This document shows positions 1 to 64,000 of a stretch of 64,000 nt of DNA, one piece after another. The notes beneath the pieces were generated by a model. The model worked only from the letters and a program-made list of their open reading frames with translations, ran no database searches and had not been told where the DNA came from. The translations under genes were made by a program, and so were the position numbers. The stretch's first letter is position 1. Every line of letters begins with the position of its first letter. The stretch comes from a virus (Duplodnaviria; Heunggongvirae; Uroviricota; Caudoviricetes): IMG/VR virus record IMGVR_UViG_3300025012_000032. One strand, given 5' to 3'.

Positions 1-8836: not shown

Positions 8837-9025
8837 ATAAAATCATCAAATGGTTACGCAAAATGTCCTCAATGTGGTAAGAAATTTGAAATGGGATTCA
8901 ATAATTATTGGATGTCATCTGCTTTTTGAGAATATTCATTCGATCATACATGTGAAGATTGTGGATGTAATTTTAAAATGACCGTAAAAAAGCAAATTTT
9001 GTTTAATACAAAAATAATAAAATAA
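8831..9025 (+). pseudogene. Disrupted zinc-ribbon gene. The frame encodes ...YAKCPQCGKKF...AF*EYSFDHTCEDCGCNF..., with an in-frame TGA at 8927-8929 and no canonical start or RBS.
   Basis: A CxxCG...CxxCG architecture like the intact small zinc-ribbon genes at 6079 and 19610 is visible only when reading through the TGA. Confidence 0.35.
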
Positions 9026-9040
9026 GAAAGGAGTTATATT

Positions 9041-9220
9041 ATGTATGAAATAAATATCGTAGATAATAAAAGTGTAGAACTATATCACGTTTTAAAATTT
9101 TGTAAAGAAGGGAATTGTGCAAATTGCGAACGTGATCCTAAAGGTTCGGATAATTATTGGTGTAAGAAACAATTGTTGCAAGAATGTTTTGATTGGTTTG
9201 ATAAATATTTGCAAGAATAA
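9041..9220 (+). CDS. Small Cys-rich protein (59 aa, CKEGNCANCE...)
   Basis: GAAAGGAG RBS followed by ATG. The ORF is below the track cutoff. Confidence 0.4.
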   Translation: MYEINIVDNKSVELYHVLKFCKEGNCANCERDPKGSDNYWCKKQLLQECFDWFDKYLQE

Positions 9221-9266
9221 TAGTTCGAAATTGTGATATTATGGGAGTAATAAGGAGGATTTAATA

Positions 9267-9572
9267 ATGTTAAAATTTGTTAGTAAAATGTCTGAAGAAC
9301 AGATTAAAGATTACTTTATTACTAAATTATCTAAAGGAGAATATATAGCTCGTTTAGATAAAGGGGAAGACTATTATCGACTTTCGTATGATAATAAATA
9401 TTCAGATTATTGGAGTCATATAGACCATTTATATGATGACAGAATATCACATGATGCTATTTTCAATAAAGATTGGATGTTATATCTATATTCCATATTT
9501 GGAGAAGAATATAAACAATGGTATCAAAATAAACTGGATGAACAATTTGATTATATATTTTATTCTAAGTGA
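9267..9572 (+). CDS. Hypothetical protein
   Basis: AAGGAGGA RBS. Confidence 0.5.
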   Translation: MLKFVSKMSEEQIKDYFITKLSKGEYIARLDKGEDYYRLSYDNKYSDYWSHIDHLYDDRISHDAIFNKDWMLYLYSIFGEEYKQWYQNKLDEQFDYIFYSK

Positions 9573-9582
9573 AAGGAGAAAA

Positions 9583-9792
9583 ATGAAAGATTTTGAAGAA
9601 ATAAGATATGAAGGATATTATGGTAGTTTTGGATATTATAAAACACATAAATTAACTAATAATCAAACAATTATAATATGCTTCAATAAATATGAATTTA
9701 GTAAGTGTAAAGAATACTCAATATTTTTAGCAATTGCAAATAAGAAAAAACATATTCGACAATTTTTATCAGAAGAAAGAGATGTACAATAG
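9583..9792 (+). CDS. Hypothetical small protein
   Basis: GAAAGGAGAAAA RBS followed by ATG at 9583. The track ORF starting at 9433 overlaps the upstream gene in another frame. Confidence 0.45.
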   Translation: MKDFEEIRYEGYYGSFGYYKTHKLTNNQTIIICFNKYEFSKCKEYSIFLAIANKKKHIRQFLSEERDVQ

Positions 9793-9815
9793 GTAAGGAA
9801 ACTGGTAAATGCGGC

Positions 9816-10013
9816 TTGGAAGGTTTAATATGGGCTAAAAATCAGATTATTGAATTTGAGAATTCTGATTTCTGTAAAAATGGAGATTATATTCGCATAG
9901 GATGGAACGATAATAGGCGTAGAAATGTTTATGAGTATGGATTGAGAAAACTAGGATTTATTATGGGATTTAGGGATGGTGGTAAATGTTTATATAAGAA
10001 GATAGAAAAGTAA
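9816..10013 (+). CDS. Hypothetical small protein
   Basis: ORF from the track. Confidence 0.4.
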   Translation: MEGLIWAKNQIIEFENSDFCKNGDYIRIGWNDNRRRNVYEYGLRKLGFIMGFRDGGKCLYKKIEK

Positions 10014-10050
10014 TTATCTGAGTAAATTATAAAGTATAAAATAAAATTAT

Positions 10051-10080
10051 TTGACAAAGACTTCATTTGTATGGTATATT
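10051..10080 (+). promoter_or_regulatory. Sigma-A-type promoter: TTGACA, 18-nt spacer, TGgTATATT (extended -10)
   Basis: Consensus -35, a TG-extended -10, upstream of the ligase gene. Confidence 0.55.
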
Positions 10081-10134
10081 ATGTACAGGAGCAAATGAGG
10101 TATAAATTTTTATTAGAAAGAAGGAGAGATTTTG

Positions 10135-11460
10135 ATGGAAAAAGTATTGGAAATCGTAGAACAACTTCAAGGGACTAGTGGTAGGAATGATAAAGAGGGA
10201 ATCATTCGAGAAAATAAAGACAACCAATTACTTAAAGATATTTTTAAATTTGTCTATAGTATTGAAATTAAAACAGGGATCAAACGCAAGAAACTTGAGA
10301 AGAAAGTAAAATCTAAATCAACTGCTAAAATTACAGATTTCTATAGTCTTAGAGATTTCCTTGTTGAAAATGGGACTGGTTCAGATGAAACAATTGCAAA
10401 TATACAACAATTTTTATCTGAGCAAAATGATAGATTAAAAGAATTATACACTCAAATTATTCTTCAAGATTTAAGGGGTGGTCTTAGTGAAAAAACTATT
10501 AATAGTGCTTTAGGATATGAATTTATCTACATACACAAATTAGAAAAAGGTGAAGTGGCAGAACCAAGACATTTAAAACTGCTTAAAGGGAAAGAATTTG
10601 GTATATATAAAAAGGTTGATGGTTATCGAGCAGAAATTGAAGTTGGTAATGGTAAAGTAAAAATCATGTCATCGGGTGGGGAGTTATTTAAAGAATTAGT
10701 GGACATAGAAACTGTTTTGTTGAGTTCAAATTTGCCTCATGGAGTATTTGCTTGCGAGTTGCTTGCAATTGATTCTGAGGGTACTATGACAAGAATGGAG
10801 GTGTTTAATAAGACTGGTTCACTATTACGAAGAGATGGTATTAAACAAGGAATTGAGGTTAACGTATTTAATTTCATTCCAGATAATGGATTTTATGAAG
10901 GAAAACATTCTACAACTTGCAGAGAAAGAAAAGCATTGGCAAAAGAATTGGTTGATAAGATTAATTCTCCTTTGATTAAAAATGTTGATCCGTTTTATAT
11001 TGGTAAAGATTTAACTCAAATTGATTATTGGTTTGAAAAAATGATTGAGCAAGAAGATGAAGGAATTATGGTTCTTCCAATGGATCAGAAATATAATGGT
11101 AAAAAGTCATATCAACAAATGCTAAAAATTAAAACTGAAAATGAAGCAGATTTACGCATAGTTGGGTTTGAGCGTGGAGAGAAAGGTAAGGCATTTGAAA
11201 ATACTTTAGGCAAAATGCTTGTTAATTACAAAGGAAATACAATTAATGTTATGGCAGGATATAAGATTAAATATGATTCTGTAAAGTATGATGATAGGTT
11301 GGTAAGGGATTATATTTGGAATCATCAAGACGAATTGTTGGGCAAGATTGTGAAAGTGCGTTACATGGATGAAACCACAAATGATAGTGGTGGAATTGAT
11401 TTAAGAATGTGTAGATTGATTGAATATAGGGACGATAAAACAGAAGAGTCTTATAATTAA
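10135..11460 (+). CDS. ATP-dependent DNA ligase
   Basis: Nucleotidyltransferase motif I KKVDGYR (KxDGxR). Motif IV-like EGIMV. Motif V-like LKIK. The length and layout are as in phage ATP-dependent ligases. Confidence 0.7.
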   Translation: MEKVLEIVEQLQGTSGRNDKEGIIRENKDNQLLKDIFKFVYSIEIKTGIKRKKLEKKVKSKSTAKITDFYSLRDFLVENGTGSDETIANIQQFLSEQNDRLKELYTQIILQDLRGGLSEKTINSALGYEFIYIHKLEKGEVAEPRHLKLLKGKEFGIYKKVDGYRAEIEVGNGKVKIMSSGGELFKELVDIETVLLSSNLPHGVFACELLAIDSEGTMTRMEVFNKTGSLLRRDGIKQGIEVNVFNFIPDNGFYEGKHSTTCRERKALAKELVDKINSPLIKNVDPFYIGKDLTQIDYWFEKMIEQEDEGIMVLPMDQKYNGKKSYQQMLKIKTENEADLRIVGFERGEKGKAFENTLGKMLVNYKGNTINVMAGYKIKYDSVKYDDRLVRDYIWNHQDELLGKIVKVRYMDETTNDSGGIDLRMCRLIEYRDDKTEESYN

Positions 11461-11625
11461 TTAAGATAAGAAAGGAATGATTATGTATTATTTACGGAAA
11501 AGGAATATATAAAATAGTTAATCAAGTAAATGATAAAATGTATATTGGAATATGATATTTTAAGAGTAGTTTGAGAAGATAAATGACCAATTTTATTCGG
11601 TAAAAAAGAAAGAAGGATTATATAA

Positions 11626-12564
11626 ATGAAAATAAAATTATTCAGTCACAGCGACCTCGACGGAGTTGGTTGTGGGATTATAGGTAAATTAGCATTTCCA
11701 CAAATTGATATTGAATATTGCGATTATGATAATGTAAATGAGAAAATCAAGCGATACATAGAAACAGAGAGATACAAAAATTATGACACAACCTTTATTA
11801 CAGATATTTCAGTAAATGAAGAAGTGGCAAAATTAATTGACAATGTTTATACTACATCAAATGAGTTTGTTTTATTAGACCATCATAAAACTGCATTATG
11901 GTTAAATGAGCATAAATGGGCATGGGTAGCAGAATATTTAGATGAAGAAGACAATACAAAACAATGCGGAACAATGATGTTTTATCTTAATATTCTTGAT
12001 TATTATATCCCAGAACACCATACCCGACATGTCATCTTGGTAAATGCATATAGTTTTGTTGAAATAGTTAGGCAATATGACACTTGGGAATGGAAAACAA
12101 AATACAATAATATTATTCCAAAACAAGTAAATGATTTGATGGGTCTATTAGGTAGAGAAACTTTTATTGAGAATGCCGTGAATCAATTTACAATGTTGCG
12201 TGAATTTGAAATTACCGAACAAGATTTAACTCTATTAAAGAGAAATCAAGAAAAAATTGATAGTTATATTGAATCAAAAAACGAATCAATTATTATAAAA
12301 GAGATCCAAGGGTATCAGGCTGGAGTGGTTTTTGCAGAAAGATATTCTTCTGAATTGGGGAATAAATTATCTGAATCACATCCTGAATTAGATTTTATTG
12401 CAATTATTAATCCATCTTTTTCGGTTAGTTATAGAACAGTGAAGAAAGGTATTGACTTAGGTTTGATTGCGAAAGTCTATGGTGGTGGAGGCCATCCTCA
12501 AGCTTCAGGAAGTCCAATAGATGAAAATATGAGAAATAGGATTATTGACTTGTTGTTTCAATAA
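11626..12564 (+). CDS. DHH/DHHA1-family phosphoesterase (NrnA-like nanoRNase/pAp phosphatase fold)
   Basis: HSDLDGVGCGIIG matches DHH motif I. LLDHHKT is the DHH motif. GGGGHPQASGS is the DHHA1 GGGH signature. Confidence 0.8.
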   Translation: MKIKLFSHSDLDGVGCGIIGKLAFPQIDIEYCDYDNVNEKIKRYIETERYKNYDTTFITDISVNEEVAKLIDNVYTTSNEFVLLDHHKTALWLNEHKWAWVAEYLDEEDNTKQCGTMMFYLNILDYYIPEHHTRHVILVNAYSFVEIVRQYDTWEWKTKYNNIIPKQVNDLMGLLGRETFIENAVNQFTMLREFEITEQDLTLLKRNQEKIDSYIESKNESIIIKEIQGYQAGVVFAERYSSELGNKLSESHPELDFIAIINPSFSVSYRTVKKGIDLGLIAKVYGGGGHPQASGSPIDENMRNRIIDLLFQ

Positions 12565-12662
12565 AGTGAAATCTGCAAAGTGGCCTATATCAACACTTTA
12601 CGGATATGCTAAATGGCATCAAATTTAACTTTTAATTGTTTTAAGAAAGGAATTGATTTAAT

Positions 12663-13079
12663 TTGAGTAACGTAGAAGATATTAAAGAAAGAATATGTAG
12701 TGCATTAGATTTACTTAATAGAGAGACAGCATTGCAAATAATTAGCGAGATATTAGATGATTATAGTTTGTATACTGCTAGTAAAATTGTTAAAAGTGAT
12801 AAAGATGTTGATTTGAATAAATTATTATTTGAAGAAAGTTTTTATTCAGAGGGCAATGAAGAAGCAGGTTTTATTAAATTAACAACACTTCTTAATGCTG
12901 TTGAAGAAGTAGTAAATTGTGACGATTACATAGATGGGGATATTACATTTGAATATTTTGTTAGGCCAGAAACAGACGAAGAAAATGAAGAGAATGGTCA
13001 TCCAACAGGGGTAGAATGGTGGACTCAGAATGAAAATGTAAATATAAATGATTTATATATTCAGTTTAAAGGGAATTAA
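12663..13079 (+). CDS. Highly acidic hypothetical protein
   Basis: TTG start behind AAGAAAGGAA. Asp/Glu-rich composition (PETDEENEENGHP). Confidence 0.45.
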   Translation: MSNVEDIKERICSALDLLNRETALQIISEILDDYSLYTASKIVKSDKDVDLNKLLFEESFYSEGNEEAGFIKLTTLLNAVEEVVNCDDYIDGDITFEYFVRPETDEENEENGHPTGVEWWTQNENVNINDLYIQFKGN

Positions 13080-13114
13080 TTTCCCAGAAAATTATGGTTT
13101 GAAAGGATGAAATT

Positions 13115-13381
13115 ATGGATTATTCACAAATGATAATAAAAACAACTGAAGATTTTTCCTCTTTTAAAAATATAAATATAATTGGTGTTGATGTATTCGG
13201 GAATGAAGAGATTAAAGATGTTTTAAGACAATGTACTTATAATAAATTTGATGATATGTTAGAATTTGAAATATTAAGTTTGTATGCAAAGCAAAATTAT
13301 GAATTAAAATATAAAGAATATATGTACGATAGTCAAAATCGTATTAAAACTTTTAAATATCACTTATATAAATTACTTTGA
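13115..13381 (+). CDS. Hypothetical small protein
   Basis: GAAAGGATGAAA RBS followed by ATG. Confidence 0.45.
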   Translation: MDYSQMIIKTTEDFSSFKNINIIGVDVFGNEEIKDVLRQCTYNKFDDMLEFEILSLYAKQNYELKYKEYMYDSQNRIKTFKYHLYKLL

Positions 13382-13413
13382 AAAGAACATTTGGTTGGAA
13401 AGGAGATTAAAAT

Positions 13414-13656
13414 ATGTGGTGTAGATATAGATTTAGAACAAAGTCAGTTGAAGATTATAGACCTTTAGTATTTAATCCGAAATACCCTTGGTGGTGTTCT
13501 GGTTATGGCGATGAATGTGCAATTATTGTTGCTTATCTACCAACAACAGAACCTCTTTATGCTTATTGGGATGACGCTTATGATATTGATATGGAAGTGG
13601 TTAGTAAAATTGAATTCTCAAGTCGTTTTCAGAAACCAGATTATTTTGAGGAATAA
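13414..13656 (+). CDS. Hypothetical small protein
   Basis: GGAAAGGAGA RBS followed by ATG. Confidence 0.45.
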   Translation: MWCRYRFRTKSVEDYRPLVFNPKYPWWCSGYGDECAIIVAYLPTTEPLYAYWDDAYDIDMEVVSKIEFSSRFQKPDYFEE

Positions 13657-13675
13657 ATTAGAGGAAGTGTATAAA

Positions 13676-14032
13676 ATGATATTAAAATCAGGTGATTGTT
13701 TTCAAGGAGAAGTTGGTAAACCAAGTGGATTAACAGATGTTGATGGTAACGAATTGTTTATAGGAGACGTTGTATTAGTTTTAAATCTTGATGATTATGA
13801 TATATCACATAATCGCATTACATATCAAGGTGGCCTTAACTTTGTGTGTCAAAATAATAAAGATTGTGGTTATGATGAAGATATGTTTGTTATGGGAATT
13901 AAAGATTTATATCAAAATCATGATGGTGAAATCACTCAAGATGAAGAATGGAAAGTGTTTAAAGTAAAATCTTATAAACAAGTAGTTAATGGTGAGATAT
14001 GGGGAGTTGTAAGAGCAGTAGACGAAAAGTAA
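13676..14032 (+). CDS. Hypothetical protein (118 aa)
   Basis: AGAGGAAG RBS followed by ATG at 13676. The 5' part of track ORF 13505..14032 overlaps the previous gene out of frame. Confidence 0.5.
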   Translation: MILKSGDCFQGEVGKPSGLTDVDGNELFIGDVVLVLNLDDYDISHNRITYQGGLNFVCQNNKDCGYDEDMFVMGIKDLYQNHDGEITQDEEWKVFKVKSYKQVVNGEIWGVVRAVDEK

Positions 14033-14053
14033 AACCCTTGCTACAAAGGGGTT
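14032..14053 (+). terminator. Terminator-like hairpin AAACCCTT-GCTACAA-AGGGGTTT
   Basis: Short GC stem with T's immediately after the stop codon. Confidence 0.45.
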
Positions 14054-14113
14054 TCAGAGGACGATAATTGACATGAAATTGCATTTTGATGGGTACTGGA
14101 GGTGAGATATATA

Positions 14114-14293
14114 ATGAAAGATAAACTCATGATTGAGTTAACTAAAGAGGAAATGAATGTTGTTAAGAACGGTATGTTATTAATTTTATCCCTCTCAAAA
14201 AGAGGGCAACTTGATTTAAAAAACAATGCGAAAGATTTATATGAAGATGTATATAATAAATTTGATTTACTATATGAAAATAAATGGCGTTAA
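14114..14293 (+). CDS. Hypothetical small protein
   Basis: GGAGGTGAGA RBS followed by ATG at 14114. Confidence 0.4.
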   Translation: MKDKLMIELTKEEMNVVKNGMLLILSLSKRGQLDLKNNAKDLYEDVYNKFDLLYENKWR

Positions 14294-14314
14294 GTTAAAG
14301 GAGGGAAATAATAA

Positions 14315-15376
14315 TTGAACACCACAATATTTTTACCTAAAACTATTAAAGTTGGTTATCAAAAACGTTCTGATACATATACAGGTCAACTAGCTTATGT
14401 GATCTACTATGATCAAAAAGGGAAATTAAGAAAGGAGACATCTTGGAATAGTTGGAGAGATGATAAAATTGAACCACAAGAATATTCCAATGAACCAACT
14501 TCAGGGTTTGTATTAAATAAAAAGGTTGGAGACTACGTTTCAGATTGGAATCATCGACAAGCATATGTAAGAGTTTATGATCCTCGTAACTTTGAATTTG
14601 AAATCACTATAGAAAACTTACTTTACATACTTGAAAATGCTAGTTCAATCAAAGGAAAGGGATTAGAAGGTGATTTTGTTTATGGTTGGGATGGGAAAGA
14701 TTTAATTTTAATACCTGTAGAATCACCTGACTATAAAGAATTAAGTGATCTGAACAATTTAAGACACGAGAGAAAGAAATTTGATGGAAAGAATTTAATT
14801 TTAGGTGGTACATATAAATCTAATTCCAATAATGAATTAATTTATTTGGGTAGATTTTATGAAAATAATGACGATGGCAAAGAAACAAAAACTTATTTCT
14901 TTTATAATAGAAACGTAAGTTGGAATAAAATTGTATCTATAAAATCTTTATCAGGGAATATAATTGATATTATAGATGAAATTTGTGTAGAAGATTACGC
15001 TGATTTGATGGATGAATTATTAAAAGATAGTAAATATTCTGCTAGAGAACCTAAATATGATACTTATTTGGATTACACATTGGAAGAATTTAAAGCAAAT
15101 TTAAAAGAAAATGCTTATTGGAGACATAAATATTTTACTCAAATAGACAACAAATATGTAAAATATCAAATCAAAAGATACAGTGACTATAGTTGGCATT
15201 ATAATTATAATAAAGATCAAAAAAATTATACTTATGATGTTTATACTACGAATAAAAGACGTAGAGATGAGAAAATAATGGGGTCTGCTTCTCCAGAGCA
15301 AATATTCAATAAACTAAATCCAAAATACCTAGTAACATATAATCAAAATAAAGAATTAATTAAGGAGTGGAAATAA
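14315..15376 (+). CDS. Hypothetical protein (353 aa)
   Basis: AAAGGAGGGAAA RBS with a TTG start. Confidence 0.55.
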   Translation: MNTTIFLPKTIKVGYQKRSDTYTGQLAYVIYYDQKGKLRKETSWNSWRDDKIEPQEYSNEPTSGFVLNKKVGDYVSDWNHRQAYVRVYDPRNFEFEITIENLLYILENASSIKGKGLEGDFVYGWDGKDLILIPVESPDYKELSDLNNLRHERKKFDGKNLILGGTYKSNSNNELIYLGRFYENNDDGKETKTYFFYNRNVSWNKIVSIKSLSGNIIDIIDEICVEDYADLMDELLKDSKYSAREPKYDTYLDYTLEEFKANLKENAYWRHKYFTQIDNKYVKYQIKRYSDYSWHYNYNKDQKNYTYDVYTTNKRRRDEKIMGSASPEQIFNKLNPKYLVTYNQNKELIKEWK

Positions 15377-15378
15377 AA

Positions 15379-15783
15379 ATGGCAAATGAAACAAACGATT
15401 CAAAAATTATGGAATTAAAGAAACAAATTGAAGAAAAGAAAGCAAAGTTAATCAAATCTCAAAAGTTTTCACCTATTACAAATAGTTCAATTGAATTAGA
15501 TGGGGTAAGAACTAATATCCAAGTTCTTAATAAAGAACAATTAACTTATCTATTAGTTAAACTTAATTCATATGCAATATCTGCTAAAGAATTAGAAATT
15601 GATTTTGTTATCTCTGGTTATCATATTGTAGATTGGATTGCAGATATTAAATCTAAACTTGATTTTGTGAGTCGCAAAGAAGAAGAAAATAAACTAAAGG
15701 TTATGGAATCTAAATTACATCAATTACTTTCTAATGAAAAGAAAGTTGAACTTGAAATTGATGAAATTATGAAGAATTTGTAA
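15379..15783 (+). CDS. Hypothetical coiled-coil protein
   Basis: TAAGGAGTGG RBS followed by ATG at 15379. Confidence 0.5.
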   Translation: MANETNDSKIMELKKQIEEKKAKLIKSQKFSPITNSSIELDGVRTNIQVLNKEQLTYLLVKLNSYAISAKELEIDFVISGYHIVDWIADIKSKLDFVSRKEEENKLKVMESKLHQLLSNEKKVELEIDEIMKNL

Positions 15784-15793
15784 TTAGAATAAA

Positions 15794-15817
15794 GGGAGGG
15801 TGTTAAATAATCCTCCC
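15794..15817 (+). terminator. Hairpin GGGAGG-loop-CCTCCC after the stop codon. There is no U-tract, so it is only a weak terminator candidate.
   Basis: Inverted repeat read from the sequence. Confidence 0.3.
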
Positions 15818-15857
15818 AGAAAAGATACACTCTGTCTTATGAAAGGAGAAATATAAA

Positions 15858-15998
15858 ATGAACGATCCAAACGATTTTCAATGTGATATTTGTGGCAATA
15901 CATTAACTTCAGAATCTTGTTTTTGTGATAAATGTAAATCATGGTTATGTAATGGTTGTGCATTTGAAGATGAATGTGAAGAAAAACAGGGTAAATAA
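15858..15998 (+). CDS. Small Cys-rich zinc-ribbon peptide (46 aa, CDICG...CDKCK...CNGC)
   Basis: GAAAGGAGAAA RBS followed by ATG. Confidence 0.4.
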   Translation: MNDPNDFQCDICGNTLTSESCFCDKCKSWLCNGCAFEDECEEKQGK

Positions 15999-16147
15999 TA
16001 TTTGAGAAAGGAAAAATTATGAATTGGTGTAAAAGTCCAAGGAAATAAATCTTGATTTTCTACATAGAAAAGGGGTATAATAAACACTAAATAAAGAAAT
16101 AATATATCTTATCAACAAACTTCAAGAGAAGGGAGATAAGATATATT

Positions 16148-16381
16148 ATGACAACCATTCCAACGTCAAACGGTTATATTAAGTCATTTTTTGTTCTTGG
16201 AAATGAGTCAGGTAAAGCGTTTATCAATCATCATAGTAGTAAAGTTTTAATTTCAGATCCAATGAAGTCAAGAATGTTTGATTCTTATAAGGATGCATTG
16301 GATTTTAATGTACAATTTAAAAATAATTATTCTGAAAAATTATTTGTATATCAGATTAGAGTTACAGTAGAATTGGTTTAG
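16148..16381 (+). CDS. Hypothetical small protein
   Basis: GAAGGGAGA RBS. Confidence 0.45.
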   Translation: MTTIPTSNGYIKSFFVLGNESGKAFINHHSSKVLISDPMKSRMFDSYKDALDFNVQFKNNYSEKLFVYQIRVTVELV

Positions 16382-16398
16382 ATTTTTAATTTTAGTTG

Positions 16399-16449
16399 AG
16401 GTGTAATATATAGAGTTAAAAATAAAATGTATTACACCTTTATTTTTAG
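16399..16449 (+). terminator. Intrinsic terminator (stem AGGTGTAATA/TATTACACCT followed by TTTATTTTT)
   Basis: 10-bp stem plus a T-tract. Confidence 0.6.
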
Positions 16450-16511
16450 AAATAATTTAAAGACTATATTTGATGCTATATTGAATTGAATAAAATAGAC
16501 AGGAGGAAATC

Positions 16512-17663
16512 ATGTTAACTTCATGTAAAGAAAATCAATATCTTGTATTTTATCTTGATGATGGGAAAAATGTTAAATATAATTTATCAACAGGCGAAAC
16601 TATTGGAAAACTTGGAAAACCAGTAAAAGATATTCGCACACAACTTAGAGGAAATGATTTACTACAAGTTATCAATTCATTTCAGGATAAAAATTATAGT
16701 AATTTCTTAAATTTTCTGGATAGAAATTTTATCAATAAATCACATTCGGAAAAATATCATTACGGCAGCAGGGTAGATCGCATTACAAATATAGGTAGTT
16801 TCTTATCTAAAATTGAGAATTATAAATATCTTGAACAATATTTTGCATGTGGGTTGAAAAAACTTGATCCTAAAATTAGATACAAATTAACTGAAATTCC
16901 AAAAAACCTAATTAAATTATGTAAAACGCATGATATTGAATTAAATAACGATTTAATAGATTCCTATAAATTAAGTCCAGATTTATTTTCTAACTTATTA
17001 AATTATGAATTTACAACTATAAACAAAATGAACATTCAAGATATATTGTATTCAAATGAATATGGTAAAAACAAATTCGATCAATTAATAAAGACACATA
17101 ATTACAAACCAACATCGTTATTACAATACATAGATAATTTAATGACATTCGAGGCTTTAGATAACTTCCATTCAGTGGTTGGTGAGTTATTGGATTATTG
17201 CAACATGATGAGCAAAATAAGTCCAAAATATGAAAAGTATCCAAAGAATTTTTTAACAACTCATAAGATTGCCACAAGAAATTATACTCGTTTAATACAA
17301 AAGTTCGTAGAAGAAGATTTTAAAAAAGTTATTGATCTAAAATTAGAGCATACATATGATAAGTTTAAAATTGTTTATCCTAAAACTACACAAGATATTA
17401 AAGACGAGGCAGTACAGCAAAATCATTGTGTAGCAAGTTATATACAAAATGTCATTGATGGTAAAACGCATATTTTATTCTTAAGGGATAAAAAAAATAT
17501 TGAAAGGAGTTTAATTACATTAGAAATTAAAAATTATAAAGTGGTTCAGGCCAGAGGAAAATTTAATAGAGACGTAACCAAAGAGGAACAAGGTGTTATT
17601 AATAAGTACAATGAAAAATTAAATAAAATTTATAATAAAAGAAAAGAGGAAATAGCATGTTAA
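16512..17663 (+). CDS. Hypothetical protein, possibly PcfJ-like
   Basis: GACAGGAGGAAA RBS. The C-terminal segment QQNHCVASYIQNV...VVQARGKFN is reminiscent of the PcfJ-like family. That call is made from memory and not verified. Confidence 0.5.
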   Translation: MLTSCKENQYLVFYLDDGKNVKYNLSTGETIGKLGKPVKDIRTQLRGNDLLQVINSFQDKNYSNFLNFLDRNFINKSHSEKYHYGSRVDRITNIGSFLSKIENYKYLEQYFACGLKKLDPKIRYKLTEIPKNLIKLCKTHDIELNNDLIDSYKLSPDLFSNLLNYEFTTINKMNIQDILYSNEYGKNKFDQLIKTHNYKPTSLLQYIDNLMTFEALDNFHSVVGELLDYCNMMSKISPKYEKYPKNFLTTHKIATRNYTRLIQKFVEEDFKKVIDLKLEHTYDKFKIVYPKTTQDIKDEAVQQNHCVASYIQNVIDGKTHILFLRDKKNIERSLITLEIKNYKVVQARGKFNRDVTKEEQGVINKYNEKLNKIYNKRKEEIAC

Positions 17664-18097
17664 AAAATATTAATAAAATTGAAGTAGGTATGAGGGTAAA
17701 ACAAATTAAGGAGTTACCACGATTTAATTATATCGGTACAGAATTTGAGGTAACTGAAATTGTAGATTCAGTTGTAATGTGTAAAAATGGAATGATGGGA
17801 TTTGGTTTATCTGAAAATGATTTCTTTGCATATTTTGAATCTGTTAAATCTGTCGCCAAACAAGAAATTGAGTTTATGACGATTGAAATTGTCGATGGTA
17901 TCAAGACTACTAGAAAAGGATTATTAACTCTTGTAGAGCTTCCTGATGGATCTCAGGGTGCGTCTAAACCATTGCCTCAAGATAAATATGATGCTCAAAG
18001 AGGATACGATATTGCATTTCTAAAAGCAGATATTAGAGCTGATGAAAAAGTAATTAAGATGAAGAAAAGAAAATTAGAAGAGTTAAGAAAGTTTTAA
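17657..18097 (+). CDS. Hypothetical protein
   Basis: AGAGGAAA RBS. The start overlaps the upstream gene's stop. Confidence 0.5.
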   Translation: MLKNINKIEVGMRVKQIKELPRFNYIGTEFEVTEIVDSVVMCKNGMMGFGLSENDFFAYFESVKSVAKQEIEFMTIEIVDGIKTTRKGLLTLVELPDGSQGASKPLPQDKYDAQRGYDIAFLKADIRADEKVIKMKKRKLEELRKF

Positions 18098-18109
18098 GTA
18101 AAATATAGT

Positions 18110-18159
18110 ATTGTGCTTTCTAGAAAACGTTGATATAAGCCACTTTTAGAAAGCACAAT
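18110..18159 (+). terminator. Long hairpin (stem of about 16 bp, ATTGTGCTTTCTAGAAAA...TTTTAGAAAGCACAAT)
   Basis: Inverted repeat after the stop codon, with no classical U-tract. Confidence 0.4.
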
Positions 18160-18204
18160 ATAAGATAAAACGAATCTTTCATAGGTTAGAAAGGAGTTTA
18201 TTTT

Positions 18205-18537
18205 ATGGATGTTAACAATTTAATAAATAAGATTATTAAGAATCAAAAAGAAAATACTGTTCAGAAACTAGATTTTTGTTGCGGTGTATTGAGTTATAAT
18301 AATCTAGTAAATGTAATAGAGACGGATAAAATTAAAATTATTTATGCTGATGAAGGTGAATGTGAAATAAGAAGAAAGAAAAATAATAATCCAGTGATTG
18401 AAAGAGATAAAACACAAAGAATTTATAGACAACATGGGGAATGGATTTATTTAAAACACGAGATGTTAAAGTTGGCAGGGATGGATGAAGAAGCAGAAAG
18501 TTTACTAAATATTAATATTGATTTTAATTATGATTAA
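18205..18537 (+). CDS. Hypothetical protein
   Basis: GAAAGGAG RBS. Confidence 0.5.
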   Translation: MDVNNLINKIIKNQKENTVQKLDFCCGVLSYNNLVNVIETDKIKIIYADEGECEIRRKKNNNPVIERDKTQRIYRQHGEWIYLKHEMLKLAGMDEEAESLLNINIDFNYD

Positions 18538-18553
18538 AAAGGAGAAAAATACA

Positions 18554-18868
18554 ATGAAGAATGTAAATCCAGAGTTATATGATTTTCTAAAAGAAAATGA
18601 AACAGGATTATATTCAGATATTCGTTTTGGAGAAGTAATTGCTTTTGTTCATATTCATTTTAGTGATTTAGATAGTTTTGTGAGAATCGTAGGGGATGGT
18701 CATTTTGATGAAGGTGGATCTGAAGTTATAATGTTTACTAATACAATTTGTATTGAAGTTAATGATATTATTGAAAGTTTGGGTCATAGCTTATATGATT
18801 ATAAATTTTGTTTTGACGTAGATTCTTGGAATGAACATGAAGTAGAAATCCGAAAAGATTGGGTTTAA
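18554..18868 (+). CDS. Hypothetical protein
   Basis: AAAGGAGAAAAA RBS followed by ATG at 18554. Confidence 0.5.
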   Translation: MKNVNPELYDFLKENETGLYSDIRFGEVIAFVHIHFSDLDSFVRIVGDGHFDEGGSEVIMFTNTICIEVNDIIESLGHSLYDYKFCFDVDSWNEHEVEIRKDWV

Positions 18869-18904
18869 AATTAACCATTTATTTGCTTTAAGAAAGGAGA
18901 AAAT

Positions 18905-19408
18905 ATGTTAGATGTAGCGGGGAAATATGAACAGGAGTTACAAAATTTATTTGCCAATATAATGTTCAATGATAAATATAAATTTTATCTCGGAAGTTCA
19001 TATATGGATAAGTATAAACCATATGAAAGCACATGGAATGGACATGAATTTGTTAGTATACATGATAGGAAAATAATTGGATATATGGGTTATACAATAG
19101 ACAGAGACGCTAATTTTGCTTATAGTTTAAGAGTAATAAATTTCGAAGATAAAAATTTATTATTTTCCAAAGATTTAAAACGATTTCTTCAAAATATTTT
19201 TGAGAAGTTTAACTTTAGAAAATTAAAATTTGGTGTTGTAGTAGGCAATCCAATTGAAAAAGCTTATGATAGAATTTGCCTTAAATTTGGAGGAAGAATT
19301 GTAGGCACTTATAAACAAGATACTAAACTTTTTGATGGACAATACTATGACTGGAAAATGTATGAGATTTTCAGAGAAGATTATTTAAAAAGTAAAATAA
19401 AAAACTGA
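18905..19408 (+). CDS. Hypothetical protein
   Basis: GAAAGGAGAAAA RBS. Confidence 0.5.
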   Translation: MLDVAGKYEQELQNLFANIMFNDKYKFYLGSSYMDKYKPYESTWNGHEFVSIHDRKIIGYMGYTIDRDANFAYSLRVINFEDKNLLFSKDLKRFLQNIFEKFNFRKLKFGVVVGNPIEKAYDRICLKFGGRIVGTYKQDTKLFDGQYYDWKMYEIFREDYLKSKIKN

Positions 19409-19438
19409 ATTACTAGAGGGAAAGGAGGAGAAAATTAG

Positions 19439-19594
19439 ATGTATAATGTAGATACTTTACATGAAATAACAACTGAAATTGATGGTAAATGGGTGATCGC
19501 TAGACCTATTAAACAAGGTTTTATAATAAGATTCAAAGATGCTATCCAAGTATTAAAAGGCAATGCTGAGGCAGTTAAATTTTATAAACAATAA
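19439..19594 (+). CDS. Hypothetical small protein (51 aa)
   Basis: GAAAGGAGGAG RBS followed by ATG. The ORF is below the track cutoff. Confidence 0.35.
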   Translation: MYNVDTLHEITTEIDGKWVIARPIKQGFIIRFKDAIQVLKGNAEAVKFYKQ

Positions 19595-19609
19595 AGAGGT
19601 ATGTGAGAA

Positions 19610-19795
19610 ATGGAGATTGTTATTACAAATAAAAATATGAGCGTTGTAAATGCAAAGAAATCAATGCAATTTGATTGCCCTAATTGCAAATATAACCAAA
19701 TTAAAGCAGCATGGAATTATATACATAATTATTGTCCTCATTGTGGAGCAAAAATTATTTGGGTTACAGATCCAGAACCTACTAAATTATTTTAA
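19610..19795 (+). CDS. Small zinc-ribbon protein (CPNCK...CPHCG)
   Basis: Two CxxC pairs. The overlapping track ORF 19650..19835 has no RBS or recognisable motif. Confidence 0.5.
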   Translation: MEIVITNKNMSVVNAKKSMQFDCPNCKYNQIKAAWNYIHNYCPHCGAKIIWVTDPEPTKLF

Positions 19796-19812
19796 AGAAA
19801 GAAGGAAATTTA

Positions 19813-19986
19813 ATGGATTTACATACAAAAAATAATCTAAAATCTAGTCTTGCAATTTTATTAGCAGTTGAAACTTTAGAATATGAAAATCAAAATTACT
19901 TGTCAGGGGATAATAGGAGTAGATCATTGGCAAAAATTACTATTATCAAAGATATAATTAAAGATATTAATGAAAATGTTAAATAG
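19813..19986 (+). CDS. Hypothetical small protein (57 aa)
   Basis: GAAAGAAGGAAA RBS followed by ATG. Confidence 0.35.
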   Translation: MDLHTKNNLKSSLAILLAVETLEYENQNYLSGDNRSRSLAKITIIKDIIKDINENVK

Positions 19987-20027
19987 CATGAAAAAAGAAT
20001 TTGAATGGGTTTAAGGAGGAAAATAAA

Positions 20028-20300
20028 TTGGCAAAAACAGAAGTAATATTAACTTCACAAGGTAATCATGGAGGGTATTTAATATATTGTCCAGGTTGTA
20101 AATGTCATCATGTTTTTGATATTAGATGGAATTTTAATGGAGATTATGAAAAACCAACATTTACTCCTTCCATGTTAATAAACAATAGTAGACCTGAATC
20201 TAGATGTCATAGTTTTGTAACAGAAGGGAAAATTCAATATTTATCAGATTGTTTTCATGAGTTTGCAGGACAGACGTTGGATTTAGAAGATATTGATTAA
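20028..20300 (+). CDS. Cys/His-rich hypothetical protein (CPGCKCHH...RCHSF)
   Basis: AAGGAGGAAAA RBS followed by TTG at 20028, in frame with the track ORF. Confidence 0.5.
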   Translation: MAKTEVILTSQGNHGGYLIYCPGCKCHHVFDIRWNFNGDYEKPTFTPSMLINNSRPESRCHSFVTEGKIQYLSDCFHEFAGQTLDLEDID

Positions 20301-20317
20301 AAGAGGAGTATGATGGA

Positions 20318-20509
20318 ATGAAAAAGATTTTAGATTGTACTTTAATCAGTGATGATTTGTATGAAAATTTAATATTATCTTACAAGGAAATGTTAACAGC
20401 ACTTAAATTTATTGAAGAAGTTTTTCCTGATGTTTTTATAGCATTAAGTATTGATCCTTATGGATTATTAAACGATGCAAGAGAGGTTTTAAAAACACTA
20501 ACCAAATAA
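20318..20509 (+). CDS. Hypothetical small protein
   Basis: AGAGGAGTATGATGG RBS. Confidence 0.4.
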   Translation: MKKILDCTLISDDLYENLILSYKEMLTALKFIEEVFPDVFIALSIDPYGLLNDAREVLKTLTK

Positions 20510-20547
20510 ATCTCAAATTTTCTGGGACTTTAGAAAGGAGTATAATA

Positions 20548-20736
20548 ATGAATAAAGAATATATGCCACTGTATGTAATTTATTATCATAATGAGATATC
20601 TGGAAAGTTTGAACCTTATCAGAGCGTATGTGGTATCACAGTTTTTTATATGAGTATAAATGATGCTAAAAAGCAATTGAAAAGAATAACTAATTATCCT
20701 GAGCATTATGAAATAGTTGAATATGTAGCAAAGTAA
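20548..20736 (+). CDS. Hypothetical small protein
   Basis: GAAAGGAG RBS. Confidence 0.45.
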   Translation: MNKEYMPLYVIYYHNEISGKFEPYQSVCGITVFYMSINDAKKQLKRITNYPEHYEIVEYVAK

Positions 20737-20756
20737 AAGTAAAATTGAATTAAAAC

Positions 20757-20801
20757 TTGTAATTCTACAATAACTAAGATATAATTATTGTAGAATTACA
20801 A
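20757..20801. promoter_or_regulatory. 17-bp perfect inverted repeat (TTGTAATTCTACAATAA, 11-nt loop, TTATTGTAGAATTACAA)
   Basis: Read from the sequence. It lies between gene 20548..20736 and the methyltransferase gene, and no U-tract follows. It could be an operator or an RNA structure. Confidence 0.45.
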
Positions 20802-20814
20802 AATAAGAAATGAG

Positions 20815-22146
20815 TTGATACATATGGGAAGTTCACTAATCGGGGATAGCAAGCTCAATTTTTTCCCAACGGAAACTTGGGAGACATATCGTTTGCTAGG
20901 ATTATTAGGCAGAATTGATATTGACTATTATAAGAAGAGTTATCTGAAAGAATATTACACAGAGCAAGGTTTATATCAAGAAATAGCAATGAAATCACTC
21001 GACAACCAAGTACCTATAGACTACTGCTATTACGATAAATGGTTGAATGATAAAGATTATGATAAAATTAAGCAATATTGTGAGTTTACATTGGGACATG
21101 GGAATCAGTTTCCAATAGTTGTTGCTGATCTTTTTGCTGGAGAAGGTTTATGGCTTGATAGTTTAAAATCTTTTATCCCTAAGAAAAACAATAGCAATGA
21201 CTTTTTATTGGTTTCTAATGAATTAGAAGAAAATCGACATAAAGAAATTGAGAAAAACATTAATATTGATGATTCATATAATAAATCATTTGAAGAATTA
21301 AGGATGCCCAAAAACTCAATTTCTCTCATGCTTTACAATTGTCCATATGGAAGTACAAACGGAATAAGAAATGTCAAGCACTATTTAAACCTTATTTTAG
21401 AAAGACAAATTATCTACAACCCCTCAACATCAAAAGACTACAAAACAGGTTACATCGTCTGCGTAATTCGCAAAGATGATTTTCTTGATTCATTAGACAT
21501 CTTATCTAAAAACTTTGATATACTTAAAAACTCAATCTATAAAACTAATCCAGAGGAATATGCTAAGTTTAAGCAATATATATTCATTGCCCACCTGAAA
21601 CGATTCCCCTATGACTTATCAAATACTATGCAAGCAATGGATTTCCAAAAGCAATACAATGATGTAAAAGTAATAATCGAATCCGAGCCAGAATTTAAAC
21701 TATCACAATATAATACTTATCAATCAATTAATTATCCATACATCGACTATGATACAGCAAAAGAAAATAATAAATATATCGAAGCACCTACTACTCATAT
21801 TAGTAAAAATGATTCAATATGGAAATGGGTAAAAGGAATTACTGAATTAAAAGATTTAGGTGAAGAAAAATTAGTTGTTCCTAAACCATTGAAATTAGGT
21901 GAAATTAGTAATCTTCTAGCATCTGGAATGATTAATGGAGAAATATCATTAGAAGATGGTACTGGTAGACATGTAGCAATTGGTGGTGCTAAATCTATTG
22001 AGAAGAAAGAAGTAAGTAAATATAATGATGAGAATGGTGATAGTTATACTGAGACAAAGATTATTAAAATGAGCTTACCATACTTAAACATATTATGTTC
22101 TGATAATGGTAAATTGATTATAAAAGAGTTAGGAGATAGTGAATGA
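20815..22146 (+). CDS. Putative SAM-dependent DNA methyltransferase (gamma-class amino-MTase-like)
   Basis: VVADLFAGEGLWL resembles motif I (D/ExFxGxG). An acidic strand VSNELEE follows. LYNCPYG is an NPPY-like motif IV about 75 aa downstream. Confidence 0.5.
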   Translation: MIHMGSSLIGDSKLNFFPTETWETYRLLGLLGRIDIDYYKKSYLKEYYTEQGLYQEIAMKSLDNQVPIDYCYYDKWLNDKDYDKIKQYCEFTLGHGNQFPIVVADLFAGEGLWLDSLKSFIPKKNNSNDFLLVSNELEENRHKEIEKNINIDDSYNKSFEELRMPKNSISLMLYNCPYGSTNGIRNVKHYLNLILERQIIYNPSTSKDYKTGYIVCVIRKDDFLDSLDILSKNFDILKNSIYKTNPEEYAKFKQYIFIAHLKRFPYDLSNTMQAMDFQKQYNDVKVIIESEPEFKLSQYNTYQSINYPYIDYDTAKENNKYIEAPTTHISKNDSIWKWVKGITELKDLGEEKLVVPKPLKLGEISNLLASGMINGEISLEDGTGRHVAIGGAKSIEKKEVSKYNDENGDSYTETKIIKMSLPYLNILCSDNGKLIIKELGDSE

Positions 22147-24710
22147 TACCATACCTTAGAACAACAGATAAAAATACGATAAATTGTAATGCTGATTTAG
22201 TAATTCTTGATTCAAATGAACCAATATTAATTTCTCTATGTGATTTACATATCAAGAACAGAAAAATATGTAGTGATTTAATCTCTCATTCTTATCATAT
22301 TACTTTAAGAGATAGAGAAGATATATTCTTTGAACAAACATTGTATGGTAGAGAAAATCATTATCGCTATAAGTCAGACAGAATGGAAAACGATTTAACA
22401 CATACAATTATTTACAATACTAAAATAAATGATTATTGTATTAATTGGAATAATGAAGATAAAAATGATATCCTTACAAAATATTTAAGGAATATTCATT
22501 ATTTACCAGTTACAAGTGAAATTGTTAAAATGATTTTAGACAAAGATGACGAAACAAATGCTAAATATAAAAGTAATTATAGTAATTATGGATGTGTTAG
22601 TGAATGTACTGTTTATACTAATAATCCTATGTATACTGATTTAAAGGTATTTAAGATTAATGTAACTTGGTTTAAACAGAGTTTAAATGCTTTGACATTA
22701 GAAGGATATGCAGAAGATTTTGATTGGAGTAAAATTGAAGATATAGAAGACTATATATTCGCATTCTTAGATAAAATTAAAGAAAGATTGAAACAGAATG
22801 TAAGAGTTTTGTTTGATCCTAAGAATATTAATCAGAAAATGTTTGAAGGAAAGATGAAGCCATTTGATGGTCAAGTTCCAATTATTCAGGCAGGGTTAGA
22901 GGTTTTAAAAAGAAGTAGATTTGTTTATTTAGCTTGTACTCAAGGTTTTGGTAAGAGTTTGAGTACAGCAAAAATAAATCATTGTCATTTATATCAAAAC
23001 AAGAAAACTTATGTTACTTTGATTATGGCTCCTGCAATTACACTGTCTCAGTGGAAAGATGAAATTGAAAATAGCATAGGAGATAAAATTAATATTTTTA
23101 CAATTAAGAAAACTTCAGAATTTATTAAAATTTATAATAAAACTCAATTGCAATTTGATAAACCTACATATTTCCTAGTTGGTAAAGAAACATTTAAACT
23201 TGATGCAAAACGTGTATCTGGAATTAATATTAGAACTATGGAAATAAAACATAGAAAAGAAGTAGAACATGGTCGTTATTATCATAGCATAGATGAAGTC
23301 ACTGAAAAAATAACCATAGCATGTTGCCCTGATTGTGGCAGACCTTTGCAAAATGAATTAAGGAAAAAGGAAGATGTGTTTTTTACTGCAAAAGATTTTG
23401 AAGGCAATCCAAAGAAAAGTAATTACAAATGTTCAAATTGTAATGCAGTTTTATGGCAATCTACATATGATAAAACTAAAAAGAGTAGTTTGATTAGATT
23501 TATTAAAACTAAAAATATTAATTTTGATTCTGTCGGGATCGACGAAGCGCATCAGAACAGAAATGGAGAATCGATTATCGGTAATTCCACAAGGACACTA
23601 TTTAATTATGCTAAGAAGATAATGTTGCTTTCCGGTAGTTCAAATTCAGGATATAGTTCAAGTTTTCACAGCCTATTATTAGGATTAATACCAAATAAAC
23701 TCAAAGCAAATGATGTTATGGAAATGGAGAAATTTATTAAGACTTATGGAACATTAATGGCGGTCTCTAAAAAGAAAGATGGAGAATATTATCGTTCAGG
23801 TCGTAGTGAAATTAAAGATAGCGAGTTCAAAGAGATAGAAGGCGTGAATCCAATTTGCTTTGCTAAATACTTAGTTGAGAACTATATTTTTGCCACTTTA
23901 GACGATCTAGGAAAGGATTTGCCTGACTTAAATGAGTTTTATGTACCTATCAGTCAAACAGATGAAATGGAACGCTTAGAGCGGCATTTATGGGGAGAAA
24001 TTAAGTCAGCAAATGCTTTCAATGCTAAAATGTATGAAGATAGTATAATCAAGCATTATATTAATAATCCTTTTGATTGGAATTCTATTCCTATTAATCG
24101 AGGTGATGAAAGTTATAAAGAAGTTCAACCTAAATGTATTAATGATTGTATTTTACCAAAAGAACAAAAATTATTAGATATTGTTTTACAAGAAGTTTCC
24201 GAAGGAAGAAAATGTTGCGTATATGTTGACTTTAACAACGGTGGGGAATATATGCAAGGCAATACTATTGCAAAAAGGATTGAATCTTTATTAACAAAAA
24301 ATAAGATTCGGTGTTTTACGTTAAAAACTTCGACCGCTACTTATGACAGAAAGGAATTATTAGACAAGAAGAAAGATGATTTTCAGGTATTAATTACGAA
24401 TGCAAAATTAGTGGAAGTCGGGCTGAATCTTACATACTTATCCAGTTTTATAAATTTTATGCCATCGTATCATTATGAAACTGTTGCTCAGAGCAATAGG
24501 CGTGGTTATAGGGCTAATAGCACACTAGAAAATAGGATTTATCATCTTTATTATGAAAATAGTTGTGAGAATGGAATTATTAAGAGATATCAACGTAAAA
24601 TGGCAGAAGCACAAGCCATTGAAGGTAAATTCGATGCTTGTTTAGAAGATGATGAGAGTATTAGAACTGCTAGTAAATTAGGTAAGAAGATCAATGAAGG
24701 AGTTGTATAA
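22143..24710 (+). CDS. SF2 helicase (DEAH box, SNF2-like) with an internal zinc-ribbon insertion
   Basis: Motif I CTQGFGKSLS. Motif II GIDEAHQ. Motif III LLSGSSN. Motif V/VI region KLVEVGLNLTYLS and QSNRRGYR. Zinc-ribbon insertion CCPDCGRPL...CSNCNA. The start overlaps the MTase gene's stop. Confidence 0.65.
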   Translation: MIPYLRTTDKNTINCNADLVILDSNEPILISLCDLHIKNRKICSDLISHSYHITLRDREDIFFEQTLYGRENHYRYKSDRMENDLTHTIIYNTKINDYCINWNNEDKNDILTKYLRNIHYLPVTSEIVKMILDKDDETNAKYKSNYSNYGCVSECTVYTNNPMYTDLKVFKINVTWFKQSLNALTLEGYAEDFDWSKIEDIEDYIFAFLDKIKERLKQNVRVLFDPKNINQKMFEGKMKPFDGQVPIIQAGLEVLKRSRFVYLACTQGFGKSLSTAKINHCHLYQNKKTYVTLIMAPAITLSQWKDEIENSIGDKINIFTIKKTSEFIKIYNKTQLQFDKPTYFLVGKETFKLDAKRVSGINIRTMEIKHRKEVEHGRYYHSIDEVTEKITIACCPDCGRPLQNELRKKEDVFFTAKDFEGNPKKSNYKCSNCNAVLWQSTYDKTKKSSLIRFIKTKNINFDSVGIDEAHQNRNGESIIGNSTRTLFNYAKKIMLLSGSSNSGYSSSFHSLLLGLIPNKLKANDVMEMEKFIKTYGTLMAVSKKKDGEYYRSGRSEIKDSEFKEIEGVNPICFAKYLVENYIFATLDDLGKDLPDLNEFYVPISQTDEMERLERHLWGEIKSANAFNAKMYEDSIIKHYINNPFDWNSIPINRGDESYKEVQPKCINDCILPKEQKLLDIVLQEVSEGRKCCVYVDFNNGGEYMQGNTIAKRIESLLTKNKIRCFTLKTSTATYDRKELLDKKKDDFQVLITNAKLVEVGLNLTYLSSFINFMPSYHYETVAQSNRRGYRANSTLENRIYHLYYENSCENGIIKRYQRKMAEAQAIEGKFDACLEDDESIRTASKLGKKINEGVV

Positions 24711-24726
24711 ATGGTAAAATAAATAT

Positions 24727-24755
24727 TTGACATAATGTCTTACACATGTTATTAT
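24727..24755 (+). promoter_or_regulatory. Sigma-A-type promoter: TTGACA, 17-nt spacer, TGtTATTAT
   Basis: Near-consensus hexamers immediately upstream of the HNH gene. Confidence 0.5.
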
Positions 24756-24790
24756 ATAAATATAAAAAAAATAAAGAAAGGAAATTGATT

Positions 24791-25672
24791 TTGACAAGAG
24801 AAGAAAGAAATAAATATAATTATTGGTTAATAAGAAGGATTATTAATGGTATTGTGGAAAAACAATGTTCTCAATGTAAGGAATGGAAAGAAGATAATCT
24901 AAATAATTTTTATATGATAAATAAAAAGAAGCCGAACTTGGGATTTACTCCAAGATGCCGAAAATGTGGCACAAAAGCATCCGTAGATAGATATGCAAAA
25001 AGTCCTGAAAGAATGAAAGAATACGCTATTACTTATAGAGCTGAACACATAGATAAATGTATAAGCGATATAAAACAATGGAGAGCAGAAGTTCAAGATC
25101 ATGATCATAAAAGAGAATACGAAATACAATATTATAAAAAATATCCTGAAAAACATAAATTATATCAACAAAATCATCGACAACATGATATTACAGAAGC
25201 CGAATGGAGAAGTTGCTTAAAAGTATTTGATAATACTTGTGCTTATTGTGGTCTACCTTATAAACAACATATTGTAAAAAGAATGGGAAAATACATAATT
25301 ATGAATTTTCATAAAGAACATTCTGATGATAAGGGCTATAATGACTTAAGAAACGCCCTACCTGCGTGCAAAAGTTGCAATAGTCGTAAGCATGATTCAG
25401 ATATGGAGGAATGGTATAGGCGACAAAAATTCTTTTCTGAAGAAAGATATAATAAAATAATTTGGTGGCTAACTGATGGTTATAAGGATTACATAGAAGA
25501 TAAACCGCCATATAGAATCATTAGAGAAAAGAATAAAGATAATGCCAAATTCCATTTTAATTTATGGAGCGTAGATGAAATGAGAAACACCTTGGAAATA
25601 ATATCTACAAAAGATAAGAGAAAAGACTTAGAAGAAGATATTGAAATTTTTCTTAAAAGAAAAGGAGGTTAA
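24791..25672 (+). CDS. HNH endonuclease-domain protein with an N-terminal zinc ribbon
   Basis: CAYCGLPY...NFHKEHSDDKGYNDLRNALPACKSCNSRKHD matches the HNH (CxxC...H...N...CxxC) signature. The N-terminus carries CSQCKEWK...CRKCG. The start is TTG at 24791 behind AAAGAAAGGAAA. The track's ATG at 24746 lies inside the promoter. Confidence 0.6.
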   Translation: MTREERNKYNYWLIRRIINGIVEKQCSQCKEWKEDNLNNFYMINKKKPNLGFTPRCRKCGTKASVDRYAKSPERMKEYAITYRAEHIDKCISDIKQWRAEVQDHDHKREYEIQYYKKYPEKHKLYQQNHRQHDITEAEWRSCLKVFDNTCAYCGLPYKQHIVKRMGKYIIMNFHKEHSDDKGYNDLRNALPACKSCNSRKHDSDMEEWYRRQKFFSEERYNKIIWWLTDGYKDYIEDKPPYRIIREKNKDNAKFHFNLWSVDEMRNTLEIISTKDKRKDLEEDIEIFLKRKGG

Positions 25673-25678
25673 TTAATC

Positions 25679-26137
25679 ATGAAATATCGAGAAGGAGATA
25701 AAGTAGAAATCATTGATCAATCTTCAGAGTTTTATAAAAAGAAAGGTTACGTAATGACAAAACGAGAAATCAATAATAAAATATGGATTGCTTTCCCACC
25801 TGACAAATCAACTGGAAATGGTTTTGAACTAGAGCAAATAAAACTTATAAAAAGTGCTATTAAAGGAAAAGAAGTTGAACCTTGTGGATGTTGTGTATCA
25901 AGTACAGGTTATATATCTGCTAATGTATTGCTTGAAGAATGTCCAATAAAGAGAAAATTAGGACAACATGAAGATTCTATTGATATGAATTTTAAAGAAA
26001 AAGTTATGGTATGCACTTGTGTAAATTCTAATTACTCTTGGGGTGTGCCAACTTGCGAAAATTATAAAGGTCTTAGGGAAGTAACTCGTGGTGGTAGAAA
26101 AGTATGGAGAGTATTTTGTGATGCTGTAGAGGTTTGA
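25679..26137 (+). CDS. Hypothetical Cys-containing protein
   Basis: AAAGGAGG RBS. Confidence 0.5.
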   Translation: MKYREGDKVEIIDQSSEFYKKKGYVMTKREINNKIWIAFPPDKSTGNGFELEQIKLIKSAIKGKEVEPCGCCVSSTGYISANVLLEECPIKRKLGQHEDSIDMNFKEKVMVCTCVNSNYSWGVPTCENYKGLREVTRGGRKVWRVFCDAVEV

Positions 26138-26166
26138 TTATTTAAATTGAGGAGAGTGTTTAATTA

Positions 26167-26457
26167 ATGAAAAAGATTATAGAATTAAGCTTCCAAACTC
26201 CATTAGAATTTGTAGCAAAATATATGCATGATGATTTAGCATTTGACGCTGTTAATTTTGAGGGTTATTCTAAAATGACTATCAAGAAAATGATAGCAAA
26301 AATTAGCAAAGATGATATTGATGATTTAATTGAGGCATTTGTGAAATTTGCACCAGAAGTTGGATTTCAATATTGTGTAATACATAGTATTTTTCATGAG
26401 TATGATAAATGTCCATTTTGTCAATTAGGCATACGATTAGATTATAAAACAATATAA
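26167..26457 (+). CDS. Hypothetical small protein
   Basis: GAGGAGAGTG RBS. Confidence 0.45.
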   Translation: MKKIIELSFQTPLEFVAKYMHDDLAFDAVNFEGYSKMTIKKMIAKISKDDIDDLIEAFVKFAPEVGFQYCVIHSIFHEYDKCPFCQLGIRLDYKTI

Positions 26458-26474
26458 GAAAGGAAGATGTAAAG

Positions 26475-26741
26475 ATGGAAGAATTAAAATTATATAAATT
26501 CAATGATGGCGATTATGAGCATTGGATTTTAGCAAACAATCTTGTTCAAGCAATAGATTATTTTGTTCATGATTATTGTGGAGAAGATGAATCACAATTT
26601 GAATATGGTTTTACTATTAGTTTAGTTGATAGTGAAACATTGGACATTGAATTTGAGGATGAAGGAGAAAAGACTTCTTGGAGAAAGATTATGAATGAAT
26701 GTGAAGTAATTCCAAATTGCATTGGAACAAATGTAGATTAG
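26475..26741 (+). CDS. Acidic hypothetical small protein
   Basis: GAAAGGAAGATG RBS. Asp/Glu-rich. Confidence 0.45.
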   Translation: MEELKLYKFNDGDYEHWILANNLVQAIDYFVHDYCGEDESQFEYGFTISLVDSETLDIEFEDEGEKTSWRKIMNECEVIPNCIGTNVD

Positions 26742-26759
26742 GAGGGAGGTTAGATCACA

Positions 26760-26966
26760 ATGAAAGGTTATTCAATAAATGACAATGTAGTTAAAGAACT
26801 TGCTAAAGAATATAAGATGCCATTAGAGGATGCACAGAGATATATGAATGATACCTTAAAATATAACGAAGTGAGTTTAATAACTTGTGTAAATTGCAAC
26901 ATAATCAATTGTGAAGAATGTTGTGATAAATGGTATATAAATTATAAGAACTTGGTTCTAGAATAA
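26760..26966 (+). CDS. Hypothetical small protein (CVNCNIINCEECC)
   Basis: GGAGGGAGG RBS. Confidence 0.4.
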   Translation: MKGYSINDNVVKELAKEYKMPLEDAQRYMNDTLKYNEVSLITCVNCNIINCEECCDKWYINYKNLVLE

Positions 26967-27011
26967 AAAGTCAATTTGAATATAAAAATAAATAAAGGGG
27001 AGAATAAATAA

Positions 27012-27743
27012 ATGTGTGACGATGAATTTGAGAATTACTATGAACCAAGCGAAGTAGATCAGTTAGTTGAAGAATTTAAAGACAAATGCAGAGAACATTT
27101 ATTGCCAAATATACGTGAAGAAATTGAACGTCTTAATAAAGAAAATGTTGAACTTAGGATCAAAAATGAGGAATATAAAAAACGAGAGTCTGAATTAAAT
27201 AATAAGGAAAGAGATATAAAATACAAGGAAGATAATCTCAAAAGAGAAGTAGAAAAGGAATTTTACGAAAGCAATATAGGAGACACTTTAAAAGATTACA
27301 TAGAAAAATCAGAAGTATGGTTTGCTGATAGTAAGGGATTCCGTCAAGATAAATGTGCCTTGTGTAATGATGAACGTAAATTAGTTGCCAACTTTTCAAA
27401 TGGGAAAACAACAGAAACAAATTGTGATTGTAGTAATTTAGTACATAGATATATTCCAGAAATTTCAGAGCTATCTTTAATAAAATTTAATAAAAGAGAT
27501 GGCAGATATCAGTCAGATAGAAGTTTTTATATATCAAAAAGTTATATTCCATCAAAAAATTCTTCTTATAGAGACGAGTATGGTTATAATGAATTTAGAC
27601 TTTGTCAGATAGTAGATGAATTTAATGATGTTGCTATAGAACTGCATGAAGCCAAAGAATATAGTACGAAGATTGGATTTAAAACCAAAGAAGAATGTCA
27701 AAAATATTGTGATTGGTTAAATAGAGATAAGACAGAAGAATAA
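27012..27743 (+). CDS. Hypothetical coiled-coil protein with a C-terminal Cys cluster
   Basis: AAGGGGAGAA RBS. Confidence 0.5.
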   Translation: MCDDEFENYYEPSEVDQLVEEFKDKCREHLLPNIREEIERLNKENVELRIKNEEYKKRESELNNKERDIKYKEDNLKREVEKEFYESNIGDTLKDYIEKSEVWFADSKGFRQDKCALCNDERKLVANFSNGKTTETNCDCSNLVHRYIPEISELSLIKFNKRDGRYQSDRSFYISKSYIPSKNSSYRDEYGYNEFRLCQIVDEFNDVAIELHEAKEYSTKIGFKTKEECQKYCDWLNRDKTEE

Positions 27744-27804
27744 TACTAGCAAAATTCCATTTTATCCTATATTGAAAAATAAAATATGAAAGAGGTAATA
27801 ATTA

Positions 27805-28245
27805 ATGAAAAGTATTTTTAAAGGAAAACATGTTAAAAAGGTATATGAATTTGAATCATATTTATACAAAGATGCTAAAATTCCATATGTAATTCTTACC
27901 AGATCAATAGTAAATTATGAAACAATTTTAGAAACAGAGTTAGATACACCTCCTCTTGATAGTGGAGATCAATTCTACTTAACAAAAGAAGATAAAATTA
28001 TAAAAGTGGAAAGTGTATTACGAGGAACAGATAATGTTATGGTTTATCTTACAGATGTGGTTTTGAGTGAAATAGAAGAATTAGAAGAATCACTAAAAGT
28101 AGCAATTGCAAAAAGAGAAGAGTATTTAATTAAAAAAGAGCAGAGTGACAAAAGATATGTTAAACAACAAGAAATTAGAGATTATAGAGATGAATATAGA
28201 AATGCATTCTTTGTAAGGCGTTTGTTTATGAAGAAGCCAGAATAG
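27805..28245 (+). CDS. Hypothetical protein
   Basis: AAAGAGG RBS. Confidence 0.5.
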   Translation: MKSIFKGKHVKKVYEFESYLYKDAKIPYVILTRSIVNYETILETELDTPPLDSGDQFYLTKEDKIIKVESVLRGTDNVMVYLTDVVLSEIEELEESLKVAIAKREEYLIKKEQSDKRYVKQQEIRDYRDEYRNAFFVRRLFMKKPE

Positions 28246-28298
28246 GATGAATGCAGTATTTGCTTGTATTTAAAAATTAAAATAAGGAGTGATTTATT

Positions 28299-28478
28299 AT
28301 GAAAAAGATTGATTTATTTTTAACATTTGGAGTAGGTTTAATGGTGTTTGCATCTATCTTTAATTATTTTAATGGAGATTATGCTTGGGCATTAACTCAA
28401 TTTAAAATTACATTGGGGTTTGGAGTTGTAGCGTTCCTAAGAAATAGAAATATTAAAAATAATTGGTGTACAAAATGA
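28299..28478 (+). CDS. Small membrane protein (59 aa, two hydrophobic segments)
   Basis: TAAGGAGTGAT RBS followed by ATG. The ORF is below the track cutoff. Confidence 0.4.
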   Translation: MKKIDLFLTFGVGLMVFASIFNYFNGDYAWALTQFKITLGFGVVAFLRNRNIKNNWCTK

Positions 28479-28642
28479 TAAAAGATGGATTAACAAACAA
28501 ACATCTTCAAATTATTCGTGAAGGAATTATTATGCTAGAATGTTGCTCATGTTCATTAATTAAAGATTGTCAACAAAGTGGAAATACTTTTTGTAGTGAT
28601 ATTGGAAACTGGTTAAGAAAACAAGAGGAGGAAAATAATTAA
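28475..28642 (+). CDS. Small Cys-rich peptide (55 aa, ECCSCS...C...C)
   Basis: Short ORF overlapping the upstream stop. Coordinates are approximate. Confidence 0.3.
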   Translation: MIKDGLTNKHLQIIREGIIMLECCSCSLIKDCQQSGNTFCSDIGNWLRKQEEENN

Positions 28643-28974
28643 TGAAATGTGAATTATGTTTACTCCGAGGTGAAGATGAGGATGTAGAAGACCTTGACTT
28701 GCAACTAAATGTTACCGAACATCATTATCAAAAATTCAATATAAAAGATGATGGGACTTTAGAATACATAGACTCTGATGCAGATCAAGAAATGTATTTA
28801 GAATGCCCTTTATGTGGTACAAAATATGATATCGGTGTAGATTATCAGAGTTTCGCTTTACAGATGGAAGAGCGACACGTTATTACAAGATTGGATTTAA
28901 TAGGGAATTACAGAAATAATAATCCAATTGTTAATCTTAATGATTATAAAATTACTGAGAGGAAAGGTAATTAA
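28642..28974 (+). CDS. Hypothetical protein with CxxC...CxxC (CELC...CPLCG)
   Basis: GAGGAGGAAAA RBS. Confidence 0.5.
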   Translation: MKCELCLLRGEDEDVEDLDLQLNVTEHHYQKFNIKDDGTLEYIDSDADQEMYLECPLCGTKYDIGVDYQSFALQMEERHVITRLDLIGNYRNNNPIVNLNDYKITERKGN

Positions 28975-28976
28975 AT

Positions 28977-29294
28977 ATGGAAATTTTAGAATTACATGAT
29001 CATGTTTATGATTGCTACACAAACAAAGTTAAAGGCAATAAACTACTCACATATGAAATGGTTCAAAGAAAATTAACTAGAAATTATCATCTCTCCAAGA
29101 AGGTAAAATTAGGTTCACAAGAATTATGCCTCTACGGATGCCTTACCTTTCTAGTAAGTGAAGGTTGCGTCTTATGGATTAAGAATTACATCGGAACAGA
29201 TACCTCTTGGTTTATAAAGGATATGAAGAAATACAATAAACTGAATGAGCAATTAGGAATCGACAATAATTCAAGAGAATTAAAGCTTGACTAA
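28977..29294 (+). CDS. Hypothetical protein
   Basis: GAGGAAAGG RBS. Confidence 0.45.
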   Translation: MEILELHDHVYDCYTNKVKGNKLLTYEMVQRKLTRNYHLSKKVKLGSQELCLYGCLTFLVSEGCVLWIKNYIGTDTSWFIKDMKKYNKLNEQLGIDNNSRELKLD

Positions 29295-29336
29295 ATGCAA
29301 AAATAAATATATAATGAAAGAGAGGAAGATTATTAA

Positions 29337-29870
29337 TTGAATAATATGAACAAAATCATGATGCTTAAAGCAAATAGCCCTGCAATACATAAAACAGGTG
29401 ATATTAGTAGAAAATGTGATGACAAAATTAGAATCCATTCAGAAGATGATACATATTACATAGGAAACTTTGAAGAAGGTTATGGATTTATTAATGTAAA
29501 ATTTAACAAGTCAGATTGCAGGTCATTAACTTTAGAAGAAAGAGAAAATCTTAATGGCAGTTGGTATGGAATCAATGGAACTCCATTATATAGGATTTAT
29601 GTTGACGAAGAAGGGAATGTGGTAAATGGAAAAGTTTTGACAGTAAAAGGTGTTATTAATAAAGTTACTGATTCTTTAGGCAATGATAAACATAGTAATT
29701 TTATTAATTTGTCAGTTGAATTTGGTGAAGATATATTGATTGGTAGAAGTGTGGTCATGTTAACTGCTAAAGGCCCAATTACTACTTCAAGAGTGACTAA
29801 TGTAGATATTCATGAAAAGCAATATATAATTTATACCAACAACAGTATTTATTATATCGAGGTAGTTTAA
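29337..29870 (+). CDS. Hypothetical protein
   Basis: AGAGAGGAAGA RBS with a TTG start (per the track). Confidence 0.5.
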   Translation: MNNMNKIMMLKANSPAIHKTGDISRKCDDKIRIHSEDDTYYIGNFEEGYGFINVKFNKSDCRSLTLEERENLNGSWYGINGTPLYRIYVDEEGNVVNGKVLTVKGVINKVTDSLGNDKHSNFINLSVEFGEDILIGRSVVMLTAKGPITTSRVTNVDIHEKQYIIYTNNSIYYIEVV

Positions 29871-30068
29871 TGGCTGAAATAATATTAGCATATTTTAAAA
29901 GGAAGCAGATAAAGAAGTAGTTAGAAAAACTAAAGCAAAAGAGAAAGATATTAGAGGATACATAATTGATTGTGTTTATAAAAAGCAAAAGAAGAGAAGA
30001 AAGTATATGGGGAGGTAGTGAATAGTCTAGACAAATAAATTTAAGATTTATTGGGAAAGGAGAGTAAT

Positions 30069-30365
30069 ATGAAGAAACTTACCTATATAATATTGCCAAT
30101 TATTTTATCAATTGGTTTAACTGGTTGTGGTGGTAAGGGTACGAATGTAACTAGAATAAATCAATATGATGGAGTTAAGGTCGTATTTACAGAAGGTGTA
30201 GCCAATCAATATGCTAATTATAGTTGGTTGCTTAGAGATTGGGACTTCACAGAAAAAGGAATTGAAGAGATAGTCAAACTTAATCCTAAAAATGGAGATA
30301 GAGTTAAAGTAAATACTGTAGGATTTTTTAATATAAAAATTGACCATATTGAATTAGTACCATAA
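30069..30365 (+). CDS. Lipoprotein (signal peptide plus lipobox LTGC)
   Basis: GGAAAGGAGAG RBS followed by ATG at 30069. N-terminus MKKLTYIILPIILSIGLTGCGG. Confidence 0.6.
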   Translation: MKKLTYIILPIILSIGLTGCGGKGTNVTRINQYDGVKVVFTEGVANQYANYSWLLRDWDFTEKGIEEIVKLNPKNGDRVKVNTVGFFNIKIDHIELVP

Positions 30366-30387
30366 ATAAAAAGAAAAGGAGAATAAT

Positions 30388-30564
30388 ATGAAAAAGTTTG
30401 CAGTCGAAATGGCAGTAGGTTATTGTGCTAGTTTAGTAGTCGAAGCAGATAATGAAATAATGGCCATTAAAGTAGCAAAAGCAATGTTATTGGATAATCC
30501 CACAGATTATTATGATGGAAATTTAGAGATAGAAGAGATTAATTATGTTGCTGAAGTAAAATAA
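30388..30564 (+). CDS. Hypothetical small protein (58 aa)
   Basis: AAAAGGAGAATAAT RBS followed by ATG. Confidence 0.35.
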   Translation: MKKFAVEMAVGYCASLVVEADNEIMAIKVAKAMLLDNPTDYYDGNLEIEEINYVAEVK

Positions 30565-30580
30565 GAAAGGATGTGCTAAT

Positions 30581-30865
30581 ATGGTAGTATCATGCAGGTA
30601 TGATGATATTGATGTTAAAATAATCAAAATTGATAAAGTACAAACTGAAAGAACTTTTAATGGTAGAACAATAGTATATGGAACAATCGAGGTAAAACCA
30701 GAAGGTGAAGAAAGCTTTCTTGAAGATTTTATTTATAAAGGTAAATCAGGAGAACCCAAATCAAAAATTATTGAGTATACAAGGCAAATTGGAATTGAAG
30801 CATATAAAAGCAGATTAAAGAAACAAGATCAAACATTATTAGATTACGTGAATAGTTTTCAATAA
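30581..30865 (+). CDS. Hypothetical protein
   Basis: GAAAGGATGTG RBS. Confidence 0.5.
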   Translation: MVVSCRYDDIDVKIIKIDKVQTERTFNGRTIVYGTIEVKPEGEESFLEDFIYKGKSGEPKSKIIEYTRQIGIEAYKSRLKKQDQTLLDYVNSFQ

Positions 30866-30885
30866 TTGAAAAGGAAGTGTAAAAT

Positions 30886-31386
30886 ATGTTAACATCTACA
30901 ATCGTAATTTCGGGTTTAATTGTCTTAGGCGTAGGTAGTTCTATATGGTTTGCTTCTCAAAGAAAGAAAAATGAAGAGTTTAAAAAGGAAGTCAATTTCT
31001 CTAAAAGTAAACCATATGAATTCAAGAGTCAAAACACTCCTACATACAATCCAATTCAAAACTCAACTACAAGACTAACACCTTCTCCCTTAAAAAGTTC
31101 GACAACTATTTATAGAAGTAATAATCATACTAATAATACATCAGATTTATTAAACACCGTCATTGCAGTTGACGTTATAGATAGTTTGTCAGATGATCAT
31201 AAACATTCTTATCATCATTCTACGCCTTCTTATGAATCATATAGTCATGATAGTGGTTCTTCGCATAGCTCTTATGATTCTGGTGGAAGTTATGACTCAG
31301 GGAGTTGTGACTGTGGTTCTCATAGTTCATATGATTCTGGTGGAGGTTATGACTCAGGAAGTTGTGATTGTGGAGGATGTGATTAA
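30886..31386 (+). CDS. Membrane-anchored protein with a Ser/Gly/Asp/Cys-rich repetitive C-terminus (SYDSGGSYDSGSCDCGS x2)
   Basis: N-terminal TM segment LTSTIVISGLIVLGVGSSIWFA. Low-complexity Ser/Thr/Asn linker. Duplicated Cys-containing C-terminal repeat. Confidence 0.55.
   Translation: MLTSTIVISGLIVLGVGSSIWFASQRKKNEEFKKEVNFSKSKPYEFKSQNTPTYNPIQNSTTRLTPSPLKSSTTIYRSNNHTNNTSDLLNTVIAVDVIDSLSDDHKHSYHHSTPSYESYSHDSGSSHSSYDSGGSYDSGSCDCGSHSSYDSGGGYDSGSCDCGGCD
31264..31377 (+). repeat. Tandem direct repeat, 2 x 57 bp (about 88% identity), inside the 30886..31386 CDS
   Basis: Unit 1 is 31264..31320 and unit 2 is 31321..31377. They encode HSSYDSGG(S/G)YDSGSCDCG. Confidence 0.7.
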
Positions 31387-31429
31387 AACCTCGGAAATGT
31401 AGTACTTATTTGATTAAGGAAAGGTGGTG

Positions 31430-31573
31430 ATGATATATATGTTTGTAATATTCATTCTTGCAATAGTTGCCATAGTACTATTTTTAGCAATACCATTATA
31501 CTCAAAAATAGGCCAGAAAGTTGAACAAGTAGAAAATAAAATTAAAGAGGAGATTAAAAATAATGAGAAATAA
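31430..31573 (+). CDS. Small single-pass membrane protein (47 aa)
   Basis: AAGGTGGTG RBS followed by ATG. Hydrophobic core FVIFILAIVAIVLFLAIPL. Its stop overlaps the SPFH gene's start. Confidence 0.4.
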   Translation: MIYMFVIFILAIVAIVLFLAIPLYSKIGQKVEQVENKIKEEIKNNEK

Positions 31574-32471
31574 TTTTGAAATCGGAGATATTTTTGGTAA
31601 TAAATTCACTAAAGGTTTAATCACAGTTGGAGTATCAGCAGTTGTTTTACTCGCAGGTTTTGCTTTATCTACTACAAAAATTAATCCTGGTCATGCAGGA
31701 ATTGTTTATAATGTATCTGGTGGTTTAGAAGATATTACATTGAGTCAAGGATGGCATATTGTAGCACCTTGGAAAAGCGTAAGAGAATATCCAATTTCTA
31801 CAGAAACAGTGTGGTTAACTAAAGGTGCAACTGAAGGTTCACCTAATGATGATTCATATAATACCTCTACAATGGAAGGTAAGCCAGTTAATGTTGATGC
31901 TTACTTTACATATCATGTGAATGTAGAAAAATTACCTGCTATTTTTAATCGTTTCAAAGGTGCAGATATTGAATCTATTCAATCAGGATATTTAAAGCAA
32001 CAAGTCAAAACAGCATCACAATCTGTTACATCTAGTTATAGCGTTCTTGATTTATATGGTAATAAACGTTCAGAAATACAAAATAAAATTCATGATATAT
32101 TGATTAAAGAATTAACTCCATTTGGTTTAGAGGTCGAAACGTTTAGTTTTGGAGAAATTCGTCCTGATGCTGATACTATGAAAGCAATTCAAGCAAAAGT
32201 TGATGCACAGCAAAAACTTCAACAAATGGAAATTGAATTATCACAATCTACAGTTACAGCAAATAAAGCAAGGGTTGATGCTCAAGGGGTAGCTGATGCA
32301 GCAGTTATCAAAGCAAAAGGTGAAGCAGAAGCTAATAATCTATTACAAGCATCTTTAACTGATACACTTGTTAAATATCAAACTGTATTGAAATGGAATG
32401 GAGCATATCCTCAAGTTGTTGGTGGAAATCAGATTATTAGTTTACCAATGACTGATACATCAGGAAAATAA
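31563..32471 (+). CDS. SPFH/band-7 (HflK/C, prohibitin-like) domain protein with an N-terminal TM segment
   Basis: An N-terminal TM segment is followed by PGHAGIVYNVSGG...GWHIVAPW...REYPISTET, a typical SPFH core. The C-terminus is coiled-coil and Ala/Gln-rich. Confidence 0.7.
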   Translation: MRNNFEIGDIFGNKFTKGLITVGVSAVVLLAGFALSTTKINPGHAGIVYNVSGGLEDITLSQGWHIVAPWKSVREYPISTETVWLTKGATEGSPNDDSYNTSTMEGKPVNVDAYFTYHVNVEKLPAIFNRFKGADIESIQSGYLKQQVKTASQSVTSSYSVLDLYGNKRSEIQNKIHDILIKELTPFGLEVETFSFGEIRPDADTMKAIQAKVDAQQKLQQMEIELSQSTVTANKARVDAQGVADAAVIKAKGEAEANNLLQASLTDTLVKYQTVLKWNGAYPQVVGGNQIISLPMTDTSGK

Positions 32472-32504
32472 TAATAATTTTTAAAAAGAAAGAGGTAATA
32501 AATA

Positions 32505-32813
32505 ATGTTTAATAAATTAATCGAAATGATAATGTCAAATCCTAAATTAGCAAAACCAATGGTTAGTGAATTGGTAGATCAATACAAACCATTGTTGTAT
32601 GGAATTGCTGAAGAAATCTTTAACATCTATAAAGATTATGCGAATAATACTGAATATTTTGCTACTACTGCAACTGCTAGAAAGAATCAATATGATGCAT
32701 ATATTAATGTAGGGTTTTCAGATGAACAATCTATGAGTTTAGTGCTGAATGATGCAAAGAAATTACAAGATAGTTTAAATAAATTATCTTCTGGGGTAAA
32801 ATCTAAAAAATAA
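32505..32813 (+). CDS. Hypothetical protein
   Basis: AAAGAGG RBS. Confidence 0.5.
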   Translation: MFNKLIEMIMSNPKLAKPMVSELVDQYKPLLYGIAEEIFNIYKDYANNTEYFATTATARKNQYDAYINVGFSDEQSMSLVLNDAKKLQDSLNKLSSGVKSKK

Positions 32814-32823
32814 TAATAGGGAT

Positions 32824-32851
32824 AAGGGGAGAGCAACAAATATCTCCCCTT
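32824..32851 (+). terminator. Terminator-like hairpin AAGGGGAGA-loop-TCTCCCCTT
   Basis: 9-bp GC-rich stem just after the stop codon. Confidence 0.45.
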
Positions 32852-32886
32852 ACATCCAAATAAATTTTAATTAGAGGTGATATTTA

Positions 32887-33108
32887 ATTAAAATCGAGTT
32901 TAAAAATGGAAGCGAAATAGAATGTTTTGAATCAGGTGCTAATAGCAGAGGATATAGAAGCACATTAATTAGTTTTTATTGTTTACAATGTAACACTATT
33001 CATGTAGACTACCCGATATCTAAAATTATGTCTATTAGTGAATCGTTTTCAATATGTAAAGAAAGTTATGAAAAGATATTAGAACCATATTTAAATGAAA
33101 ATAATTAG
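32887..33108 (+). CDS. Possible Cys-containing small protein (...IECFESG...FYCLQCNTIH...) with no ATG/GTG/TTG start. The candidate start is ATT or ATC behind a GAGGTGAT RBS.
   Basis: A 75-codon open frame begins right after the TGA at 32878-80. The RBS GAGGTGA is 6 nt upstream of ATT. A CxxC-type motif is present. Confidence 0.3.
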   Translation: MKIEFKNGSEIECFESGANSRGYRSTLISFYCLQCNTIHVDYPISKIMSISESFSICKESYEKILEPYLNENN

Positions 33109-33122
33109 AAAGGAGTAATAAA

Positions 33123-33308
33123 ATGAATTTAAAGAAAGCGCAAGCAACCAAAGGTGGTAAAATCCATATTGCATATCTAAAATCTAATATGAGTTTATGT
33201 TTACAATATGTCGGTGAAGATGTTCAAAATATTCAAGATAAGAATGTTACTTGCAAAAGATGTATAAAGGCATATGCAAAAATTAAAGGAAATGAGGAAC
33301 GGAGTTAA
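33123..33308 (+). CDS. Hypothetical small protein (C...CKRC)
   Basis: AAAGGAG RBS. Confidence 0.45.
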   Translation: MNLKKAQATKGGKIHIAYLKSNMSLCLQYVGEDVQNIQDKNVTCKRCIKAYAKIKGNEERS

Positions 33309-33321
33309 ATATAAAAATATG

Positions 33322-33350
33322 TTGACATATATTTAGAAAAATGTTATAGT
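33322..33350 (+). promoter_or_regulatory. Sigma-A-type promoter: TTGACA, 17-nt spacer, TGtTATAGT
   Basis: Consensus -35 and a TG-extended -10. Confidence 0.5.
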
Positions 33351-33389
33351 TATTATGAGTCAAAAAATTAAAAGAAAGGAGAATAAATT

Positions 33390-33782
33390 ATGAAAATATC
33401 AAATTTTACAGACATTTTCAAAACTATACAAACTAAATTTCCAATTGAAGAATGCATAGAGAAAGACAAGAAAGAAGAAGCAATATATAATTCAAAAAAT
33501 AAATATATCTGTATGATTATAGACAAAAGATTTAAAGATAATGTAGAATTAAAAATTATGACACCTTACATATGGGTAGGAAATGAATCAATACATTCAG
33601 GGCATGAAGATTTTAAAGACTTTGTTGGTTATGGATGGATTGATGAAAATGGTTATTATATTGATAACTTTGAAAATCCCATACATGTTATTGATGATGA
33701 AATTGTAATAGGATTTGTTCCGTATGAAGATAAAAATAGTGACGATTTGAAATTATGGGATATTGTAAAGGAAGAAGATTAG
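33390..33782 (+). CDS. Hypothetical protein
   Basis: GAAAGGAGAATAAA RBS. Confidence 0.5.
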   Translation: MKISNFTDIFKTIQTKFPIEECIEKDKKEEAIYNSKNKYICMIIDKRFKDNVELKIMTPYIWVGNESIHSGHEDFKDFVGYGWIDENGYYIDNFENPIHVIDDEIVIGFVPYEDKNSDDLKLWDIVKEED

Positions 33783-33820
33783 TAAATATTTTAGATGTGA
33801 ATTGAGGTGATTAATTTTCA

Positions 33821-34381
33821 TTGAGTTTTAACAGACCAAAAAATGAAACTGAAACACATTTCTTATTAAAAGAAATCAGTAAATACATACTTTTCGGTTG
33901 GGGTTATAAAATGTTGGCTACTGAAGTACATGGTATGTGGGATTTAGATATTGGTAAGAAACGAAAAGAAATAATTGATTGTGTTGGACTCAAAAAGATT
34001 TCAGATGGTAGAGGCAAATATCATTATGATATGAAAGGTATTGAAGCAAAAGCAAGTTTAAGTGATTTTAATAATGGATTTTGTTGTTCAAGTGCAATGA
34101 GTTATGTAATAAGTACAGTAAACACTATCCCTATTAATCTTCTACCTCAGTCTGTAGGATTAATTGAAGTAGATTTTGATATTTTTGAGTTAAAGAAATA
34201 TTCACAAAGAATTCCCGATATGCAGGGTGTTGGATTGGTTAAGAGAGCTAAGAGAAAAGTTGATTCAAGGTTTAAATCAGAGGAATCATATCGTAAATGG
34301 TGTGCTGATAGTTTGGAAAGAATTGCTTATAGAAGTAGTAGTGAATTGTTGTTTTGGAGAAATTATATAGAGTTTAGTTGA
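33821..34381 (+). CDS. Hypothetical protein (possible nuclease-like fold, unverified)
   Basis: TTG start per the track. The translation contains acidic/Lys patterns (WDLDIGKK...EIIDCVGLKK) that could be a PD-(D/E)xK motif. This is weak. Confidence 0.45.
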   Translation: MSFNRPKNETETHFLLKEISKYILFGWGYKMLATEVHGMWDLDIGKKRKEIIDCVGLKKISDGRGKYHYDMKGIEAKASLSDFNNGFCCSSAMSYVISTVNTIPINLLPQSVGLIEVDFDIFELKKYSQRIPDMQGVGLVKRAKRKVDSRFKSEESYRKWCADSLERIAYRSSSELLFWRNYIEFS

Positions 34382-34418
34382 TAATAAATAAATAAAGAAA
34401 TATATTGGAGGGAATATA

Positions 34419-34550
34419 ATGGCAACTTTTATGAGTTATACGGTATTTTGTAATTGTAAATCAGAAAATATAAGGTCTTTAGATGATGCAGATCATGGAT
34501 ATGATAGTTATGCAAGATATGAGTGTTTAGATTGCGGAAAATACATTTGA
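34419..34550 (+). CDS. Small zinc-ribbon peptide (43 aa, CNCK...CLDCG)
   Basis: GGAGGGAATAT RBS followed by ATG. The ORF is below the track cutoff. Confidence 0.35.
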   Translation: MATFMSYTVFCNCKSENIRSLDDADHGYDSYARYECLDCGKYI

Positions 34551-34624
34551 AATTATGCTTCCACAATAATCAGTTCAAAGTTCAGTTTTATCGGTAAAAT
34601 ATAAAACAAAGGAGGTAATAAATA

Positions 34625-34900
34625 ATGGCAAAGTTTGTTCAGATTTATGAAAACCGTGTTGAAAAATCTATCTTAACTTTTAGAGGTCAAGAGTTCACTT
34701 GTACTATGATTGAGGATGAAGATAGGGGAGGTGCAAGGAGTTTAGAAAAATCATTAGATACTCAAATTGAATTAGCGTTTCCAAATGATGAAAATATTGA
34801 GGAAATTTGTGAATTAGTTTGTGAGATTGAAATGGATGATCTTATGAGATTAGATGATTTAGAAGAACTAGAAAACTTTGAGCAAAATTCATTTAAATAA
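34625..34900 (+). CDS. Strongly acidic small protein
   Basis: AAAGGAGG RBS. Glu/Asp-rich C-terminus (DDLMRLDDLEELENFEQ). Confidence 0.5.
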   Translation: MAKFVQIYENRVEKSILTFRGQEFTCTMIEDEDRGGARSLEKSLDTQIELAFPNDENIEEICELVCEIEMDDLMRLDDLEELENFEQNSFK

Positions 34901-34934
34901 CTAAAGTTTAATGATATTATTAAGGAGGCGAACT

Positions 34935-35099
34935 ATGGACGAAGACTTTATAAAAAATTTAAAAATCTTTATGGAATATTATGAAAAATTAAATAAGTTT
35001 TGCAAAGAAATGTTTAATGATAAATTAATTTCTGACAAAGTTAAAAATATGTATTCTGAAAAGTATAATGCACTAAATATACATAGAATTGGAAAATAA
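34935..35099 (+). CDS. Hypothetical small protein
   Basis: TAAGGAGGCG RBS followed by ATG at 34935. Confidence 0.45.
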   Translation: MDEDFIKNLKIFMEYYEKLNKFCKEMFNDKLISDKVKNMYSEKYNALNIHRIGK

Positions 35100-35107
35100 T
35101 TAAGGAG

Positions 35108-35293
35108 GTGATAATCATAAGAAAAGTAAAATTTCTAAAAGATTTTAATTCATTTAAGAAAGACACTTATAGAGTTATTATGGAAGAAACTGCATTGCAT
35201 TATCGTATTCAAGTGAATTTGGATAGTGAAGAATTGTATTGGTTGCATAAGGAAGATTGTGGAGATTTGTTTATTGTGGTAGAGAGGAGTTAG
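35108..35293 (+). CDS. Hypothetical small protein
   Basis: TAAGGAGGTGAT RBS. Confidence 0.45.
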   Translation: MIIIRKVKFLKDFNSFKKDTYRVIMEETALHYRIQVNLDSEELYWLHKEDCGDLFIVVERS

Positions 35294-35299
35294 ATTTAG

Positions 35300-35461
35300 A
35301 TGTTAAGTGTATTTGAATTAAGCGAAATCACTAATCATTTAAATTATTTAGTATTGGGAATCAAAGATAATGGATTATCAAAAGAGCAAAATGCAAAAAT
35401 TATGAATCTAAGTGGAAGATGTTTGGATACTATTGATGAAATTGAAGGGAATGATGGTTAA
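35300..35461 (+). CDS. Hypothetical small protein (53 aa)
   Basis: AGAGAGGAG RBS followed by ATG. Confidence 0.35.
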   Translation: MLSVFELSEITNHLNYLVLGIKDNGLSKEQNAKIMNLSGRCLDTIDEIEGNDG

Positions 35462-35462
35462 A

Positions 35463-35906
35463 ATGAAAAAATCTGATTTAAATAGTTCAATGCTTTTCAA
35501 AATGAGAGGAAATGGTTTGTGTGCTCTATTAGATAGGCACGATAATAATGTAAAAGTTTTTTATAATAAAGGCAATATTGTTTGTGGTTCAATTGCTGGT
35601 CAAACTTCAATAGTTGACTATAATGATGATATATCACTTATTGATAATCAGTATGAACATGATACAGAATATGATATTGTTGCTATTAAACAATATGGGA
35701 GTTGCACAAATGTTTTGCGTAAGGTAGTAAATAATGAAGAACCAGAAGAATGGGATTGGGTTGAAGAGGTTGAGAAAGCAGAAGAACTAGAAGTTGGAAA
35801 TACTGTACAAAATATTACAATTAATATTACCATTGATTCAAAAATGAATATTAATGATTTTGTGAAAGAATTATCTTCAAAAATCAAAAATATCAACAAT
35901 TATTAG
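35463..35906 (+). CDS. Hypothetical protein
   Basis: ATG at 35463, in frame within the track ORF 35412..35906. Confidence 0.5.
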   Translation: MKKSDLNSSMLFKMRGNGLCALLDRHDNNVKVFYNKGNIVCGSIAGQTSIVDYNDDISLIDNQYEHDTEYDIVAIKQYGSCTNVLRKVVNNEEPEEWDWVEEVEKAEELEVGNTVQNITINITIDSKMNINDFVKELSSKIKNINNY

Positions 35907-35993
35907 ACCCTCAAGAAATTTTCATTTTATAGGATTATGCCTAAAATGACTATAAACTCTAATTTTAAGCAAAAATCAATAAAATAGTCCTGT

Positions 35994-36014
35994 AACCGTT
36001 GCTATATAAGGGTT
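35994..36014 (+). terminator. Weak terminator-like hairpin AACCGTT-GCTATAT-AAGGGTT. It is a relative of the 8815 and 14032 hairpins.
   Basis: Imperfect inverted repeat followed by TTG. Confidence 0.3.
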
Positions 36015-36116
36015 TGTGGTCATTAAATAAGCATAAATAATTATGTTATATATTCTATCCTATGAAAGTGGAATTTTATTTGGTTTGGTTTTGTCTGAAG
36101 TAATAAATAATATTTG

Positions 36117-36146
36117 TTGACATGTTGAATAATAATATGTTATAAT
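36117..36146 (+). promoter_or_regulatory. Strong sigma-A-type promoter: TTGACA, 18-nt spacer, TGtTATAAT
   Basis: Consensus -35 and a consensus TG-extended -10, about 180 nt upstream of the SSB-like gene. Confidence 0.6.
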
Positions 36147-36323
36147 TATTAAGTGGTTAAAAATAAATAATATTTTATAGAGAGGATTGATTGGTTGAAG
36201 AACTCTGGCACAGGTTGGAAAGCAATTAAACGAGGATTAAGTCCACCTTCTTTCAATTATATTTTAAAAGATTATGTGCATTAAGTAATAAAATAAAATT
36301 ATTGAAAGAAGGAATTAATACAT

Positions 36324-37313
36324 ATGGAAAACAATGAAAACAATACAGAACTACGACAAGCGATTAACGACATTACTCTGGTTGGAGAAGTTAAGGAACA
36401 AAAATTGAATTTAAATAAAAACAAAGAGGGAAATTATATCAACGGATCTCTAGTTATTAATACTGGTGATTTTTCAGAAATTGAAATTAAAGTTTTTGTT
36501 TCGGAAAAAAATAAAAAAGGTAAGGTAAAAAAATCATTTGAGACTTTACAAAAGCTAATCAATGAAGATTTCTTGACTTTAGCATCGTGTAAAAATGATG
36601 AAGATCGTGAAAATGTGGCAAAGGTAAGAATACAAGGACAGAAAGAATTCACTCCTCGTTTTAATGAAGATATTTTTAAGATTAAAGAAACAGAGGAAGT
36701 AAAAACAAAGGTGAATATTGACTTAGGTTTTGGTAATATTACAGTAGATTCTTCAATAAAACCAGAGGATTATAAAGCAAAATTTGATGTTGAAATGTTC
36801 GTAACTTCTGTTAAAGAAGAAATAAAACAAGACGAACCCACTGGCAGAGCCATTGTGAGTGGATGGACACCCATTTATGGTGGAAAGGTTATTCCTATGG
36901 AAGTTGTTGTAGGAATTATCTTAAATGATGATGGTGAAGAATTTGATTTTGGAGAAGATATTCTTGCTCAAGTTGAAGAAGGAATGACACTTAATGTATG
37001 GGGAGACATTAATTATAAATCTATCATTACTAAAACTACAAAAGGAGGAGGTTTGGGTAGAGCAAAAGTAGAAGAGCATAGAGAATATATTAATGAATTA
37101 GTTGTCGTTGGTGCAGATATCCAAGAAGACGAAGAAAAAGAATTCGATATGGAATTGATTAAACAGGCAAAGATTGAGCGTGATGTTGCAATCGAAGAGA
37201 AAAAGAATGAGGAAATTGTAGATAATAAAAAAGGCAAAGGTATGGGTAATAAGGGATCAAATACTAGTGCAAGTGGGGAAAAAACTACTAAGCGCGAAAG
37301 ACCCAAGTTTTAA
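36324..37313 (+). CDS. SSB-like single-stranded-DNA-binding protein (OB folds)
   Basis: The N-terminus ITLVGEVKEQKLNLNKNKEGNYINGSLVINT...IEIKVF has the SSB OB-fold pattern. A second OB-like segment follows, then a Lys/Glu-rich tail. Confidence 0.5.
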   Translation: MENNENNTELRQAINDITLVGEVKEQKLNLNKNKEGNYINGSLVINTGDFSEIEIKVFVSEKNKKGKVKKSFETLQKLINEDFLTLASCKNDEDRENVAKVRIQGQKEFTPRFNEDIFKIKETEEVKTKVNIDLGFGNITVDSSIKPEDYKAKFDVEMFVTSVKEEIKQDEPTGRAIVSGWTPIYGGKVIPMEVVVGIILNDDGEEFDFGEDILAQVEEGMTLNVWGDINYKSIITKTTKGGGLGRAKVEEHREYINELVVVGADIQEDEEKEFDMELIKQAKIERDVAIEEKKNEEIVDNKKGKGMGNKGSNTSASGEKTTKRERPKF

Positions 37314-37330
37314 TCAACAATAGGGGAGAA

Positions 37331-37355
37331 ATCCCCTTCTCTTGTTAATATATTA
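37331..37355 (+). terminator. Intrinsic terminator AGGGGA-GAAA-TCCCCT followed by TCTCTTGTT
   Basis: GC stem plus a U-rich tail. Confidence 0.55.
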
Positions 37356-37383
37356 ATAATAAGAATATTGGAGGAATTTATTA

Positions 37384-38406
37384 ATGGCAATATCAGATAA
37401 ATTACAAGAATTATTACAAAAAAACTTTAAAGGTGATGTTCAAGTTAGTCATGTGTCTGCAGATTTAAGGGGAAAAGTTATTGTTCTCTATGGTGGAAAT
37501 AACGTAGGAAAAACCTCTCAATCTGCAAAATTTAAAAATCCCATTTTCTTACCAGTTGAAAAAGGACTCAATGCAACTAATGGAGCTATCGCATTAAAAA
37601 CAGCAAATTGGAGTGATTTGAAGAAAAATGGCAAAAAATTAGCTGGTAAGGATTTTGTTCAACTATTGCAAAGTGGCGAACAAATTACCGTAGTAGTAGA
37701 TGGTATTGAACGAATAGGAACATATGTTAAAAATTATCTTTGTGCAAAATATGATGTTGATTCAATTGGTAAGGCTAATGGTGGATATGGATGTTGGGAA
37801 GAGTACGACAATTTAGTTTGGACTTGGGTTGATGGGATAATTAGTTTAGGGTATACTATTGTTTTTTTAGGTCATGCAAAATTAGATAAAAAGAAAGACC
37901 AATATGTTATTGAAGGAGATGAAAGAAATATCAAACCCATTAGAGATAATGCAGATATAGTATGTTATCTGGAATCTAATGGAATTGATGATAAAGGAAA
38001 GGTTATTCCCTCTTCAGCTTATTTAGCTGAAGCAGATGATTATTTTGCTAGAAGTAGATTTACATATATGGATACATATATTGAAGAATTTTCAGCAGAA
38101 AACTTAGAGAAGACAGTTATCGATGGTATAAAAAAGCAAAATGATGCAGAAGGTTATACTGGAGTTAGTTTTGAAGAGCAACAAAAAATCTATGGAAAAG
38201 TTGAAGAAACATTTGAAAGTGTAGTTGAGGAAATTAAAGAAATGTATGCTAAATTGGATGAGTTAGATTTAGTAGACGATTATGTTCAAATCGTGGAAGA
38301 GCATCTTGGTAAAGATGGAAGAGTAGGAGAAGCAACTGCCAAGCAATTTGAAGCTCTAATTTGCATTAGAGACGACATTGAATCTAGATTAGAAGAAGTT
38401 CAATAA
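37384..38406 (+). CDS. AAA_24/Sak4-like RecA-fold ATPase (phage recombination or replication accessory)
   Basis: Walker A GGNNVGKT. N-terminus KVIVLYGGNNVGKTSQSAKF...PIFLPVEKG as in the AAA_24 family. Walker B-like VVVDGIE. Confidence 0.6.
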   Translation: MAISDKLQELLQKNFKGDVQVSHVSADLRGKVIVLYGGNNVGKTSQSAKFKNPIFLPVEKGLNATNGAIALKTANWSDLKKNGKKLAGKDFVQLLQSGEQITVVVDGIERIGTYVKNYLCAKYDVDSIGKANGGYGCWEEYDNLVWTWVDGIISLGYTIVFLGHAKLDKKKDQYVIEGDERNIKPIRDNADIVCYLESNGIDDKGKVIPSSAYLAEADDYFARSRFTYMDTYIEEFSAENLEKTVIDGIKKQNDAEGYTGVSFEEQQKIYGKVEETFESVVEEIKEMYAKLDELDLVDDYVQIVEEHLGKDGRVGEATAKQFEALICIRDDIESRLEEVQ

Positions 38407-38417
38407 TAGCATAAATA

Positions 38418-38449
38418 AAATAGGGGGTAGTTTCATCTACTCCCTATTT
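38418..38449 (+). terminator. Hairpin AAATAGGGGGTAG-loop-CTACTCCCTATTT (13 bp with one G-U pair)
   Basis: Inverted repeat after the stop codon. The U-tract is poor. Confidence 0.4.
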
Positions 38450-38466
38450 AAAGTAGAGGTGATTAT

Positions 38467-39006
38467 ATGGTTACAAAAGTTATAAAGGAAAAACCACCTA
38501 AGAAATTAAAATGTACTATATGTGAAGAAGCATTTCTGAAAGAAGAAACAATTATTAAAAGTCAAAAAAGATATTGTAAAACCTGTTTGGAAATCAAAGA
38601 GGAAGAGTCTGCTCTATATAAAAATGATTGGGATTTGCTTTTTGAATACATATGTAAATTATATAATATTGATAAACCTACAGGCATGATGTTCCAACAA
38701 ATGAAAAATTATAGAGCAGACTATGAATATACTAATATTGGCATGTATTATACTTTACAATATTATTACAAAATATTAGAGAATGAGGTGTTGGAAGATA
38801 CTGGATTGGGAATCATACCTTATTTCTATGATAAAGCAAAAAATCATTATAATAGAATGTTTAATCTTCAAGATATAGCAGAAGAGTTTAAAGGAGAAGA
38901 GAAATCAATTCAAATAAAAACTAAAATTGCTGATAAATTGTCAATTCCTAAAAATCCTTTGCCATTGAATTTTGACTGGGAGGAGGAACAGGGTGAAGAT
39001 AACTAA
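38467..39006 (+). CDS. Hypothetical protein with an N-terminal zinc finger (CTICEE...YCKTC)
   Basis: AGAGGTGATTAT RBS. It overlaps the helicase gene's start. Confidence 0.5.
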   Translation: MVTKVIKEKPPKKLKCTICEEAFLKEETIIKSQKRYCKTCLEIKEEESALYKNDWDLLFEYICKLYNIDKPTGMMFQQMKNYRADYEYTNIGMYYTLQYYYKILENEVLEDTGLGIIPYFYDKAKNHYNRMFNLQDIAEEFKGEEKSIQIKTKIADKLSIPKNPLPLNFDWEEEQGEDN

Positions 39007-40576
39007 GAAACAAATTGAAAAATATCATGATAAAAGAACCTCTTGTCAAGTATTGGGTTGTATAATGAAAAGTCCAAATTTATTAAAAGATAAAAAATAT
39101 GCATTACATAAAGACGATTTTCCAAATGGATTGCACCAATTAATTCATACTTGTGTATATAATTTATCTCTTCAAGGGTTGAATGAAGTAAAGATAGCGG
39201 ATATAGAAACATACTTAAACACAAATGATCCTAAGTCATATAAAATGATTTTTGACAACGAAAAAAATATTGAATGGTTATCAGGGATATATGAGGACGG
39301 TAATAATACAAATTATGAATATTATTATAATAAGTTAAGAAAATTATCACTACTAAGAAGTTATATGAGTGAAGGCACAGACGTATCTGGAATCTTAGAT
39401 ATGGATGAGATAGACCACATAATTATCAAGCAACAACAAGAAAAATTTGAATCTATGACATTAAGTGAGGTTCAACAATATTTTGATAGGAAAAATTTTA
39501 ATGTTAAAGAAAAGTTTTTAATAAGAGATTCAACAAAACGAAGAAAAGCTGGAGATAATGCAGATGAATTAAGAATAAAAATGAAAGAATCCCCTTGCTA
39601 TGGATATGGACTAGAAAGCAAATACCTAAATACACTAACTTATGGTGCATTAAAGGGTGGGTTTTTTCTTGAAACTAGGGATAGTGGCAAAGGAAAAACG
39701 AGATCGGCCATAGAAAGATTGCTCTTGATATGTTGTTCTCATCTATGGGATTTTGATAAAGAGGACTTCGTTGTAAACCCTAATGGACAAAACAATGTTG
39801 GGTTATACATAGGAACAGAAATGAAAATTTATGAAGAATTAGAACCTATGATGTGGGCATTCGTTAGTGGTGTTGAGGAATTTAAAATCAAAAAGAATAC
39901 CTTAACCGAAGAAGAAGACAAAAGAGTTGATAAGGCAATTGAATACGTTAAAGAAGCGAAGTTATTTTTAGAGGATGAACCTAATTATGATTTATCATGT
40001 ATAAAAAACACAGTAGATAGATACAAAATTAATGAAGGGTTAGACGCTTTAGCCATAGATTATCTTGAATTGACCATAGCATTGACTGCTGAATATGTTC
40101 TATCCACTAAAGGAATGCCTGCAAGAGAAGATCAGGTATTATTAAATCTCTCCACTGAAACAAAAACATTGGCAACAGACTATGATATTGTTATTTTTGG
40201 ATATACACAAACAACAGATGGAGCAAGAACAGATGGTTATAGAGATCAAAGGGCTGTAAAGGGAGCTAGATCACTACCAAATAAATGTGATGTAGGTATT
40301 ACAGTATTTGCACCCACAAAAAAAGAACTTGATTTTATTCAACCTTTAATTCAAAAGGGAAAAGGGTTAAATAAAACAATAATTCCTAATATGTGTTACA
40401 CAATATATAAAAATAGATTTGGTGAGATTACTGAAGAAGTAAAAATATGGTGCTATCAAAACTTAGGAAATATGAAAACTATTGATTTGTTTTGCACTAA
40501 TAAAAATTATGAACCAATATCTATAGATAAAACATTAATTGAATTAGAAGATAAAGTTATTGAAACGAGTGATTAA
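38993..40576 (+). CDS. DnaB-like replicative helicase
   Basis: GTG at 38993 behind GGGAGGAGG. N-terminal CQVLGCIMKSPNLL resembles the DnaB N-terminal domain. Walker A ETRDSGKGKTRSAIERLLLI is of the DnaB C-terminal domain type. Confidence 0.6.
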   Translation: MKITKKQIEKYHDKRTSCQVLGCIMKSPNLLKDKKYALHKDDFPNGLHQLIHTCVYNLSLQGLNEVKIADIETYLNTNDPKSYKMIFDNEKNIEWLSGIYEDGNNTNYEYYYNKLRKLSLLRSYMSEGTDVSGILDMDEIDHIIIKQQQEKFESMTLSEVQQYFDRKNFNVKEKFLIRDSTKRRKAGDNADELRIKMKESPCYGYGLESKYLNTLTYGALKGGFFLETRDSGKGKTRSAIERLLLICCSHLWDFDKEDFVVNPNGQNNVGLYIGTEMKIYEELEPMMWAFVSGVEEFKIKKNTLTEEEDKRVDKAIEYVKEAKLFLEDEPNYDLSCIKNTVDRYKINEGLDALAIDYLELTIALTAEYVLSTKGMPAREDQVLLNLSTETKTLATDYDIVIFGYTQTTDGARTDGYRDQRAVKGARSLPNKCDVGITVFAPTKKELDFIQPLIQKGKGLNKTIIPNMCYTIYKNRFGEITEEVKIWCYQNLGNMKTIDLFCTNKNYEPISIDKTLIELEDKVIETSD

Positions 40577-40578
40577 TA

Positions 40579-41721
40579 GTGGACAGAGATGAATTAATGG
40601 AGTTGGTGACAACAGAAGACGTTATTAATATATTAAATGATTTAGGTTCTGGGAGTCCCCAAAAAGACAAAAATAATGACAACGCATTGCTTTTTTCAAC
40701 CGTATGTCATGGAGGAAAGAGTCATAAACTTTATTATTATATAGATAGTAAAATCTTTAAGTGTTATACTTCATGTGGTTCAATGAGTCTTTTTGATTTA
40801 ATTATGTCTACCAAGAATATTATTTTTCAAGAGGCATTTGCTTATCTTTGTAAATTTAAAAATGTAACCAATTTCAGTAAACAAAAAAAAGGATTGCAAA
40901 AGAAAGAATATGAAAATGAGGATTTGAAATTCTTAAAACTTCATCTCCGTAAAAAAGAAAAACAATTAATAAAACTACCTTCTTACAATAAATATATATT
41001 AAATATGTTTAATGATTATATGCCTATGTCATGGTATAAAGAAGGAATTACAGACGATATTACTAATATATTCCAAATAAAATTCTATATGAATCAATTT
41101 AAATGTATAATACCTCACTTTGATATTAATGGGAATCTAGTAGGCATTAGAGCAAGAAATTTCCTAAAGCATCAAGTGTCTAGTGGCAAGAAATATATCC
41201 CTGTGACTATTGAAAATTTTACTTATAGATATCCTATTGCTTTCAATCTTTATGGGATATATCAAAACCAAGAAAATATCAGAAAAATAAAAAAAACAAT
41301 TCTATTCGAGAGCGAGAAATCAGTAATGATTTACGGCAGTTATTTTGGTCAAGAAAATAATATATGCCTTGCCCTGTGTGGCATGTCGTTTTCATTATAT
41401 CAAAGAGATTTATTACTTTCATTAGGAGTAGAAGAAGTGGTAATATGTTTTGATAAACAATATCAAATAGAATTAATTGATGATGAAAATATAGATAGAA
41501 ATTCCAAAGCGTGGAAGGAGTATGAGAATTATGTAAAAGGATTAATAAAAATATCAGAAATGCTTATACCATATTGCAATGTTTCTATAATAGTGTGTTG
41601 GAATTTTAGAATTGGATACAAGGACTCACCAATAGATTTCGGAAAAGAAACATTTGAAGAATTATATAAAGAACGATATTACATAGATGATTTAGAAGAA
41701 CTAAGAGAAATGATAAAATAA
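40579..41721 (+). CDS. DnaG-like DNA primase (zinc-binding domain plus TOPRIM)
   Basis: CHGGKSHKLYYY...FKCYTSCGSMSLFDLIM matches the primase zinc-ribbon motif. A TOPRIM-like LFESEKSVMIYG follows. The position directly after the helicase matches SPbeta yorI/yorJ order. Confidence 0.6.
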   Translation: MDRDELMELVTTEDVINILNDLGSGSPQKDKNNDNALLFSTVCHGGKSHKLYYYIDSKIFKCYTSCGSMSLFDLIMSTKNIIFQEAFAYLCKFKNVTNFSKQKKGLQKKEYENEDLKFLKLHLRKKEKQLIKLPSYNKYILNMFNDYMPMSWYKEGITDDITNIFQIKFYMNQFKCIIPHFDINGNLVGIRARNFLKHQVSSGKKYIPVTIENFTYRYPIAFNLYGIYQNQENIRKIKKTILFESEKSVMIYGSYFGQENNICLALCGMSFSLYQRDLLLSLGVEEVVICFDKQYQIELIDDENIDRNSKAWKEYENYVKGLIKISEMLIPYCNVSIIVCWNFRIGYKDSPIDFGKETFEELYKERYYIDDLEELREMIK

Positions 41722-41735
41722 AAGGAGTTGTTAAT

Positions 41736-43538
41736 ATCAAATATCGAGTCTTAAACAAAGGATATGACTTAATTAGTGAGAATGAATTATTGGATATTTT
41801 ATTGAAAAATAGAGGTGTGGAAAATCCAAAAGAAATGTTAAATGTAAGCGAATCTTTCTTACATGATGGAATGTTATTTAAAAACATGAATAGAGGATTA
41901 GATATGCTTCATTGGCACATTGAAAATAATAGTAAAATACATATTATAATTGATGTGGACGTTGATGGCACTACATCAGGTACGATAATTAATAATTATA
42001 TTTTGAATATTAATCCAAATATCATAATCACACATTCTATGAACGAAAAGAAAATGCATGGAATTGTAGTGAAAAGTCTTGAAGAATATGAATTTAACTT
42101 ATTGATTGTTCCTGACGCTGGTTCGTCAGATGTTAAACAATGTAAAGAACTAGTAGAAACAAGAGACATAGACATTCTAATTCTTGATCATCACGAAATA
42201 GAAGAAATCAATCCTTATGCTGTAGTTATTAATTGCCAAGATGGTCAATATCCCAATACTACATTATCTGGTGCAGGAGTAGTTTATAAATTTATTAAAG
42301 AATATGATAAAAAGTATAGATTTAATTTTGCTGAAAACAATTTAGATTTAGTAGCAATAGGTATGATAGCAGACTCTATGGATTTGAGAAATTATGAAAC
42401 AAGATACTTAGCTATAGAAGGTTTAAAAACAATAAATAATGAATTTATGAAACAATTCTTAGTAAAAAATAAAATAGAAGATAATAAAAGCGTTGATTTT
42501 AAATTTATCGGATGGAAGATTGCTCCTTTTGTTAATGCAGTTACAAGAATAGGCAATGCTGAAGAAAGAAAAGATTTAATAAATGCATTCTTAGGCAAAG
42601 AAGAGAAAAAAGAATATCAACCAAGAAGAAAATGTAAGACAGATCCTAAACCAGAAATTATAATACAAACATTACAAGAGTGTATGATTCGAGAAACCAC
42701 TAATATTAAAGCAAGACAGGATAAGTTAGTTAAAAAATCAATGGAAGATATAGCAGAAATAATTGAAACACAAAAATTGAATGATAATAAAGTAATTATT
42801 GTAAATGCTACGAATGTATTAGAAAAGTCTTTTTCAGGATTGGTTGCTAATAAATTAGCAAGTATTTATAAACGTCCAATAATTATTTTGAAACAAATGA
42901 AAAAAGATGAATTAAAAAATGAGGAAGAAGAAACAGTATTCGGAGGAAGTTTTAGAAGTTATGATTTATTCCCTGTAGTATCTTTCATGGATGTCTTAAG
43001 AGAAGTCGATACTTTTATCAAGTTAGGAGGTCATCCTAATGCTGGAGGACATCAAATTAAAGAGAGTAAAATTCAAGAGACACAAGATAAATTAAATGAA
43101 ATGTTTAAAGATGTAGATATTGAAGACGTTTATATGGTGGATTATGAAATCCCTATTGGCAGATTAAAGGAGAAGCATATTCTTCAAGTAGGTCAATGGG
43201 CAGATATTTGGGGGAACACATTAAAAGAACCAATTTTTTGTATTACAGATGTAAATTTAAAGATAGAAGATATTCAATTGCTAGGAGAAAAGAGAAATAT
43301 TATCAAATTCGAGAAAATAATAGGTAGCAATAAAATTGTATTTATAAAAATGTTCGCAGGAGAGGCATTGTATAATAAGATGATTATGAAAAATCATACT
43401 GGATTATCTAAAAAGAATAATAAAGTTAAGTTAGACATCATTGGAAAGTTTACATTGAATAAACGGAATGGAAACGAATTCCCTCAAATTGAGATTATTG
43501 ATTTTAACGTTAGTAAGGAAAAAGATTTTAAGTTTTAA
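41736..43538 (+). CDS. RecJ-like single-strand DNA exonuclease (DHH/DHHA1)
   Basis: IIIDVDVDGTTSG is DHH motif I. ILDHHE is the DHH motif. GGHPNAGGH is DHHA1. The track start is TTG at 41790. The conserved RecJ N-terminus (ENELLDILLKNRGV) extends upstream of it, so the 5' end given here (ATC at 41736 behind AAAGGAG) is tentative. Confidence 0.7.
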   Translation: MKYRVLNKGYDLISENELLDILLKNRGVENPKEMLNVSESFLHDGMLFKNMNRGLDMLHWHIENNSKIHIIIDVDVDGTTSGTIINNYILNINPNIIITHSMNEKKMHGIVVKSLEEYEFNLLIVPDAGSSDVKQCKELVETRDIDILILDHHEIEEINPYAVVINCQDGQYPNTTLSGAGVVYKFIKEYDKKYRFNFAENNLDLVAIGMIADSMDLRNYETRYLAIEGLKTINNEFMKQFLVKNKIEDNKSVDFKFIGWKIAPFVNAVTRIGNAEERKDLINAFLGKEEKKEYQPRRKCKTDPKPEIIIQTLQECMIRETTNIKARQDKLVKKSMEDIAEIIETQKLNDNKVIIVNATNVLEKSFSGLVANKLASIYKRPIIILKQMKKDELKNEEEETVFGGSFRSYDLFPVVSFMDVLREVDTFIKLGGHPNAGGHQIKESKIQETQDKLNEMFKDVDIEDVYMVDYEIPIGRLKEKHILQVGQWADIWGNTLKEPIFCITDVNLKIEDIQLLGEKRNIIKFEKIIGSNKIVFIKMFAGEALYNKMIMKNHTGLSKKNNKVKLDIIGKFTLNKRNGNEFPQIEIIDFNVSKEKDFKF

Positions 43539-43593
43539 ATATTGAAATAAATATTATTATGTAGTATACTTATTAGGAAAGGAGCAATAAATA

Positions 43594-46500
43594 TTGACAA
43601 TATTAGATGAAGATTTTGTACATCTACACACGCATCACGAGCACAGTAATTTACGCTTTCGTGATTCGGTTAATAAGATTAAAGATATGATTCTTCATGT
43701 TGATGGATTAGGAAATCGATCTATGGCACTCACGGATCATGACGCACTTTCTGGACACATAAAATTCCTTAATACAGTCAAAGAGTTAAAATCTAAAGAT
43801 AAAATACATAAAGATTTTAAACCAATTCTAGGAAATGAAATATATTTAGTTGATGAAGAGATAATGTATGAAGAAATGAAGGATCAAAATAAAAAACCTA
43901 AGTTCTACCATTTTCTAATTTTAGCCAAGGATAATGAAGGTCATGAGCAAATGAGAAAGTTATCTACTAGAGCATGGACGAGATTATTCAGTTATAAAGG
44001 TGTTGAAAGAGTTCCTACATTCTATAGTGATATAGAATCCATTGTAAGCAAAAATAAAGGGCATTTGATAGCATCAAGTGCCTGTCTTGGAGGAATGTTG
44101 CCACATTTGATTTTGAGTCTGTTACAAGAAGAAAATGAAGAGATTCAAGAACAAATAAAAGATGAATTAGATGATTTTTTAAATTGGTGTCTTGATTTAT
44201 TTGGAGAAGATTTTTATATTGAATTGCAACCCTCTCTACAACAAGAGCAGATAGATTTTAATAGAATGGCAGTAAGAATAGCAAAGGCATATAATATAAA
44301 ATGGATAGTGACAACCGATGCACATTATTTAACAGCAAAAGATAGAGAAATTCATAAGGCATTCTTAACCTCAGAAGATGATTTAAACAACAATCGTGAA
44401 GTAGATATGTTTTATAGCACAACTCATTTCTTCACCGTAGATGAGATATTTAAGAATATGGATTATTTAGAAACTGAGGATATTGAAAAAGCAATATTAA
44501 ACACTAAAGAAGTTGCTGATAAAGTTGTAGGATATGATTTTTTTGCAAAATCTATTATTCCCTTAAGGGAATTACCTAAAAAATCAGAGTGGTATCCAGT
44601 TAATCAAAAAATATTAAGTAAGTATCCATATATAAAAGAACTTTATGAAGATATTGAGAGTCAGCATACTTTCTTGATTACTCAAACATTTAAAGGAATA
44701 GAAGAAAGAGGAATCAAAAAAGAAAAATTAGACGATATATTAGAAAGAGTTAATATTGAATGTAAAGAAATCACAGGAGCAAGCAAAGCAAAACATCAGC
44801 CAATGGGAGCATACCTAAATACCATGCAAAAAAATGTAGATATTATCTGGGAAGAAGCCGAATCATTTGTTGGGCCTGGAAGGGGATCTGCTAATGGATA
44901 TATTATAAATTATTTATTGGGCATTACTCAAGTAAATCCATTAGAACAAGGTGTAGAAATGCCTCATTGGAGATTCATGTCGGCAGAAAGACCAGATATT
45001 TTTGACATCGATATAGATTATAGTTCTCATAAAAAAGATGTAGTAATGGATAAAATAGTGAAGTATTATCAAAGTATCGGTGGAGATGCGATAAGAGTAT
45101 GCACCTTTGGAACAGAAACATCTAAATCAGCTATTCAAACAGCTTGCAGAGGATTACATATCAACAATGACGTTGCATTATATCTAAGTTCTTTAGTGCC
45201 TATAGAAAGAGGAAAAGTGTGGAGCATTCATGATTGTTTCTATGGAGATCCAGACAATGGAAGAAAAGCAGTAACCGAATTTAGAAATATGGTAAGCGAG
45301 TATACGGATAAAAATTTATTAAACGTTATTCTAGGAATTGAAGGATTAATTAATAAAAGGTCTACCCACGCTTGTTTTGATAAAGAGTCGCTAGTCTCAA
45401 CATCGGAAGGACTAAAAAGGATTATAGATATAAAAATTGGAGATAAGGTGTTAACACATAAACGCAGATTCAAACCTGTAATAGATTTAATTAAAACAAC
45501 AGCAGGCTCAATGTATACTCTAAAAACAAAATCTTCATTTCCTATAGAGGTCACAGAAGATCATCCTTTTTATGTAAGAGAAAGAAGCGATACCGAAGGT
45601 GGAAAAATATTTAGTAAACCAAAATGGAAGCAGGTATATGAACTATCAATTGGCAAGGACTATGTAGGGATTCCTATTAATAACGAATCCATTATTCCTG
45701 AAAATGATTTAACCTCTCTACCTTTTAATTGTAAAGATTTTTGGTGGATTATAGGAAGATATATTGGAGATGGATGGACAGAAAACTACACTCGTGAGAA
45801 AAAAATAAAAAATAGAAAAACAAATAAATGGGTTGAAAGAAGAATCATTATTTGTTGTTCAAAAGTTAATGAGAATGAAGTGCAAGAAATAACACAATAT
45901 TTGGATAATTTAAATTTCAAATATCGAGTTGAGGAAGTTAAAACAACTTATAAAGTTCATATACAAAACAAAGAACTCTATTCTTATCTTCAAGGATTTG
46001 GGAGATATGCATATGGCAAATATATTAATCAAGACGTATTTAATTTACCAAGAGATTATGTTGCAGTATTTTTAGAAGGTTATATAAGTGCAGACGGACA
46101 CCTTCGAACAGAAAATAATACGTATACCATAAAAACAATTAGTAAAAAATTAGCTATTGGAACAATGCAACTAATTAATAAAGCATTTCATAGATATGCT
46201 ACTATTGGTATATTACCTCCAAAAACTGAGTATATCGAGGATAGAGAGGTCGAATCAAAAGAAAAATATGAAATTAAGTTTACTAAAGATACTAGAAAGA
46301 AAGAGAAAAGTTTCTATGAAGATGGTTATATTTGGACACGACTATCTTATTTAAAAAGAAAAATGGAACCTAAAACAATGTATAATTTGACTGTTTTAGA
46401 CGACAATTCATATGTTGTACATGGTTTAGGTGTTCACAATTGCGGTGTAATTATTCTGAATGAACCAATCACAAAGCATAATTCAGTAATGAGAAGCCCA

Positions 46501-48738
46501 AGTGGAGAATTAATATCCGCATATGAATTACATGACTCAGAACAAGTATCAAATCTAAAGTATGATTTTCTAAATACCAAAACAGAATCAATGCTTCAAT
46601 TGACAATGGAAATGCTAGTGAAAAATAAAAAAATTGAATGGCAAGGTAGTTTGAGGAAAACATATAATAAATATCTACATCCAGACGTTATAGACTTTAA
46701 ATCAAAAGAAATGTGGGATATTCTATGTAGAGGAGAATTACTCTCTTGTTTTCAATTTGAATCGAGTGTCGGTGAACAAGCAATTAAATTAATTCAACCG
46801 CAAAATTTAATTGATGCATCCAATGGAAATACAGTTATGAGATTAATGGTAGAAAATGGAGAACAGCCATTAGAAAAATTCGTTAGATATAAAAATAATA
46901 TCTCTGAATGGTATAAGGACATGAAAAAGTTCGGATTAAATGAAGTACAAGTCAATATAATGGAAAAGCATTTATTACAAGACTATGGAGTATGTTCAAG
47001 TCAAGAGAAAATGATGTTGTTAACTATGGATAAAGATGTTGCAGGATTTGGTGTAATAGAGAGTAATAAATTGAGAAAAGGCGTAGCTAAAAAACAACAG
47101 AAATTGATTGACGATGCTAAAACATTGTTTTTTGAATGGGGAGAAAAAGCCAATGCCCCTAAAATTTTATTAGAGTATATTTGGAATGAACAAATAGCCT
47201 TACAGCTTGGGTATTCTTTTTCAATTTTGCATTCCGTAGCTTATACAATCATTCTTATTCAACAATTAAATCTAGTCTATTATTTCCCTCCTATTTATTG
47301 GAATACGGCAGTATTGATGGTAGAGTCGGGGGCAGTTGATAGAGAAACCTGTGATGATTCCGATATTGAAGCAAAAGAAAGAACTACCAATTATGGAGAA
47401 ATTGCAAAAGCAATAGGAAAACTACAGGCTAAAAAAATTAATATATCATTACCATATGTAAATAAAGCAGGACAAGGATTTTTACCTAATGAAGAAAACA
47501 ACGAAATTATTTTTGGATTTAAAGGAATTATGAAAATCAACAATGAAACAGCACAAACCATAATGCAAAATAGACCATATGCAAATTTAAAAGATTTTCA
47601 TGAGAGATTGGTATTAGTTAAAAAAGAAGTGACTTTGAAAACTGGCAAAACTCAAATGAGGTCTTTAATAGCGGAGGGTCAGACCATAATGTTAATTAAG
47701 GCAGGAGCATTTGATAAAATTGAAAATAAATCAAGAGAAAAAATCTTAGAAGATTATCTGCGTCTATTGAATCCTTCTAAGCAAAAATTAAATTCTAAAG
47801 ATATTGCTAAAATTGCAGAAATGGGAATCATACCTTCTAATTTAAAAGAAGAAATTAAATTTTATAATTTCAGAGAATATTTAATGAGTATGCCAAAGCA
47901 AAAAGATGAACAAACAAAAACAATTACTTGGTATAAAGTGCATGATGAATTCAATGAAGAAGATACGGAATATGCGAATAATTTTTTCATGGAGAATTTT
48001 GCAAATGAAATGGAGGAAAATAAAGATTATAAATATGATGAAGAAGGATATTTATTAATTGCATTAGGAACCCCACGTAAGGGATCTTTTGAATTTGTTT
48101 ATAGGAGTAAAATTGCTCAATTAAATAAATGGATTAATACAGAAGAATGCATAAATACGTATACGAATAATATTTTTCAAAATATTAAAAACGAGTATAT
48201 GCAAGGCAATATTAGTTCTTGGGAAATGGCAAGCATGAATTACTACTATAATGTTCACGAGCTTGCAGGAATTGATCATAATAAATATGGAGTAGTGGAC
48301 TTTAATGATTTACCTGAAGAACCTGTAGTCATTGGTTTTACCAAGTATAAAGGCTTACAATATCCTAAATTCCAATTAAATAGAATTGTAGGAACAGTAT
48401 TAGATAGAGATAAAAACAAACACTCTGTTACAATATTAACCCCTACTGGAGTTGTTGTATTAAAGTTTTATGCAGGTCAATTTTCTTTCTATGATAAAAC
48501 CATATCTAAAGATGTAGGAATAGCAGATGAAAATGGTAAAATCAAAAAGGTAGTATTGGAAAATGGATGGTTTTCTAGAGGTAGCTTGATCATGGTCACA
48601 GGCTTCAGAAGAGGAGATATCTTTAAACCAAAAAGATACAAAAACAGTATTTATCAACATGCTCTATCTAAAATTGTAGAAGTGCGAGAAGATAATGAAT
48701 TAATTCTTCAAAATGATAGAGTACAATTGGTGGAATAA
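43594..48738 (+). CDS. dnaE: DNA polymerase III alpha subunit (DnaE-type, N-terminal PHP domain), intein-containing
   Basis: PHP motif VHLHTHHEHSNLRFRDS. DIDIDYSSHKKD. The catalytic THA|[intein]|CGVIILNEP. A C-terminal OB fold. Confidence 0.85.
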   Translation: MTILDEDFVHLHTHHEHSNLRFRDSVNKIKDMILHVDGLGNRSMALTDHDALSGHIKFLNTVKELKSKDKIHKDFKPILGNEIYLVDEEIMYEEMKDQNKKPKFYHFLILAKDNEGHEQMRKLSTRAWTRLFSYKGVERVPTFYSDIESIVSKNKGHLIASSACLGGMLPHLILSLLQEENEEIQEQIKDELDDFLNWCLDLFGEDFYIELQPSLQQEQIDFNRMAVRIAKAYNIKWIVTTDAHYLTAKDREIHKAFLTSEDDLNNNREVDMFYSTTHFFTVDEIFKNMDYLETEDIEKAILNTKEVADKVVGYDFFAKSIIPLRELPKKSEWYPVNQKILSKYPYIKELYEDIESQHTFLITQTFKGIEERGIKKEKLDDILERVNIECKEITGASKAKHQPMGAYLNTMQKNVDIIWEEAESFVGPGRGSANGYIINYLLGITQVNPLEQGVEMPHWRFMSAERPDIFDIDIDYSSHKKDVVMDKIVKYYQSIGGDAIRVCTFGTETSKSAIQTACRGLHINNDVALYLSSLVPIERGKVWSIHDCFYGDPDNGRKAVTEFRNMVSEYTDKNLLNVILGIEGLINKRSTHACFDKESLVSTSEGLKRIIDIKIGDKVLTHKRRFKPVIDLIKTTAGSMYTLKTKSSFPIEVTEDHPFYVRERSDTEGGKIFSKPKWKQVYELSIGKDYVGIPINNESIIPENDLTSLPFNCKDFWWIIGRYIGDGWTENYTREKKIKNRKTNKWVERRIIICCSKVNENEVQEITQYLDNLNFKYRVEEVKTTYKVHIQNKELYSYLQGFGRYAYGKYINQDVFNLPRDYVAVFLEGYISADGHLRTENNTYTIKTISKKLAIGTMQLINKAFHRYATIGILPPKTEYIEDREVESKEKYEIKFTKDTRKKEKSFYEDGYIWTRLSYLKRKMEPKTMYNLTVLDDNSYVVHGLGVHNCGVIILNEPITKHNSVMRSPSGELISAYELHDSEQVSNLKYDFLNTKTESMLQLTMEMLVKNKKIEWQGSLRKTYNKYLHPDVIDFKSKEMWDILCRGELLSCFQFESSVGEQAIKLIQPQNLIDASNGNTVMRLMVENGEQPLEKFVRYKNNISEWYKDMKKFGLNEVQVNIMEKHLLQDYGVCSSQEKMMLLTMDKDVAGFGVIESNKLRKGVAKKQQKLIDDAKTLFFEWGEKANAPKILLEYIWNEQIALQLGYSFSILHSVAYTIILIQQLNLVYYFPPIYWNTAVLMVESGAVDRETCDDSDIEAKERTTNYGEIAKAIGKLQAKKINISLPYVNKAGQGFLPNEENNEIIFGFKGIMKINNETAQTIMQNRPYANLKDFHERLVLVKKEVTLKTGKTQMRSLIAEGQTIMLIKAGAFDKIENKSREKILEDYLRLLNPSKQKLNSKDIAKIAEMGIIPSNLKEEIKFYNFREYLMSMPKQKDEQTKTITWYKVHDEFNEEDTEYANNFFMENFANEMEENKDYKYDEEGYLLIALGTPRKGSFEFVYRSKIAQLNKWINTEECINTYTNNIFQNIKNEYMQGNISSWEMASMNYYYNVHELAGIDHNKYGVVDFNDLPEEPVVIGFTKYKGLQYPKFQLNRIVGTVLDRDKNKHSVTILTPTGVVVLKFYAGQFSFYDKTISKDVGIADENGKIKKVVLENGWFSRGSLIMVTGFRRGDIFKPKRYKNSIYQHALSKIVEVREDNELILQNDRVQLVE
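45373..46440 (+). mobile_element. Intein with a LAGLIDADG homing endonuclease, inserted at the DnaE catalytic HAxG site
   Basis: N-terminus CFDKESLVSTSEG. Two LAGLIDADG motifs (IIGRYIGDGW and FLEGYISADGH). C-terminus VHGLGVHN followed by +1 Cys. The extein rejoins as THA-CGVII. Confidence 0.7.
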
Positions 48739-48756
48739 ATTAAAGGAGTGATACAT

Positions 48757-51700
48757 TTGGAAGAAGATTACGAAGACATATTAGTAAAATGCAAGGTTCG
48801 TTTAACACAACAAAGGTTTCCTAAAAAGGAAGTTATTAATAACGGAGATTTCGGAATAATTATTGTTACTGTATTGGATGTTTTGCAGGGAGATCCACAA
48901 ATAAACAAGTGGGGAACAATTACTTTAACTGGTAATATGTGTGAAATAAATGATGAAGATATATATATCGTGACAGCTAGAGAGTTTATGCATGAGAAAT
49001 ATAAGTTGCAGTATCAAGTGGTATTTATGTGTACAGATATAAAATTAACCAATAAAGCGGATCAATATAAATTTTTAGAAAAAATACTACCTGAGAAACA
49101 ATGTGTAGATATATTCAAAGCATTTGAAAATCCAATGGAAATATTAGAAAATAAAGATGTTAAGGCATTATGTACTATAAAAGGAATCGCAGTACCCACT
49201 GCATTAAAATTAATAGAAAAATATGAAAATGGCAAAGATTATTCTGAAGCATATATTGAATTAGATAAGTATGGTTTGACTAAACATATGATAGATAAAT
49301 TAGTTGATTACTTTGGAAGTCCTAATACAGTAATTGCTAAAATTAATGAAAATCCATATCTATTAATTGATGAAGTAGATGGAATAGGATGGGAAACAGC
49401 AGATGAGATGGCATTAAATGGAGGATTAGGAGAATATTCAATTAATCGAATTAAAGCATATGTTAAATATTATCTATATGAAGAAGCTAATGAAGGAAAT
49501 ACATGGGTAGATATAGATGATTTATTGGATGCAGTAGATGGATCAATTAGTGCTGATTTGCCACAAGAGATTTTATCAGAAGCATTGAAAGAAATGAATG
49601 AGAAAAAGGTAATTTGGACTAATGAAGATAAAGATAAAATAGGTTTGATGAAATATTTCAAGTTAGAAAAAAATATCGCCGAAGAACTTCATAGATTAAA
49701 TTCAGTAGAAAATACATTTGGAATTGGTGATTGGAGAACAAAGATTAAAGGATTAGAAATAAGACAAGGTTGGGAATTTACAGATGAACAAATTGAAGGT
49801 ATTCAGGCAATATTAGAATATCAAGTAATAATGATAATTGGGGGAGCCGGAAATGGAAAATCGTCTACCGTAGCAGGAATGCTTGAAGTATTTAAAGAAA
49901 ATTATTCTTTTGCTCAAACTGCTTTGTCTGGTAGAGCATCTTGTAATCTAAGTGAAATTACTGGTGAAGATGGATATACAATACATAGATTATTAGGATA
50001 CAATCCTAAAGTTGGTTTTGTATATAATAAGAATAATAGATTACCTAAAGACATTATTATTCTAGACGAACTGAGTATGGTTGGAGCAGATATTTTTTAT
50101 AAATTAATCCAAGCTATCGAATCAGGATCAAAATTAATTATGCTAGGAGACAAACATCAGTTAGAAGCCATTGGCGTAGGCAATATTATGTTTGATATGA
50201 TAGAAAGTGGATATATCAAGTGTGTAGAATTAACTAAAATCCACAGACAAGCAGAAAAATCAGCAATAGTAACAGAAAGTATAAAGATAAAAGACCGGAA
50301 ACAAATAATTGATAAAAACTTTATGGGAAAGGAGATAAGAGGAGAATTACAAGATTTTGAACTAGATATATATAAAAACAAAGATACTACTCCTAAAAGA
50401 GTCGTAGCACATTTTAAAGAATTATTGCCAAAAACAGAGGATATTTTTGATATCCAAGTAGTAGTACCAATGAAAGAAAGAGGGAAAGCAAGTGCATATT
50501 ATCTAAACAACTTACTACAAGAGATTGTTATTGATACTGGAGTTAGCGAAAAAATAGATGTTGGAGAAAATTCAAAACATCTTTTTTCTATTTTTGTTGG
50601 AGATAAAGTATTAAACAATAAAAATAATTATGAGACTCTAAATGAAAATGGCGAAGAAATTCCAATTTATAATGGCGATTTAGGTATAGTCATAGGTATG
50701 GATGTTATAAGAAGAACATTAGTTGTCAATTTTAATAATAAGGGGAATATATATATTCCCAAAGCACATTTAAAGCATATTACTTTAGGTTATGCAATGA
50801 CGACTCATAAATGTATACCAAAAGATACTCATATTTTAACTGGCAAAGGTTTAGAAACAATAGAAGATTATATCAATATTGAAAAAATTGGCACATATGA
50901 GTACATGGGTGATGGTAATATCTTTAATGGATTAGAGATGGAAAAACCAAGTTTGATACATAATGTTGGCAAAGCAGAATGTAGAGAAATAACAACTAAT
51001 AATGGGTATTCCCTCACAGCTACATTAGATCATGGGATTGATGTTATCTCAGAAAATGGATATATTGTAAGAAAGGATTTTAAGGATTTAACATTAGACG
51101 ATCAGGTTATACTTGCTCAAAATACAAATGTATTTGGCAATATTGTTGACATCCCTGATGCATATTTTAATTATACGCTCGATGTTAGATCAATAATATA
51201 TACTAAACCTAAAATATTGGATGAAAAATTGGCATTGTTGCTTGGAATGATTGTAGCAGATGGAACTGTCAGACATGCACACATATGTTATGGCAAAATA
51301 AATAAAGAAGTTGTTGATGCTTTTATTGGAGTAGTAAAAAAAATATTTAATTATAGTTGTAGTATGAGATATAGTGAAGTAGGAAACATATATTTAGCAG
51401 AAATAAACTCTACTGATATAGTGTCTTTTCTAATGAATTTCGGAGGGTTGGAACCAAACAATAAGAGTATTCCTAATTTGATAAAACAATCAACAAAAAA
51501 TAATATTTGCTCTTTCCTTAAGGGCATGTTTGAGGATGGAGGAGTTCATCTTAAAGAAGGAAATTTTGATATGATTGAACTTACTCAGTCTAACAACAAA
51601 AAGCTGATAGCTGAAATACAATTACTTCTATTGAATTTAGGAATACTATCCTCCATTAAAGACTATAAAAAGTATGGGAAATCTGCTCATCTTAACACAT

Positions 51701-52356
51701 TAACGAATAAATTGTTTATCTACAGAAAAGAAGCTGTTAAATTTGATAATCTAATAGGATTTATTGCGTATCATAAGCAAGAGGCATTAAAATTAGCATA
51801 TAAAGAAACAAAATCTCGCGAACAGAATTCAATAAGAAATATTGGTATAATATTGAAAAAGATTATGAAAAAACATAAATTGCCATTAGATAAAAAGTTT
51901 AAAATAAGACTAAATGGTTCAACAAATAGAGATGGTATAACTAAATGGGTATTAAATAAATTTTTGTCTTTTTGTGAAAGCATTCATGATGATGAAGACA
52001 TAAAATATCTCAATTACATAAACGATAATTGTTTGATTCAAGATATTGCTCAAATAAACGATAAGGGGGAAATTGAATGCTACTGTTTTACAATGCCAGA
52101 TAGTGGAAAGTTTCTCCAAAATGGTTTTCGTGGATTTAATTGTCAGGGTAGTGGAATCAAATATGTAATTGCAGCATTGGATTATACTCATTATAAATTG
52201 CTCACAAAAGAAATGGTATATACTATGCAAACTAGAGCAAAGGAATATTGCGTATTATGTGCAGAAAATAAAGCATTAAGATATGCAACTACTCATACTA
52301 GTGTATCGACTAAACAGACTCATTTGCAACAATTGCTTACGGATTATAAATCATAA
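48757..52356 (+). CDS. RecD-like SF1 helicase (exodeoxyribonuclease V alpha family), intein-containing
   Basis: Walker A IIGGAGNGKSST. Motif V GYAMTTHK|[intein]|CQGSG, equivalent to HKSQGSE. The likely start is TTG at 48757 behind AAAGGAGTGATACAT. Confidence 0.8.
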   Translation: MEEDYEDILVKCKVRLTQQRFPKKEVINNGDFGIIIVTVLDVLQGDPQINKWGTITLTGNMCEINDEDIYIVTAREFMHEKYKLQYQVVFMCTDIKLTNKADQYKFLEKILPEKQCVDIFKAFENPMEILENKDVKALCTIKGIAVPTALKLIEKYENGKDYSEAYIELDKYGLTKHMIDKLVDYFGSPNTVIAKINENPYLLIDEVDGIGWETADEMALNGGLGEYSINRIKAYVKYYLYEEANEGNTWVDIDDLLDAVDGSISADLPQEILSEALKEMNEKKVIWTNEDKDKIGLMKYFKLEKNIAEELHRLNSVENTFGIGDWRTKIKGLEIRQGWEFTDEQIEGIQAILEYQVIMIIGGAGNGKSSTVAGMLEVFKENYSFAQTALSGRASCNLSEITGEDGYTIHRLLGYNPKVGFVYNKNNRLPKDIIILDELSMVGADIFYKLIQAIESGSKLIMLGDKHQLEAIGVGNIMFDMIESGYIKCVELTKIHRQAEKSAIVTESIKIKDRKQIIDKNFMGKEIRGELQDFELDIYKNKDTTPKRVVAHFKELLPKTEDIFDIQVVVPMKERGKASAYYLNNLLQEIVIDTGVSEKIDVGENSKHLFSIFVGDKVLNNKNNYETLNENGEEIPIYNGDLGIVIGMDVIRRTLVVNFNNKGNIYIPKAHLKHITLGYAMTTHKCIPKDTHILTGKGLETIEDYINIEKIGTYEYMGDGNIFNGLEMEKPSLIHNVGKAECREITTNNGYSLTATLDHGIDVISENGYIVRKDFKDLTLDDQVILAQNTNVFGNIVDIPDAYFNYTLDVRSIIYTKPKILDEKLALLLGMIVADGTVRHAHICYGKINKEVVDAFIGVVKKIFNYSCSMRYSEVGNIYLAEINSTDIVSFLMNFGGLEPNNKSIPNLIKQSTKNNICSFLKGMFEDGGVHLKEGNFDMIELTQSNNKKLIAEIQLLLLNLGILSSIKDYKKYGKSAHLNTLTNKLFIYRKEAVKFDNLIGFIAYHKQEALKLAYKETKSREQNSIRNIGIILKKIMKKHKLPLDKKFKIRLNGSTNRDGITKWVLNKFLSFCESIHDDEDIKYLNYINDNCLIQDIAQINDKGEIECYCFTMPDSGKFLQNGFRGFNCQGSGIKYVIAALDYTHYKLLTKEMVYTMQTRAKEYCVLCAENKALRYATTHTSVSTKQTHLQQLLTDYKS
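50812..52140 (+). mobile_element. Intein with a LAGLIDADG homing endonuclease in RecD-like helicase motif V. The C-terminus is Phe-Asn rather than His-Asn.
   Basis: N-terminus CIPKDTHILTGKG. Two LAGLIDADG-type motifs (LLLGMIVADGT and FLKGMFEDGG). It ends ...GFRGFN followed by +1 Cys. The extein rejoins as AMTTHK-CQGSG. Confidence 0.65.
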
Positions 52357-52374
52357 ATTATAAAATAAATATAT

Positions 52375-52403
52375 TTGACTTCCGCGCCCAGAAATGCTAT
52401 AAT
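52375..52403 (+). promoter_or_regulatory. Perfect-consensus sigma-A promoter: TTGACT, 17-nt spacer, TATAAT. The spacer is GC-rich (TCCGCGCCCAG).
   Basis: Hexamers and spacing read from the sequence. It is followed by GAGGAGGTGA and an ATG at 52432. Confidence 0.65.
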
Positions 52404-52431
52404 ATAAACATAGAGAGGAGGTGAAACAAAA

Positions 52432-52578
52432 ATGAATCCCACAAAACTCATCAATCGCATCGATGGTCAATGGACTACCTGCACTTATCAAGAATACAAT
52501 TCCCAAGACAAAGTAAACTTCATGTTTAGCAAAAGTGATTTAACCAATACAACTACATATTACAAAAAGATTGGTTAA
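52432..52578 (+). CDS. Hypothetical small protein (48 aa)
   Basis: GAGGAGGTGAAAC RBS followed by ATG. The ORF is below the track cutoff. Confidence 0.4.
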   Translation: MNPTKLINRIDGQWTTCTYQEYNSQDKVNFMFSKSDLTNTTTYYKKIG

Positions 52579-52672
52579 ATAATCATAATTTGCAAACACA
52601 AATCATAAAATAATTATCATAATATTAGCAAGAGTTTGATCACATATCTTATAAATACTACTAATCAAATTC

Positions 52673-52894
52673 TTGCTACAATCAAAAGAGGTGATACATA
52701 TAAAGATTTTACACGGCAGAGATGGCGATTGGATTCAATGTACTTTTGAAGAATATAATAAAAACTATACCGATAAAGTTAATTACACATTTATTGTAGA
52801 TCAAGATACTAATAAAGGACATTATTATAAAAAGGTGAGAATTGAAGTATTTGATAAAGAATCAAATATTAAAAATGAAAGGATGGAAGATTGA
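52673..52894 (+). CDS. Hypothetical small protein. The 5' end is uncertain (TTG at 52673 without an RBS, or ATA at 52700 behind AAAAGAGGTGA).
   Basis: ORF from the track. A strong SD sits inside the annotated N-terminus. Confidence 0.35.
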   Translation: MLQSKEVIHIKILHGRDGDWIQCTFEEYNKNYTDKVNYTFIVDQDTNKGHYYKKVRIEVFDKESNIKNERMED

Positions 52895-52897
52895 TAA

Positions 52898-53104
52898 TTG
52901 GCTAGTTTGTCAATGTGTAAAGCAGTAAACAACTGTATTCAAAAAGATATTTGCTATAGATTCAATGCTATTCCTGAAATTGTTGACCAAGTATACATTC
53001 GATTCCATAATCTTTGTTTCTTGGAAAATGATTGGTTTTATTTCTGGGGAGACAGGGATAAGATGATTAAACCAGAATTAATTGAAGAGAAAGAAGGTGA
53101 ATAA
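52898..53104 (+). CDS. Hypothetical small protein
   Basis: TTG start behind AAAGGATGG. Confidence 0.4.
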   Translation: MASLSMCKAVNNCIQKDICYRFNAIPEIVDQVYIRFHNLCFLENDWFYFWGDRDKMIKPELIEEKEGE

Positions 53105-53110
53105 AAACAT

Positions 53111-53350
53111 TTGAGTGTTAATTTAAGTGGTGCAGATTTCAATAAATACATTGTCATTAAACAAGAGGATATAACTAAACATGCTTCAGAACAAGATAGG
53201 ATAGATTTAGCTAGGATACTTAAAAATATTAGAATCAGTAGATATAAATTCAATAAGAATACAGGAAATAAATATCTTGTTATTAATGTTGATGTTGATT
53301 ATGCAGGAGAGGTTGTTGATATTCTAAAGAAGAATAATCATTGGAAGTAA
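53111..53350 (+). CDS. Hypothetical small protein
   Basis: TTG start behind GAAGGTGAA. Confidence 0.4.
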   Translation: MSVNLSGADFNKYIVIKQEDITKHASEQDRIDLARILKNIRISRYKFNKNTGNKYLVINVDVDYAGEVVDILKKNNHWK

Positions 53351-53370
53351 TTGAAGGGAGGTGATACATA

Positions 53371-53571
53371 TTGAAAACCATTGATGAATATAATCAAGAA
53401 AAAATGAAGACTATTCAAATAGAAAATAAGCAATGGCAAAAATGCAATATTATTTGCTCACTATGCGGTGAAGAATTATTAGTAGATACATGGATGATAT
53501 ATACATCAAATCCACCAAAAAGAAAAGTGTTGTGTGAAAAATGTGGTGATATAAATTATATTTTGGCATAA
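53371..53571 (+). CDS. Small zinc-ribbon protein (CSLCGEE...CEKCGD)
   Basis: GGGAGGTGATACAT followed by a TTG start. Two CxxC pairs. Confidence 0.5.
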   Translation: MKTIDEYNQEKMKTIQIENKQWQKCNIICSLCGEELLVDTWMIYTSNPPKRKVLCEKCGDINYILA

Positions 53572-53629
53572 AAGAAGATTTTCATTGGATAATAAATTAT
53601 AAAATAAATTTACATAAAGGAGATAATAC

Positions 53630-56600
53630 ATGTACAAATTTAATGAGGTTGCAAATTTCATATTAGAATCAGATTATCTTTTAGAGAATGAAACTCCTGA
53701 AAAAATGTTTATGCGAGTATCTAAAAAAATTGCTAGTGTAGAGAAAACAGAAGAACTAATACAATATTGGACAAATAGATTTTATGATACAATGGTAGAA
53801 GGATATTGGATGCCAGCAACTCCATTTTTAATGAATGCTGGTGTAAACAATATGTTATCATCGTGTTTTGTTGTTGGTGGTTTAAAGGATGATTTACATT
53901 CAATTTTTTATACAAATGAAAGATCAGCAATTATCACCAAAATGGGTGGTGGTATTGGTTTAAATATTTCAAAATTGCGTGAAAGAGATGCTAAAATTGT
54001 TTCAACAAAAGGTAAAAGTACAGGCCCAATTTCATTTATGAAGGTTTTCAATACAACATTAGATGTAGTTATGCAAGCAAGACGTAGGGGTGCAGGTATT
54101 ATTGTAATGGATATTTATCATTCAGATATTGAATCATTTATTACAGTAAAATCAGATCATAATGAAATCAAAAACTTTAATATTTCAGTTCTTGTAGATG
54201 ATAATTTTATGCAAGCAGTAAAAGAAAATAAAAATATTGAATTAAAAAGTCCACTTGGATATGTGACGAAGGTGATTAATGCTAAAGAATTATTTGATAA
54301 AATTGTCACTAATGCTAGATATCATTCGGAGCCAGGAATTATCTTCAGATCGGCAGTCAATAAAGACAATCCATGCTTAAAAGTTTTAGGAGAAATTGAT
54401 TCAGTAAATGCATGTGTTACTGGAGATACACTAGTTTTGACTGATAAAGGATATTCTAGAATTGACTCTATATTAGATAAGGAAATAAATGTATGGAATG
54501 GTACTGAATTTTCTAAAGTAATCCCTACAATTACAGGTAAAAATGAAAAAATACTAGATATTGAATTTAGTGACGGTTCACAGCTTTCTTGTACAGAATA
54601 TCATAAATTCCATACTCAACAAAATTTACGAGCTAAAGTCATTGTAAAGCAAGCAAATGAATTAACTACAAATGATAAATTAACTAAGTATAATTTTCCA
54701 GTAATTGAAGGACAAATTAATGAAGATGATAAAAAAATGTATACATTAGGGGCGTATGCAGGTGATGGAACAATAAGTAAAGAAAAGAACTGGGCTATTA
54801 TCTATCTCTATGACGTAAAACAAAATTTATTGCCTTATATTGAATATATACATGAAAGACAAGAAGATGGAAGAATATTTTTAAGATTATCAAATAGTTA
54901 TTTGGATTATACAAAAGAGTTTGTTCCCAATGCTGATTATACTATTAAAAATAGATTGAGTTGGTTGGCAGGTATTATTGACACAGATGGAACTCATAAC
55001 TCAAAAGATGGCACAATTGCAATTTCCTCAATCAATAAAGAATTTTTACAGAAAATTAAATATATGTTAAATACTTTAGGTTGTAATTCAATATTAAATA
55101 TAATGAAAGAATCTTGTATTAAGGCAATGCCAAAAGGAGATGGTTATAAAGATTGCTTCTGCCAAAAAAGTTATAGGTTGGTAATTAATGCTAGTAATGT
55201 TTTTAGACTTATGAATCTTGGATTAGAAACTCATAGAGTTATTTTAGATGCAAATCCTAATCGAGAAGCAGGTAGATTTATATCTGTTAAAAGTATTATT
55301 AAAAGAGAAAGAACCGAACCTTTAGTATATTGTTTTAATGAACCTCTAAAACACTTAGGATGCTTTAATGGTGTTGTAACTGGGCAATGTGGTGAAATAC
55401 CTCTTTATGAAAATGAAGCATGTAATTTAGCATCACATAATTTACAAAAATATATTGATAAAAAAGGTAAATTTGATTTTGAAAAATTAGATTATGTTAC
55501 AGAAACTATTGTTAGATTCTTAGACAACAGTATTGATATAAATAATTTACCAGATGATACTATTAAAAAGGCAGTATTATTAACACGTAAATTAGGTATT
55601 GGAGTTATGGGTTTAAATCCTATGTTAACTAAAAAAGGATTATCATATGATTCTAAAGAAGGTAGAATTTTTGCCAAATCTGTTATGAAGAGAATCACTG
55701 ATACTGCTCAAAAATATAGTAGTCAATTAATTGAAGAAGGTAGGGAATTGCCTGAAGCATGGTATGGTAGTACATTTGAAGAGCAAGGGATAAAAATTAG
55801 AAATCTGTCTGTAACATCAGGTCAACCAACAGGTGCAACACAAATGCTATTAGATGAAGAATGTGCAAGTTCAGGGGTAGAAACTTATTTTGCGATAGTC
55901 TACAAGAGATTAGTAAGAGAAAAAGAATACATAATGGTAAATACGTTATTTAGAGATATTGGAAATTCTGAAGGTTGGTTAAATGATAATTTAATTCAAC
56001 AAATACTTGCTAATAGTGGAAGTTGTCAAGGATTTAAAGAAATTCCTGAAAAATGGCAAAAACTATTTAAAACATCTCTTGAAGTATCATGGGAAGACCA
56101 TATCAAAATGCAAGCAGAATTACAGCAAGTAACTACGAACGCTTTATCAAAGACAATTAATATGTCTCAAAATTCAACAGTTGAAGATGTATACAATGCC
56201 TTTATGATGGCGTGGGAACTTGGATGCAAGGGAACAACAGTATATGTTCAGAATTCAAGAGAAAATCAAGTTCTAAGTGCAGAATCACCAATTGAGGTTA
56301 ATAAATATGTTCCTATTAATGAAACTTTAGATATTGCTAATTCAGTAAGATTAAAAGTAAAAACAGGTTGTGGTTCAATGTGGTTATTTTTAATATACAA
56401 TGAAAATGGAAAACTATGTGAAGTATTTTCTCAAAGTGGCTCCAGTGGTGGATGTCAGGGAATGACCATCGCACTCACTAGAATGATCTCTACGATGTTA
56501 AAAGCCAATGTTGATCCATATGTTATCATCGAACAATTACAGAGCGTTAAATGCGATGTAAGTGTTGCAGCACATAAGAAGGATAAAGAAGTTGGTAAGA

Positions 56601-64000: not shown

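Follow-up and report, generated by a model that had tools for sequence, protein, structure and literature searches.

Gene and predicted structure

We analysed a 64,000-nucleotide window of DNA from a tailed virus of the Caudoviricetes (IMG/VR record IMGVR_UViG_3300025012_000032). On the plus strand, positions 11626..12564 hold an open reading frame with an ATG start that encodes a 312-amino-acid short-form DHH/DHHA1 phosphoesterase, which we place in the NrnB family. Reading the sequence directly, a Shine–Dalgarno-like AAGGA (11613..11617, plus strand) lies 8 nt 5′ of the ATG.

Conservation among homologues marks the active site, all on the plus strand: DHH motif I, HSDLDG (11647..11664), in which H8, D10 and D12 are predicted metal ligands; motif II, ITDIS (11797..11811; D60); motif III, D85-H86-H87 (11878..11886); and, in DHHA1, SYRT with the invariant R270 (12427..12438). 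Alignment adds motif IV, YDTW (12076..12087; D152), which lies in the NrnB-typical block RQYDTWEW that is also found in Bacillus subtilis NrnB, and, by alignment with that same protein, the DHHA1 motif GGGGH (12481..12495), followed by PQASG. Across 40 homologues, H8, D10, D12, D60, D85, H86, H87, D152, R270, G287, G289 and H290 are invariant.

The AlphaFold2 model (mean pLDDT of 95.5) consists of two lobes and a helical linker only, with motif I already at residue 8; its secondary structure delimits a DHH core (residues ~1–112), a helical linker or insert (~115–220) and DHHA1 (~221–312). Because both Pfam scores fall under the gathering thresholds (DHH, 23.0 versus 28.1; DHHA1, 24.1 versus 25.9), Pfam by itself would miss this protein. 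With the full set of DHH and DHHA1 motifs in an open reading frame of the length described, the first-pass annotation of a stand-alone, catalytically intact 312-amino-acid DHH/DHHA1 enzyme holds.

Gene neighbourhood in the window

The gene immediately upstream (10132..11460, plus strand), which the first-pass annotation had called a DNA ligase, is a genuine ATP-dependent DNA ligase according to its matches to Pfam (DNA_ligase_A_M, E = 1.6e-10), PHROG (PHROG 114, E = 9e-66) and PDB structures (6rau/6rar and 6dt1). A strong promoter-like site with TG (10051..10080; 11/12 matches) precedes the ligase gene, and the scan found no terminator-like site between the ligase and DHH genes, although it returned no more promoter and terminator sites than in shuffled sequence. 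The two genes may be co-transcribed.

The replication module contains a separate RecJ-like DHH exonuclease (41736..43538, plus strand; first start codon at 41790) with DHH, DHHA1 and RecJ_OB domains (PHROG 2484, E = 2e-139; TIGR00644, 274 bits). This second locus confirms the earlier statement that the gene studied here is distinct from the replication exonuclease; besides RecJ, the window has no second DHH paralogue. A Pfam scan of ten further neighbouring open reading frames matched DUF6527 and DUF4230 only.

Assignment to the NrnB family

We used the NrnB family definition of Myers et al. (2023/2025), in which NrnB is set apart biochemically from NrnA by 3′–5′ polarity on linear RNA. By sequence, the 312-amino-acid protein belongs to the NrnB (COG2404) family. 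It resembles B. subtilis NrnB (P0371) over its full length (BLASTP, 39% identity, E = 2e-58, residues 5–298 against 4–291), and it has both DHH and GGGH (G287-G288-G289-H290). Its homologues bear the JGI name for COG2404, ‘oligoribonuclease NrnB/cAMP/cGMP phosphodiesterase’. The phage-type clade and the NrnB-A clade are identical at 47 positions that are at least 90% conserved; every metal-binding motif is among them, as are RQYDTWEW and SELGN. PHROG profiles 26954 and 4771, both ‘DHH phosphoesterase’, match the protein with E values of 9e-30 and 4e-26. Sequence similarity within the family is far above chance level: an exhaustive HMMER search recovered 2,912 cluster representatives (50% identity) at E ≤ 1e-3, of which 631 were at E ≤ 1e-30.

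The ‘NrnA-like’ label of the first-pass annotation fails, by contrast, on the NrnA equivalog of NCBIfam (NF053633): the score is 15.8 bits, where 350 are required, and the alignment covers residues 262–301 only. Matches to NrnA chains in the PDB are likewise confined to the surroundings of GGGH (E = 0.2–0.3). No NrnB-specific NCBIfam model matched the protein, so NCBIfam is unusable for NrnB membership. The closest PDB structure is 6mtz from Helicobacter pylori, which we take to be H. pylori NrnB (sequence E = 1.4e-5; Foldseek E = 9e-15; 17–19% identity); structures of the NrnA/GdpP/CnpB branch match the model with Foldseek E values of 1e-8 to 1e-6. Two further identities were rejected. RecJ_OB is absent and archaeal RecJ models score 28–31 bits against cut-offs of 360–550; the transmembrane, PAS and degenerate GGDEF segments that precede DHH/DHHA1 in GdpP are also missing, motif I starting at residue 8.

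The protein shares the superfamily fold and the metal-binding motifs with the branch formed by NrnA, GdpP, CnpB (Rv2837c) and Pde2, but sequence similarity to that branch is not meaningful outside GGGH. NrnA acts 5′–3′ and the branch hydrolyses pAp and c-di-AMP, whereas neither activity was seen in the NrnBs that have been assayed. Because the pAp and c-di-AMP activities invoked in the first-pass annotation belong to the NrnA/GdpP/CnpB branch, the corrected family bears on the proposed function. Placement in the NrnB branch yields a concrete prediction, namely a 3′–5′ exonuclease on 2–4-mers that would lack c-di-AMP activity.

Comparison with known NrnB types

[quoted passage not shown] For B. 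subtilis NrnB, cleavage of a DNA 5-mer is roughly as rapid as that of RNA, and longer DNA is a poor substrate.

All catalytic motifs of B. subtilis NrnB (YngD, an NrnB-A) are identical in the phage protein, and the two have RQYDTWEW and SELGN in common; the same mode of action, metal-dependent 3′–5′ exonucleolysis of linear oligonucleotides, would be expected. They differ in that B. subtilis NrnB is a chromosomal gene expressed during sporulation and carries a basic C-terminal extension of ~110 residues (PF26386) that is needed for the degradation of long RNA. NrnB-A is recognized by this conserved basic extension (PF26386), which runs for over 100 residues beyond DHHA1, and by lysine at position 285, and the phage protein has neither. 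Its tail after GGGH is just 22 residues long (NrnB-A median, 116), so the extension is absent; PF26386 does not match the protein, and Q292 aligns with K285 of B. subtilis NrnB, a position described as a clade marker (PMC12709177). NrnBs without the extension tend to prefer short RNAs (PMC12709177).

Short-form NrnBs (clade B of H. pylori and clade C of B. thuringiensis; Myers et al. 2025) resemble the phage protein in length (~310–350 amino acids) and in having a tail of less than 50 residues. Those that have been assayed prefer RNAs of 2–4 nt and do not cut c-di-AMP (PMC12709177). H. pylori NrnB has asparagine at the K285 position, where the phage protein has glutamine. Clade C is delimited by Bacillota origin, a compact fold and a tail of less than 50 amino acids; in the published tree, its members group with B. 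thuringiensis NrnB. The phage protein, a candidate for this clade, has the short tail and relatives from Bacillota only and, compared with clade C by description, fits both its Bacillota distribution and its variable residue at the K285 position. In our neighbour-joining tree, the phage-type clade adjoins NrnB-A.

Distribution and genomic context of relatives

The family is large, and enzymes of this type are common in large phages of Gram-positive hosts. Members occur commonly in phages of 90–200 kb, on large non-mobilizable plasmids, which are possibly phage-plasmids, and in some prophage-like regions of Bacillota. Full-length matches occur in 21 phage records (26–47% identity), all of them large Bacillota phages. 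Phage copies of the same family and architecture include AR9 g157, PBS1 gp45, AR1086-1 nrnB and the genes of Nachito and LysYB1 (PHROG 26954/4771); the records of AR9 and AR1086-1 already use the name NrnB. Cultured-phage copies are at most 47% identical to the protein studied here, which comes from a groundwater metagenome phage, and we did not find near-identical DNA among cultured phages. The nearest viral structure model is that of AR9 NrnB (TM 0.75–0.79). Literature searches found no experimental characterization of these phage enzymes. Ten longer homologues, including one of 819 amino acids, were checked for fused domains and show DHH/DHHA1 only.

We reject recent capture from a host: identity to the nearest relatives from genomes is no more than ~51%, and some, at least, of the genome matches lie in prophage-like regions or on large plasmids. 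Five cellular lineages of Bacilli carry an orthologue in a housekeeping-looking arrangement, RNase HII–NrnB-like–MBL hydrolase.

The segment that holds the gene is recombination-variable: an otherwise 99.7%-identical relative carries a DHH allele of 57% identity together with a second paralogue. Such a pattern is seen more typically in genes for host interaction than in those of core metabolism. In phages, both cultured and uncultured, the neighbours are enzymes that act on nucleic acids or nucleotides: DNA ligase, RtcB, CCA-adding enzyme, NUDIX, triphosphate tunnel metalloenzyme, DnaQ-like exonuclease, topoisomerase II and Sak4. No conserved partner gene was found over 59 lineages, and Pfam domains of 146 neighbours, pooled from 58 lineages, revealed no universal partner. 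Time and again, relatives lie directly downstream of RNA-repair genes, either RtcB or RlaP with a CCA-adding enzyme, and this is the most interesting lead.

Probable function

Family membership, an intact active site, the DHH/DHHA1 fold, the absent extension and the wide spread in large Bacillota phages are directly supported by these comparisons. The best reading of the gene is that it probably encodes a phage short-form NrnB nanoRNase that finishes the breakdown of oligonucleotides for nucleotide recycling. The nucleic-acid and nucleotide enzymes beside its relatives in phages, and the housekeeping-looking setting of the Bacilli orthologues, also speak for this reading. The first-pass annotation had listed the processing of short oligonucleotides as an alternative, and this function is plausible. 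As a member of the NrnB rather than the NrnA family, the protein most likely trims short linear fragments of RNA or DNA to mononucleotides.

We infer its polarity, its substrate-length preference and its part in recycling. As a two-domain, metal-dependent phosphoesterase (activity depends on Mn2+ in the assayed homologues), it would bind a short linear oligonucleotide between its two lobes, DHH and DHHA1, and shorten it stepwise from the 3′ end, by one nucleoside monophosphate per cut. RNAs of 2–4 nt would be preferred, as expected from the absence of the basic C-terminal extension for long RNA, and short DNA would probably be accepted as well. We hypothesize that, during infection, the enzyme completes the breakdown of host (and phage) RNA and DNA fragments left by other nucleases. 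The NMPs and dNMPs released could enter the nucleotide pool of the phage, a role that we propose because a ribonucleotide reductase gene (53630..56815) also lies in the window. The activity might also prevent the build-up of dinucleotides and oligonucleotides that are toxic or able to prime transcription.

Several observations limit the nanoRNase reading. At 39% identity to B. subtilis NrnB, the substrate could have changed, and the need of the phage for its own copy is questionable because Bacillota hosts already have NrnA and/or NrnB. The recombination-variable locus with its allele swap, and the lack of a constant partner in 59 lineages, also count against it. If the enzyme is only a nanoRNase, it illustrates how phages of Bacillota that lack Orn supply their own terminal step of RNA and DNA salvage.

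Alternative functions

The enzyme could instead be an accessory of RNA repair that trims or heals damaged 3′ ends of RNA or tRNA, which we consider rather unlikely. Its task would be to take off surplus or damaged nucleotides at the 3′ end, or a 2′,3′-cyclic phosphate or 3′-phosphate, so that tRNAs cleaved by host nucleases in the anticodon or at the acceptor end could be restored by a CCA-adding enzyme, the nucleotidyltransferase RlaP or a ligase. A 3′–5′ exonuclease is a natural partner of the CCA-adding enzyme in tRNA end turnover, as with RNase T and CCA in Escherichia coli. Gene order in relatives is consistent with such a role. In the Clostridioides phage AR1086-1, an nrnB of 47% identity lies immediately downstream of rtcB, an order also found in lineage L022. 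In a gut-phage lineage of 40 loci (L076/L077), the CCA-adding enzyme is directly upstream of the DHH gene and RlaP is 1–2 genes further upstream; L020 has the order RlaP, CCA-adding enzyme, metallophosphoesterase-like protein, DHH. At a distance of 4 genes from the DHH gene, L109 has RlaP on the downstream side and L135 has RtcB on the upstream side. RlaP, the CCA-adding enzyme and RtcB are all recognized as phage RNA-repair genes (PMC7824862).

In the window itself, however, tblastn with RtcB, RlaP, the CCA-adding enzyme and five other neighbour families from relatives found no match, a tRNA scan found no tRNA genes, and the ligase encoded upstream is of the DNA rather than the RNA type. Only about 5 of the 59 lineages (L076/L077, L020, L022, L109 and L135) have RNA-repair genes close to the DHH gene, and the RlaP–CCA cases may descend from one ancestor. 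B. subtilis NrnB has no 3′-phosphatase activity on pAp, and short-form NrnBs disfavour long RNAs, which argues against substrates the size of tRNA. A broader version, to which we give a similarly small weight, is that the phage-type short NrnB trims or heals 3′ ends as a component of phage RNA-repair modules (with RtcB, or with RlaP and the CCA-adding enzyme) that reverse host tRNA-targeting immunity, and that the copy in the window has become detached. Should the recurrent adjacency to RtcB, RlaP and the CCA-adding enzyme have a functional basis, the tRNA-repair counter-defence of phages would gain a nuclease as a new component.

A role in countering nucleotide signalling is improbable. The enzyme would hydrolyse immune signals that are cyclic dinucleotides, oligonucleotides or mononucleotides (of CBASS, Pycsar or the cOA of type III CRISPR) or host c-di-AMP, or would clear their linear products. 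The idea has been in print since 2021, when such a role was proposed for the DHH phosphodiesterases of jumbo phages (Iyer et al., PMC7824862). [quoted passage not shown] The setting of the gene amid small unknown open reading frames, in a variable segment with an allele swap and gain of a paralogue in a near-identical relative, would also suit this role.

Against it, the protein is of NrnB type, not of GdpP, CnpB or NrnA type, a placement that makes the popular anti-CBASS or anti-cOA reading less likely beforehand. The archaeal cOA degrader of Sulfolobus (MAD) shares the DHH-DHHA1 core, and we detected no specific similarity between it and the phage protein. An exonuclease that works 3′–5′ has to start from a free 3′ end, and cyclic signals have none. 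Matches in Pfam, PHROG and NCBIfam are to DHH-type models only, with no homology to Acb1, Apyc1, AcrIII-1 or defence components. Acb1 (2H), Apyc1 (MBL) and AcrIII-1 (DUF1874) have different folds. PADLOC returned nothing for the protein and nine neighbours, the 58 lineages show no recurrent defence or anti-defence neighbour, and close cellular orthologues lie in housekeeping-like contexts. The anti-defence function suggested in the first-pass annotation is thus weakened: with no c-di-AMP cleavage by the assayed NrnBs, no cleavage of cAMP or pAp by that of B. subtilis, and no defence neighbour found, it is unsupported.

A role on DNA alongside the adjacent ligase appears just as improbable. The enzyme would degrade short RNA primers, single-stranded DNA flaps or oligonucleotides arising from replication, repair or host-DNA degradation. 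Its position directly downstream of the ATP-dependent ligase with no terminator-like site between them, an order kept in 7 loci of the lineage of the window, the cleavage of a DNA 5-mer by B. subtilis NrnB, and the presence of topoisomerase II, Sak4 and gyrase B as neighbours in other phages are consistent with this. However, adjacency to the ligase is confined to the lineage of the window, and the 99.7%-identical relative has no ligase at this position; the replication module already encodes a RecJ-like exonuclease, and NrnB handles longer DNA poorly.

Finally, an exopolyphosphatase or a pAp or nucleotide phosphatase, as some phage records imply (‘exopolyphosphatase’ or ‘phosphohydrolase’, including the copies of PBS1, Bobb and Hakuna), is very improbable, and we reject the ‘exopolyphosphatase’ label: the match to PHROG 1850 (E = 2e-8, residues 137–253) is limited to the helical linker, the weak match to the fold of yeast PPX1 is remote (TM 0.25), B. 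subtilis NrnB is inactive on pAp, and the names seem to have been carried over from older annotation of the DHH superfamily. In large phages and giant viruses, stand-alone DHH/DHHA1 genes rank with the most common enzymes that lack an explanation, and their annotations clash, ranging over exopolyphosphatase, phosphohydrolase, NrnA and NrnB.

Family assignment

The gene at 11626..12564 (+) is a 312-amino-acid ORF with an ATG start and an AAGGA ribosome-binding site 8 nt 5′ of it, and the DHH/DHHA1 motifs that the first-pass annotation had described as complete are all present: HSDLDG (motif I; H8, D10 and D12), ITDIS (motif II; D60), D85-H86-H87 (motif III), YDTW (motif IV; D152) and, in DHHA1, SYRT (R270) and GGGGH (residues 286–290). 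Every motif residue is invariant in an alignment of the protein with 39 homologues (46–74% identity). An AlphaFold2 model computed from this 40-sequence alignment (mean pLDDT 95.5, pTM 0.86) predicts two lobes, DHH and DHHA1, connected by a long helical linker. The RecJ-like exonuclease gene of the replication module (41736..43538, first start codon 41790) is distinct, as had been stated; its product has DHH, DHHA1 and RecJ_OB domains and matches PHROG 2484 (E = 2e-139).

The product had been labelled NrnA-like, and this label is wrong. The NCBIfam NrnA equivalog reaches 15.8 bits where its cut-off is 350, limited to residues 262–301, and solved NrnA chains align solely around GGGH (E = 0.2–0.3). 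The top solved structure is H. pylori 6mtz, which we take to be H. pylori NrnB, both by sequence (E = 1.4e-5) and by fold (Foldseek E = 9e-15), with CnpB, RecJ, PggH and NrnA behind. B. subtilis NrnB (P0371, 399 amino acids), retrieved using a ~400-amino-acid chromosomal Bacillus homologue as query, is 39% identical over residues 5–298 (57% positives; BLASTP E = 2e-58). When 37 phage-type sequences were compared with 40 from NrnB-A, the B. subtilis-type clade, 47 positions were at least 90% conserved with the same residue in both groups; all catalytic motifs, as well as the RQYDTWEW and SELGN blocks typical of NrnB, are among them. The protein thus belongs to the NrnB family, with an intact active site.

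NrnB-A proteins differ in having a median of 116 residues after GGGH, compared with 22 in the window protein and 21–32 across the phage-type clade, and in carrying PF26386, which a Pfam search did not match in the window protein. From the similarity to B. subtilis NrnB, the common blocks and the short C terminus, we assign the protein by sequence as a short-form NrnB. Myers et al. 2025 (PMC12709177) use the K285 position as a clade marker (Lys in NrnB-A, Asn in NrnB-B, variable in NrnB-C); Gln292 of the window protein aligns to K285 of B. subtilis NrnB, and the protein appears to fit the published description of the Bacillota short NrnB-C clade.

It is a divergent addition to a known and already annotated kind: homologues in AR9, Goe21, Internexus and Clostridioides phage AR1086-1 carry an nrnB annotation, and JGI names others ‘oligoribonuclease NrnB/cAMP/cGMP phosphodiesterase’ (COG2404). 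The sub-family is nevertheless poorly captured by Pfam and NCBIfam. Both Pfam domains fall below their gathering scores in the window protein (DHH, 23.0 versus 28.1; DHHA1, 24.1 versus 25.9), no NrnB-specific NCBIfam model matched it, and many homologues have no precomputed Pfam domain. PHROGs 26954 and 4771 (‘DHH phosphoesterase’) cover it end to end (E = 9e-30 and 4e-26), and when 1.84 billion cluster representatives were searched exhaustively with HMMER, 2,912 relatives passed E ≤ 1e-3, of which 631 reached E ≤ 1e-30.

Predicted activity

[quoted passage not shown] Given its homology to NrnB, the window protein most likely removes NMPs in the 3′–5′ direction from very short linear oligonucleotides. 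We infer this polarity, the length preference and a role in recycling. During lytic infection, nucleases and RNases would produce leftover di- to pentanucleotides, which a phage nanoRNase would turn into monomers usable by phage nucleotide enzymes (the window encodes a ribonucleotide reductase, 53630..56815); it would also keep dinucleotides from building up. Literature searches found no experimental study of any phage NrnB.

Distribution and origin

An identical protein is encoded by 22 contigs, mainly from groundwater metagenomes (PRJNA268031), the longest of which is 276,924 bp; the phage is therefore large. IMG/VR holds 169 confirmed relatives, most on viral contigs of 90–200 kb. Species genomes in GTDB yielded 52 loci, almost all Bacillota, the exceptions being one Deferribacter and two Muribaculaceae MAG contigs. 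Homologues also occur on 31 PLSDB plasmids, 30 of them non-mobilizable and 120–500 kb long, from C. botulinum, C. difficile, C. tetani, B. velezensis and B. thuringiensis, and in Bacillus isolate assemblies they usually lie on 115–150 kb contigs, which suggests phage-plasmids or pseudolysogenic phages. Because homologues occupy elements of plasmid or phage size, the NrnB-C clade as published from GTDB genomes may include mobile-element-borne genes.

In a neighbour-joining tree, the short-form, mostly viral clade adjoins a monophyletic NrnB-A clade. A recent host capture, raised earlier as a question for phylogeny, is rejected, because the closest genome-derived relatives are only ~51% identical; identity to any cultured-phage copy is at most 47%. 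The same tree contains a more distant cellular clade with conserved RNase HII–DHH–MBL-hydrolase synteny. This order, seen in five lineages from uncultured Bacilli MAGs (L114, L121, L125, L127 and L133), looks like a housekeeping arrangement; the NrnB-like proteins there are 31–38% identical to the phage protein, and the small MBL-fold protein matches the Pfam model of Apyc1, an anti-Pycsar protein, weakly and below threshold (19 bits versus a cut-off of 50).

Among BFVD structures, stand-alone DHH/DHHA1 look-alikes occur in giant eukaryotic viruses (Klosneuvirus, Marseillevirus, Pithovirus, Tupanvirus and Medusavirus) and in many jumbo phages, including Gram-negative ones (PaBG, PhiEaH1 and RP12). 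This enzyme type therefore recurs across large viruses in general.

Gene neighbourhood

We called ORFs at 137 loci and clustered their proteins; the DHH genes form 59 lineages when grouped at 70% identity. Pooling Pfam matches for 146 neighbours no more than two genes away revealed no universal partner, with RNase HII in five cellular lineages, MBL hydrolase in five, PolyA_pol/CCA in two and the rest scattered. Most of the neighbours in phages are enzymes that act on nucleic acids or nucleotides. The end of a triphosphate tunnel metalloenzyme gene overlaps the DHH start in Bacillus phage Nachito (L139), a NUDIX protein lies upstream in Lysinibacillus phage LysYB1 (L140), and in AR9 (L141) the gene follows an SF2 helicase and directly precedes a DnaQ-like 3′–5′ exonuclease. 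Topoisomerase II or Sak4 follows the gene in plasmid-type lineages.

The most intriguing pattern is a repeated position straight after RtcB or a CCA-adding enzyme. RtcB is directly upstream in Clostridioides phage AR1086-1 (L138, 6703..8900) and at locus L022; a CCA-adding enzyme is directly upstream, with RlaP farther upstream, in a 40-locus gut-phage lineage (L076/L077), and both also lie upstream at L020. Short NrnBs could thus be 3′-end trimming accessories of RNA-repair modules, and CCA addition would pair logically with a 3′–5′ trimming enzyme. However, only about 5 of the 59 lineages have RNA-repair genes close to the DHH gene, short NrnBs disfavour long RNAs, and the window contains no homologue of RtcB, RlaP or the CCA-adding enzyme and no tRNA genes. 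We consider this role unlikely for the window protein; the association itself is a testable lead.

The upstream neighbour in the window (10132..11460 (+), 442 amino acids) is, as the first-pass annotation had it, a real ATP-dependent DNA ligase, with profile matches and matches to PDB 6rau/6rar and the T4 ligase N-terminal domain. A DNA-side role alongside this enzyme is improbable, as the adjacency is specific to the window lineage (7 loci).

A recombination-variable block

Contig IMGVR_UViG_3300024999_000081 (L006/L008) matches window 13088..18196 at 99.7% nucleotide identity and window 6066..7083 at 87.5%. Its DHH allele at the equivalent position is only 68% (nucleotide) and 57% (amino acid) identical; the contig has no counterparts of the ligase or of the downstream ORF (12663..13079 (+), 138 amino acids, in the same orientation as the NrnB-like gene), and a second NrnB-like paralogue (68% amino acid identity) lies between the equivalents of window 4184 and 4394. 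Because an otherwise near-identical relative has a divergent allele, missing neighbours and an extra paralogue, window ~7100..13090 is a recombination-variable block where alleles of the NrnB-like gene are exchanged and its copy number varies. Downstream of that gene, the near-identical stretch contains two conserved phage proteins of unknown function, one matching PHROG 2475 (14315..15376; E = 2.5e-107) and the other PcfJ-like (16512..17663; PHROG 9653, E = 2e-131).

This variability would suit an enzyme that degrades cyclic nucleotide immune or second-messenger signals, as had been proposed here and, by Iyer et al. 2021 (PMC7824862), for the DHH phosphodiesterases of jumbo phages. A Sulfolobus DHH-DHHA1 cA4 degrader provides a precedent, and cGAMP, cA3–6 and cCMP/cUMP have so far been outside NrnB substrate panels. 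The NrnB-type assignment weakens the proposal, however: none of the assayed NrnBs cleaves c-di-AMP (PMC12709177), and B. subtilis NrnB lacks pAp phosphatase and cAMP phosphodiesterase activities (PMC10570053). Defence-related context is also lacking, with no PADLOC model matching the window protein or nine neighbours, and we give signal degradation little credence. Exopolyphosphatase or pAp phosphatase identity is very improbable indeed, as these labels look like legacy annotation.

Other features of the window

An MrpR-like tyrosine recombinase near the window start (284..1288; PHROG 5830 ‘integrase’, E = 1e-55; Pfam MrpR_N_CB and MrpR_C_cat) hints at multimer resolution or a plasmid-like or temperate lifestyle of the element. 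An apparent intein with a LAGLIDADG homing-endonuclease domain interrupts each of three large genes of replication or nucleotide function: DNA polymerase III alpha (43594..48738; insert at about residues 590–950), a RecD2-like helicase (48748..52356; about residues 730–1130) and the ribonucleotide reductase large subunit (about residues 270–570).

Follow-up and report, generated by a model that had tools for sequence, protein, structure and literature searches.

A methyltransferase-like gene and an SNF2 motor gene form a conserved two-gene unit beside a separate mobile HNH gene in a phage genome

We analysed a window of 64,000 nucleotides, i.e. the whole stretch of DNA studied from the virus record IMGVR_UViG_3300025012_000032. 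Three open reading frames on the plus strand and a 17-bp perfect inverted repeat were found at or near the positions given by an earlier sequence-only reading: a methyltransferase-like ORF (20815–22146, 443 aa from a TTG start), a helicase gene (22143–24710, 855 aa), an HNH endonuclease gene (24791–25672, 293 aa) and, ahead of them, the repeat (20757–20801). For the first gene, the family alignment suggests the ATG at 20824 as the true start (20824–22146, 440 aa) in place of the TTG at 20815. The surrounding early/replication arm is encoded on a single strand and comprises genes for an MrpR-like repressor, a ligase, PcfJ, Sak4, a DnaB-like protein, a RecJ-like protein and PolIII-alpha. Selfish elements are abundant in this genome, with three genes carrying intein-type domains. 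We consider it somewhat more probable than otherwise that positions 20757–24710 constitute an early operon of two genes, complete in itself, in an SPbeta-like phage of low GC content.

With regard to the first protein, direct database searches gave nothing. The 443-aa sequence had no Pfam match at E ≤ 0.1, including PF19587 (DUF6094, 'Uncharacterised methyltransferase family', gathering threshold 22.8 bits), and nothing over threshold among PHROG, NCBIfam, PADLOC or PDB sequences. Its identity was therefore approached through a family alignment, a profile search and the predicted fold. Among the 42 family members, 18 match PF19587 (best E = 1.8e-8), and canonical DUF6094 proteins are recovered with the family profile (1e-10 to 1e-17); distant members also match the N6_Mtase and Eco57I models. 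Given that the window protein has no PF19587 match of its own while its homologs and profile reach DUF6094, it probably represents a divergent sister subfamily. The protein exhibits DLFAGEG at residues 105–111, preceded by only about 100 residues, and then NCPY at residues 175–178, which is the order of the gamma class. D105, G109, N135-E136 (motif II acidic residue) and N175-x-P177-Y178 are invariant across the 42 homologs, as is the motif I consensus DxFAGEG, so that the catalytic motifs are retained on alignment. Motif IV reads NCPY in the window protein versus NPPY in most family members, and the N-terminus contains an invariant P18-T19 within a conserved F-Y-P-T motif. The AF2 model (pLDDT 83.7) shows a predicted Rossmann fold, with M.BseCI, HsdM/EcoKI M, M.TaqI, BsaXI, CamA and METTL5 as the best matches. 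The gene is under purifying selection (dN/dS = 0.09–0.17). On these motifs and this predicted fold, the 440-aa protein is a gamma-class N6-adenine-type methyltransferase-like protein, whose catalytic activity is predicted. No target-recognition domain was recognised in it.

The second protein is, on its domains, motifs and fold matches, an SNF2-family dsDNA translocase with a Cys4 insertion, and motor activity is predicted for it. Both SNF2-rel_dom (30.1 bits against a gathering score of 24.9) and Helicase_C (34.1 against 23.5) pass in Pfam, the ResIII match remains below its gathering score (18 against 22.5 bits), and the protein matches phrog_62, 'DNA helicase'. A Walker A sequence GFGKS and a DEAH box at residues 467–470 are present, and motifs I, II and VI (GxGK, DExH and QxxRRGxR) are all invariant in the homologs. 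The zinc-ribbon insertion in ATPase lobe 1 (23325–23441, plus strand) contributes Cys395, Cys398, Cys430 and Cys433, all four of which are invariant in 34 homologs. A profile search against PDB sequences returned SNF2 remodelers exclusively, and the top Foldseek matches were Chd1, ISWI, INO80, SMARCAD1 and ZorD, with Mot1 and CSB also matched. This gene, too, is under purifying selection (dN/dS = 0.09–0.12). Its N-terminal domain, approximately residues 1–235, is beta-rich and has no assigned function; a nuclease pattern was sought there, and no convincing D...(D/E)xK was found on strands, nor any that was conserved. One homolog (P0380) carries a LAGLIDADG domain, which suggests an intein. The earlier descriptions of the two products, as a gamma-class amino-methyltransferase-like protein and an SF2 helicase with a Cys4 insertion, are thus both supported.

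The two genes were found to be tightly linked. The helicase gene lies directly 3' of the methyltransferase gene in 39 of the 40 fetched loci (40–92% identity), the exception being a contig end; these 40 are the loci with a methyltransferase gene, the window itself excluded. A pair of 40% identity is carried by a related cultivable prophage, that of Virgibacillus profundi P3-H5. When loci were reached from the helicase instead, a gene of 436–443 aa was found directly upstream, with a product 35–41% identical to the window methyltransferase. The two genes overlap or nearly abut across loci, and in one protein of 1417 aa (P0147) they are fused, with a methyltransferase-like part at residues 5–413 and an SNF2 part at 738–1294. 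In the window, the methyltransferase stop and the helicase start overlap as ATGA, with an AGGAG ribosome-binding site upstream. Together with the conserved linkage, this agrees with the earlier proposal that the two genes are probably translationally coupled. Relatives of the helicase alone occur in 308 plasmid records, 233 of which are from Bacillus. By comparison with 50,697 deposited phage genomes, SPbeta-like isolates included, the pair was not found in any: the locus gave no DNA match and the methyltransferase no protein match, and there is no cultured-phage reference. A tblastn search of all deposited phages with the helicase yielded four partial matches only, all in unannotated 'Bacteriophage sp.' gut phage contigs, and P1 was not among them.

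The inverted repeat has perfect 17-bp arms at 20757–20773 and 20785–20801 and reaches 20 nt at 95% complementarity. None of 200 first-order Markov simulations of the window gave a 17-bp stem, the longest perfect one being 15 bp (loop 3–20 nt), and the repeat is therefore not attributable to chance. The sequence-only reading had correctly noted this palindrome and its lack of a U-tract. It had missed that the arms bracket a putative sigma-70-like promoter of the methyltransferase–helicase operon (TTGTAA-17 nt-TATAAT, 20757–20785, plus strand, 10 of 12 consensus positions). The -35 box overlaps the left arm, the -10 box lies within the loop, and the right arm spans roughly +1 to +17. As RNA, the repeat has a folding energy of -18.2 kcal/mol (z = -4.6). 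Five related loci (L003, L006, L008, L014 and L025) keep the GATATAAT -10 box together with a TTGTAA or TTGACA -35 box. A compensatory arm change was observed in L006, where T>C is paired with A>G, and L003 and L023 have arms of differing sequence; the element is thus a promoter-bracketing inverted repeat with covarying arms. It takes the form of 14-bp arms around a 47-nt loop in L001, is missing from loci in which the pair lacks its own promoter, and has lost its left arm in L014, which retains the promoter. No promoter-bracketing repeat was found in the distant DUF6094 pairs of L037, L039, L040, L041 and L042.

Several other identities were considered for this repeat. An intrinsic terminator is rejected, as there is no U-tract on the plus strand and the scanner called only the gene-less minus strand. 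The arm sequence was not found elsewhere in the window, and a repeated operator resembling the SPBRE/MrpR sites of SPbeta (PMC10516654) is rejected for that reason. No consistent co-occurrence ties the repeat to the upstream 62-aa ORF, and an Rfam scan of 20300–26200 returned only a chance lncRNA match below threshold. An operator reading of the palindrome as such is possible.

The third gene was found to be a sporadic, independent mobile insertion outside the conserved module. Its product shows an HNH domain (PF01844, 25.6 bits against a cut-off of 21.4), zinc-binding cysteines and a match to phrog_1035 at 8.5e-18, and an identical 293-aa copy exists in a public collection (P0384). In the related locus L009, a 59-aa ORF takes its place. 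Homology with L009 ends at 24779 and resumes at 25658, which delimits an inserted segment of 24780–25657 on the plus strand. The sequence-only reading had assigned the HNH gene a consensus promoter of its own. A putative promoter does exist at 24727–24755 (TTGACA-17 nt-TATTAT, with TG, plus strand), but it is also kept in the HNH-less L009 and is therefore a backbone element of the phage, located 3' of the helicase gene. In two of the 40 fetched loci, L043 and L030, a relative of the HNH gene follows the helicase gene at a short distance, with a DUF4379 gene intervening in L043. L044 has one some 5 kb upstream of its methyltransferase gene, and L011, which lacks the pair, has one in unrelated surroundings. 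Most loci, among them every close relative at 76–86% methyltransferase identity, lack the HNH gene next to the pair. The synteny that had been suggested as a check therefore holds for the methyltransferase and helicase and fails for the HNH gene, and the notion of a three-gene cassette, or complete modify-and-cleave unit, is not sustained. Measured against the refuting conditions set in the sequence-only reading, the HNH part of the proposal falls and the methyltransferase–helicase part stands. The gene resembles free-standing phage HNH homing endonucleases in its HNH motif, zinc-binding cysteines and phrog_1035 match, in being present or absent, with sharp boundaries, at an intergenic site next to a conserved gene, and in the scattering of its paralogs over differing sites in related phages; no paralogs were found within the window. 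This likeness is drawn from sequence and distribution, and homing itself is putative. The conserved unit is thus the methyltransferase-like gene and the SNF2 motor gene, and the neighbouring HNH nuclease gene is separate.

As to function, we lean towards the pair being a split methylase–helicase dyad of an early operon that carries out motor-driven adenine methylation and thereby protects phage DNA. The sigma-70-like promoter framed by the inverted repeat would drive the operon, and the repeat would most likely control this promoter, acting as a symmetric operator or, in read-through RNA, as a hairpin. The two proteins would be made in a coupled fashion and then form a complex, in which the SNF2 motor would consume ATP while tracking along duplex DNA and carry the methyltransferase along. 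Adenines, most likely at N6, would be methylated efficiently along the phage genome, and the methyl mark could shield the phage DNA from restriction-type defences of the host or of competitors, or mark it as self. Given its location among early genes, the pair would have replicating or progeny DNA as its substrate, unlike the packaged P1 DarB. An enzyme that is synthesised only once the DNA has been injected comes too late to protect the entering genome, and the in-cis mechanism of DarB is consequently not directly transferable. A bolder version, which we put forward only tentatively, is that this early, motor-driven methylating machine modifies the phage genome during replication and so defeats several restriction-type defences simultaneously, and that its expression is gated by an unusual promoter with its -35 box and start site in the two arms of a covarying hairpin or operator. 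If true, this would be a mechanism distinct from that of virion-delivered DarB and would provide the first function for the DUF6094 and SNF2 pairs on Bacillota plasmids. How an SNF2 motor aids a methyltransferase, and what such a pair protects against, is so far conjecture. The pair is compact (440 and 855 aa), yields good structural models, evolves under strong purifying selection and occurs naturally as a fusion, which makes it tractable for testing translocation-coupled methylation.

Protective methylation is not the only role that could be assigned to these genes. The pair may instead serve phage DNA transactions, with the motor stripping or remodelling DNA-bound host proteins and the methyltransferase anchoring it or marking the DNA; we regard this as a possible but rather unlikely explanation. 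The targets could be nucleoid proteins, stalled RNA polymerase (as for RapA) or defence complexes, and an epigenetic mark could be used in replication, in a transcription switch or in packaging. The position of the pair in the early/replication arm, near the ligase, Sak4, DnaB-like, RecJ-like and PolIII genes, is in line with such a role, and SNF2 enzymes such as Mot1 and CSB, both among the fold matches, displace proteins. The intein suggested for P0380 would be a feature typical of core replication genes, and the covarying, promoter-specific inverted repeat suggests tight regulation. However, the invariant NxPY argues for real methyl transfer, and the absence of the pair from all 50,697 deposited phage genomes indicates that it is accessory rather than core. 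Moreover, its distant relatives, on plasmids and in prophages, lie beside genes of an anti-defence type (DarA_C, LPD1, ADP-ribosyltransferase). In a Lachnospiraceae genome assembly, a DUF6094 and SNF2 pair adjoins LPD1 and DarA_C proteins, and on the Thermoanaerobacterium plasmid pMU3262, a DUF6094 protein (WP_015297548) and a DEAD/DEAH helicase (WP_014759523) are encoded together with an ADP-ribosyltransferase.

The substrate of the methyltransferase-like protein also deserves attention, as NPPY-type enzymes include rRNA and protein glutamine among their substrates. The protein could accordingly modify RNA (rRNA m6A or m2G) or protein (glutamine), with the 'helicase' acting on RNA or RNP, a reading we judge improbable. 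ErmC', Trm14, KsgA and HemK2 do appear among the further fold matches alongside METTL5, and the lack of a recognised target-recognition domain would fit. Nevertheless, the longest structural alignments (188–214 residues) are to the gamma-class DNA adenine methyltransferases M.BseCI, BsaXI, EcoKI M, CamA and M.TaqI, the N6_Mtase and Eco57I models are matched by distant members of the family, and the partner matches SNF2-family dsDNA translocases only.

That all three genes form a defence or restriction–modification-like system, in which the methyltransferase marks self, the helicase translocates and the HNH protein cleaves, is barely credible: the gene order is reminiscent of Type III or DISARM logic, the fold matches include ZorD, an SNF2 protein of a defence system, and HNH relatives follow the helicase in L043 and L030, but the distribution and mapped insertion of the HNH gene described above speak against it, as do the DUF4379 gene of L043 and the positions in L044 and L011, the want of any matching PADLOC system model and of a conserved nuclease motif in the pair, and the gamma rather than beta class of the methyltransferase. 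The HNH gene should therefore not be treated as a system component, nor the block be counted as a phage-borne defence locus.

The comparison with catalogued systems can be made more specific. The profile searches proposed in the sequence-only reading placed the helicase and HNH proteins in Pfam families but yielded no match for the methyltransferase and no defence system, and the suggestion of a DISARM- or BREX-like defence module is not upheld. PADLOC has no family for the methyltransferase and returned only weak generic DpdE matches for the helicase, the best of which (1.6e-7) covers the C-terminal 150 aa. For DISARM, BREX and other catalogued defence systems (DrmD/DrmMI, PglX/BrxH), no component model was matched and no partner genes were found nearby. 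A Type III restriction–modification (Mod/Res) identity is likewise rejected. Type III Mod belongs to the beta class, whereas motif I precedes motif IV in the window methyltransferase, and Type III Res carries a PD-(D/E)xK nuclease domain, of which no conserved pattern was seen in the N-terminal domain of the window helicase, whose ResIII match is below the gathering score.

Closer parallels are provided by PF19587 (DUF6094) genes with an adjacent SNF2/DEAD-box helicase gene, which share gene order and adjacency with the window pair. Canonical DUF6094 proteins are approximately 330–380 aa, whereas those of the window subfamily reach approximately 440 aa and have a longer C-terminal domain as well as an additional helical region at the N-terminus, and the helicases of DUF6094 pairs are only 22–25% identical to that of the window. 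The general architecture corresponds to the 'DNA methylase–helicase dyad' described by Iyer, Burroughs, Anand, de Souza and Aravind (2017, J Bacteriol; PMC5512222), which is found in invasive elements either as a fusion within polyvalent proteins or as conserved neighbouring genes. It is characterised by an NPP(Y/F) gamma-class methyltransferase with a SWI2/SNF2-clade ATPase fused to it or encoded directly downstream, and by a TP motif that caps an N-terminal helix and touches the Asn of the active site, with LPD36 in the polyvalent-protein versions (PMC5512222). Translocation-coupled methylation of invading DNA has been proposed for the dyad, with P1 DarB as the anti-restriction archetype (PMC5512222). 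Judged by its sequence features, the window pair, which lies among early genes, is a split dyad of this type. It has the gamma-class adenine-methyltransferase-like domain followed by the SWI2/SNF2 ATPase, it shares the occurrence in phages, plasmids and conjugative elements with LPD, DarA_C, PcfJ and ADP-ribosyltransferase neighbours in related loci, and a fused form exists (P0147). In contrast to a packaged or transferred polyvalent protein, it consists of separate, probably translationally coupled genes in a putative early operon. No LPD36-type N-terminal domain was found in the window methyltransferase (Pfam, E ≤ 0.1), its FYPT motif has the two residues in the order PT instead of TP, and a beta-rich domain at the N-terminus and the Cys4 insertion set the helicase apart.

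P1 DarB is the only methylase–SNF2 dyad cited here as experimentally studied. It forms part of the structure of the virion head and protects injected DNA in cis (PMC5512222). The comparison with DarB made in the sequence-only reading stands with respect to architecture, as DarB (2255 aa) likewise combines a methyltransferase with an SF2/SNF2-like ATPase and constitutes a dyad (PMC5512222), whereas direct sequence similarity is weak. With hhalign, DarB aligns marginally with the window methyltransferase, over motifs I–IV only (E = 0.035, probability 1.5%), and weakly with the helicase, in the region of motif II and the insert (E = 4.4e-5, probability 69%). Motif IV of DarB reads NVPF, a non-canonical N-x-P-aromatic motif like the NCPY of the window protein. 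Finally, darB adjoins the portal gene and its product is packaged in the virion, whereas the window pair is located among early genes behind a putative sigma-70-like promoter.

The observed core of this region is a real, coherent, conserved and selected two-gene module, in which a gamma-class NxPY methyltransferase-like fold is paired with an SNF2 translocase. The stop codon of the methyltransferase gene shares an ATGA with the start codon of the helicase gene, and an AGGAG site lies just upstream. We fetched 40 loci carrying a methyltransferase homolog (28-86% methyltransferase identity, some being duplicates of one phage), including metagenomic viral contigs, the Virgibacillus profundi genome, Clostridium and Sarcina assemblies and a Cetobacterium 188-kb replicon. 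A helicase homolog was found downstream on the same strand in 39 of these 40 loci, the remaining one being cut by the contig end. The two genes abut or overlap in nearly all loci, with a wider gap in the Cetobacterium replicon. Two loci reached from the helicase side carry, directly upstream, a gene of 436-443 aa with 35-41% identity to the window methyltransferase, and the homologous protein P0147 (1417 aa) is a natural methyltransferase-helicase fusion. The dN/dS values, 0.09-0.17, show that purifying selection acts on both.

The methyltransferase-like ORF (20815..22146, 443 aa) most likely starts at the ATG at 20824 (MGSSL...), as indicated by the family alignment. The window protein by itself has no match in Pfam, PHROGs, NCBIfam, PADLOC or PDB sequences; of 42 family members, 18 match Pfam PF19587 ('Uncharacterised methyltransferase family (DUF6094)'). 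The 146 homologs come from metagenomes and a few genomes, and the 42 of them used for motif alignment are 38-86% identical to the window protein. Invariant in this alignment are D105 and G109 in AdoMet motif I (DxFAGEG), N135-E136 with the acidic residue of motif II, N175-x-P177-Y178 in motif IV and P18-T19 of an N-terminal FYPT motif. Motif IV reads NPPY in most members and NCPY in the window and a subclade. As motif I precedes motif IV, the order is that of the gamma class. The AlphaFold model (mean pLDDT 83.7) is a class I Rossmann methyltransferase, with ErmC', M.BseCI, HsdM and METTL5 among the top Foldseek matches; the C-terminal part, of approximately 110 residues, is beta-rich and of lower model confidence. 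A family profile searched against 1.84 billion representative proteins returned only 346 relatives, the distant ones being canonical DUF6094 proteins, a few of which weakly match N6_Mtase or Eco57I. We place the subfamily as a divergent sister to PF19587. At this greater distance too, an SNF2/DEAD-box helicase gene comes after the canonical DUF6094 gene, for instance in a Lachnospiraceae genome assembly, alongside LPD1- and DarA_C-containing proteins, and on the Thermoanaerobacterium plasmid pMU3262, adjoining an ADP-ribosyltransferase.

With regard to the 855-aa helicase (22143..24710), the Pfam domains SNF2-rel_dom and Helicase_C are both over threshold, and the protein aligns to the middle of the 1881-position phrog_62 'DNA helicase' profile. 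Walker A, DExH (DEAH in the window), motif VI and the cysteines 395, 398, 430 and 433 are invariant across 34 homologs. SNF2 remodelers are the only PDB matches of the family profile, and the model (pLDDT 81.4) matches the folds of Chd1, ISWI, INO80, SMARCAD1, CSB, Mot1 and the defence protein ZorD. Together, these features identify the protein as a double-strand DNA translocase of the SNF2 type. It carries an extra beta-rich N-terminal domain (approximately residues 1-235), in which no nuclease-like conserved pattern was seen. Weak relatives are carried by 308 plasmids, of which 233 are Bacillus plasmids. Another homolog, P0380 (1188 aa), contains a LAGLIDADG_3 domain, which suggests an intein. 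The earlier assignments of a gamma-class amino-methyltransferase-like protein and an SF2 helicase with a Cys4 insertion were thus both upheld.

The third gene, proposed to complete a three-gene cassette, did not share this linkage and is a mobile neighbour that lies outside the module: the methyltransferase-helicase synteny stood, whereas tblastn found no match to the HNH gene in most other loci. Its ORF opens at 24746, with a likely TTG start at 24791 (24791..25672, 293 aa), and the protein is 100% identical to P0384 (293 aa) from a public collection. Its HNH domain is over the Pfam threshold and its best PHROG match is an endonuclease VII/HNH family. Relatives with examined gene tables (76-86% methyltransferase identity) carry small unrelated ORFs after the helicase. 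Homology to one relative locus, L009, runs up to window position 24779 and picks up again at 25658; in between, the window has an 878-bp HNH segment and L009 a 208-bp segment with a 59-aa ORF. L009 also keeps the TTGACA/TATTAT promoter (24727-24755) that had been taken as the HNH gene's own; this is a backbone promoter used by the inserted gene. A further promoter, a 12/12 consensus (TTGACA-18 nt-TATAAT) at 24791-24820, lies exactly at the HNH ORF start; the TTG start codon falls within its TTGACA box, and it would transcribe from within the gene toward its 3' part.

These metagenomes hold many relatives of the HNH protein (144 matches), which lie at varied sites: downstream of the helicase in L043 (71% identity), approximately 1 kb downstream of it in L030 (36% identity), approximately 5 kb upstream of the methyltransferase gene in L044, and in an unrelated context in L011. 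In L043, a 453-aa DUF4379 (zinc-ribbon) gene (3775-5136) separates the helicase and HNH genes. The simplest reading of these sequences is that the HNH gene encodes a free-standing homing-type endonuclease in a variable slot beside a conserved gene. Inserted genes seem to concentrate in this slot, and a target near the helicase 3' end may explain why HNH genes recur there. Compared with the window (20824-24710), L003, L006, L008 and L025 show discordant identities for the methyltransferase and the helicase, e.g. 76%/90% (L003), 86%/79% (L006) and 72%/92%. This points to recombination with breakpoints inside the two genes or at their junction, and would be compatible with recombination around the HNH/helicase 3' end site. 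Three unrelated loci have a TnpB/OrfB_IS605 (Cas12f1-like_TNB) gene no more than a few kb from the pair (L002, 15177-16355; L041, 12312-13577; L042, 985-2184).

The perfect 17-bp inverted repeat noted upstream (20757-20773 and 20785-20801) was confirmed, and it is not due to chance: among 200 first-order Markov versions of the window, none reached a perfect stem of at least 17 bp with a 3-20 nt loop, the longest being 15 bp. Enclosed by the repeat, and unnoticed in the sequence-only reading, is a sigma-70-like promoter, TTGTAA-17 nt-TATAAT (20757-20785), whose -35 box overlaps the left arm and whose -10 box lies in the loop, the right arm falling over the transcript start. Relatives which give the pair its own promoter keep this arrangement. 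In L006 the arms are unchanged except for a compensatory pair of substitutions, T>C with A>G; those of L003 and L023 are wholly different yet complementary around a conserved GATATAAT box, and the Virgibacillus prophage has 14-bp arms and a 47-nt loop holding a TGcTATAAT box. L014 keeps the promoter and has lost the left arm; neither element is present where the pair directly follows an upstream gene. This covariation suits two readings: a symmetric operator with drifting specificity, and a hairpin in read-through RNA, e.g. a processing site. Because no second copy of the arm was found within the window, we rejected a repeated operator of the kind that MrpR binds in SPbeta, the SPBRE sites (PMC10516654), although an MrpR-like repressor with a tyrosine-recombinase fold, resembling the master repressor of SPbeta, is encoded at 284-1288 (PF22822/PF22823). 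The lack of a U-tract on the coding strand, also as first described, excludes an intrinsic terminator. Other long hairpins, at 6619-6669 (19-bp perfect), 1270-1303 (14-bp perfect), 18109-18160 (17 bp at 94%) and 16099-16149 (15-bp perfect), are unique sequences outside ORFs of at least 120 aa, the first two beyond what simulations give; all four may be RNA processing sites or terminators of early transcripts.

The pair lies within the early/replication arm of an SPbeta-like genome, with MrpR-like, ligase, PcfJ, Sak4, DnaB-like, RecJ-like, PolIII-alpha, RecD2-like and RNR genes as neighbours. The PcfJ-like protein (16512-17663) and ATP-dependent DNA ligase (10132-11460) are in the same arm, and PcfJ directly follows the pair in the Virgibacillus prophage. 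Three consecutive replication/nucleotide-metabolism genes, encoding PolIII alpha (43594-48738), the RecD2-like helicase (48748-52356) and the ribonucleotide reductase large subunit (53630-56815), contain LAGLIDADG/intein-type domains, and selfish elements are unusually abundant in this genome arm. We propose that the methyltransferase and the SNF2 motor form a complex which would methylate adenines along phage DNA in an ATP-driven manner, thereby protecting or marking it. Given its early/replication-arm site and the sigma-70-like promoter that would drive it, the pair would have replicating or progeny DNA as its target, and not the injected molecule. The split pair is tractable for testing translocation-coupled methylation and, together with the promoter-bracketing covarying repeat, is a useful lead.

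The architecture of the pair makes it a split form of the DNA methylase-helicase dyad described by Iyer et al. 2017, for which it was proposed that the motor carries the methylase along incoming DNA (PMC5512222). The archetype, P1 DarB, is a virion protein which shields injected DNA in cis from Type I enzymes (PMC5512222). The DarB-like label given earlier stands for the common architecture but not for close homology: the hhalign E-values against DarB were 0.035 (methyltransferase) and 4.4e-5 (helicase). The window pair is devoid of the LPD36 domain found in the polyvalent-protein dyads and of a late-gene context. Pfam, PADLOC and motif order led us to reject a Type I or Type III R-M identity, as well as the DISARM-like or BREX-like defence module previously considered. 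The subfamily is absent from deposited phage genomes. The pair represents a two-gene module of a kind known beforehand from comparative genomics.
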